Below the pieces are notes generated by a model. It was not told the origin of the DNA and made no database searches. It saw only the letters and a program-made list of their open reading frames with translations. Positions 1 through 64,000 of a stretch of DNA of 64,000 nucleotides are shown one piece after another. Each line of letters opens with the position of its first letter. Position 1 is the first letter of the stretch. The stretch comes from the human T2T-CHM13v2.0 reference genome, Homo sapiens, in NCBI RefSeq assembly GCF_009914755.1, contig NC_060931.1; one strand, written 5' to 3'. Made by a program: the position numbers and the translations under genes.

Positions 1-561
1 CTGCATCAATGAATGAATGTGCTTTTAATTACATTAGTAAATATTTATAATGAGATAAAAGAGTTCTACTGATATTGCAGTGTAAATATCTTTAATGGCA
101 GGGCAAAATATGTAAATTGAATTATAGAAGTTCAGAACTGAAACAGAAATGAGAAAATTAGAAATTTTCCATACGGGAAAACTGAGTTCAAGAAAAGCTA
201 TAACTTGGCAATGGTCATGTTTGTAGTGCACAACATAATCTAATTCTCCTGAGTCCAAATAAAGCCCCAAATATAACCCATTATTATTATGCATTTTGTT
301 GCCTTACTACTATTAGCATATAGATTATTTGAATTTATATACTTTTAGGCTGTGCTATTTGCATGTGTCTGTATTCAACTGTTGTTTATCTCAAAAATAT
401 GTATTCCATTTGGCTCATCCTTAAATGTAATGGCTTAATAACTTTATTTTTTATCGATATTTTGAAAATATTTTTCATAAAAAATGAAACCTTCAAATAC
501 TGGAGGTTTCTGTTGTATTTAATTTTTTGAAAATCATTGTCTCTGTTATTTAATGAACAGT

Positions 562-930
562 ATTGTCTTCATGTTTTTGTACTGACATAATAGAGTTCCA
601 CAGGGTAGGTAATTTATAATTAACAGAAATGTACTTGGCTCATAGTACTGGAAGTGCAAGATTGAGGGGCTGGCATTAGGTAAGGGCCTTCTCGCTAAGT
701 CATCCCATGGTGGATGATGAGAGGGCAAGAGAGGGCTGAAATTGTCCTTTTGTAAAGAACCCACGTCTGAGAAACTGAACCTACTCCTGAGATAATGAGT
801 TTAATCTACTCAGGAGGGCACATGCCCCGTGACCCAAACACCTCCCACCAGGCCCCAACTCCCAACACTGCTGTGTTGAGAAACAAATTTCCAACATATG
901 AACTTTTGGGGACACATTCAAGTCATAGCA
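562..930 (-). mobile_element. ERVL-MaLR solo LTR (MSTC/MSTD/MLT1A-like)
   Basis: Typical MaLR motifs (aatttataat...acttggctcatagt; ccaggccccaactcccaacactg). Ends ...gacacattcaagtcatagca, the reverse complement of the TGCTATG..TTGAATGT start. Confidence 0.75.
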
Positions 931-1286
931 AGTATTATTCTTAAAATATATAAACTAAATATTTAATAATTAAAAATTTGTGGGGAATAAATTATTGTCT
1001 TTGGGGCAGAAATTAAGTATATACTTTATTTTTTCCATTAATTAAAAGCTTCCAATTCAAGATAACAGATACCGTAAAACTCTATAACTTTCTAAGACAA
1101 TGTTCAATACTTTTTATAAATAAACATCATTGTTTAAAAATTTTAGTTTCAAGAACATTTGATTTTTCAACCCATTGAGCGATGATTACTTATTTATGAA
1201 GGATGCTAATTAAGCCTAGAAGGAGAGGCAATCTACTACTTGTGTGTATGTTTATATTAGCCAAGGGAGTTATTGATTAAATTTTC

Positions 1287-3724
<2,438 letters not shown>

Positions 3725-3727
<3 letters not shown>

Positions 3728-4619
3728 CTCAAAATCGCTCAACTACAGGGAAACTGAACAACCTGCTCCTGAATGACTAGTGGGTACATAAGAAAATGAA
3801 GGCAGAAATAAAAATGTTCTTTGAAATCAGTGAGAACAAAGACACAACATGCCAGAATCTCTGGGACACATTTAAAGCAGTGTGTAGAGGGAAATTTATA
3901 GCACTAAATGCCCACAAGAGAAAGGAGGAAATATCTAAAATTGACACCCTAACATCACAATTAAAAGAACTAGAGAAGCAAGAGCAAACACATTCAAAAG
4001 CTAGCAGAAGGCAAGAAATAACTAAGATCTGAGCAGAACTGAAGGAGATAGAGACACAAACAACCCTTGAAAAAATCAATGAATCCAGGAGCTGGTTTTT
4101 TTGAAAAGATCAACAAAATTGACAGACTGCTATCAAGACTAATAAAGAAGAAAAGAGAGAAGAACCAAATAGACACAATAAAAAATGATAAAGGGGATAT
4201 CACCACCCTTCCCACAGAAATACAAACTACTATCAGAGAATACTATAAATACCTCTATGCAAATAAACTAGAAAATCTAGAAGAAATGGATAAATTACTG
4301 GACACATACAACCTCCCAAGACTAAACCGGGAAGAAGTTGAATCCCTGAATAGAGCAATAACAGGCTCTGAAATTGTGGCAATAATTAATAGCCTACCAA
4401 CCAAAAAAAGTCCAGGACCACACGGATTCACAGCTGAATTCTACCAGAGGTACAAAGAGGAGCTGGTACCATTCCTTCTGAAAGTATTCCAATCAATAGA
4501 AAAAGAGAGAATCCTCCCTAACTCATTTTATGAGGCCAGCATCATCCTGATACCAAAGCCTGGCAGAGACACAACAAAAAAAGAGAATTTTAGACCAATA
4601 TCCCTGATGAACATCGATG
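3725..4619 (+). mobile_element. Inverted 5' segment of the same L1 (ORF2 region between the endonuclease and RT domains)
   Basis: Plus-strand ORF2p fragments 3796-4032 ([20 protein letters not shown]) and 4067-4657 ([13 protein letters not shown]...[12 protein letters not shown]). TSD taaattttc at 1278-1286 and 4620-4628 brackets both segments. Confidence 0.93.
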
Positions 4620-5189
4620 TAAATTTTCATAGTAACATTATTTACTTTATCCACTGATGATGATATTTAATATATTTGCTGAATTGCACAGTATCCACTT
4701 AACAAAATCAAACTTTAAGGACTACAGCTTGGATTTCTTGTGCCAAACGATCAAACAGTAAAAGCACTGACAATTTAGCCTAGGGATAGCCGCAGTGATA
4801 GATGAGGCAGACAAGTCAATCGAGAATAATGAGCCATAAGAGAAACAATTGATCATTTTATTTGACTGTTCGATTTAAAATATGCACATGGCTTGGGGGC
4901 TCCCTGTCACATTTATACACAGAAATTCCCTTATTTCTTTCACTTTTTCAGCACACATTCGTTGGCGGTTTATTAAGTGGCAGTCACTCTGCCTGTCACA
5001 AAGTCATCTAGAAATTATAGTCAAAGATCTCACTAAGCAAGATTGTGACTATTTGTGGGTCCCCTTCAACCTACTGTGATACAGCCACCACTCAATATTT
5101 ATTGTGTATTTTAGGGACTGCTCTAGGATAGCTGCAACAAGAAACTGAGATAAGTGAGGAATTAGGAGCTATAAGAAGAGTAACACTTT

Positions 5190-5560
<371 letters not shown>

Positions 5561-6844
5561 TTATGAGGCTTGTGCAGAAAGGCTAAATGGATGAGGTGAC
5601 TTGAGTGCGCCCTGAAGAAAGAGGATCATTTCCCTGCAGAGAGAAGAAGGAACAGAGAGAAGGAATGGCATATGCACAACATAAACAAGTAAAAGGGCAC
5701 GGTGGGAGGGTGCCCTTCAGTGGGCTGGCCCTCGTCTGTGGTGAGGGAGAATGGTGAAAGACAGACTGAAGAGGAATTTGGAATTTGTCACTGGGACCAA
5801 ATATTGAGTTGGGAACAGCCACAGCAGCACAGACGAGCTAGGAAGCACGGAGAGGCAGACTTCAGGGGATGCAGGCTTCATGGCAAAAACATCATAACTA
5901 AAGGTGAGCTCTGGACAGAGAGTAAACCTCTTGGACTCCCTGCTTCCCAGGTAGATCTTTTTTCTTCTTTCACTTGAAGCCACTTAAAAGATGGAGCACC
6001 CTCAATGAAGTTAGGGGCATGGGAGAGATCCAAAATAGGTAAAGGATTTTTTATTTGAAAAATGTGTAAAAAACAAAGTGAATTATGATTCATACGTGCA
6101 TTTGAAGGGGGACACTGCTCATTTTTAGGCAAACTATACTGTGTGATTCTTAAGTTCCCCCAGCAAAATTGTCCTTCTGAGAGGGCTTGTGATTTGAACC
6201 CTTTCTTCCTGGGAGTAATAAGAGTTTTTCCCATTTCCAGGGCAAGTGCCCTGTTGTGGCACCATCCTTTCCCCTGGTCCAGGTGTTCTCCCCTGGAACA
6301 TGCAATTCTCATAGTCTGGGAGACTAGATCAGAGAAGGTGTCTGAGCAGGGCGCTGTGAGCAAAGCAGATGATCTGATGTGTTATCCCTTCCCTAGGCAC
6401 TCTTAGTGGGAAACTGAGAATCACAAACTCTGTGTCTGTGTCTAACTCTCCTTTTCAATGTGCTTGTTAAGAACTCTGTGAGCATAAAAACCGGGGTGGA
6501 GGGGAAGCTGAATGGTATGAAATCCTGGAAACCAGGAAGCTTCAGGAAATGGCTTGTAGGAAAAGGGAGCTTGGGGCCTTTTTTGAAGCTTGCAGCAGGC
6601 AGAGGAGCTGTGCAATTCAGCGGGCATGACTCATAAGGCAGCTGCTGGCTGTGAAGACATGGGACTAGAGGCTGAGTCCAAGCTTGGCTAGTAGGTTCCC
6701 ATCCCAGCTGCCAGACCAGAACATCCCTGAGGGTATGCTTTCTGGGGGCTGTCAATAATTCACTTCCAGTTTGTTGCTGCCATAAGAAATAACATTTTAG
6801 TACATTTTACTCATTTGGAGTTTATGACATCCTTGCACTTAGAG

Positions 6845-6965
6845 AAGGTGGTATTACTCCCATCTTACAGCTGGTGAAAGGGAGGTTAAGGGAACATAGC
6901 CAGCTGTTTGGCCTCACCTAGCTGGTAAACTGCAGATCTCTAATTTGGATTTGTGCCTTCTAAGT
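6845..6965 (-). mobile_element. MIR fragment
   Basis: attactcccatcttacagctggtgaaa...gaggtt resembles the reverse-complement MIR core. Confidence 0.55.
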
Positions 6966-7956
6966 CATCAGTCTCAGGGTCCCCCAATGCTACTATTCTT
7001 TCTCTAAGAGCCCTTTTGAGGCTGTGTCTGTCATGGCAACAGAGCTGCAAGGATTGTGGGGTAAGTGACAGTTCTGGGCAGGAGGGCCCTCAGAGCAGGT
7101 GACAGAGAGTGAGCAGAGGGGAGAGAGATGGAAGGCTCCGAGGAGGTCAGAAGCTGCTAGGAGAGAGATTTTTCCCCAAGTCAGCAACCTTGCAGCATTG
7201 GTCTCTATGAGGAGCAACTCAAATTCAGCTAGATTTAAAATGCTAGAGTCTTCCAGTGCACTAGCAGAGTCCTACACAAGAGCCTGAGACAAGAAAAGAC
7301 AGAGGCGAACGACACGTATCAGCATTCTTGGGATCATACACCCACTCTCATTCTCCTAACAGTCATTCAGCTTTTGATTTCAGCATTGACCAATTCAGCA
7401 GAAATTTCTACCCAGAACCAGTGATTTCAGGCCTCTTAAAAACCAGTGGTATTTATCTGGGTTTTGTCTTCAGCAGCCTCATCATTGCCTGATTGCCTCG
7501 CAGTTCTCGAGGGGAGGCTGGCAGCCACGGCAGCGTCTTTATCATAAAGATGATGTTACCTTTCTCTCTCCTGATTTCCCTTCGGCTTTTATGTAGTACT
7601 TGAAGGTGAAATATTCTATAGAACATTTTGTACAGTATGTTCTCGTTTCTTTAAAAACACAACACAACAAAACAACTTGTATATGCACAGAAACTACCTG
7701 GGAATCAGGTTAACAGGGCTTCACTCCACAGCTGCTGCTGGGGACTGGAATGCTGCTGGCAGGTGGCTGGGGGGGGTCACATTTTCTTTTATACATTTTA
7801 TTATGTAGTATTTTTTAAAGCTTGAATTACTTAGGTAATAAAGTAACACTTTATTGAGTAAATGGAAAATCTACTTAGATATATGAAACTTTTAAAAAAT
7901 AGAACTTTAAAATTAAAGAAAACTGGATTCTTTTACATTTGCATCTCAGCATCACC

Positions 7957-8020
7957 CAATATACCTTTGTAACAGACATGCATATGTACCCCCTGAATCT
8001 GTAATAAAAGTTGAAAAAAA
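7957..8020 (+). mobile_element. Very short L1 3'-end fragment (L1PA/PB-type)
   Basis: tgtaacagacatgcatatgtaccccctgaatctgtaataaaagttgaaaaaaa matches the L1 3' terminus plus A-tail. Confidence 0.7.
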
Positions 8021-8358
8021 TTTAAATGCCCTTCTCTGAGTGTTGTAGGATATACTGATAGACTCCGGACGCATGTCCAAGTCAGAGTTTGGTTTTCAGG
8101 TTGGAGATGTCCTGGCTTAAATTGTCTAGAAAGATGATATCTTTTACTGTTTCTGTGCCATGAAGATGTGTGTAACATACCATCTCCCTCTACCTCCCAC
8201 CCCCAACACCATATGAAGGAGCCATTTCGTTATGCAAAGAATACAATCTGAAATGGCTTAAGGGGACTTGATTGGCTAGGAGCTGCCCATGGCAAGCAAA
8301 ACACATGGAATATGAAGATATGGAACTGCTAAGAGGACCCCCCAGACACGACTTTATG

Positions 8359-8691
8359 CAGAGGCTCCTTCTTAGCTGTGAAGGATATGTTCAAAAACCC
8401 GCAGCGGCTTCCTGAAACCACGGATAGGACTGAGCCTTATAATACACTATGTTTTTTCCTATACTTACATACCTATGATAAAGTTTAATTTGTAAATTAG
8501 GCATAGCAAGACTAACAACAATGACTAGTAGTAAAATCAAATGATTGTAACAATATGCCAGCATCAGTACCTCGGTGCTTTAGGGCCATTATTAGGTAAA
8601 ATAAGAGCGACTTGAACATAAACACTGAGATACCGTGACAGTCCATCTGAAAATGAGACGGATCTGAAAAGAAGGACAGGTTTCATCACAC
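8359..8691 (-). mobile_element. MER44/Tigger7 DNA transposon, left part (interrupted by ERV)
   Basis: ggatatgttcaaaaacccgcag...tgataaagtttaatttgtaaattaggca...ttattaggtaaaataag. The sequence resumes seamlessly at 14259 after the provirus. Confidence 0.8.
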
Positions 8692-9091
8692 TGACAGATG
8701 CAGGAGGCTGATAAGGAGGGTCCCTTGAGGATCTCTGACCCACCTCACAAGTGTTTACATCAGACGCTTTTGATCAGATGAGAAAACCTGCCCAGGGTCT
8801 TGTCTGCGCATGCCTGGAATGGACTGGGGACCTACCTGCACTGGGAAGATGGGGTGGAGCCATGGGAAGTTCATGCCTTGTGCAGGGGGAGGAGCTGGGC
8901 CTCTTCAGCTAGTATGTGGTGGCTGGTATTCAATCTGTGAGGTGGGAGCCATTGGCAGGATTCCCTCTCACTTTGCTGAGTGTTTTCTTTCTGCTCTTCT
9001 CACCCTTCAATGTGTCCACATGCCTAATTTTTTCTGGTTAAGACACAAGAACGTGGATTTAGCTGAACTAAGGAGCAAAAATTCTGCATCA
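8692..9091 (+). repeat. 5' LTR of the ERV1 provirus
   Basis: tgacagatgcaggaggctgataagg...aaggagcaaaaattctgcatca is a direct repeat of 13822-14254, but lacks the AATAAA-containing segment seen in the 3' LTR. Confidence 0.9.
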
Positions 9092-9094
9092 TTG

Positions 9095-9112
9095 AGATGG
9101 CCCATATGGGGA
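9095..9112 (+). other. Degenerate retroviral primer-binding site, tRNA-Ile-like
   Basis: agatggcccatatgggga vs TGGTGGCCCGTACGGGGA (complement of the tRNA-Ile(AAU) 3' end). Two of the four mismatches are CpG decay; it lies 3 nt after the 5' LTR. Confidence 0.6.
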
Positions 9113-12100
9113 CATGAGGAAGGGTGCGTAAGGTGCGGATGAAAAAATCTTTTTCCCTTTTATTTCTAAGACTTTTTGTTCTTGGACTTCTTCTTAGGGT
9201 AGAGAAAACTGCGCCTGCCACTGTCCATATCACTCTCAGGGATTGGGAATGGCAGTGTCAGTCCAATTCAGCCTTTCTATGGGATTTTCCTTCCTTTTTT
9301 TGGGATGGACAGGCGAGCAGCCAGATATGGCCCAACATCCATGCATGGCAGACTGGCCAGTGTTCCCTGCCATGTGTCCAAAGAGTCTTCACCTCCAAGT
9401 CTTCCCCTCCCCTGGCCAGGAAGTCCAGCTCCATCTAACAGCAATAAGGTTTTTCTCCCTGTTGGAGAAAACCATTTGCCTAAGAATAAGAGGTGATCAC
9501 CCCAAGCATCTTTCAAACCCTGCACTTTAAGCGGTTTTTTTGTTTTGTTTTCTTTTTCTTTTTTTTTTTTTTTACCCAGTTAGCTGTTAACACAGCCCTG
9601 AACTTTAAATGTTGTTTTGCTTTTTTTTCTTTTCTCCCCCAGGTCAGGAGTTAACTTTTAAGGGAGAGTTTTTTCCATTTAGAAAACATTTTACTAGGCC
9701 AGGACCCCAATTATCACTGTTTATATCCTCTGTAAACAGTGATGTTGTTTTTGTGAGGTTGGTCTCAAGCTGTAGCCAATCTGGTGTACTTTGCATGTCT
9801 TTCTGTGTAATCAGTAGCAAACTTTGCTGCAGGCCTCCAACTTGTTTTATGTATTTGGGAGTGTGACCTGTAATCATGTGGCAGTACTTTGTTTTAGCCT
9901 CCACCATTTTACAATGACAGCCCAGGTTCAATCCTGGCTTAGGGAATGAGTTCTTTCTGGTTTGGTATCTGCATCACTGTTGCCATTTATTGATTCTCTT
10001 CTCCTCCATAAACCACCTTGGATTTTACTTTCTTTAAGCCTTTAAAATACTTGGCCACTTGGTACAGCTAAAGCCAGGTAATAAGGGATTTGAAAAGATT
10101 TTCTTAAAGAACACTCAGCTTAATTAAAGTGGATATCCAAGTTATAATATATTTAAAAGGCTTTTATGTTTTTCTCTTCTGGGATCTTGTTTTGATGGAA
10201 AAGGGTTTTTTCTCAGTCAACTGAATTATTTTTCTCCATTTTACCTTGCCACTCTTAATGCATGCATGAAAGGGGAGAGACCTCTGTTTTCCTCATGGGG
10301 CTCCAGGAATTAAAAGTAGATCCCTTTAAAAATCTGTTTTTGTATTTCGGCTATCCCTGTTTATTAGGCCCTAGAAACCACATGTTTTCCCAGTCTTGCT
10401 CTTAAAGGGCTCCACCCAGAGGCCAATAATCCAATTAGTAGATGGGCAAAAAAACAACCTTCTAGCTATTGGATCTTTCTCTGTCGGTCTATGTAGTTAT
10501 ATATGTGTTTTGTGTGTGTGATGTCTGTAAAAAAATTAGCTCTAATTAATTGACTTAAAGAAGGGAATTTGTAAGGGGGAGATAAAGGTTGTGGTACCTT
10601 TTAGTTCACATGATTTTAATATTTGAGAAATAAGAGCAGCCTTAAAGATTACTGGTAAAATGCAGAAGTCATCAAAATTAAATTTTTGCCTAGGGTTAAA
10701 GGATTGTTTTGAATTAGATAAGATAAAGGTAAAAGTGCAAACAAGCTGTGGAAGGATTGTAAAAATTAATCTTGCAAAAGAAATTCCATGTGTGAACATA
10801 ATGACTAAATTCAAAAGGGTATGATATGGTTTTTCTGTAAATTGAGCATTGAAATAAAAGCACAACAAGCTACTCTTAAGGCACTAATCTGCTCTTTGGC
10901 AAAATTTGTAAAGGGTTAGAAAAGGTTTTTCTTTTTAAAATTTCTGAATCATCATTTTGGCAAAATAAATAACTTATGGCAATCTGGAATTCTATTTCAT
11001 AACATCAAGAGTTTTAAACCTCTAACACATTTAACAGGCCTCCCCAAATCAAACATCAGTTTCAAAATTGTCTTTCCTGACAACTGGCTTTTGGATGCTA
11101 CAGAGAGAATCTGCAGCATCCAGAAGAGAAGTAAGCAGGATTATTTGACATGTTTAAGTACACAGGATTACCAAAATGATGTTTAATGTTCTTTATGTTA
11201 TATTTTAGGGAAAATATTAATATATGTTCCAAAATTGTATGGGATTTCTAAAGTTCTAATATCTGAGTATATGCTATCAATCACAATTAAGGTTGTTATG
11301 TTAAGTTATTATAAACCACTGAGATAACCAAATGACTTTATCAATTGTGTTTCTAACTGTAACTACCCTGAATATTTTGTTTCTCAGAGACCATTGTCTT
11401 GTTTTGATCCTCTTCAAAAGACAGTTTATAGTCAACTACAGAAATTTGATATCTGCTTTCAAATGCAGGTTTCTGATAACTTTGGAGATTGTGACATTGG
11501 AATAAAGGAAAATTGTACAGGACTCATAAAGAGCTGAAGTGTTCATGAATATCAAGCAAAACAGAGTTACCTGAATGGACTGAACTAATAGAAAACTGAA
11601 TTAATCTTTTTGACTTCTGCTTGGAACATTGCTGATCCATGCTTTGTTTTTCAGAATCAAGGAAACTTATCTTAACCTTGAGTAAGGTATACTCCTGTGA
11701 ACAAAATTTGGAGCATATTTACCTCTCTCTCTTTCTGGCTTCTCCAGAATTTGGAAACTAGTTGTGAGTATTCTTACCTTATGGCAATATAGTTGTTTGC
11801 ATCAGTGCAATAATAATCCATTTTCTTTTGCAATGAGATGCAATTGGAGAAACTTGGTGTGTCACCAAGGCTTTGACTGGAATGGTATGCTTCTCTTTAA
11901 GCAGTCAAGCTTGACTACTAGAGCTGATAAAAGCCCCTTGGTAAAACTGGCCTCATACCCTGTCTACACCATCCCTGTACAGGGTTCCTAACCTGCAGTG
12001 AATAAAGAATGTCACTTTTTAACAGGCCCAAGAAACTCGTTTTCTTGGGACCTCAAGAAAAGAGGAGTTTACCCAACTCACAGGTATTTGAGGGTACAAC

Positions 12101-13821
12101 CCCATAGCTGGGCTCAGCTTTAAAAATCCTATCTGAGATTCCTTGTGAAACAGAGTTCCATCAAAGCCAATGCAAAAGGCTTATGTAAAAATAATTATTC
12201 TTGTGGAACTTTATGCAAATCATCAGGCCAAGTATAAGGCTAAACTCTATTTTGCAAATAACTCAGTCATATCATGATTTGTTTTTAACAAAAATGAGGA
12301 TTGGAGAGAGAGAAATTATGTTTCAAAACTTATCTCACATTTGTCATAAATTCTAGACTCCTTAGTTGTTTTTAAGTTTTTGCTTACATTTCAGGCTAAC
12401 CTTGTTTATTCCTGTGAACCAACCAGCAATCTCCAACTGCAGCTCAGAAGGAACAAAAGGAGATGGGAAATGTAAACATCTGGATCAATATTCTAGTTCT
12501 GAGCAATTATCCTGCAGATCCTGCCAGGTGATGGGAATAAAACAGGATACCCATCATCCAGAGGTTTCCTTTTTGGGAAAGTAAGGCCAAGGCAGCTAAC
12601 CAAAGCCAAGCCCCATGCACCCAAATCTTGGCAAGCATAACTATAGCCACCAGTTATCTGTGCATGTCACAAGACATCTTTTTCTCTCCCTTGTTGGAGG
12701 AGGACTGAATTCCACAGCTTCATTTTAGCATTTGGCTTATAGTAAGGAGTCCATGCAGCCCCCTCAAAACATATTTTTGGTTCCAAACTCAATTCCAAGC
12801 TTTGGGTAGAAGTCTCATGAAAGAAAACTGGATCTGAGGGATCCAGAAGCAGATGATAATGGAAGTTAAAAGGCACAGTGCAGGTAAGCGTGACTGATTC
12901 CTGCTGATTAAGCCAAGCTTCCCATTTCATGGATAAAGCCATGCTAGTATCCATAGCATAAATGAGGTGTAGGGAATTCTAAGGCTACTGAAACAGGGGA
13001 GATAGGGCGTACAAAGCCCCCTGGCCCACGTTAACATAAGTGAAAGCCTCTTTGATTCCCTGTCACTCTTGCTGGGACTTGGGATATAAGAATGGAAGAA
13101 AGAAAGAGAAATGACTCACTTTCTCCCCCTCAAACACCCTGGGTGTTCACTAGAAAAGAGTAGGGAACCTGAGATGCCTCACTCCCGTCTTTCTACATGA
13201 GTAGCTATTCATCTTCAGTGTGTACCCCTTTCAAATGCATCCTGAACCCCTAGGACTCCTTTGAAAAAAAAATGCCCTCTTTTTTCTTTTTCCTCCTCTG
13301 TCCTCTCTTCACAGATAGGTAATTTTGTCTCCATGCTACAGGACTTTCCCCTTGGATACATCCTCCAAACTGGGAAAAGTTAATTTCCCAAACCTTAAAC
13401 TGGTTGGCTTAAGATTGGGCTTGGGGAAGGAAACCCAGAAGCTTGACATGCTGGCAAAGGGGAAACATTTGTTTTTTTACCAGTCAGGCTTTTGGCCTCC
13501 CTCTTCCTGTGCGAATTGGTAAAAGGCCTTGGGATTTTTTAGCTGTCCTTACCCCACCTTGTTTCCTTTTGATACATCTTTTCTAACAACCCAGTTTGTC
13601 TCTTCTCACCTTCAAGACATCAAACTTCAAATAGTCATGCAACCAGAGCCTCTGACTATGGCCCCTTCTGCCAGGGGACCCTTAGGTCAGTCCCTGAGTG
13701 AGCTGACTGCCATTTGCCCAAAGCAGCGCCCCCTGTCAGCAGGAAGCAGATAAGATCAATCTTCGTCCTTACCTTATCCTTATTCTAATGGTAGTTAAAT
13801 ATACTTCTTTAGACTGGGGAA

Positions 13822-14254
13822 TGATAGATGTAGGAAGCAGATAAGGGTGGGGGGGCTGTCCCTGGAGAATCTCCCACCTGCCCCACAAGGATTTACATCA
13901 GATGTTTTTGTGCAGGTGAGAGACTCTGCCCAGGGTCTTTTCTGTGCTTGCCTGCAATGGACTGGGGACCCACCCATGCTCTGGGAGGATGGGGTTGAGT
14001 CATGGGAAATTTGTGCCTTGGGCAGGTAGGAGGAGCCTGCCCTCTTCAGTTCATGTGGGGTGGACTGGTATTCAATCTGTGTGGTGGGAGCCCATTAGCA
14101 GGGCTCCCTCTTGTTTTGTTGAGTCGTTTTTTATTTTTATTTTTATTTTTTCCCCTTTTTGCCCAATAAATTCTGCTCTCCTCACCCTTCAATGTGACCA
14201 CTTGCCTAATTTTTCTTGGTTACAGCTGAATGAAGGAGCAAAAATTCTGCATCA
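13822..14254 (+). repeat. 3' LTR of the ERV1 provirus
   Basis: Direct repeat of the 5' LTR; poly(A) signal AATAAA at 14165-14170. Confidence 0.9.
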
Positions 14255-14258
14255 ACAC

Positions 14259-14350
14259 TATGCAGAATGGTGCACAATTTAAACCATATGAATTGCTTAT
14301 TTCTGGAATGTTCCATTAATATTTTAGGACCACAGTTGATCTTGGAATAT
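14259..14350 (-). mobile_element. MER44/Tigger7, right part
   Basis: tatgcagaatggtgcacaatttaaaccatatgaattgcttatttctggaatgttccatt continues tttcatcacac from 8681-8691. Confidence 0.75.
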
Positions 14351-14599
14351 TGCTCTGTAATACCCCATAATAATATTGAAAAATAGAGCATATAGCAACC
14401 AATACATGGTAAAAACATTCTATTTCCCAACTTCTTCCACCAGCGCTACGATTTCAGCCAATAATTTCCAAGTTATTAAAGTTTTGGTGTTTGGCTTTAC
14501 CAATTTTTGTTTCACTACATGGCATGGGTCTCAATTGTTTAAGTCTCAGAGAAGCTTCCTCGCTGCATGCCACCCAAACCTAAAGCCGGTGGCTTCATT

Positions 14600-15066
14600 T
14601 TATATATATATATATAAAATGTGTGTATATATATTATATATATATTTTATATATAATGTGTGTATATATATTATATATATATTTTATATATAATGTGTAT
14701 ATATTATATATATTTATATATAATGTGTATATATTTTATATATATAATGTGTATATATTATATATTTTATATATATAATGTGTATATATATTATATATAT
14801 TATATATTTTTATATATATAATGTGTTTATATTATATATATTTTATATATAATGTGTATATATAATATATATTTTATATATATTATATATAATGTGTATA
14901 TATATAATATATATAATGTGTATATATATTATATATATAATGTGTATATATATTATATATATAATGTGTATATATATTATATATATAATGTGTATATATA
15001 TATTATATATATAATGTGTATATATATATTATATATATAATGTGTATATATATATATTATATATAT
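14600..15066. repeat. AT-rich minisatellite, ~22-30-bp unit (ATATAATGTGTATATATATTAT-like)
   Basis: Repeated TATAATGTGTATATA cores, with the units most regular at 14880-15060. Confidence 0.95.
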
Positions 15067-15084
15067 GGTATAAGGAGGTAATTA

Positions 15085-15280
15085 ATAGAGAAAGTTTAAG
15101 CATGAGTGTGGTCTTGGAGCCATCTTTTCTGGGTTGGAATGCCAATTCTGCTAGCTTTTACTAGCTGGAAAACGCTGGGCAAGTTACTTAAACATTATTT
15201 TCCCACCTGCAAAAACAGATTGCCTTGTTGAGTAAGATATTGGATGTTTCTAAAGCCATTGCTATGCCTGAGACAGAATG
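15085..15280 (+). mobile_element. MIR
   Basis: tggagcc...ctgggttggaatgccaattctgc...tactagctg...tgggcaagttacttaa matches the MIR core. Confidence 0.7.
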
Positions 15281-16927
15281 ACAAGCATGCCACCACAGCT
15301 GTACCTGGCTCCTGACACCTGTGTATGGCTGATGTGTCACATCTGTCCTCCAACAGTTTTATTCTACTGGATTCTTAAGGTAAGGCACAGTCTTGCTGTG
15401 GTGTTAGTTGTGGAATGAAGTATTTGTTTGCTTTAAGAATTATGTCAGAAATGGGTGAATTCTAGAATTAATTAAGGATGCCTGAAATAAATATATATTT
15501 ATATATTTTCCCCACATTTTAACATCTATGAAATAATAGATGAATGTCAGAGTATAATTATCATTTTCATAATAGTACATAAAGTATTACAATAATAATT
15601 TTTACAACAGATTACAGGGCAACATTTTCTAAGGAAGATGTATAGAAAATAAAGCAAAAAAGAACAAAGGCAAAAAACAAACACACAAACAAAAAAACCC
15701 ATGGAATAAAAACCTGTTTGACTGATTTGACTGTTAGTCTGTGGGTCTGTTATTCTTTAGGTCTCCAGTGTCTCCCAAACAAGAATCAGGCTGCAAAGCT
15801 ATGTGGTGCTTCAACACCCAAATGGCCTCCCTGGCCCAAGGGAATGATGGAAAAGGAAGACCCTCCCACAGGACAGAGAATAGACACTTCTGACAGTAAG
15901 ATGAATTACAGCCCTGTTGGGCAATTGCTCCTCACACAACAGAAGCCATTTGCTGCTGAGACATGAGACTTGTTCTAGGCCAGAGGTCCAAAAAGGACAG
16001 TGTTGAGCAGCTTAAATGAAGAGAGCAACATTTTTTTTTTCTCAATACAATTCTCTATGGGTTTTACTATCTTCCCACATTTAGTATTGTAGAAGAGAAG
16101 CCTAATGCTAATTTATTAATTTGTTTTCTTGGCAGTTAATTGTGCTTTCTGTTCTCATATTATATACATTTTTACATCGGTTCTCCTTATTTTGGAAAAA
16201 TCAGAAATTTTACTAAGGTATGTCTGGATGTCAATCTTTTTATATTATTTGTTTTCCTCTTCAAGAACTTTCTTCAGATTGAGAATATCTTTTCTATGAA
16301 TGCTATGACTGTAACTGTTGGTTGTCTTTCCTTCTAGTTAGGTACAAGCACACCCACACACATACACACATGTGCACACAGGCACAGGCACACACATATG
16401 AACCCAGACACATTCACACAGATGAGCTTTTTATCCTCTGGGATCTATAGCTTATATCAATAGCTTGTAGTTTTTCACTTTGTCGTTATCTGTTAATACT
16501 TTGTCCTTTAAGCAGGAGAAACTTTCCTCCAAACAATAAATTCCATTTCCTTCCTGTTCAGTATCATTGATTCCAGCATTTGAAATTTTAATAATCATAT
16601 TTTCCATCTGAAAGCAGTCATTTGTCATTTCTGATTGTTCTGATGTTCTCATTAAATTGCCACTTTTATTCCTTTAATCTGCTAAAGAATATGAATATGA
16701 AATAAAGGTTTTTGGAATATTCTTTTTTTCTCATGGAATGTGTCCACAATTTAATACAGTAATATTTAGGGTGACCCATAACTTCTCACAATGTTTTTTT
16801 TTTTTTTTTGCAAATTTTGTATATTAAGAGCTAGTTATCTGTGGTCATTTTTGTCCAGTCATAGGATTTAAGTTTTTTTTAAATTTCCTGAGGTTACAAA
16901 AGATGCTTTAAAAGTGTATTTTCCTTA

Positions 16928-17335
16928 TAATGCAGCCATAAAAAAGAATGAGATCATGTCCTTTGCAGGGACATGAATGAAGCTGGAGTTCATTGTGCTT
17001 AGCAAAGTAACACAGGAAAAGAAAACCAAATACCACATGTTCTCACTTATAAGTGGGAGCTAAATGATGAGAACACCATGGACATATAGAGGGGAACAAC
17101 GCACACTGGGGCCTTTTGGAAGTTGGAGGGTGGAGGAGGGAGAGAATCAGGAAAAAGAATTACTGTACTAGGCTTAATACCTAGGTGATGAAATTATCTG
17201 TACAACAAACACTCATCAAATAAGTTTACCTACAGAACAAACCTGAACTTGTAGCTCTGAACTTAAAATAAAAGTTTTGAAGTATTTTTAAAAAGAAACA
17301 CACAAAAAACAAAATAAAACAAAATAATATAAAAT
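16928..17335 (+). mobile_element. 5'-truncated L1 3' end (older L1PA, ~PA11-16-like) with A-rich tail
   Basis: gcagccataaaaaagaatgagatcatgtcctttgcagggacatg...gttctcacttataagtgggagctaaatgatgagaac...taaaataaaagtt. Probable degenerate TSD aaaagtgtatt(tt)cct / aaaatgtgtattcct. Confidence 0.9.
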
Positions 17336-20300
17336 AAAATGTGTATTCCTGAGTTAGGGGTTCAGTTGAGTCTGAAGTGGGCTTTTGTGTCACAGCAGCA
17401 CCCATGTTTCTTTCTACTTCATGAATTCAGCTGCAGCAGCCAGCAGCAGGTCATGGTTGTTCATCTCCGGCCAGGATTGTTTTGTTTGCTAGGAGGCAGA
17501 ATGATGAAAAACATAAGAGAAAAACGCATGCTTATATCTGTTTATATAATCAGTTTGTTATCAGTTTGTGGACTAAAGACCAATTTGTCATGTTCCTGGA
17601 CAGAGTATATTCCACTTTTACAAGCTTCCACACAGAGTCTTCAAACTTTTCTCAAGAAAGCCATGAGCTTTTTGAAGGCAGAGATGGTATCTACTCTAGT
17701 GTTGAGGCAGGAAATTTACACTTGTGTTCAGTTTTTAGGACTGGTTGTAGGAATGAAAGAATGAATGAAGATGCAAGCCAAACAGTCGATGGGTGAGTTC
17801 TCCTGTAACCACTGAGCTGTGAGAGTCCTGCTGTCCCTAGACTGCCTTACTGTGTCCCCTCCCTGGGAGAGCTGTGGTGGGTGTACTCTGCACCAATTTT
17901 GTGCTATGCTGGGAGGGCATCTCAGGGAATGGTAGGTGTGTGGTACCCGAGGAGATACACATGTGGTCTCTTTTTATCCACGTCTTACATATCTCTGATG
18001 CTGCACTTCATCTCTCCTTGGAACTCTCTCCATCTCTATTTTCTCTGCCTCCCTTTTCTCTGTCCAGGTGGCTCGAAGCTCAAAGGATGGAGAAATCATC
18101 AGATCAGTGGATACGATAATTTGTTTAAATTCCAACTTTGTAAATCAGGGGTTATGTGACTTTGGCCAGGTTGTTCACTTCTATTCTGAGTTCCAGTTTC
18201 TTTATATACAGGACCCAGCACTGAAACAGATGAACTTTCAGGTATTTTTGAGTTTCTTTAGTCAATTCTCGGTGTCAGTTCGTGCCCACCGGTCAGTTTC
18301 CCAGCTACTGTTAGCTTCCAGGTGGGCACCCCACTGCCTCTCCCCACTTTTCTTCCACCACTCTCTAGAGAAGCCCATGCTGCTGGCTCTCTCCTTAGAA
18401 GTAATTGCATTTCTATACTGCCTTGAGACGCAGATAACAATCCCTTTTCTAGGTAAGACAATTGGGGTTCAGGGAGGTAAACCCACTAGGAAAAGTGACA
18501 TCGCAGTTAACTATCGGAACCAGAATTTGATTTTAGGCCAATCTGAAACCATGATCTCTTGCCCTTTTGTATTTTATTTTGCTCAAAATAAAAATTCAGA
18601 AAGGATGGATCAAACATGGATTTTATTAATTTAGAAGTTAATTCACAGTTCCACATTGTTATTTTCTCCTTATGTGTTGGGCACTACGCAGAGAACGCAG
18701 ACTGCCTTGGTATGAGTAAATAAAAGGGCATTTCAGTGCTAGCTGATGCTGGCCGCTAGACCCTGGTTTGGAGTTGAAGAAGAGTGATCACTTTTAGCTT
18801 TCCACACAGAGGTAAATGGGCAATGCCCTGGCCTCCTGTGGCGTCTGCAGCAGTGCCGAGTCTAACTTGCAGGTCAGTGGTCAGTGATGGAAAAGGACTC
18901 CTGCTTGCTTGATGTCAGAGCTACCACATGAGAGAGGCTGCACAAATTCTGACATCAAACTGCCTTGGGAGAATGTACATGGGACTAAGTGGGTGTGGGC
19001 TTGACCCCACTCTTAAGTCATTGACTAATTCTTTTCATTAGTCACACTACACTTTCTAAATCTAACCACAACATTTAGAAACAACATTTGTTTGGAAATT
19101 CAACATGCTGCACCAGAACCAAGTTTGATCATATTGCTTGTGACTCAGGGTCTAAAGACTGCAACAAACTTAGCAAAGATGTGGTTGGTATCCAAAGGGA
19201 AAAGCTCCTCATTTTAAGGTAACATCTGCTTGAAGGGCTTGGTGCCCCAGAGGGTACTTTACCAGAAGGCCATTAAAGATACAAATGGTCTCTAAACTCC
19301 AACTTATTTTATGTTTCAATTCAGCAAGCCAGAGTCATCAATTTTTTTTTCTTTTTTTCTTTTTCTTTGTCTATTCAACAACGCTAGTCACGGAGGCAGG
19401 TAAACATGAAATTGGCAGATGATAAACTCTGAAAACTAAACCCATATAGTAAAGCCAAATTAAAACATTTGAAAATGTTTTTATTCTTGTGTGTTGGTTC
19501 ATTCAAAATAGAGACTTCTTTTTTGATTTTTAAATAGATACTAGTTTCATTCCCATGACAGTTTTGTTAAATATAAAGAATATTTTCTTGTACATCTTCC
19601 ACAGGACAATAAACAAATTGAAGTGCAAAGTCATTCTGAGAAGGGAAATTTCAAAATACATTTTAGGATCCAGGATCTTTTGCACTGCATGTGAATTAGC
19701 TATTTTTAGCCTAAACATAAGACTTATATTTAGAGGCTGAAATCAGCTGATATAGCCTTATTTATGGTCTGACCCAACTGAGAGATGAAATCCGCTGTGA
19801 TCATGGACTCAGACACATAAATTCAAACTTAGTCTCTAAATATAAGGGGCTCCTGATGACTACAGGTGACATTTGCTGGAGTTTTCAGACTTAACAAAAG
19901 AGTGTCCCTTTTTGAATGTTTTAGATTACATTTTTTTAAAATTGAATTTTTTTAATTCAGCAGCTAAATTTCATTTAAAATGATTTTATATCTTGTCCTG
20001 ATTACTAATGGGGGCTTAGAAATCATACTGAAAACTTCATTAAGTTCCTCATTCATATTTCAGTAAAAGTTGCCTCAATTGACTTTCATATATATTTTGC
20101 AAACTTAGATTAATTTTATCAGAACATCTTTGGTAAAAATTATTGATATGCTTTTATTTCTTTGGAAAATATAATGTATTAGCCAACCTACTGTGGTAAA
20201 ATCAACTGTGTTTTTCTCAGTAGAGGGACAGTCCATTCTTTTCTTTATTCTTATAAGCAGGGGAGATCAGATACTTCCCCAGCCACAACGATTCAGAATT

Positions 20301-20630
20301 ACTCATTTGAATGGAGGATATAATCTCAAACTTCTTTCTGAAGCTAGTAAATATCATCCTAGTCTAAATTAGTTCTGTCTAGAGATAATTCAACAAATGA
20401 CGTTTCTTATAACTGGATTTCACCTTCTTTTCTAGTGAAAGTGCCTTTTAAAATGTATGGAATAGTGAAATGAGCAGATCAAGGAATTTAAAGACATAGG
20501 GAAAATAAGAAAGTGGTAAGAATTTACCAAAGCCATGAGCTCACTGTCTTTTTCTTGACATGTTTGATTAGTTTGTGGAACTGAATACCTTCACAACTTA
20601 GAGTAATAGGAAAACTACCTCTCCACTTTT

Positions 20631-23222
<2,592 letters not shown>

Positions 23223-23434
23223 CTCTCCACTTTTTAAGGAAATATTATTTCTAGTGAAGTTTACACTGGATCTTCAATTTTATGAAAACCATCTAATTTA
23301 AAAATATCATTTTCAATACTTTTTCTTTGACTTCATTTTCCTAAGTATGTATTTCCCCTGCTTGAATATGGCTTAAATATATTATTTTATTTCCATAGTT
23401 TGAAGGATATTGGATTTAACATTATCAACATGTA

Positions 23435-23570
23435 AATCACTGCTCTGCCACTTACTCAGTTGAGTAAAATGGGAATAATAATGTCTACCATGTGAAACTG
23501 CAAAAAGGGTTACTGATATGATGTACGGGAGATCCCTAGCACACACAGTATCTGGTGGACAGCTGTCTTT
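23435..23570 (+). mobile_element. MIR fragment
   Basis: gctctgccacttact...gtaaaatgggaataataatgtctacc. Confidence 0.6.
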
Positions 23571-24266
23571 CATAACTATGTGTTAAACTGGAAAATCAAG
23601 TCAAGTAATCTTTGATTTATTTTTACAAAGAATATGAAACAAGATAGCATAATTAATGATAGAGACAGGGCTTCAACCCAGCCCCTCTGTTGTTTCAACC
23701 ACCTTTTCAGGCCCATAGGTACAAAGCTAAAAAATAAAATACAAGTAAATAAAACAGATAACACACAAACATTTTTTTCCTTATTCTTAAAACATATTTC
23801 TCTTTGGCTGCACATTCATTCTGATGCAAGTTTCTCTGTAGAGAGTTGTTGTCCAGCGTTTATTGTGTGTATGGCTGGTTAAAAATGAATGTAAAATTCT
23901 CAGCTCTTGCAAACCAACTGCAAAGACAAAGAATGACAGCCAAATGGGGAGGATAGGTGTTCCAAGAAAGCATCTCACAGAATCATTAACCAATATGCCC
24001 TGCAGTATCAGAATCTATTGATGTTGGTTCTACGCTGAGCTCTACTGCCATTTGCTATTTATTTTGACAAGAAGTGAAACCATCAGGAATGTGCTGATTC
24101 ATTGCCCCTTTGATAGGAGATCATGGGGCACAGGGGACAGTTTGGTGAGTAGGCTTCACACTGTGCTGTGTTTTTCCCAGAAGGTTTGGTTTATCATTAA
24201 GAAGCAGGGAAATGTGGCAGAAAAACAAAAACAAAAACAAAAACAAAACAAAAACCATGGCCTTGA

Positions 24267-24589
<323 letters not shown>

Positions 24590-26574
24590 CGAATACGTTT
24601 GTTCTTAATCATTGCCATAATCTCCAATTTCTGCCTTCCTTAGCATTATAAGCATAATCATGATAAAATATTATCTTTTCCTAGACCAATAGCGTCCTTC
24701 TGACTTCTTTTCCTTTCTCCAGAGTCCAGATAAACTGCCTCGGTTCCCTTGTCTTCTTACCCTCTGCCTAAGGTATCCTAGGAATGTTTATCTTGGCTCT
24801 ACCTTTATCCTGTACTTCTGCTTTCCTGTAAGGAGACTAGTCCTACCTGTGAAGCACCATTTTTCATTCTCAGTACATTGTTGACTATGCATATCAAAGA
24901 ACTATATGATAAAGTACACCATGATTTTATTACTAGTATGGTTTCTGATTGTGTTCTAGCCACACATCATTAGTCCTGCTATTAAGAAAACTAGTACCAT
25001 TCATTTCCAAGACAAATAGGTGTCCCTACCTAAGGCATTGAGAGATAAGGCCATGCATATTCATAAGGAAAATTTTCTGCTCCCAAAGATTTAACTGATT
25101 TTTCTCTTTAAGCTTCTATAGTAAAAATAACCAGAAGTTCAGGGAATAAGATCAAGCCCAGAATCACATCATTCCTGACTGTGAAAAACAGATCTTTGGT
25201 ATCTATATAACCCAAGAACATGGCATGGTTTCATACGTGAACTGAGAATATTAATATTTATATAGTAGTCATAAAAACAAAATGATATCACTTGCATATA
25301 ATTCGATGATGTTCAACACTGTGTCTTGCATATGGTAGGTGCTTAGGGCACAGTTTTCTTTCCCCTAAGATAGTGCATCTCAAGTGATGTTTGTTTCATA
25401 AAATTGGAGAAGGGAATTTAAGTCATTTTATTGTTTCATATATGAAGTATTTGAGCTTTGTGTTCCAAATACGTCATTGGTAAGACCTATCCTTTGTGCA
25501 AGGAACCCTGAAAGATTAACTTAAGAGGACCTTACTTTAGCAATGAATTCCCATAGACAGATGGCACTTCTGATGGATCACTGTATATGCCACTAAGTCC
25601 CACTTTGGTCAGGAGAGTTCATTACAGAAGGCTCACTCTCACCCATTCTGCTGTTTGCTGCACATTCAGACTTCTAAGATTATTCAATGCTTTCTCATTT
25701 TAATTAAAGTAATTTCATCCAAATGAAGCCATATAGTATGTCCAATTTTACAATGTGCTGATATTTTGCAACTACATGCAACATTTGTGTTTATATTACA
25801 TTTGTACACCTATTTCTTTGTGTTTTGATTGCAAATTAAAAGGTGAGCTTGGAAAGATGACATTAAATTTTGGTAATGAATATATGCAGTTATATCAAGT
25901 TCAGCTAGTTCATCTTATAAATAAAGTACTTTTAAGCAGAAATCCAGACAATCTTTCATGGGAGCATTTCAGAGGTAAATGTTAGTCCCTCTCTGCACCT
26001 CTGCCTCCTTCCGTCTCCAGCATGCAGCCCCCAGGCAGCTGTCCTGACAGATGTCTACTCCACAAGGGCTAGGCTGGACTTTGGGCATAAAATAACTTAA
26101 AAGAGGGTACAGCTAGACCCTAGCTGTTCTCCAAATCAAAGTTTCACCAAAAGCAGGTATTGGATTAGGAGATATGAGAACTATTTTCCACCCCTAAGCC
26201 AAAACTGTCCATTTTAGAATGTTATCACTTCTGTATATAAGTCGCTATAGACTTTTCTAGCTAGCACTTTCTGTGGCTACTTAATGAAAACACCCAAGGG
26301 ACCCAGAAAGTTATTCTTTATTGTTCCTTAAAACTAGGGGATGATGGGAAGGGTATTTAAGCTCCTCAGAGAAAACAAATGGACAGTGCTGCTGTCTCTC
26401 CTTCCCACCCCCACCCCCAAATCCCTTTAATTTTTTTCTTTCTGTGAACCAGGTCACATGATGATCAACTCTGTGGTTGGAAATCAGGAATCTTCAAAGG
26501 AGTGGGATGATTCTGCAAGAACTCCCACATTCTTAGTGATTGCACAGTACAGTCTGATCAACCCTCCTGAAAAG

Positions 26575-26950
26575 GACAGCTGCTTCATCTCGATAAACCC
26601 ATCGTCATAAATCACACGATGGAATATTACACAGCAATGACAAGGAATGAACAACGGGCCATAAAACCACATGAGTAAAGTTCAAAAACATTCTGTGGAG
26701 TTGAAAAGTACGTGGTGTAGGAGTCAATTTATGAAATTCAAGAACATGTAGAGCATGGTATGACAGAAGTCAGCATAATGAATACTTCTGCTGTGAAGAT
26801 TGACTGGGGAAAAGGATGGAAAGGCTTTCTGAGTGACAGAAATAGTTTGTATCTTTATCTCATTGACAGTCAAGTAGCTAAAAATTGACCTGGATGCACA
26901 CTTCAGATTTCCACATTGCACTGTATTTACATTACACTTCAATTTTTAAA
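26575..26950 (+). mobile_element. Old L1M (ME/MC-type) 3' end
   Basis: atggaatattacacagcaatgac...gaagtcagcataatg...gactggggaaaagg...ctttctgagtga...tacacttcaatttttaaa. Confidence 0.65.
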
Positions 26951-27569
26951 GGCAAAGGAAAGAAGATGGTGACCCCTGTGGTAGTAGTGGATGTTTCTCA
27001 GTGGTCCGAATTCTAGAGATTTTCCTGGCATTAGGAAAAAAATGCAGGATTTTTAACATATATAGCCAAGAGAAGTTGAAAAACATAGCTAAAATGCGCT
27101 TAAAAACAAAACAACACAAAACATTAGCATAGTTCCTCTCCCTCTCCTCTTTCTCTCTTTTGTTCAAATGCTGGAAGTGAACAACAATTGTTTTGATAAT
27201 AAAATAACTACACAGTGTCAACAATGTTTCCTTCATTGAGTTTTGAGGCTACAGCAATGACAAGAAAAAATGGATTTTCATGTTAAGAATCTCACCATCT
27301 AAAAGGGAGTTATAGCATCTTTTATAATATTAAGTTGCATTTGCTGACTGCTACCTATTTACACTCAACTATACACTTACAAGGTTCTACCTGCTTTTTT
27401 GTATTAACTATTTTAACACTCACAACCAACATTGAAGGAATGAAATATCTTGCCTCAAATCAAAGAATTAATAAATGGTAAAGGCAATATTTGAAGCAGA
27501 CAGTGTATTTCTGGAGACTATTCTCTCACCCACTACATGCTATTAACATTTAACCATGCTATGAGATAA

Positions 27570-28250
27570 ACAAAGAAGTTCTCTCCTGGTTTGACTTCTG
27601 TGGCATCTGTTTCTTTTCTTTTCTTTTTTTTTTTTTTAACCTTTCCCCTTCTCTTCTCTACTTTTTACTTTCCTCTCCTGATTCACTTTCATCTGCCTGC
27701 CTGTTGAATATCAATGTTCCACAGTTTATTTCCTCGGCCTTAGTTTCTTCAAATTCTGGAATTCCATCCAGAAAGAAACATCATTTATTGCCAGTTTCAG
27801 TCACCATATGTCTTTCTTTCTGGGGAACTCATCTACCTGCATTTCCAGAGGCAATTTCAACTTATCTGGTCTGTCATTTAACTCTATATCTTTCTTCCAA
27901 AGCTTGTTTCTCCTACCATGAAAGTTGGACCTTCCACTCAACTTGAAGTCTTGTCAGCACCTTTGACCAGCTTTACACCCTAATCCTCCACAACAAATGC
28001 ACAGTGACCTCCTGTCTCTCATACCCTTCCCCTCCACTCCACTAACATTACCTTGGCTCAGCTCTCATCTCTTACCTGAATTGTAACATCCCCCAGTTTC
28101 ACCCATCCAAATACATTTCCACACTGTGGAGAACACACAGGAAGCTTTCTAAATTTCAAATGTGTTCACTCTACTCCCTTGCTTTGAAACCTACATTTCC
28201 CACAGGATAAAGTCCACATTTTATGGCCTGAAAACCTTTGCCATCGTGCC
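27570..28250 (+). mobile_element. L2 fragment
   Basis: Pyrimidine-rich L2-like sequence (ctctcatctcttacctgaattgtaacatc...ctttctaaatttcaaatgtgttcac...cacaggataaagtcc). Confidence 0.5.
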
Positions 28251-28669
28251 CAGATGTTAATGGTGGAAGTGCCAGCCTAGGCAAACCTAGGCAGGTGCAC
28301 TAGGTTGGAAACCGTGTCAGAAGCAATGTAGGAATGAGGATTAAAGCCACAGGTAAAGTCAGGTCAGAGGTCTTTGGAAAGTCTTTATGAAAATGGATGA
28401 GGTGTGGGCTTGGTACTGATACTTTGAAATGTTTACTTGCATCGTTCGTTCATCATTCTCAGGAAAAGCAGCAACCTGCAGCTGGGTTCTAAATAAGATT
28501 TCCAGTTTTGTCCAGTCCATCCCAGATGCACCCAGGTGCTCTCTTCCTTCAGAGGAAAGAAATATCTAGTCCATCAATCACTGCCCCCCTTCCAATATTT
28601 TAGGGTATGCCCTATTTTCCCATTAGTTCTTGGTTTAGGCTACTTCTTTCCCCTGCCCTTGGCTTCCTT

Positions 28670-29090
28670 TCTGTCGGGAGAATTGGCTCACCAAATTCCA
28701 CTTTTCCTACTGTGATTTTATTATAAAGATAGAAAAACCTAAGTGTTCATGTTCCCAGCCTTCAGTGTAGCTTCTGACGGTCACGTAACATAAATGTGCT
28801 CAGTCCAGCATTCACAGAACTCTGCTGCTGCCTCTCTTTCTATTCCTTCTTCCTGCTTGGAATGCAGATGTGATGTTAGAATTGGATCAGAGAAACTGTG
28901 ACTCTGGGGCCATGAACCCACCCACTTCACTCAGAGTTATGGGAAGCTTAATGTGAATGTGCTACATCGACCCTGGCTCAGCTGCCTCTGGGCTCCCTGG
29001 GAAGTGAGGGAAATACAGCCATATTTGTTAAGGGGAAAGTTGGAGTCGCTCTCGGCTCCACACAGCTGAAAGCATTATTAACTGATACAG
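28670..29090 (+). mobile_element. MLT1 (J/K-like) MaLR LTR
   Basis: tcccagccttc...ggtcacgtaac...ttcttcctgcttggaatgcagatgtgatg...cagctgaaagcattattaactgataca. Confidence 0.6.
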
Positions 29091-30631
29091 CCTTTTTCAT
29101 TCATAAATTATAAGGAAGGCATAATTGTCCTTACTTCACAGACATCTCATAGAATAGAAAAGCTAACTAAGCTGGTTTATCTTGGAACAAGATTGGAAAC
29201 TTGTTATCTGAAACTAAAGAGGTCATTTTCCACTCTAAGGTCAGTCCCAGTGCAAAGACCAGCAGTTGTTTTTGTTCTCTCTTTTGGAGATAAGGAAATT
29301 GTGGCACACAGAAGCTTTGAGTCTTGCAAGTACCATAAACCATGTTCTTTCTCTGCCTCTCTTCTGAATCTACTTCCTTGCCGTACCATTCTACTCAACA
29401 CAGCCAATCAGAATAAAGTCTTTGTCACTCTTTTAAGTCAAGAATCTACCTTAGATATCAGTGGGAATATTTTATTAAAAATACAGCACTAACAGTTACA
29501 GATTTTATCTATCTTTGAGGATTCTTTTGTGTATTATTTCTAAGGTATCAAAGAATAATGGGCCATTTCCCTAAAGGATATTTAGTATTTATTCTACTGT
29601 AAAAATTGCTAACACTGTTATTAAATATATCAGAAAATGTTTCCCTGTTTGACCACTGTTTTTGAATTGTGGCCATAGAATCATTAATTAGTTTTTAGGT
29701 ACTCAATATTTTATAATCTGTTCACTGAGCATGATAAAGTAATTAAAATGAATTAGACTGAGAAGCTACAGAGCAACAGATGTTAATACCGATTGTAAAT
29801 GACTGAAAGAAGCTGAGGAGCAAGCTGAGGAATTAAAGATGATTCTTTGATATGCATTTAGGATATGACACTTCTATAACCTCATTGAAGGGGATTCCAC
29901 TCCTTTATGCAAACGTGTCATTAAGAAGAGACCCCCTGGTCTCTGGAAGCCTCCAAGATCTCAATACTTCTCTGCATCCACATTTATTTTCCTTTTTTGA
30001 CTCTAGTATTCCTGTCTCTGTGACATCCTATTGTTTCCCAATTTAATTTCCATCTTGAATACTATTTCCTGATTTGATCTCTCATCTCTGCTGCCAATCC
30101 CCTGGATTCATGACTGCAGCTCATGCAAAAGCTCTCATCTCTTACCTGGAATTAGAAGAGGCACCCAAGCTCCTGCTGGGATCAGAGGGTGGGCCTTCTG
30201 TTACATATTGGAGACTAGAACAAGCAAGGATCTTGCCCTATGCTGACAGAGATCACATTTATTTTTAAATTTTGTGTCTGTATGTTTGTGATTCCATTTT
30301 ATTCCCATTTCTTTTAGGAGATATCTGCTAGCCATGAATTCACTTAGTTTTCTTTGACTGAGAAAGCCTTCATTATTTCTTTTTCACTTTTGCAGAATAT
30401 TTTTGCTCTATATATGACAGATTTTTGTGTTTATCTTTCTGTTTTATCTTTCTACACTTTAAGTATGCCATGCCATTGTCTCTTTGCTTGCATAATTTAT
30501 GATGAGAAGTCTGCTGTAATTCTTATCCTTGTTCCTCTGTGACTAGCATGATTTTTTTTTCCCACTTTCTTTGGAGATTTGCTTTTTGCCCTGGCTTCAG
30601 GGGAGTTTGAATAGGATATGGGGTGTGTGTT

Positions 30632-30635
<4 letters not shown>

Positions 30636-30671
<36 letters not shown>
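30636..30671. repeat. (GT)n microsatellite
   Basis: Direct observation. Confidence 0.95.
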
Positions 30672-30678
<7 letters not shown>

Positions 30679-32265
30679 TATTAATTCTGTTTTTTTTCCT
30701 CTAAACTCCTTAGGCCTGTAGTTTTGTTTATTGGTTTTAGAAAATTCTCAGTCATTATTTCTTCAATTTTTTTTATACTCCCTTCTCCTTTTCTTATTCT
30801 CAGAATGCAACTATGCATATGTTACACTATTTGATTGTGTCCCACAGTGTTGGGATGTTCTATTAGTGTTCTGGTTTTGTTTTTCATTTTTTTTCTCTTT
30901 GCTTCCAGTTTAGTAAGTTTCTATAAACCTATGTTTAAGTTTACTGATTCTTTCCTCAGCCATGTCCAGTCTACTAATGAGTCCATCAAAGGAATTTGTC
31001 ATTTCCATTGCTATATTTTTATTTCCAGTATTTCAATTTGATTTTTTCTTATAATTTCCATCTCTCTATTCAAATTATCCACCTGGCACTGAGTGTTGTC
31101 ATTTTGTCTAGCATTTCCATTGAAGCCGTTAACATGTTAAGCAGAGTTTTCTTTTTCAAATTCCTTGTCTGATAATTCCAGCCTCTGTGTCATGGCTCTG
31201 TCTAGTTCTAACAATTGCTTTGTCACTTTGAATGACTTTTTTTCTTGCTTTTTAATATTCCTTATAATTTTTTGGTTATAGCTAGACATGAAAAGAACAG
31301 CAGATATTAGATAAATTTTATATGTTGGGAGAAAAGCACAAGTTTCCTTGTGTGAGGCCTTAAATGTGGAGATGGATGTTCATCTGGTCAGAAGACAAGC
31401 TGCATTTGAAACTGTTTGTGCCATGGGCACCAGCGCTTTCTGGCCACTCCATTGGTGCCCTTTTTTGGCTCCCACTTGACTGAGTCTCCCCATGTGCCTC
31501 TTCACAGTTGTATTCCACTGCTACTTTTACTGCTGTTTTTTACAGTGGTGGTGGTCCTGGCTAAGAAGAAGGTTATCTGATGTTCACATTTAGCTAAAGA
31601 TTTTGGCACGTATCAAAACCTAAGTCCTGGACATGTAGCCTTCACAGCTATTCCTGTCCCTTTTCCTGGGATAAAAATTCTTCCTCATCTTATTGCTCCT
31701 CTTCTTTTTCCCAAATTGCAGTGGTTTTGAAGCCTTTTCTCCTGCAGATTGAGACTTTGGTTGCTTAGGGGAAACTGGGATTATGCTTCTGGTTGGAGAT
31801 TTGGTGGTGATCTCTATTTCCATCTTTCAGTTTAATAAATTAAACCAGTGTCTCAGGGTTAACTTTGATAATTTTCCCTCCAGATTAAGCCTTTTATCCA
31901 TGAAGTACATAGTTGGAAATAGTCTGGGTAGATTTGGCAGTGGCTGCTTCTTCCACCAACCCCAGCCAGCACTACAGTGTGTGTGGGGAAAGGAGTGAGG
32001 GATGAACTTTTTCTAGGTTCTTCTTTGTTCCCCTTTGTAAATGTTGGGTGAGTTCCTGGACAAAAAGCTCACAAGAGAGTGGAACTCTCTCCTAGGAATA
32101 CAGCCTTTGGAAGCTTCACATTCTCACACTAGCCCACCCGCAGCCTCCAAAAGTTCTATACAATTTTTAATTTTTGATTGGCTTATATAATATACAGTGG
32201 CTCCTGTTTCAGAAGAGAAAATGCTGGAGCCTTCTCTCCAGATGTCGGGATGTCACTTTTCCCTA

Positions 32266-32991
<726 letters not shown>

Positions 32992-34483
32992 TGCTACAAC
33001 CTCAGTTTTCTGATGGGTCCAAGAAAAGTCATTGATTTTCATTTTGCTCAGATTTCTTGTTGCTGTGGGGCAGATATAACGACTTCCCAGGTCTTTACAT
33101 GTCTGAGCTGAAACTGGAGTCCTTATATCAGTGGTAAAAATAAATACTCTACTTAATGTTATTCCATTTTACATTCAATGCAATCAAGGAAATTAAATTC
33201 TTATACAAGGAGCCTGACCGTGTTCCCATTGGAAAGAGTTTTATCTAGTAATTTCACTCTAGGTAGGTGATTAAATCACATGGGGACAAAGTGAGTGGGC
33301 TTATGCTGCACAGTGAATTAGTAAAAGAGCTTCAGATGAGCTGGATTTACATGGACTATTCCTATAACTTACAGCTTGGACACTTTTAGGCCGAACAAAG
33401 ACTACAACTCATATTCCGCTTTCAAGTTGTTATATTTTCCACAAATCATTTACCATTTAAATAATCATCTGCATATAAAATTGTTTACTTTAGCCCTCTC
33501 AAAATAGATAATTTGAAGCTAAAATACGAATTGTCATCCTCTGTAATTTAGAGAGCATTTTATATGACAATTAAATGCTGAGCATGGTTAGATGCTTTTG
33601 AGAATACACTGTACCATCCTGGTGGCTTATGAGCTTTAGGGGAGAATGACGCATAAATATGAGAGAATATCAAGAACTAAGAGATTCATAGAAGTGCTAA
33701 GTGCAGGCCCATTATGGAACATATCAGCTTACAGGCCAGACACTGAAATAATGGGATTATGATAGGTAAGAGTGTCCAGTCCAGGCCAGGTTATTTTAGA
33801 GGAATCATGAGAAGAGCCCACTCTGTCCTGGAGCCTACATGGATGGAATTTTTCTGAAACATTTCAAATAAAAGTAAAATAAGCAATCTATCAATTGCCA
33901 TTAAGTAACAGAAAATTTCTTTATATTTTCCAAAAGTATATCATTAGAGCTGGAATTTAGTAGGTGACCTATAATACTGGTGTTTCTGGTCAGCTATCCT
34001 GGCCAACCCCCAGTCTGCTTTTCTAACATGTAACATTAGCAGAGACCATCATTTATCCGGATCTGTGAAGCCTCCCAGAAGAGCCTGCAAGGTGAACAGC
34101 AGCCAAAAATCAGTGCTGTGGAAAAATGTGAGCTTCTACCTCACATGCCTCCTTTCCTGTTTCCTGCAGTGTTCAGAGATGGCTACTCAAGGTCATGGTT
34201 ACCCTCACACACAGATTCTGAAGGCTACTCTTGGCTACAATTCAGGTAATGTCCAACAGGGCAAAGTGAGAGACTAGTTTCTTGTCAATAATGATAATCT
34301 TTTTTAATACCTAACACCAAAACAGCAATCAATACCATATTGGACTTACTCACTCGCTGGGAATGTTCAGCTAGCTAAAGAGGGGTCTGGAATGAAGATT
34401 CAGAACAGTTTCAGGAACATATTTATTGGAGTGGCATTCAAATTATAAAACATTGTAAGTATTTGGAGGAGAAAACTTCAAGT

Positions 34484-34491
34484 TGTGTGTG

Positions 34492-34524
<33 letters not shown>
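34484..34524. repeat. (GT)n microsatellite
   Basis: Direct observation. Confidence 0.95.
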
Positions 34525-35360
34525 ATTGGAATTGAGGGAATATTAGAAATTCCTAACTTAGTAATTAAGCTTCTTAAGTTATTTTCACTGAAAAAGGAAA
34601 TCTCAGCCTTATAATTTTCAGCAGATCTAACCCCTAATTTAAATTCTTTGTCTATTTTTCTTCATTTTTTTTTTGATGAATGGCAGCCAAATCAATAGCA
34701 CTCAAGCTAATCTCACTGGTTATGTTCTTAAAGGAAATATATACCCAGAATACTTGCCAGGCGTGGCCTAAACAGCTACTATATGCATATTATTTCCAGA
34801 TTCTTAATGTGTCCCTTGCCCAGAGAAAGGCCTACTTTAGCCTTGTTACAGCTTATATCAAGGCCCAGTCTCAGAAATATTTCTTCATCTCAGAAATACT
34901 TTCATGACTCTGATTCTATGAGGAAAGACATCATGCAACATTCAGCCATTGTCAATATCACTTTTTTCTCTTTTTCTTGAACTTACGCAATGATGTTCAT
35001 AAATATCCATTTTCAATGTATCTATTGATCCATGAATACATTTCTGAAAGGTCATAGAAACTTGAAACTAACTTCTAAGGCTTTAGAACTTTCTTCTTTG
35101 CAAAGAACCAAATCTTGTTTATTTTTCATTCACATTAGATATTATAACACAGTCACATGAAATAAAGCAAAATGAGATGAAAAACAGTGTGCTAGTTACT
35201 ATCATTCTATCATTTAATACTCAACATAACTCTAGCATGTAGGCTATGCTATTTATAATTTCAAAATGAGGAGACAATTTCAAGTAGATGTAGTACATTG
35301 AAGTCACATGGTAAAGAGCAGAGGATTTGGGATTTATATGAAGATCTGTTAGCCTTAGAG

Positions 35361-35573
35361 CAGGGTATTCAAATTTTGCCTTCCCTGGGCCACATTATAA
35401 GAAGAAGAATTGTCTTGGGCCAAATATAAAATATATTAATCATAGCTAATGAGCTTTAAAAAAATTGCAAAAAATGTCATAATGTTTTAAGAAATTTACG
35501 AATCTGTGTTGGGCCGCATTCAAAGCTGTCCTGGCCCACATGCGGCCCGCGGGTTGTAGGTTGGACAAGCTTG
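35361..35573 (+). mobile_element. MER30 (hAT-Charlie MITE)
   Basis: cagggt...ttccctgggccacatt...gttgggccgcattcaaagc...ggttggacaagcttg, with a perfect 8-bp TSD ccttagag at 35353-35360 and 35574-35581. Confidence 0.92.
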
Positions 35574-36779
35574 CCTTAGAGCCTACGTATGTGAAGTAAA
35601 TTATATTCCATTAAAATCTTAAAGGAGTTTATCATAACTACCAGGAAAAATATTTCTAAAGAATCATATTTTCATAGATAAAACACTTAGTGCCATAGCA
35701 AGACCTGCTCATGATGACTGGACACTTCAGAGGCAAAGGAAACAAGCCTTGGTTTAGCCTTGTGCCCTTTCAGAGTGAGCCTTTCCACCCTCTTCTGATG
35801 GAAAAACTTCCACTCAAGCTTAACATCTCACTAAAGCATTACCTTTCCCCTGAAGACAGACAGGTGGTGGCTCTTTCCTCCATGTCCTCAGGATTAGGAC
35901 TGCTTGTAGAATATTTCTGCACCCCCAACACCTAGCTCAGATACGAGAACACAAAAGAAATGTGATAAGTATGTGAAAGAAGAAAAAAGGTGAGATGCTG
36001 ATCACTGCAAGCCTTGACAACAGTAGCCATATGCCATGACATCCATTTGTCAACAATTTATTTTCCTATTATTTTCTTATTTAAATTCCCCCTGTGTTAA
36101 TGAGAAGCACTTCAGTTAAGTGCTTAATAAACAAGCAATTACTTAATAGACATTAATGGCCTGCTGTATTATTGCCTGTAACATAAAGGGATAGTGAGAG
36201 GTACAAATAAAACCCAACATTTATACATCATCTTAAGGTATTAGAGAGTATTTTATAATATAGGCATTACTTGTTAAGCAATTGCGCACTTTGCTAATTG
36301 ATTTGGGGTGATGGATGAAAGATTAGCATAAATAACCCGTTTTTGAAGTAAACTAACATTAGCAAGGAAGCCACATGGCACTGGATTTTGACTAATTTGA
36401 TCAAGAAACAGTCTTCCTTTGTTCATTTATATATAAGTTTGCTAATTTGCCCAAACTAAGCTCAAGTCTAGAAAACAGTACTTCATAGTTGCAAGTAAAC
36501 CTGAGCGGGGCCTTCTTATCGTAATTGTTTCATTTTGCTTCACAGCTGAGTGTCTTTTCTTCTACTCAGGTGACCAGTTAATCCTGACAGAAGCTCCCAG
36601 CCCTCTGTAATTCAGCCCTGTCATCCTTGTGACGTGGATTACCTTTCTGGCTACAAATTGAATCATGGTGCCTCATCACAGTGTTGTTCTCCAAGCCTGG
36701 AAGGTATCCTCTGAACAGACAGCATGCCAACCCATGTCACCCTTGCCTTCTTCCCCCCACCTCTCATTACGGTATTGCA

Positions 36780-36920
36780 CAGAGATTGGACTGGAAGTCA
36801 GACAGATGTGGGCTGAAGCCCTGGCTCCCCTAACTGTGGAATGGTGCTGTTTTCTCAGTCTCTCTGGTCCTCAACTTCTCTTTATAAAATCGGTGGACAG
36901 TGGGAGCATATAATAATCTC
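36780..36920 (+). mobile_element. MIR fragment
   Basis: ggactggaagtcagacaga...ccctggctcc...tctctggtcctcaacttctctttataaaat. Confidence 0.6.
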
Positions 36921-37420
36921 AAGTACTTAAAAAAGTTTTAACTTCTTCTAAGCTCCTAGTAATTGCTTTTATTTCTCTTACAACATTTTAATTTTTTATC
37001 AAAATAACACATGTATGGAATTCAAAATGGAAACAAAACTAAAAAAGCAAAAAGACTTTTTCCATTCCACTTTTCCCACTGCCAAGGACAGACTCTGATC
37101 AATCCTCAGAAAGTCTCAAATTAGACTGTAACTTGGATAGCAAACAATGAAGAAGCTTAAAAGAAAGAGAAAAGTAAAAATATAAGGTAAGTTGGTAATT
37201 TAAGAAATGCATATAGGAAGTAATTTATCTCAAAATATATTCCACCACTCAGAAGCAGATAATATACATTTTATCCTAGAAATGTAACATAGGATATTGC
37301 TCTAATCCAAAACTACCCTGGGAAAATGAAAGGAGGTGGTGAGTGTGTGTGTGTTCAACAATGGTATCCTCATTTTGCATAGCAGCAAGTCAACAGACAA
37401 TTCTTAAAACTGAAAAACAG

Positions 37421-37852
<432 letters not shown>

Positions 37853-38013
37853 TTACCTAGTTTTTCAAAGCTGTTTATCACATTACAGCAGCTGTGCCCA
37901 ACTGGTCTCCTCTTTTCTCTCAAAGTCTTTATGTTTTTGTGTCTTTGCTGAATTGTTTAATTCTTTGCTGACGCTTTCTAGTTTTTGTTTTGTTTTGTTT
38001 TTTTTGCTGTGTA

Positions 38014-38285
38014 CAGTCATTCCTCTGTATCCATGAGTGATTGATTGGTTCCAGGACCCCTCTTGAATATCAACATATGAGGATGCTCAAGATTCTGATA
38101 AAAAATAGTGTAGTATTTGCATATAACTTATGCACATCTTCCTGTATACTTTAAATCATCTCTAGGTTACTTAGAATACCTAATACAATGTAAATAGTTG
38201 TTATACTATACTGGTTTCTTATATGTATTATTTTTATCGTATTGCTGTTTATTATTTTTTAATATTTTTCATCTGTGGTTGGTTG
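38014..38285 (+). mobile_element. MER2 (TcMar-Tigger)
   Basis: ta|cagtcattcctctgtatccatg...ttggttccaggaccc...gtagtatttgcatataac...actttaaatcatctctag. Confidence 0.8.
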
Positions 38286-38429
38286 CTTGTTGGAGCATTT
38301 TCAATTCACCTGCTTTAAAATCTTTGTTAGATAATTTTAATATTTGGTTCACCTTAAAGTTGGTATATATGGATTATCTTTTTTTCATTCAGGTTGAGAT
38401 ATCCAAATTTCCTTTTTGTATGGGGACCC

Positions 38430-38553
38430 AAGTCATATAAGATGATGGGCCCAACCTACTCCAGTATTCTTATACAGTCACATTCTGAAGTTCTGAGGAT
38501 CAAGACTTCAACACAGAAATCTGAAAGGAGGAACACAATTCAATTCCTAACAG
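38430..38553 (-). mobile_element. MLT1 (B/C/D-like) LTR fragment
   Basis: cagtcacattctgaagttctgagg...gacttcaaca...acacaattcaattcctaaca. Confidence 0.6.
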
Positions 38554-38937
38554 CAGTATAAATGGATCCCCTCTTTAGTATGATTTTTAGACTTTATAGG
38601 AAACATTCTCATTATTTCTCAGTTATTTTTGGCATAATGAATGAAGTTTCTTCTGAATGTGGCAAGAAGTGTGAACCACTTGGCTGCTCAAGCACAAATG
38701 GGGATTTGCAGGGAGAAGCTGGTGCTGTGGTCTCCATTTTCCTAAGAATGGTGCCAAGAATAAAAAGCAATGAAGGGTTTGTGATAAAAGAGTAAATAGT
38801 GTAAAGATGTTCAAACACTTCTAAGTAATAAATCTGTATTAAAATGAATATTTGTATTTCCTTAATTTCATTAATAATGAAACAAATGAAGAAAATTACC
38901 CATATGTTGAGTTCATACAATTTTTTAAAAAACACAT

Positions 38938-39092
38938 ATTTTGTTTTATTTTATTTTAAAACTTACTTGTATTTATTTATTTTTAAAGACAAGGTCTCAC
39001 TATGTTGCCCAGGATGGTCTTGAATTCCTGGGCTGAAGTGATTCTTTTACCTCAGTCTCTCAGATGGCTGGGACTACAAACATGTGCCTGGC
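38938..39092 (-). mobile_element. FLAM / Alu monomer
   Basis: agacaaggtctcactatgttgcccagg.tggtcttgaattcctgggct, with a TTTA-type tail. Confidence 0.8.
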
Positions 39093-40731
39093 AAAGATAT
39101 ACAATGTTTTCTACCAATTCTTCTCTATCCCTTCTTCCTGATAGAATACAAGCTTGAAGGCTAGAAGTGCGATGGTCCTCAGCTCATATTAAATTGACAA
39201 ACATTCCTGAAGTAGTAGTCATAGGCTTAGCTCTTAGCTAAAACAAAAAACAAAAGCAGAAACAGCAGCACATGCGTATGTGTTATATTTATTAACTGTG
39301 CAGTTTTAAAAGGTAGAGTTTTCTAATTAGTTGAAAAATTTCTTACTATATCAACAATACAAATGTGTTTAGAATTCATATTATGTCATTGTTATCATAA
39401 TTGGACCTCAGGAATGTAAACAGAAATGTATTTGGGAGAGGTACATATCGCTGCTGACCCTGTTGGGCTATTACATTCTTTTAGACTAGAAAATGTACAG
39501 GTGACACTAAGCCAGTGGCAGAGAAATTGGAAGATTTGTCGAGTGCTGTGACCCTACTCAATTCTTCATAATTTTTCTAGCAGCTCTCACGTTATTTTTA
39601 AAATTTAAAGTCCAGTTTTCACTACCAGATAATTTTGATTGACACTGGAGTGACAATGTCTGTTTTCTCAATGACACCTACTAGTTCTTACTCATTACTT
39701 GTCACTGGCATGAAGGGCAAGCAACTTAGTTAAACTGTTCATAGGCCTTACAAAGCTTGTCTTTTATTTTTATATGGAGGGGAAAAACAATCCTGGAGTG
39801 AAAATATGCCTTAATTTAAAGACGAATTAAGTGTCATAAACGGCTCATAAGCACAAACCTCCTGAATTGTTCTGACGCAAGAGGAGCAAATAAAAGAACC
39901 ACATGAAATCCCCACCTTAATCATTTTATTTTATGACAAATATCTTGCTTGAATTCCTGCATTTTCTTATATGCCAAATAATTTCCAGCTTGAAAAATAA
40001 CTAGAAGCCATAAAAGCATTTACTGTTGTATTATTTAATAAGTCATTTTACAACTCTTGTATTTCCCAAATCCAATATCCCTAATTTTTTTGTATTTTAA
40101 GTTATTTAAACTTCACAGCCATACAAGCAGATGTATCAGGTAAGCATGTGAGATGGTATGTTGAATATATTACCATACAGTATTTCTTTATGCAGAATTA
40201 CACATGGCAAATTCTCAGGTGCAGTGACCAAACAATCAAATAAGATGCAAGTACTCTGGGAACCACCAAGTTTGGACAGAGGATTGTAAGCTACAAAGTT
40301 AGGAAATGTAGGAGAATATTTACTTTACATAGAGGGAACAGAATGAGTATAAGCGCCAAAGCAAGTATAGCTTCTGGGAACGAGCTTATAGCTGGAGCTC
40401 AAACGAAAGGGAAGGGAGAAAGCCAGGCTGCAGAGGTGACTCCATGACTGATGCCATAGTTTCTCTTTCCCCAGGAGCATAAACAAGCAGCTGTGAGGAG
40501 CTGGGGATAATAATCTCACCATAAAATTCAGAGGAGATTCGGGATTGGATATGTATTTAGGGAAGAGTAACTAAAATAGACAAAAAATGAGGACTAGAAT
40601 TTAGGATGGGGGAAAGACTTAAAAGAATAAGACTAAGGGAAGAATAAGAGGTTTTAGAAAGAGATAAAGAATGGAGGCGACCCATTGAACAACTGGGTCA
40701 CCTAAAACACATCCATCTAAGGCATCCATAA

Positions 40732-41141
40732 TGTTGATCTGAAATAAAAGTCTAAGGCAAAATTAGCATAAGTAAAGAATTTGTTTTGGCCAAATTTGAG
40801 GAGTGTAACCCGGGAAACACATATGCAAACTACGTCAGAGAAGTGCTTTCAGCTGGGGAGGTTACAAGCAGATTTTTAAGGACAAAACGAAGAGGTATAC
40901 CAAGGTGGTCTCAGCCTGTTCATCCAGAAATACCATTGGTCAACAGAAAGGAGCTAACAGATGATTGGCTAAAGGCTACAGCACTTCTTGGAATAGTCAT
41001 TATCAGTTTGTGATGAAACCAGCTCCTGGAATTCTTATAAGTAAAAAGGTACAGGAATTTCAGGGGAGTAACTGTGGCATCATGACAACCCTGTTTGGTC
41101 ATTGTAATTTAGTTATCCTCATTTGTTGGGTTTTGTTTTCA
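40732..41141 (-). mobile_element. ERV1 solo LTR (MER31/MER67-like)
   Basis: TG...CA termini with a 4-bp TSD ataa at 40728-40731 and 41142-41145. The segment aaggcaaaatta...ttggccaaatttgagga...aacccggga resembles MER31-type LTRs; the family assignment is uncertain. Confidence 0.7.
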
Positions 41142-43234
41142 ATAAGCATGACCAGTGAGAACCTCCCCTTTTGTTTGATCCAACCTTACAGAATAGCTTA
41201 CTTTTCCACACAGCCTTGACTCTGTAAAGTTTAGACGATCTTGGAGGCAATTAGTAGACTGCTCTTTAAACCTTCCTCTAGTTGTCTGTATATCCCACCT
41301 TATGCAGAAATGGTGGTCAAAATGGTAGCTAATTTGGGTGAGAAAATAAAACTTTCTCCATGCCCAACACCCTCCACACACATTGGAGTTCAACATTAAA
41401 GGTAGAAGGAGCAAAAGGGAATCAACAATGAAAAATAAATAACCTCTCTGAGAAAAGTAGAGCCCTTTACTTTCCTCCCACAGAGAAGCGGCCATGGACA
41501 TATCTTTTCAGATGTGTCAAAAGAGTCTGTTCCTGTGGTTACCTGAATAACAAAGACCTAGGCAGAAATCATTGAGTTGTAGATACAAACACTCTCAGAC
41601 TAGCCAGACAATTGCAGGAGGACTGGGGAAGGAAGAATAAGATAGTATCTCCGGAACTTAAGGAGAAGATCTCTTGAGAAGCAGATGCCAATAACTAGAG
41701 GGAAACCACCTCAGGCTGAAAGGTAGATAACAGTCTCCATCGTCTCTGGTGCCACGTGGTCAATCATTGTTGTTTCTCTCTAGGAGTCTGCTTTATTATT
41801 TTTTCTTAGAAGCATGGCCTTCTCAGCTTACCTTTCACTTATTTCAGATATGGCTACCCAGATTAAATTTTACATGAGCATTTCACTCGGGGACCCCAAA
41901 GAGAATAAGGAGGGGCTCTGGGACTCAAGTTTACCTCATAGAAGAAGGGATCTGAGTGGCCCAACCTGGATGAAGTGACTTTTCTAATCAGTTGTCTTTA
42001 GGATTTTTAAAATTATTATAAACAGGGGTCTAAGTGTTCATGGATAGTGTGGTGACTATACAAGCAAATTCCAAGAGCAAGACTGTCTCATATGAAAAGT
42101 CGCATTTCTTAGCAAGAACCAGGTCTCTAGCAAAGAGCAAACATTCAGTAAATTGTTTCTGAATCTATTAATAAATGATAAGAAAAGGCAAGGGAAATCA
42201 ACATCCTCACTGCATGCCTTCAGACGTGTGTTTCCTATCAGATACGGGTATTCCAACAGAAACTGGAGAAAAGAAAATACAATGCATTCACTGGACAGAA
42301 ATATTGTGGACGGGGGGCAAGCATTGGGACAGTGGTGAACAAAATTATTCTTGAGGTCCCCATTAATCAAAATATTTGTGGCATCCAGAAGCTTGAATCT
42401 TTAAGGACAAATATGAATCTTTACCCATCTTCTTTTACTCTTCTCTCCTTTCTCCTAAACTAACTCTAATATATACATTTACTTTTAAAATTTCATAAAG
42501 CCTATCTAATTGGGAATTTAGGTCTCACTCCTTGTGGACACCAGAAGGATATAAATGATTAGGGGAAATCCCACCAAACAGAAAGGGCAAGAAGATGTAT
42601 GAATGAGTAGTAAGCTCAAGAACAACCCATCAGTCCTCTTCTTTATTTTACCCCCAACCCAAAACTTAGGGATGAAGCTTCACGAAGCTCTCTTTGGTGA
42701 AGGAGAGAGGCCTGTTCCGTTGCCAAGGAGTGCAAAGCTGCACATTGGCTTTGGGATGACATTGGGTATAAAATTTATCACTTGTGATATCCCTGTGTGA
42801 TCTTCTACACACATTGTTTAGCTTCTCCAAGACTTTTCTTTGGAAAGCCCACATAGAACAGAAAAAAGAAATGCCATCTTTTAAACTATCTATTTAACTA
42901 TCTTGTGGCCCCATGTTTCCAAGGTTGGGGTATTGGGAGAGTTGGTGAAAGAGCAATATGTCAACATTAACTTGTCTCCAAGCAGGCATGACTTTCAATA
43001 TCAAATGGTCACAACCTCCAACTTCTAATGGATCCTAAATGAGTGCTTCAAAAATACTGTCATTTGGTAATAAAGTCATACTCGAAGTAACACTTATTTG
43101 GCTGAATTTCCAGAGACTGGAGAGAAGGTTAAGATCCAGGTGGTTGCTATGACAAGAGCATGATGACTTATTCATCCAACACTTTGTTGATGTCAGTATG
43201 ATATAGACCTTCGGCTCATGGTTTAAAAAAGCAA

Positions 43235-43620
43235 AGGGAGGGCGGTTGCGGGAGGGAGCGGGGCAGGCGTTGTGGGCCAGGCCCCTCCTCTGGCTCCTGC
43301 AGCACCGCCTCTTTTCGGGCTCCGCCGGCTCCCGCCGTCCCTGCAATGCCGCTCTGTGCCCGCCGTCCTGAGAGCCCGCGCGGCACTGGCGCCAGCCTTG
43401 GCGGCGCGCGCGGGGCCGTGGTCGTTGCTCCCTGACTGGCCGCGGCCGCCTCCAGGAAGCGGAAAAGCAAGGGGCGGTCGAGCTGGCCGCCGCGCCCCAC
43501 TGCTCGCCGCGCTGCTCTTTGACCTCGCCGGGTGTGAAGAAGATGCGCAGCTCCACGCTGCAGGACCCGCGCCGCCGGGACCCCCAGGACGACGTTTACG
43601 TGGACATCACCGATCGCCTT
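43235..43620 (+). promoter_or_regulatory. CpG-rich island (retrocopied CDC14B 5' leader) with GC boxes; candidate promoter of CDC14C
   Basis: Abrupt switch from AT-rich flank to GC/CpG-rich sequence at ~43235; gggagggcggttgcgggagggagcggggc. It is the only CpG island in the window. Confidence 0.65.
43346..43435 (+). other. Upstream ORF, 29 aa ([29 protein letters not shown]), in the CDC14C leader
   Basis: ATG 43346-43348 to TGA 43433-43435, read directly; whether it is translated is unknown. Confidence 0.45.
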
Positions 43621-44886
43621 CGTTTTGCCATTCTCTACAGCAGACCAAAGAGTGCATCAAATGTACATTATTTCAGCATAGATAATGAACTCGAATATGA
43701 GAACTTCTCCGAAGACTTTGGACCACTCAATCTGGCAATGGTTTACAGATATTGTTGCAAGATAAATAAGAAATTAAAGTCCATTACAATGTTAAGGAAG
43801 AAAATTGTTCATTTTACTGGCTCTGATCAGAGAAAACAAGCAAATGCTGCCTTCCTTGTTGGATGCTACATGGTTATATACTTGGGGAGAACCCCAGAAG
43901 CAGCATATAGAATATTAATCTTTGGAGATACACCCTATATTCCTTTCAGAGATGCTGCCTATGGAAGCTGCAATTTCTACATTACACTTCTTGACTGTTT
44001 TCATGCAGTAAAGAAGGCAATGCAATATGGCTTCCTTAATTTCAACTCATTTAACCTTGATGAATATGAACACTATGAAAAAGCAGAAAACGGAGATTTA
44101 AATTGGATAATACCAGACCGATTTATTGCCTTCTGTGGACCTCATTCAAGAGCCAGACTTGAAAGTGGTTACCACCAACATTCTCCCGAGACTTATATTC
44201 AATATTTTAAGAATCACAATGTTACTACCATTATTCGTCTGAATAAAAGGATGTATGATGCCAAACGCTTTACAGATGCTGGCTTCGATCACCATGATCT
44301 TTTCTTTGCGGATGGCAGCACCCCTACTGATGCCATTGTCAAAAGATTTCTGGATATCTGTGAAAATGCTGAGGGTGCCATTGCAGTACATTGTAAAGCT
44401 GGCCTTGGTCGCACAGGCACTCTGATAGCCTGCTACATCATGAAGCATTACAGGATGACAGCAGCCGAGACCATTGCGTGGGTAAGGATCTGCAGACCTG
44501 GCTTGGTGATCGGGCCTCAGCAGCAGTTTTTGGTGATGAAGCAAACAAGCCTCTGGCTGGAAGGGGACTATTTTCGTCAGAGGTTAAAGGGGCAGGAGAA
44601 TGGACAACACAGAGCAGCCTTCTCCAAACTTCTCTCTGGTGTTGATGACATTTCCATAAATGGGGTCGAGAATCAAGACCAGCAAGAACCCAAACCTTAC
44701 GGTGATGACGACGAAATCAATGGAGTGACACAAGGTGATAGAAGTCGGGCCCTGAAAAGGCGAAGACAATCAAAAACAAACGATATTCTTCTCCCATCTC
44801 CCCTGGCTGTGCTGACCTTTACACTGTGTAGTGTTGTCATCTGGTGGATTGTTTGTGACTACATTCTTCCCATCCTGCTATTCTGA
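43543..44886 (+). CDS. CDC14C: Dual-specificity protein phosphatase CDC14C (CDC14Bretro), intronless retrogene, 447 aa
   Basis: Uninterrupted ORF similar to CDC14B over both DSP-fold domains: [14 protein letters not shown], general-acid loop FFADGSTP and catalytic [10 protein letters not shown] (Cys codon 44392-44394). No introns. The first in-frame ATG is 43543 (A at -3) and the frame is closed upstream by TGA at 43369. The C-terminal tail is hydrophobic. Confidence 0.93.
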
Positions 44887-47800
44887 CTCAAAGATTTCAG
44901 AACATAGTAGCCATCAGGACCCCCTGACAGATAGCTGCTTCTCTCCATTTCAAGGACTAAAATGGTTTTGCATTAAGTAAAAACCTGTGACCAGAACTGA
45001 AGGAAGACTCTAGGAACTGAAAACTGCAACAGAAATTAGCACAATTTGAAAACAAAACAAAATTGCAAAAGACTTAGTTGCTTTCCACCTAAGAAGCTAA
45101 TCAATGGAGAAAATGTCCACTGGGGTTTCAGTAATGAACTTTTGAGTTTGGGTGCAAGCAAATGTACCAAGACCAGCTCAGTCAGGGAGACCCTACCCCA
45201 GTGGTGCTAGAGGAATTAAAGACACACACACAGAAATACAGAGGTGTAAAGTGGGAAATCAGGGGTCTCACAGCCTTCAGAGCTGAGAGACCCGAACAGA
45301 GATTTACCCACATATTGATTAACAGCAAACAAGTCATTAGCATTGTTTCTATAGATATTAAATTAACTAAAAGTATCCCTTATGGGAAACGAAGGGATGG
45401 CCCTAATTAAAGGCATAGGTTGGGCTAGTTAACTGCGGCAGGAGCACGTCCTTAAGGCACAGATGGCTCATGCTATTGTTTGTGGCTTAAGAATGCCTTT
45501 AAGCAGTTTTCCACTCTGGGCTGGGTGGGCCAGGTGTTCCTTGCCCTCATTCCGGTAAACCCACACCCTTCCAGCGTGGGCATTAGGGCCATTATGAACA
45601 TGATACTGTGCTGCAGAGATTTTATTTATGGCCAGTTTTGGGGCCAGTTTATGGCTGGATTTTGGGGGGCTTGCTCCCAAAAAGAATGACTCAAAGAAAG
45701 GCCCAGCTCTCAAGCTGAATGACAAAAATGCTGTTGTAAATTTAGTCTCAGGTGTAAATACCCAAGCCCTCTGGTACTCAGGGAGCTGGCTGGTCTGTGG
45801 TGCATGTGTGTCCTTGTGATGGCAAGCATTGTAGTTGATGGCCTTCAGAAGAATTGAGGATCTGATGGAGGTTTTTTAATGTATTTATTTTCTGTTCAGC
45901 TTGTGACCCTGTGTCAAAATTTGTAAAGATACAAAAGGCATTACTGAAATGGTACTTTCTGTAATTTGATACTATTTGGCTTTACCATCTTCAGTTGACT
46001 GTTTGTAATACTGTAGTAATATTAACTCTGATAAGTACCCAAGCTGCTTGTCTTCTACCAAAGAGTGCTTTATTAACAAGAATCTGTGAAAACCACATTT
46101 AAACACTGTTGCATGTTGTAATACCAGGTGATACCTTGGTAACCTAAAACTTGCAAGAGAATATTAGTGGTAGCTTTAGAAGACTCAGGAGGAGAAACTG
46201 ACTTCAGAGCTGGAAGATGTTGCAAGTCATTCCTTTTTCTGTCCTTTAGGGACTGAAGAACTGGGAGGTTGCCCATTGTTTGGTTGCCAGTCATACAAAT
46301 TAAAATCATATTTCCTTCCATGCATGGAAAAAACACACTATTGGTTTTTCGCCTTGGAAACAGCAATCCCAAATAATGTCGGCTTTAAAAAAAAAAAGTT
46401 ACCGCTTTTTTAGAGTCCTTCTCTGTAATATTGGATTTTTTTTTCCTTATGAGATCAGCCTAAGGCCATTGATAAGGCCTGTGATCTCAGTAACAATGAT
46501 CTGCTTCTGAATCTCACTGTTGCCTTTGGCTAGGGAACACAACTAGTAACTCTGCAGAGTGCCTTCTCCCGCAACCCTACTGGAACACAGCAGAGTCTGT
46601 GCCATGAAGAAATTAGAGAAACAGAATTGTTTCGCTGCTAAAAAAAAAAGGGGGGGCCCAAAATAAAAGAATATTTAGTACTCACCTCAGTTCCTTCCAT
46701 AAGAAGTGGGTGGTTTAATGATTGTTAACCCATTTTTGCCTGTGCTGGGAGCATGGAGGGCTGAGATGTTGACAGGCAGTGGGAAACAAATGCCCTCCTA
46801 AGTCACAAGGCGTGCGCCAGATCAGGAGGCAACTCCATTTTAAGAAGCTGCCTTTTTCATAAAACTGTAAGAAACCAAAGCAGTTGGAATAAACAAGTTA
46901 AAGTCTTTAATGCAAAAAGTAATTGAAAGGCAGTGCCTCCATTTTGGTGTACTTTCTTGGAAGAAAGTACGAAATTGACCGGCATCAGGAGAGACGGAAG
47001 ATGCCGTATTCTCAGCCAAACAAGTGACTCTTTCCCTGCCAAGCACTACGGGGTGGGGTCAGGCTAGCTTTTAAACACTGGGGACTGGATCACAGAAAAA
47101 CAGTGGTTTTCTGTCCCTGGAAATGAATAGGCACAAAGACCCACTTGGCTGTGGGAAGACCACTCTTCAATAAGATTTTGGTGGGAGGAGGAACATTCCT
47201 TTTGCTATTTTAAGCTGAGACAATACAAATATTTAAACTGTGCCATGCATAAAGCATTGAATTCTCAGGGCACTTCTTCTTCCCCTTACCCTTTTTAAGG
47301 CCATCCCCTTCATAAATAATAATCTAGGTAGTTGTGAAAATTGTGCTTCCATCTGATTCCTTCTTAGTTTGGCTTTTCATCCCATCAGAACAAGTAAATG
47401 TGGGTGCCACAGCTTTTGTGAGTACTGTCTCCCTCACGGTGAACAAGCCTCCTGGTGTTTCGTCCGAGAAAGGGAAGGGTGTTGGTGGAACCACAGTCCT
47501 TTTTCATTTTATAAACTGCCTCTTCATGTTGCCTGCTCAAGTTTCCACCTAGAATTGCTATCACTGTGACTCTTTCTAAAAATCCTTCTGTTTAACTGGT
47601 TCACTGAAATTAGTCATAGAAAATTTGTGATTTGGTGAAGAAACATTCCTTGTAATAATCAAATGACTTGGGATGGTGTGCATAGCAACAGTGTTACACT
47701 TACGGGGACCGTCTCTAGACTTATGGGGACCATCTCTAGAATCCAAGAAGTCTCTGGGTCTGAGGGATGGAAAGTTCTTCCTGCTATGAATGAGAGTGGA

Positions 47801-48318
47801 CTCTTCCCCTCACCCCCAACTAAAACCACAAACACCCAGAATCTTCTGGGATTAGAGTCCTTGTTATAGAAGACCTTGTTGCTATGGAACATGAAACTGT
47901 GTCTGTCAGATAGATTCCCTTAAGAGCCTTAAATAGCCCTGAAAGTACACCGGGACAGTTTGCGATGGAATTAAAATTAGAAGTGAATATTTTTAGGTGC
48001 CCTTGAAGCTTTCTGGGGACTCAAAATTATCAAGAGTCAAGGACAGTCTGGAGGAAGAGCATCTGCAAAACTGGGTTCCTGGAAGTAGGGACGGACGTGG
48101 CTTTTTGTAGAACTTAGTGGAGAGCAGCTCCTCATGAGAGCAGAATGGCCTGGCGTGGCCAGTGCTTCCCGGCAGCACGCGGGTCTGCCGGCCTCCAGAA
48201 TTTCCCCGTTCTGAGCTTGATGCCCCTAGCCTGTTCCCTACCTACTTCCTCCCTTCCCCTCTAGCCCTCTCACAGGGGTGATTGCTACCTCTCTCTTTTC
48301 TTGGGCCTAGGCAAGTTT
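44887..48318 (+). other. Retrocopied CDC14B-type 3' UTR (interrupted by MER9)
   Basis: Contiguous non-repetitive sequence after the stop codon that rejoins across the MER9 (…gcaagcaaatg|…aatgactca…) and ends abruptly at an MLT2. Identity of the distal part with the CDC14B UTR is from recollection and should be confirmed by BLAST. Confidence 0.6.
45165..45682 (-). mobile_element. MER9 solo LTR of HERV-K(HML-3), antisense to CDC14C
   Basis: Reverse complement begins ..TTGGGAGCAAGCCCCCCAAAATCCAGCCATAAACTGGCCCCAAAACTGGCCATAAATAAAATCTCTGCAGCAC and ends ...GAGCTGGTCTTGGTA; ~518 bp. Flanks caaatg / agaatg form a degenerate TSD. Confidence 0.9.
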
Positions 48319-48937
48319 TCATGTGACAACTTAACTGGATCATAGGGTGCCTGGATACTTGGTCAAACATCATTCTAGGGGTATCTGTGAGGGCATTTGT
48401 GGATGTGATTAACATTGGATTCAGTAGACTGAGTAGAACAGATTGCCCTTCCTCGGGTGGGTGTACAGCATCATCTACTCGGGTGAAGACCTGAATAGAA
48501 CAAAAAGTTGAAGGAAGGATGAATTCACTCTCCTCTTTGCCTGAAGGCTTGAGCTGGAACATTGGTCTTCTGCTGCCTTCAGACTGGAAATTACAACATT
48601 GATGCCCCTGATTCTTGGGCCCTTAAACTCAGACTGGGATTATGCAACTGGTTTTCTTGGGTCTCCAACATGCAGCGATCAAATTACAGGATTTCTCAGC
48701 ATCCATAATCACGTGAGCCTATTCCTTATGATAAATATCTTCCTATAGATTGTGTATATAGATACAGATATATGATATCTGTTATATTCTATCTACATAG
48801 TGTGAAAGCATATGTATCTTTAGATCTATATCTATATGTATGTATGTATGTATGTAGGTAGGTGTCTATCTATCTATCTAATCTACCTACCAATCATCTA
48901 TTTTATTGATTCTGTTTTTCTGGAGAAACTTGGCTAG
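48316..48937 (+). mobile_element. MLT2 (D/B-like) ERVL LTR, missing its first ~12 nt
   Basis: atgtgacaacttaactgga...ggtcaaacatcattct...cagtagactgagta...attctgtttttctggagaa, with the internal TA/TCTA tract typical of MLT2. Confidence 0.85.
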
Positions 48938-48938
48938 T

Positions 48939-50055
48939 GAAATGCATCCTTAGGCAATTTTATCATTGTATAAACATCATACAGTGTACTCACACAGTCA
49001 AAGATGGGATAGCCTACTACACACCTAAACTATATGGTATAGCCTATTGCTTCTAGGCCACAAACCTGTACATCATGTACTAAATATGGTAGGCAATTGT
49101 AAAACAATGGCGAATATTGGTTTATCTAAACTTAGAAAAGTTGGTGGAAGGTGGAAGTATGACAGATAAAAAATGATACACTTTTATAGGGAGCTTATCA
49201 TGAATGGAGCTTACAGAACTGTAAGTTGCCCTGGGTGAGACAGTGAGTGAGTGCTAAGCAAATGTGAAGGCCTAGAACATTAGGATACACTACTGTAGAC
49301 TTTATAATCACTATACACTTAGGCTACATAAAATTTATTGAAAAATATTTTTCTCTGATAAAAATTAACCCTAGCTTCCTGTAACTATTTTACTTTATTA
49401 AGACTTAGCTTAAAACACATTGTGCAACTGTACAAAATTATTTCCTTTCTTTATATTTTTATTCTATATGCTGTTTTCTGTTTTTAAATCTTAATTTTAT
49501 TATTTACTTTTTAAACTTTTTGTTAAAAACTAAGACAGAAACACATACACTAGCCAAGGCCCACACAGGTCAGCATTGTCAGTATCACTGTCTTCCACCT
49601 CCACATCTTGTCCCACTGGGAGGTCTTCCGGGGAAAATAACATGCATGGAGCTGTCATCTCCTGTGATAACAATACTTTCTTCTGGACACCTCCTGAAGG
49701 ACCTGCCTGAAGATGTTTTACAGTTAACTTTTTTTTAAGTAGAAGTACACTTTAAAACAATAATAAAAGCATAATATAGTAAATACAAAACCAGCAACAT
49801 AGTCATTTGTTACAATTATCAAGTATTATGTACTGTACTTCATTGTATCTGCTATAATTTTATATAACTGGCCACATAGTAGATTTCTCTACACCAGCAT
49901 GTCCCCAAATATGTGCGTAATGCTTTATGCTACCTCATAGTGATATGACATCACTAGGCAATAGGAGTTATTCAGCTGCATTGTAATCTCATGGGACCGT
50001 CCTCACACATGCGGTTCATCTTTGATGTGTGGCATCATTATGCAGCACATGACCA
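48939..50055 (-). mobile_element. Tigger3b-like DNA transposon
   Basis: gatagcctactacacacctaaactatatggtatagcctattgc...; ends tgtaatctcatgggacc...ttatgcagcacatgacca|ta. Confidence 0.85.
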
Positions 50056-50069
50056 TAGATGGCAATACT

Positions 50070-50830
50070 ACTTCCAAATCACACCCTGGATTCTTCCTCT
50101 TCTCCCCATTGCCTCATTGTGTCAGCAGTTTTTCCTATCCTCATTCACCTGGATCACAGCAATAGCCATCTAACCAGTTTATTTATTTCCTTTCTTGACT
50201 TCCTATACTACAGTATTTATCTCCATCATAGCCTGGGTTATCATCTATAAATGAAAATCAGTTCACCACTTTTTCACATTTAAAACCATTAGAGGCTTCC
50301 CATCAGAGCATAAACTCTACCTTCTTGCCACGGCTTGCACAGGTTCTTCATGGTCTGCCACTGGCTACTGCCCCCACTTCATTCCACACCATCCTTGAGC
50401 TGGCCACCAAGCTCATCCCCAGTGCCTTTTGTTATGTGTGGACTTTTGTACTTCTGCCAGAGGGACTTCACACTAAGAGGTATTTCCAGCCTGATATACT
50501 CTTTCCTATGACATTCACACCACAGATTGCTTCTTATCATTCAGATTTCAGAAACAACTTTCCAGATGGTCTCAACCAACTGTCCTGATTCTCCTGTCCA
50601 CTGCACAGTAATCCCGGCTCAGCGTACATCACTATTTCCTAGTTTTCAAATGATTAAATGAATTTGTTGATGTGTTAGTTTATTTGCTTCCTCTCTATCT
50701 GACTCATGAGGATGTATATTTTCTGAGAGAAAGAAGCAATTATTCAACACTATTTCTTCAGTTCCAGGTACAGAGGAGTGTCTAATATAGAATAACCATC
50801 CCAAAGTATTTGTTGAACTAAGCAATGTGA
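50070..50830 (+). mobile_element. L2 3' fragment
   Basis: ttcttcctcttctccccattgcc...cacctggatcacagcaatagcc...ggcttcccatc...agtatttgttgaact. Confidence 0.6.
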
Positions 50831-51007
50831 AACATTTATTTAAATAGTGTACATCGAATGAATTTGGTACAAATGCACAATTTATATGTCAAATCTACCT
50901 TAATTCTTTCCTCATTAGTATGCTGTAATTAAAATACATACAAACGTAAGGAATTCAATTATGTAACAATACTGCATTGTGTGATGGTTTTCAATGCTTT
51001 ATGATCT

Positions 51008-51368
51008 TATCTTTCTCAGCTTGGATGGCTATAACAAATTACCATAAGCTGGGTGGCTGATATAAAACAAAAACTGATTTCTCACAGTTCTGGAGGCTGA
51101 AAAGTTCAAAGTCAAGGCAGCAGTAAGCAGGTTTAGTGTCTGGTGAGTGTGTACTTCCTGGTCATATATGGTTTCTTTTCACAATGTCCTCAGATGGTGG
51201 AAGGGGAGCTCTCTGGGCCTCCTTTATGAAGGCACTAATCCCATCTGTGAGAGCTCCACCTTCATGACCTAATCACTTTCAGGAGGCCCCACCTCCAACC
51301 ACCATCATATTGGAGATTAGATTTTTTCATAAAAATTTTTGGGAGATAAAAACATTCAGTCTCTTATT
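51008..51368 (-). mobile_element. MLT1A/A0 MaLR LTR
   Basis: gctataacaaattaccataagctgggtggct...tttctcacagttctggaggctg...ggcactaatccc...aggccccacctcc...aacattcagtc. Confidence 0.8.
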
Positions 51369-54300
51369 ATCATCCACAAAATGAAAACACAGAATAAAAT
51401 AATTATCATGAGGAACTCACAGCTCCCTGAAACATATCTATGGGTTTCAGTTTTTGAATGTACTAGACAAGCATTGAGTCAGTCTCCTCTGAATGTCTGG
51501 ATTCAACCGAGTTTCTAAATGCAGGATTTTTAGATTAGTGGTGACTGAAGGAACTCCTGATTTCTTCCTTGAGAGGCCTGGACTGAGCATAGTAAATCTT
51601 CCCTCCTAATATCTCAATAGAATCATCGAAGTACAAAGCTGCTCTCCTGAAGAGTTTGATAGAATTCAGTACAGTTAATAATTTAACTAGCTCTCATGAC
51701 TGGAGTCTGGGGCTCCTAACTCATAAACATAAAGGTATGTGCCAATAAGTTAATTTCAGATAAAAAAGATGGATGAGTCTATGCTTTTTTTTCTTTGTTT
51801 TTATTTTATTCTAATCTCTGATGATTCATTACTGTATTAGATATCATTGCTATTGCATGAGCAAAAAATTCTGTGTTTCCACAGTAAATGGAAAAGGATG
51901 TATAACCTCATTATTGATATAATGCCATTAAATTAGTTGAAATGCAATGATCACACAGTGCCTTTGGCAAGGCTGGGCACCCTCATGGGAACTGAAACTT
52001 GATGTGAAATCAACATGTTGTATTAGTTAATGCACAATGTAGTGACACATCATAGGTAAATGGCTAATAGGCAGCAGCAATAGCTGATTGTCCATATAAC
52101 TGACCCTTGTCTATTATAATTTTTAAAAATGATGTTTTTATAAAAGAAAAGCAAATTACAAAGAACCTGAAAAATTAAGGCCCCAGACTGTTACTGTGAA
52201 CAAGTCCTTGACATTATTCTATCCCACTATATTCTTATACTGGTTTAAGAATTTAGAGCTAAAAGTTTTGATATATAAAACAATGATAAATCAGGCTACT
52301 ATGGTGTTTTTTTAAAAGACTTGCTATTATTTTAGCTCAGAAGAGACAAACTCATGGAATGATATTTTGTTAACACAAACTCCCTGTTTGCTTGAGTTTG
52401 CACTTGTTAAATTTTGACTGAGGGCTGGTCCACAGAAAGAGCTAAAAAGAGAAATCTCTCATAGAATCGCTGCCAGGCCTATAACAAAAGCCACCCTACT
52501 GGTTGTAGCTCTAATAATAAACTCTCTTTTATACAGGCCTTTCAAAGTTACAGGGTCACAAAGTGCCTTGAAATAAATTTCAAAGGGAACAGCAAATTCT
52601 GGAATCACACCCAAACTCTTTATATTCATGACTGTAACAGAGTTAATAAATTGTGGGCATAAATGAATAACTGCAATGTCCTGCTTGGAAACCCAGTGGT
52701 GAGTGTGTTCATCAGATAAAAATGACCAGGTGTTGACAGGCAATAGAAAGGAATTATGAGCAGCAGGGGTTTAGTATCGATACCTCACGAATTTAACTTA
52801 TGTGTCAGAAACAAGGCTAGGGCCCTGGGAGGGGAAGGCGCAGAGATATGTGTACTTTGCAGACTATTACTGCAAAGCTTGGTATAAAGAGAAACAGGAG
52901 ACCAAGCTGATTATCATATTCATGAGCTTGTCAACAATAATTGGCCAGATCCTTGTTAAAATAGAAACAGTAAGAGTCTTGACCGTTCATTTTCTGGGAT
53001 TATCTCCTATGCAAAGCCTGAGGGAGCCCAACTATCTCCTACTTCACATAAAGATGATTAATTTTCTTCCTTGTCTTTTTTTCTTCCTCCCATCAGTATT
53101 GAGAAAGAACAAATAATTTGAATGGAAGACTTAGCATATTTTGGATCCAAGACAGAGACTCTGTAGTCTCAGTTCTTTTCCACACCTAAGGGGACTGCAG
53201 ACATTTGAAATTTCATGAAGGAAGGTGGAGTGGAGCCTCTACCACATGTTAGCACCTGGTTCTCTTAAAAGGGAGACATTTTCTTCCCTCTTCTAAACTC
53301 CCAAAGCATCCCACTTCTTTGAGATCTAGCATTTTCTACTTTGTGTTAGACTTTACATAAATGTCATTTTTAACTATATGTTCTCTCCTCTGGTCACCTC
53401 TAACCACCTTTAAGAGAAATCTGTACACTAATTTCTCATCTCATTGACTAGTATTTTGTATATTGTACAGTATCAGTAAATATTCCTCATTTTCTCTATT
53501 TTTATCTCCATGGTAAGAAATTCCAAGATATGCTTTGTTAGTTTCCTAATTTGTTATTTTTTATTAGTCAGCAAAGGCTTTTTTATGTCTAGCTTACTGT
53601 ATATGTACTTGCTAAAGTCTATATTTATTTTTGTTAATTCTTCAAGGCAGTGAAGAATTCTTCTCTGATTTCTACTAACCTATAAATCACATATATGATT
53701 TTCATGTATTGGCATTTACGAAATTGCCTTTATTGTTAGCACACTGTAAAATCTATTGTAGGTAAAATTTAACTTCTCAAGGCAACTTGGAATGATGTTA
53801 ATATGTCATATCTCTGATTATGTCAATAAGTAACTATTGATTTGGAATTAGGTACCATTTCCTGCTTTACTATAGATTCCCTTGACCCAAAGAAAGATTA
53901 TTAGTCACTAAAGCCAAAACTTTCATTTAATGCTAAAAATTTTGCCAATATTTTACCAAATTACAATCTTGAATCTTGAACATAACACTTCCAGGGACTG
54001 GAGGTCGAAATCATCCTGTTCCATCTATGGGCATCTTTTCTGACGTAAAGTGCTTCCTGAACTAAAAGCAATATGTACTTAACTTTTCTTCAGTGGTCTT
54101 TGTCACAGACCTTGTAGGGAAAAAAAAAAAAAAAAAGGAAATATCTTATCCATAGACAGTCAAAACTATTTTAAAGTAGTTCCATTCTCTCACTGAATTT
54201 TCCTCATTTAGTGTAGTTTGGAGACTATTCACTGATGTAAACCCTGCCTGCTAACTGGGTTTGTTTGTGTTGCTGAGAGTGCTCTGCAAGTAGGCCAACA

Positions 54301-54439
54301 GTGCCAGGAGTGGGACAGGGCATTTTTTGTGCTGAAGTTATGGTCTCTGTGAAGCTGAGGTTCACAGTAGGACTTTTTTAAAATTCCACTACTCTGTTGA
54401 ATAATATTGAGCTTACAACTGAAAACCTCGTTTGTTTGT

Positions 54440-55440
54440 TTTTAATCTATGCATTTATTCATTCCTTGAAATATTGGGGCCCCTGTAAATACACTGGTGA
54501 ATTAGGTCAACACAGACCTCGCTCTCACAGATCTTAAAATCTAGAAGGCAAAAAATCAATTAACTCAGTGATATTTAGTTGCACAAAACATAATATGATA
54601 GGAGTAGCGTGTGGACCTGGAACTACAGAGAAGGTGTGCATATCCCAGTTAAAGGCCAGTTATGCTGACTCAGAGGACTGGGGAAGAACTGGAGGCTTGG
54701 GTACTGGAAATGGTGGTCTCCTGCAGAAGTTGGTGGTAGAGCAGAGAGAAGTGGGATCAGAAAATAGATATTTAGGAGGCAGATTTAGCAGGATTTAGTG
54801 ATTGATCATATGTGGAGCAGTAAAGGAAAGGAGAAATGCAAGATGATGTCAGATTTGTGGGTTGGGCACAAGGCTATTCATGGAAACAAGGAAGGAGAGG
54901 GGAGAGGCAGGATTGGGAGAGTAGAGAGGCAGCATTGGGTAGTACCTGAAATCACACTTGAACAGGGTAATGAAAATAGAAGAGGCCTCAAACACAGACA
55001 CAATCAAAATAGAAAGGATGATCCCAAGTTCAACATTCAATGATTCCAACACATTGGCTAGAAATGCGGAAGAAAAAGTCTGGTTTCAGGGAAACCAAGG
55101 GGCGAGGAGTTTAATACAGAAGGAGAGAGTCAGCAATGTCAGAAAGTACACAAAATTCAAAGATACCAAAGCCTTATAAAATTAATTTCATCCATTGATA
55201 AGAAAGCTATTCATGACTTAAAAAAATGATTTTGGTGAAATGGTGGAGGCAGAATATAATATATCTAAAGGTCAGGGGAAAGCAAAGAAGACAAGAAAGT
55301 GACTTTGGCAACAAAGTTCAGAGATCAGATCAGATTGAGTAGCAGGGCCTGTGAGGGGAAGGGTATTTTTAAGATTAAGAGATTGGGATACTGATTAAAG
55401 GGGCCTGGCACAAAAGGAGATACTAACAGCCTGTGAGAGA
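54440..55440 (-). mobile_element. L2 fragment
   Basis: atttattcattccttgaaatattg...gctctcacagatctta...; purine-rich reverse L2 sequence. Confidence 0.5.
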
Positions 55441-55494
55441 AGAGGAAGTCAGTTGAATTTTCCCAAGGGAAATGTTCTCCATAAAGCTTCTTCT

Positions 55495-56800
55495 TTTAAA
55501 AAAAATTAAACAGCTTTGTTGAAGTATAATTTTCATATCATAAAATTACCTCACTGTAAGTGTGCAATTTAGTTATAATAGTCATTTATAGAGCTGTGCA
55601 ACTATCTCTGAAATTCAGTTTCAGAACATTTCTGTAATCTCCAAATGTTTTCTCATGCAGGCTTGCAGGTCTTCCTTGCTCCCATCCCCAGCAACCACCA
55701 ATCTCCTTTTTGTCTTAACAAATGTGGCTGTGCTAGGCAATTTATGTAAACGGAATCATAGAATATGTACCGTCTGTGTCTGTGTTCTCTCACTTAGTAT
55801 AATGTTTGTAGACTCATCTGTGCTCTAGCATGTATTCTTTTATTTACTGAATAGTTTTCCATTTAGTGGACATACTACACTTTTATCTATCTCTTCAACT
55901 GTTGATGGATATTCAGATTGTTTTCAGTTTTAAGGTGTTACTAATAATGATGTTGTGAAAATACATGCATATTTTCATACAGACGTGTTTTCAGTTCTGT
56001 TGGATAAATTCCTGAGAGTCTAATTGCTGGTTATATGATAAGTTTATGTTTCATGTTTTAAGAAAATGCCAGCCTGTTTTCAGAGTGGCTGTATCATTTT
56101 ATATTCCCATCAGCACTGTATAAGTGTTCTTAGTCCTCTATATTTTGTCAATAATTGGTACTGTCTGTCTTTTAAAATTATAGCTAATCTTAGTGGATGT
56201 TCAATGTTACTTCATCTTGTTTCAATTTTGTCTTCTAATGACTAATAATGTTAAGCATCTATACGCTTATTTACCATTCCTATATTTTCCATGATGAAAT
56301 ATCTGTTCAAATTTTGTGTCCATTTGTAATTGAGGTGTTTGTTTTTATTAAAAGATATGAGTTATTTGCAATCCCTTTAGTAAATACATGATTTACAGAT
56401 TTTTATTCCAGTTTGTGGCTTGTCTTTCATTTTCTTAATGATGTCTTTTGAAGGACAAAGTTTTAAGTTTTTTGGTTCAATTTGTCCATCTGTCCTTTTT
56501 AGAAATAATGTTTTTGGTGTTCTATTTACAAACTTTGTGCTCAAAACAAAGTAATAAAGATTTTTCTTCTGTTTTCTTCTAAAAGTTTAAAATTTTAACA
56601 CTTAAATTTATTTTTATAATGAATGTTGAATTAATTTTTGTATATAATATGAGGTAGAGATCTATGTTTATTATTTTGTTCTGGATATTCAATTGTTCTC
56701 ACACTATTTATTTGTGAAAAAACAAACAAACAAACAAAAAACACTATTCTTTACCCATTAAATTTCCTTGGAATCTTTGCCAAAAGCCAAATAACCATAA
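55495..56800 (-). mobile_element. L1MB-type 3' region
   Basis: aacagctttgttgaagtataatt...ggaatcatagaatatgta...ttaagaaaatgccagcctgttttcagagtggctgtatcattttatattccc. Confidence 0.8.
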
Positions 56801-57199
56801 AAGTTCTCTTTATACTTTTTTAAAATAATTATTAAAACTAATTGCAGCATGTAACACTGATTACTGCTAAATTTTATCAAAATTGAATCAGTTGTTTAAG
56901 AATTAAAAGTTGAACAAATTAGAAATAAAGCTTTTTGAAAATACTTGGAATAAAATATTAACAAATTTTAAGGACACATTTATCTTCAAAAATGAATAAA
57001 GTATATATGGGGGATTTTGAAGTACACAGAAAAGCTTTCCAATGATAAATTATCCATAGATATTGTTATACCATTACAGTAAGTATAAACTTGAAATATG
57101 TTCTTAGACAGAAATCTCAGGAAGCTAACAAAGGTTGGGGAACAGAATATTCCCCTTAAAAACAATAAGTCAAGTCCACACAGAAAGTAAAGCAGTTAA

Positions 57200-57533
<334 letters not shown>

Positions 57534-57939
57534 TTACAGGCCGTATGTGGAATCGGTTTATGGCATCTGCCCAGTACATGCCTGATGGGTGAATCAGGCA
57601 GTGATTGGTCATGGGGCCAAATATCAGAGCCAAGAGAAGAAAGCACAACTCAGTAATAAGTGGACAAGAAATGTGATAAAAGGGTCAGTTGAGACAAAAA
57701 CTCAGTATTAAAGACCAAAGCTAAACAGTTATTCTCAATTAGGCTTTCCTGAATTTTGAGATTAAAGAAGCAAGAATAGTTTTTGCAAAATATGAAAGAA
57801 TCCTATTGAATAATATTTTGCTATAGTCTAATCCTAAAATAGGACATAGAAACATTTTTTTCTTGAGTGCCTACCATATGTTGGTACTGTTCTGAGTGTT
57901 TTCATGCAGATTTCCTTCATCTGTTTTTAGATACCATAT

Positions 57940-58340
57940 TGTGTTCGTCCATTTTGTGTTGCCATAAAGGAATACCTGATGCTGTGTAATTTATAAAGAA
58001 AAGAAGTTTATTTGGCTCAAGCCTTTTCAGGCTATGCAATCATGGTGCCAGCATCTGCTAGTGAGTTCTCAGGAAGCCAACAATCATGGGGGAAGGTAAA
58101 AGGGGAGAAGGCATGTCACATGATGAAAGAGGGAGAAAGAGAGAGGAGGAGGCTCCTTTTAACAACCAGCTTTTATGTGAATAATAGAGTGAGAACTCAC
58201 TCATTACCATGGGTAGAGCATCAAACCATTCATGAGGGATCCATACCCATGACCTAAACACCCCACCAGGCCCCACCTCCAACATTGAGGTTCACATTTC
58301 AACATGAGATTTGGAGGGGACAAACATGCAAACTATATAT
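57940..58340 (-). mobile_element. MSTB-like MaLR solo LTR
   Basis: gtccattttgtgttgccataaaggaatacctga...gagtgagaactcactcattacc...ccaggccccacctccaacattg...ggacaaacat. Confidence 0.85.
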
Positions 58341-59913
58341 GAATAATAATTTTTAAAAAAAGTGAAAGAAAATTGCTCAAGGCACAAAGGACCTGAGTCC
58401 AGATTTAAGAACAATCTTCTTTCCTTTTATTTATTTCAGCCTGAAAACTAAAAAAAAAGTAAGATTTTTTTGCACTTTCCTCTAACTTTCAAAGTTTACA
58501 CACCCAGCCCCTGTGAAATTAAAGAATGATCCATCAAAATGTGATGACACTTAAGATGCATTGACTGTAATTTTCGCCAGTAGTCCACCACTATAACTCC
58601 CATTTAAAGAACATGGTCTCAGGCCTTGTGTGCATGAAGTTCACATGGGAAAAATTTTAAACACGTGTTCCTGGTGAGTTTAATAACCAACAATTCTGGT
58701 TTAATAGATCAGGGATGGGACCCCATGTAAGTGGTTAAATAAATTTTTTATAACAAAGAAAAAAAAAGTAGTGATTTATGCATGTGGTCCCAGATGAAAT
58801 TTTGAAATTTTTCTCTGTGCTTCATGTTTATTTTACATGTGGGTAATGGAATATATTATGAATTGTTTCAAGGATTTAGATATCGTAGGTCTGGTTGCAG
58901 CTATCACAGGTAATGTTAATGGAAATCCAGACAATTAGACGATGATAACCACAGCTAAGTCTCAGGAAAAACAGGTCAGATTAGACAACCACTCACTGCG
59001 GGGAGCCCAGATATGCATCTAGTCTGATTACCCACTGGGGAAGAAAGAGTTAAAGCAGTTAGCTTTTCATCCATTTCTTCCCTGAAAAGTAGACTAATGA
59101 TCTAGTCTTACTCTTTGTAAACATAAGTTGATAATTTGACCTCTTGGCAATAAGAGAAATGATAGTTAATTAAAGGAAAATCATTATCTAGAATGCTAAT
59201 GGTTGGGTGTCCCTGTTTTAGCATTGTTTATAGAAACCAACAATCTGTGGGTTTTAGAGGGCTGACTCTCCAAAAAATGTCATATAAGATCTATAACTCT
59301 CTGGCTCTATAAAATGGAGATGCTTCCTATTACAAATACTCATCACTCTGTGAGGTGACCCACAAATCTCTGTTAGAGACCTCATTTCAGCCTGGGACAG
59401 AGAGCCTGTGTCCAATGTGAGGAAGGAAAGATTTAGAGAGCCACATGGAATGCCCCCAGTTTTCTAGGCTTTGCTTTTGTTCTTGATTGTCTGGGTCCTT
59501 GAAACTATTAGTAAAGCTTGATTCTGGGCAAGATCTCTGATTAATTTGATTTGATTTGACAACCCAATCATTTATGTTAGATCAATTAGTCTTCATAATG
59601 TTGTCAGAGATGGTCTCATTGGTTAAAACATTCCACCACAGTACCCTGTAACACACTGATTTACCCATTAATTAAATGATATCATGGAAGCATGAAAACT
59701 CACTACAGTTCCAAACTTTCTTGGACTAGTCAAAGGACATAGTTGGTATGCTTATACAAGCTAGGTCCTTAAGCACAATTGTTCATTGTAAGAAAAGAAA
59801 CCAAAATTATAGTTTTGATGTTATAATACAGATTTAAAACTTAAATATTTTGAATATTTTACTTCTAACATATTTACAATGGTAAAAAAATAATATTTTT
59901 CAGTTGTGGTTAA

Positions 59914-60274
59914 TGTTAGGCCTCTGAGTCCAAGCCTGCTCATATACTTCCAGATGGCCTCAAGCAATGGAAGAATCACAAGTGAAAATGGCGAGTTCCT
60001 GCCTCAACAGATGACATTACATTGTGAAATTCCTTCTCCTGGCTCAGAGGCTCCCCAACTGAGCACCTTGTGACCCCCCGCCCCTGCCTGCAAGAGAACA
60101 ACCCCCTTTGACTCGTTTTCCACTACCTACCCAAATCCTATAAAACTGCCCCACCCCTAACTCCCTTTGCTAACTCTCTTTTGGGACTCAGTCCACCTGC
60201 ACCCAGGTGATTAAAAAGCTTTATTGCTCACACAAAGCCTGATTGGTGGTCTCTTCACAGGGATGCTCATGACA
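59914..60274 (+). mobile_element. HERV-H (LTR7-family) solo LTR
   Basis: tgttaggcctctgagtccaagc...cccaaatcctataaaactgccccaccc...gcacccaggtgattaaaaagctttattgctcacacaaagcctg...gaca, with a perfect 5-bp TSD gttaa at 59909-59913 and 60275-60279. Confidence 0.93.
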
Positions 60275-61007
60275 GTTAATACAAAAATAGATACTCCAAA
60301 AAAAGTGTTGGAGGAATAAAATTACTTTATAATTATCCGGCTTGTCAATGTTGTGCAAAGCTGCACTCCACATGGTGGGTACTATATATATACAGTTTTA
60401 ATTATTTTACATTTAGTACTTGCTTGACCTTGGACAACTCTCTTAATCTGTTTGAGTCAGTTTTTTGATCTGTAAAATGAAAAACATGAAGGACCAGAGG
60501 AAGTGGAAAACAAGAATGAAAGAGATAAGGAAAGAGAAAGAGGAAGAATGAAGGATGAAGAAGAGGAGGAGGATTAAATAAGGGAAAGAAGAACGTATGT
60601 GACGGCACTTAGAATAGACTCTGACACCTTATAAGTGCTATGTAAATGTTAACATAATTTTTAATTTTAAAAAATTTTTAGCTACATACTATTTTTAGAC
60701 AAAAATTTAAAAATTTTTAGGCATAGTTCTACATATTTATGGAGAACAGTATTCTACATATGTATGTACATGTAAGTATACATATATAAATATATATATA
60801 TATTTAAATCAATGTGTTTTATCCCTTTTTTTTTTTCAGAAAACAAGCATACAAATATCTACATGCAGTACCATGGGTATTCTAAAGTTCATCCTTTACC
60901 GAATTATTGGAAAAGACTGTATGTAACATTTCTTAATAAATGTATAAATAACTGTCTTATAAATGCCTAGATTGTTAAAATATAGGAAGATAGAAGTTTG
61001 CTGACAG

Positions 61008-61690
61008 TGTTGGAAAATAATTAAAAGCAAAATATCCTGCTATCTCAGAAAGTCTCTCCATAAATGAAGCAGAGTTTTGCTATTGAATAAACATTAAAGA
61101 AGGTAGTAATGCCCATCACAGGCAGTTCCTAAAGGGAGCACAAAATCAGAAAGAAATCTGACCCTTTTATATAGCTAGGAAGATACAATCCAATACATAT
61201 ATTTTCACAGGATAAACAACTAGTACTCAAGTAAGAGGAGGTAACAGCACCATTTGCAATATACTGTTGATTCTAAATTCACCTAGTAATAGAAGTGGCT
61301 ATCTGTGTTAGTTAATTGCCTTTATCCAGAAGAAAAATGGAACTTCTTATATCTTCTTGACAAGCAGGTAGTTTTACAACTAGAAATCAAACACCTAAAT
61401 TAAAGTCTCACTCTCCTGCCTAGGAGGGGAGATAGAGGCACTAATGTCCTTGACATTTACATTTCAAAGAGATGGCTCCCAAGCCCCTGAGGAAAACATT
61501 TCTGGTTATAAAACTGGAGAGGGGCTTATTTAGCGTTTAAACAGGTTTACATACCACTCAACTGGACATGGAAAGGATTACAATTACCAGTTTCCTAAGG
61601 GAAATGCTCTAAGAAAAGAGGGGAGGTCTCTTTCTCCTTTTCACCAGGGAAATTTTCAAAATTTCTTTTCAGATTCTTATTTGCCCTTAT
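61008..61690 (-). mobile_element. Old ERV1 solo LTR (MER89/MER90-like)
   Basis: Reverse strand starts ..AAGGGCAAATAAG and contains CTTTTCTTAGAGCATTT...GGAGCCATCTCTTTGAAATGTAAA; family assignment is uncertain. Confidence 0.6.
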
Positions 61691-62522
61691 GGTAGCATAG
61701 GCTTCTGACAAAAATGAGATTTTATTAGCGTTTAGAATAAAACAGATGTTCTACAAATGAGGTTGTTGCTGGTTTAATATTTCCTCACATTCATTTACTT
61801 ATTCTTCCCAGCTTTTGATTCCACAAGGGCTTGTTAATAAATCTCCAGGGAGCTGTTTGCCTGTGTCACCAAAAGTCTATAGAATATTCTGTGATTAACA
61901 AAAACAGACACACAGAAATCTTCTGAATAGAAATTCAGAATCCTAGCTTGTCCCTTCTTTTAAGATATTTTAGATGTTGCTAAGCATGAAGGCTATGGGC
62001 TTATCACCACTTCATGTTTTGTTTTTGATATGAAATAACTCTCTTTTACAAAATTATACATTTCTAAAAAATGGGTCCAATGGAAGAGATTAGATTGATG
62101 TGACACAACTGGAGTTTTTAAAAAATGAGCAGAGAGACTGTTCCAATGTCAACATTAACAGTGGTGTCCTGATCATTTCCCCTGTTAATGTTAAAATGAA
62201 CATTAATTTCTTCCTTCATTATATACCAGCATTTCTATCATTTGCCAGAGAATAGTAATCGCTGGCTTCATAGAAGGCTGTAGGAAGAGTAAGTGCTCTC
62301 CACAAGTCCAGTCTGGTTGCTCTGAGTATTCACAGACAAATGAAGTCCAACTGCTTATTCTCACTGTGCAATAACAAGATGCAGACAAACTGGGAAAGAA
62401 AGGAGTTTATGTCTGCAATGGTTACAGGGAGAAGGTTGGAGTAACTCACCAGACCAACTAAAACTTACAACTTTTTTTTTTAGCTTATATATACAATTCA
62501 GGTTTATGCCTATGTGCCGGAG

Positions 62523-62818
62523 TCTTTCTTTTCTTTCTTTTCTTTCTCTCTTTCTCCTTCCTTCCTTCCTTCCTCTCTTTCTTTCTCTCCCTCCCTCTCT
62601 CCCTCCCTCCTTCGTTCCTTCCTTCCTTCTTCCTTTCTTCCTTTCTCTCTCTCTCACTTTCTCTCTCTTTCTTTCCTTTTTCCTTCCTTTCTTCCTTTCT
62701 TTCTTTCTTTTTCTCTCTCTCTCTCCCCCTCCCTCCCTCCATCCCTCCCTTCCTTCCTTCCCTCTTTCTTCCTTTCTTCCTTTCTTTCTCTCTCTCACTT
62801 TCTCTTTCTTTCTTTTTG
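62523..62818. repeat. Compound polypyrimidine microsatellite (CTTT/CCTT/CT)n, an expanded Alu tail
   Basis: ~300 nt almost purely C/T, directly adjoining the reverse Alu and inside its TSD. Confidence 0.92.
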
Positions 62819-63096
<278 letters not shown>

Positions 63097-64000
63097 TAAA
63101 GGTCTGCATGTAGGAAGGTTTTTTAGATTTGTTCTTGGACTAGATTAAAGAGGTTGAGAAAGTCCAGGTGTGGTTTTAATGGGTTTGTTTTTGCATTCCA
63201 GCCCTTGTACTCAGGCACCAATTTCTCCAGTTCTTTAATATTTATCTTATACGTTCATTATTACAGCAAAGGGTTTACGCAGACTTACCTGCTTGTGGAG
63301 CTCTAGCCTGCCACAAGAGGACTGAGCCCAGAAAGAGTACCTTTGCCAAAGGACAGGGCCCCTGAAGGCCTCTCCCAAAGGTGATGCCTCATATAGATAC
63401 TGAAGAGTAATTTGCCAAGTGGGAAAGCAGGATAAGGCATTTCAGTCAAACCAAAGTTATAAAGACTTGAAAAAAGATATTTATTTGGAAATAAGTATTT
63501 GTGTGTATATTTGTGTATGTGTGTATGTGTGTGGTGGTGGTAGTGATTATTTAGTGTGTTAGAGGAGAAGTGTCAAGAAAATGGCTAGAATGTGAGTCAA
63601 GAGCTATGTCCTCCTGACCTTAAGCAATAGTATGCTATGTAAGGCATTTTGCATTTCATCCTGAAGAAGGTTCTGACAGATTTCAGCAGAGATGGAAAAT
63701 CATTAGTTGCATTGTTGTAATAAAATCTTCTCTTTTAACAGCTTGAGATAGGTAGAGGAGGCAGCACCAAAGAAGTTGTGCAATACGAGGCCGGCAGGAT
63801 GGCAGGGCTTGTGCCACCAGCAGATTCAATGGAGGGAGGAATTTAGAGGAGCTTGTCAAAGATGAGAGGTTGAAGGACATCACATTTGAGAATTAGGTCT
63901 TATAGTTGTGAATTTAGCCTTAATCAAGCAAATTTGTAGCTGATTGCTGTTAAAACTTGCACTACTGAATGTAGGATTCCTTCGGTGTTTCTTATCTGTT

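What the first reader, a model, noticed from the sequence alone, without database searches (positions are those of the whole stretch)
43543..44886. Intact, intronless CDC14 phosphatase retrogene (CDC14C/CDC14Bretro): a young gene in a repeat desert
Seen: a 447-codon ORF without stops or frameshifts, with catalytic Cys/Arg (HCKAGLGR) and the general-acid Asp (FADG) intact, flanked by parental UTRs. The GDI2 retrocopy 20 kb away is full of lesions. Established: CDC14Bretro was described as a hominoid-specific retrogene from a CDC14B splice variant, expressed in brain and testis, that shifted from microtubules to the ER in African apes under positive selection (Rosso et al. 2008, cited from memory). 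It is often annotated as a pseudogene, and I know of no established substrates. This is the main biological system in the window. It is not wholly new, but its function appears open.
Basis: partly seen in the sequence, partly recalled or inferred. Interest (0 to 1): 0.85.

Follow-up and report, generated by a model that had tools for sequence, protein, structure and literature searches.

The report
CDC14C retrogene inside an inverted duplication
This is the already described human CDC14C (CDC14Bretro) phosphatase retrogene, intact as reported, but it appears older than published, sits in a duplicated copy of its original insertion, and carries a conserved membrane-anchor tail.

Summary
Window 43543-44886 (+) is an open 447-codon frame with both CDC14 domains, HCKAGLGR and FADG. 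It aligns without gaps to the solved CDC14B core, differing at 11 of 348 residues. It is the published CDC14Bretro/CDC14C gene (Rosso 2008), so the finding itself is already known.

Four additions came from the genome and protein searches.
1. The frame matches 13 separate CDC14B exons on contig 9, which shows retroposition directly.
2. The gene lies in one arm of a 24-kb inverted segmental duplication (window 24286-48319, K2P 0.017). Only the other arm (CDC14BL) keeps the last 831 bp of 3'UTR, the A-tail and the second copy of a 15-bp target-site duplication. CDC14C is therefore most likely the derived copy.
3. Four Old World monkey "CDC14C" protein models group with ape CDC14C (support 99/93), and their 5' exons map upstream in this window. 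This argues against "hominoid-specific".
4. The protein ends in a strongly hydrophobic helix conserved from bird to human. The 2008 paper does not discuss it, and it is a candidate ER tail anchor.

Substrates remain unknown.

The parts
43543..44886 (+). CDC14C coding sequence, 447 codons plus TGA
   Evidence: It matches 13 separate CDC14B exons on contig 9.
44389..44412 (+). Catalytic P-loop HCKAGLGR (residues 283-290). The general-acid loop FADG is residues 255-258 (44305-44316).
   Evidence: These residues are identical to the CDC14B chain and invariant in alignment A1.
44782..44883 (+). C-terminal hydrophobic tail (residues 414-447), a candidate tail-anchor transmembrane helix
   Evidence: The best 19-residue Kyte-Doolittle mean is 2.20 at residues 428-446, against a maximum of 1.02 elsewhere. 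AlphaFold2 predicts a helix at 420-446 with pLDDT 73-84. The tail is conserved in CDC14B isoforms from bird to human.
43225..43239 (+). 5' copy of the target-site duplication AAAAAAGCAAAGGGA
   Evidence: It occurs once in the window. The same 15-mer is at the 5' junction and after the A-tail of the CDC14BL copy (C7 minus strand, 49009254-68 and 49003064-78).
43241..43542 (+). Parental exon-1 remnant: 5'UTR plus decayed N-terminal coding sequence. It forms part of a retained CpG island (43236-43620).
   Evidence: Homology to parental exon 1 starts at 43241. GC is 0.73 and CpG o/e 0.95, with 49 CpGs, against 0.19 for the whole window. The RefSeq transcript start at 43418 lies inside it (hub table).
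43454..43456 (+). Lost parental start codon (ATG to AGG). It creates a CAG|G acceptor-like site. A 1-nt deletion near 43484 follows. The new ATG at 43543 replaces the Ile of KKIR.
   Evidence: Three-way alignment with the parent and CDC14BL; translations; Rosso 2008 section 6.
44887..48319 (+). Parental 3'UTR-derived sequence, truncated at 48319. RefSeq ends the mRNA at 46324, after an ATTAAA at 46299.
   Evidence: Homology to C9:108675567-108672709; polyadenylation signal scan.
45165..45684 (.). Dispersed repeat of about 520 bp inserted into the 3'UTR after retroposition. It is absent from the parent and present in CDC14BL.
   Evidence: The parental match is contiguous across the gap. The first look found 1185 candidates, of which 40 were scored, and the repeat copies among these are 90-93% identical.
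24286..48319 (.). One arm of an inverted segmental duplication. Its partner is C7:49003940-49027862, which holds CDC14BL.
   Evidence: Seven megablast blocks at 95.8-98.5% identity. K2P is 0.0172 over 23569 aligned sites.
38637..38776 (+). Upstream exon-like segment 1 (ATG, 46 codons, then a GT). It is used as the first coding exon in gibbon and Old World monkey CDC14C models.
   Evidence: tblastn gives 81-94% identity to 6 of 6 such models; sequence. Only those 6 proteins carry it.
42249..42334 (+). Upstream exon-like segment 2 (AG acceptor, GT donor)
   Evidence: tblastn; sequence. In human, splicing it to the CAG|G at 43455 would give a frame that stops at TGA 43519-43521. This is an inference.
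20651..22901 (-). GDI2P1, the broken GDI2 retrocopy. It is the neighbour used as a contrast and lies outside the duplication.

Best explanation
The ORF is the known gene CDC14C (CDC14Bretro).

Origin. An L1-type retrocopy of a spliced CDC14B mRNA (the 'par' isoform, whose last coding exon encodes a hydrophobic tail) inserted on chromosome 7. The insertion carried a 15-bp target-site duplication. The retrocopy brought part of the parental CpG island with it, and the RefSeq transcript now starts there.

Protein. It keeps every catalytic residue of a CDC14-type, proline-directed phosphoserine phosphatase, and it has evolved under purifying selection.

Three points are inferred here beyond the literature:
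(a) The insertion predates the split of apes and Old World monkeys (about 80% likely).
(b) The intact human gene is the derived arm of a 24-kb inverted segmental duplication roughly 5-10 My old. The original insertion survives as the broken CDC14BL (about 80% likely).

Steps shown: ORF, domains, exon-by-exon origin, duplication, target-site duplication, selection ratios.
Steps inferred: promoter use, membrane anchoring, enzymatic activity, substrates.
For: Identity and intactness.

Processed origin:
- The ORF maps to 13 exons at C9:108687481-108791063, with a unique GT/AG cut at 10 of 12 junctions and two candidate cuts at the other 2.
- A 14th exon supplies the 3'UTR.

Selection:
- Retrocopy versus parent differ at 51 of 1341 nt and 23 of 447 aa. 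dN is 0.024, dS 0.08-0.10 and the ratio 0.25-0.32. The core ratio is 0.17.
- Since the duplication, the CDC14C lineage has 3 nonsynonymous and 4 synonymous changes and no lesion.
- Over the same time the CDC14BL lineage has 6 nonsynonymous and 2 synonymous changes, a +1 frameshift and a 231-bp insertion.
- Simulated neutral survival of the ORF is 1-2% at 25-30 My.
- Rosso 2008 reports ratios of 0.25-0.37 in apes.

(a) Age:
- 8 of 8 CDC14C rows (4 apes, 4 Old World monkeys) share R27, E57 and L321. None of the 11 CDC14B rows does.
- They form one clade with support 99/93, nested among catarrhine CDC14B (21 of 22 rows used, Nomascus left out).
- Macaca nemestrina has a separate parental-type CDC14B.
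- The monkeys' first two coding exons map to window 38637 and 42249.
- Retro-parent 3'UTR K2P is 0.059.

(b) Duplication. CDC14BL alone continues 831 bp further along the parental 3'UTR, to ATTAAA, an A-rich tail and the second target-site copy.

(c) Tail anchor:
- Kyte-Doolittle mean 2.20 at residues 428-446 of 447, with no other hydrophobic segment.
- Predicted helix at 420-446.
- The tail is near-invariant from bird to human.
- Rosso 2008 found ER localisation, screened only for N-terminal signals, and saw a tail-less parental isoform go to the nucleus.

CpG island.
Against: (a) Age:
[quoted passage not shown] They state that empty sites had the expected size (passages). I cannot explain that result.
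- The four monkey proteins are computational gene models.
- I could not examine any monkey DNA.

(b) Duplication:
- A duplication that once extended further, followed by a deletion in the window copy, would give the same picture.
- CDC14BL shares three human-only states (L6, G387, S401) that chimpanzee CDC14C lacks, yet it lacks P131, which chimpanzee has. Gene conversion or a reversal has therefore blurred the lineage counts and the dating.
- Divergence varies from 0.7% to 3.2% between 2-kb bins.

(c) Tail anchor:
- The parental isoform has nearly the same tail, yet was seen on microtubules.
- All published constructs carried C-terminal fluorescent tags.
- The AlphaFold2 model is poor overall (mean pLDDT 60).

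General: the lineage N:S contrast (3:4 versus 6:2) rests on 15 sites and is not statistically significant. I saw no protein-level, population or activity data.
Confidence: 0.75

Rival explanations
1. The published model stands unchanged. A retrogene born in the hominoid ancestor 18-25 Mya moved to the ER in African apes because 12 selected substitutions gave it new binding partners on the ER surface. A membrane anchor plays no part, and the locus is a simple single-copy insertion.
For: Rosso 2008, sections 6 and 16, reports:
- 12 nonsynonymous and 0 synonymous changes on the African-ape branch;
- resurrected proteins before and after that branch differ in localisation;
- chimeras show that the termini and the core both matter.

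Marques 2005 used PCR dating with an African green monkey. The parental isoform carries almost the same tail but was seen on microtubules.
Against: - Four Old World monkey CDC14C models share three derived residues and two upstream exons with the ape gene.
- The locus is demonstrably duplicated, and only CDC14BL has the A-tail and the second target-site copy.
- The paper does not discuss the C-terminal hydrophobic segment or any transmembrane anchor in the protein. In its text, 'transmembrane' occurs once (in the reference list) and 'anchor' never.
Confidence: 0.15
2. The microtubule-to-ER shift is the unmasking of an ancestral anchor. The CDC14B par isoform and the early retrogene were already tail-anchored ER proteins that also bound microtubules, so the ER aligned on them. 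African-ape CDC14C lost the microtubule binding (N-terminal truncation, changes in the core and tail flank) and kept the anchor.
For: - The tail is conserved from bird to human and sits at the extreme C-terminus in every sequence examined.
- Removing the C-terminal domain sends the parental isoform to the nucleus.
- The hydrophobic core barely changed in African apes (best 19-residue mean 2.39 to 2.20). What changed is the loss of the final CL(D/K/N)GFRT residues through a new stop, plus flank changes.
- The new Met removes 30 N-terminal residues, including the Ile of KKIR.
Against: No experiment addresses membrane integration of any isoform. The microtubule co-localisation and nocodazole protection were read by the authors as direct binding. 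C-terminal tags may have altered the behaviour of all constructs.
Confidence: 0.35
3. CDC14C is an expressed relic: a transcribed retrocopy whose frame is open by luck and which makes no functional protein in humans.
For: - It has been annotated as a pseudogene.
- The parental start codon is lost and a 1-nt deletion shifts the old N-terminal frame.
- If the upstream exons are spliced in, they would create an upstream ORF ending 22 nt before the ATG (inference).
- Human and chimpanzee proteins differ at 7 of 447 residues, which is fairly high.
- I saw no proteomic evidence.
Against: - The ratio is 0.25-0.32 against the parent and 0.17 in the core.
- Intact full-length orthologues exist in 8 other catarrhine models.
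- Neutral survival of the frame is 1-2% for a single lineage.
- The paralogous copy CDC14BL picked up two disabling lesions over the same time.
- The CpG island is retained.
Confidence: 0.08

Closest known systems
CDC14Bretro / CDC14C as described by Rosso et al. 2008 (PMC2422853) and Marques et al. 2005 (PMC1251493, there called CDC14B2)
   Same: It is the same gene. The ORF, the new Met at parental position 31 that breaks KKIR, the lost parental ATG, the intact catalytic sites and origin from the 'par' splice form all match. The human+chimpanzee-only residues I find (1, 120, 131, 268, 384, 401, 406, 414, 418, 419, 426, 427) number 12, matching the paper's count. They include its three core substitutions.
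   Different: - Old World monkey orthologues argue against 'hominoid-specific'.
- The studied copy is the truncated arm of an inverted duplication.
- The African-ape form also lost its last residues through a new stop.
- The hydrophobic tail is not discussed in the paper.
CDC14B, the parental gene (solved core 1ohc/1ohd/1ohe)
   Same: Same two-domain fold and P-loop. 337 of 348 core residues are identical. The same alternative last coding exon encodes the hydrophobic tail.
   Different: - No introns.
- The N-terminal 30 residues are missing.
- Changes occur at positions invariant in 10 or 11 of the 11 placental CDC14B rows: C27R, Y56S, A57E, S321L.
- The C-terminus is shorter.
- Expression is restricted to brain and testis, per Rosso 2008.
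Tail-anchored ER phosphatases such as PTP1B (recalled from general knowledge, not from any call)
   Same: A cytosol-facing phosphatase domain, a disordered linker and a single hydrophobic helix at the very C-terminus. No N-terminal signal is present.
   Different: The catalytic family is unrelated within the PTP superfold. Anchoring of CDC14C is untested. The tail contains an Asp (D439).
CDC14BL, the paralogous pseudogene at C7:49007375-49008948 (-)
   Same: It differs from the CDC14C ORF at 15 of 1342 aligned sites. It has the same repeat insertion in the 3'UTR, the same lost ATG, new ATG and new stop.
   Different: - It is broken by a 231-bp L1-like insertion and a +1 frameshift.
- It keeps the full 3'UTR, A-tail and 3' target-site copy.
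- It lacks the 1-nt deletion near 43484 and has S131.

Membership tests
CDC14 subfamily of dual-specificity phosphatases | N-terminal DSPn (A) domain followed by a DSPc (B) catalytic domain | tested here: met
   PF14671 at 22-159 (E 1.9e-56) and PF00782 at 238-329 (E 1.8e-15).
CDC14 subfamily of dual-specificity phosphatases | P-loop HCxxGxxR with the catalytic Cys and Arg, and a general-acid Asp | tested here: met
   HCKAGLGR at residue 283 and FADG at residue 255. Both are identical to CDC14B chain 1ohc_A and invariant in A1.
CDC14 subfamily of dual-specificity phosphatases | Phosphatase activity on Cdk-type pSer-Pro sites | not testable with these tools
   Inferred from 97% identity to the solved CDC14B core. 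I saw no assay of CDC14C in the papers I read.
Processed (L1-mediated) retrogene | Colinear with a spliced parental mRNA, introns absent, on a different chromosome | tested here: met
   13 coding exons plus one 3'UTR exon of contig 9 are contiguous in the window on contig 7.
Processed (L1-mediated) retrogene | 3' poly(A) tail and flanking target-site duplications | tested here: inconclusive
   The window copy has only the 5' target-site copy (43225-43239). Its 3' end is cut at 48319. The A-tail and the 3' copy exist at the paralogous CDC14BL locus. The feature is met for the original insertion but not for this copy.
Hominoid-specific gene | Absent from Old World monkeys | tested here: not met
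   CDC14C models from Macaca nemestrina, Mandrillus, Rhinopithecus and Colobus share three derived residues and two upstream exons with the ape gene, and they form one clade with it. This is protein-level evidence only and conflicts with the PCR result in Marques 2005.
Segmental duplication pair | At least 1 kb at 90% identity or more elsewhere in the same genome | tested here: met
   About 24 kb, inverted, with 23569 aligned sites and K2P 0.0172. The arms are separated by about 38.4 kb.
Tail-anchored membrane protein | A single hydrophobic helix within about 30 residues of the C-terminus and no other membrane or signal segment | tested here: met
   Kyte-Doolittle mean 2.20 at residues 428-446 of 447, against a best value of 1.02 elsewhere. 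Predicted helix at 420-446. Rosso 2008 found no N-terminal signal with four programs.
Tail-anchored membrane protein | Post-translational insertion with the N-terminus in the cytosol | not testable with these tools
   Only the ER co-localisation of C-terminally tagged protein is published.

The most novel reading that the evidence does not exclude
A textbook case of 'adaptive subcellular relocalisation of a hominoid-specific retrogene' needs rewriting on three counts.
1. The retrogene is catarrhine in age.
2. The functional human gene is a duplicated, 3'-truncated copy, while the original insertion has decayed into CDC14BL.
3. The ER address comes from an ancient tail anchor, conserved from bird to human and encoded by an alternative CDC14B exon. 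The African-ape burst of substitutions then removed microtubule binding and did not create ER targeting.

This would also imply that vertebrate CDC14B itself has a membrane-anchored isoform.
Probability: 0.3. Interest if true: 0.6.

Novelty: already known. Interest (0 to 1): 0.5.

Why it matters
CDC14C is one of the few primate-restricted genes with experimental evidence for a new cellular role, and reviews cite it as a model of neofunctionalisation.

If the gene is older and sits in a duplication, three things follow:
- The dating, the branch tests and the ancestral reconstructions should be redone with monkey sequences and with gene conversion in mind.
- Primers and short reads may confuse CDC14C with CDC14BL, since the ORFs differ at only 15 of 1342 sites.
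[quoted passage not shown] A membrane-bound CDC14B isoform also becomes worth testing.

None of this changes the basic fact that the gene is known.

Tried and rejected
- A target-site duplication next to the A-run at 46385-46396: rejected. Parental homology runs through that A-run to 48319.
- A palindrome reaching the centre of symmetry inside the window: rejected. The window has no long inverted self-match, and the duplication stops at 24286.
- An ungapped comparison of CDC14BL with the ORF gave a false block of differences in the first 195 nt. A gapped alignment corrected it and showed a +1 insertion.
- CpG decay as a sign that CDC14BL is silenced: no difference (49 versus 47 CpGs).
I scanned open pieces instead.
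- Literature searches:
  - 'CDC14BL' appears in 0 papers.
  - 'CDC14B' with 'tail-anchored' appears in 1 paper, judged unrelated from its listing title only and not opened.
  - 'CDC14C' with 'transmembrane' and 'endoplasmic reticulum' appears in 2 papers. I opened one (passages), which only lists the gene; the other was seen as a listing only.
  - 'CDC14C' with 'mass spectrometry' appears in 6 papers, none of which looks from its listing to be about human CDC14C protein. None was opened for this.
- I could not compute branch dN/dS across apes, population loss-of-function counts or proteomics. No ape or monkey DNA, variant data or spectra are held.
- The PDF supplements of Rosso 2008 and Marques 2005 (trees, Table S1 of dated retrocopies) could not be seen. 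They may show how the monkey site was scored.
Full report
**1. The observation**

Window 43543-44886 (+) is an uninterrupted 447-codon ORF. It carries the two Pfam domains of CDC14 phosphatases: DSPn at 22-159 and DSPc at 238-329. The P-loop HCKAGLGR is at residue 283 and the acid loop FADG at 255. Residues 9-356 align without a gap to the crystallised CDC14B core (1ohc_A), with 11 of 348 differences.

One frame holds 40 stops, and the GDI profile is scattered over four open pieces.

**2. What is known**

I read sections 6, 16 and 26 of Rosso et al. 2008 (PMC2422853) and passages of Marques et al. 2005 (PMC1251493). They describe this gene as CDC14Bretro (earlier "CDC14B2"). Their account is:
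- It is a retrocopy of a CDC14B splice form, "CDC14Bpar".
- It arose in the hominoid ancestor 18-25 Mya.
- It is expressed in brain and testis.
- The African-ape branch has 12 nonsynonymous and 0 synonymous changes.
- A new Met at parental position 31 breaks the KKIR motif.
- The protein shifted from microtubules to the ER.

Later papers add little:
- A 2018 paper says the role of CDC14C is unknown (passage).
- A 2024 review calls it exclusive to hominids (passage).
- A 2012 siRNA screen lists it among phosphatases affecting ERK phosphorylation and autophagosomes (passages).

**3. Retroposition shown directly**

The window's own genome could be searched. The ORF matches 13 separate exons on contig 9 (C9:108687481-108791063, minus strand) at 90-100% identity. 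Ten of the 12 junctions have a unique GT/AG cut, and two have two candidate cuts.

Homology to parental exon 1 begins at window 43241. That is two bases after a 15-mer, AAAAAAGCAAAGGGA, at 43225-43239. A further parental exon supplies the 3'UTR from 44940 onward. It is interrupted at about 45165-45684 by a ~520-bp dispersed repeat that the parent lacks.

The 5' flank of the ORF is not only UTR. A three-way alignment (translations) shows three changes:
- the parental ATG changed to AGG (43454-43456);
- a 1-nt deletion near 43484;
- ATC changed to ATG at 43543.

The retrocopy kept a CpG island (43236-43620: GC 0.73, CpG o/e 0.95, against 0.19 for the window). The RefSeq transcript start at 43418 lies inside it. 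Use of the inherited island as promoter is an inference.

**4. An inverted segmental duplication**

Window 24286-48319 matches C7:49027862-49003940 in inverted orientation, in seven blocks at 95.8-98.5% identity. K2P is 0.0172 over 23569 sites, or 0.0134 without CpG sites. The partner arm holds the pseudogene CDC14BL. Its ORF differs at 15 of 1342 aligned sites. It is broken by a 231-bp L1-like insertion replacing ORF nt 451-452 and by a +1 A after the equivalent of 43736.

Both the duplication and the homology to the parent end at the same base in the window, 48319. The CDC14BL arm goes on matching the parental 3'UTR for another 831 bp. It then shows ATTAAA, an A-rich tail and the same 15-mer as at the 5' junction.

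The simplest reading is that the CDC14BL site is the original insertion, and the intact gene in the window is a 3'-truncated duplicate that now uses an internal ATTAAA at 46299. A wider duplication followed by a deletion in the window copy cannot be excluded with human data alone.

The copies diverge by 1.7%. I recall human-chimpanzee divergence as about 1.2% and human-gorilla as about 1.6%. That places the duplication roughly 5-10 Mya. Two things make the date soft:
- Divergence ranges from 0.7% to 3.2% between 2-kb bins.
- CDC14BL shares three human-only residues (L6, G387, S401) but lacks P131, which chimpanzee has. This points to gene conversion.

No paper in the library contains "CDC14BL".

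**5. Selection**

Against the parental coding sequence rebuilt from the exons:
- 51 of 1341 nt and 23 of 447 aa differ;
- dN is 0.024 and dS 0.08-0.10;
- the ratio is 0.25-0.32 overall, 0.17 in the core and 0.40 in the C-terminal part.

I polarised the differences between the two chromosome-7 copies using the parent. The CDC14C lineage has 3 nonsynonymous changes (L20V, S131P, K347R) and 4 synonymous changes, with no lesion. The CDC14BL lineage has 6 nonsynonymous and 2 synonymous changes and two disabling lesions. The direction fits constraint on CDC14C, but the numbers are small and conversion may distort them.

A neutral simulation leaves the frame open in 1.9% of runs at 25 My and 0.96% at 30 My.

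**6. Age**

A protein search with the C-terminal 91 residues returned 63 hits among 155 candidates. Among them are "CDC14C" models from four Old World monkeys: Macaca nemestrina, Mandrillus, Rhinopithecus and Colobus. Evidence that these are orthologues of the ape gene:
- All 8 CDC14C rows (4 apes, 4 monkeys) have R27, E57 and L321. None of the 11 CDC14B rows does.
- The monkeys share four changes of their own: Y32N, A204T, H211P and T244M.
- Macaca also has a normal CDC14B.
- A likelihood tree of 21 rows (Nomascus left out because its model is partly misbuilt) puts the 8 CDC14C rows in one clade with support 99/93. That clade sits inside catarrhine CDC14B, with New World monkey CDC14B outside at 82/84.
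- The gibbon and monkey models start with two extra coding exons that map to window 38637-38776 and 42249-42334 at 81-94% identity. This ties them to this locus. Only those six proteins carry that exon.
- The retro-parent 3'UTR distance of 0.059 is about what I recall for two human-lineage copies separated since the ape-monkey split.

This contradicts "hominoid-specific". It also contradicts the paper's remark that African green monkey cells have no endogenous copy. The contrary PCR result of Marques 2005 remains unexplained, and I could not check monkey DNA.

**7. The tail**

The protein ends in [34 protein letters not shown].
- The best 19-residue Kyte-Doolittle mean is 2.20 at 428-446 of 447. 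Nothing elsewhere exceeds 1.02.
- AlphaFold2 on a 13-row alignment gives a poor model overall (mean pLDDT 60). It does predict a helix at 420-446 with pLDDT 73-84, after a disordered stretch at 354-418.
- The same exon in human CDC14B, and in isoforms from marsupial and bird, encodes nearly the same segment followed by CLDGFRT(Q).
- Human and chimpanzee CDC14C end at a new stop that removes those residues. They also changed TSA to TFT and TC to PS.

Rosso 2008 screened only for N-terminal signals and used only C-terminal tags. The paper does not mention a transmembrane segment in the protein. It reports that the parental isoform without its C-terminal domain goes to the nucleus.

I therefore propose a tail anchor as the ER address (about 55% likely). 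A bolder version is that the anchor is ancestral and African apes lost microtubule binding (about 35% likely). Against both, the parental isoform with the same tail was seen on microtubules. Database entries may already mark this helix automatically, which I could not check.

**8. Verdict**

The gene is real, intact and already known. Its substrates are still unknown. The added value here is a revised natural history (older origin, a duplicated locus, a derived functional copy) and a testable anchoring mechanism.

Noticed in passing
window 24286-48319 and C7:49003940-49027862: There is a 24-kb inverted segmental duplication with arms about 38.4 kb apart. The edge at 24286 lies at the T-rich end of an Alu in both copies, which suggests Alu-mediated rearrangement.
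   Followed up: yes
L016, C7:49008267-49008497: A 231-bp insertion resembling an L1 3' region, with a T-rich leader, replaces two bases of the CDC14BL ORF. A +1 A lies further upstream.
   Followed up: partly
window 45165-45684: A dispersed repeat of about 520 bp sits inside the 3'UTR. The first look found 1185 genomic candidates, of which 40 were scored; the repeat copies among these are 90-93% identical. It was inserted after retroposition but before the duplication. No family name was assigned.
   Followed up: partly
window 38637-38776 and 42249-42334: Two exon-like segments have an ATG and GT/AG signals. They are coding exons of the gibbon and Old World monkey CDC14C models. Their identity to human is no higher than I would expect under neutrality, so constraint is not shown.
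   Followed up: partly
window 43449-43521: The ATG-to-AGG change creates a CAG|G acceptor-like site. If the upstream exons splice there in human, the frame ends at TGA 43519-43521, 22 nt before the main ATG. That would be an upstream ORF of roughly 100 codons.
   Followed up: partly
CDC14BL versus window ORF codons 6, 131, 387, 401: CDC14BL shares the human-only residues L6, G387 and S401 with CDC14C but keeps the ancestral S131. This pattern needs gene conversion or a reversal.
   Followed up: partly
window 24000-48400 in 2-kb bins: Divergence between the duplication arms ranges from 0.7% (bin 30000) to 3.2% (bin 24000). This is patchy enough to suggest conversion tracts.
   Followed up: no
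proteins P0032 (sheep) and P0038 (dog): Other CDC14B isoforms end in a different, long hydrophobic C-terminal stretch. More than one CDC14B splice form may therefore carry a membrane-type tail.
   Followed up: no
window 20651-22901 (-): GDI2P1 lies just outside the duplicated segment. It is split into at least four open pieces with a frame change before the last piece.
   Followed up: yes
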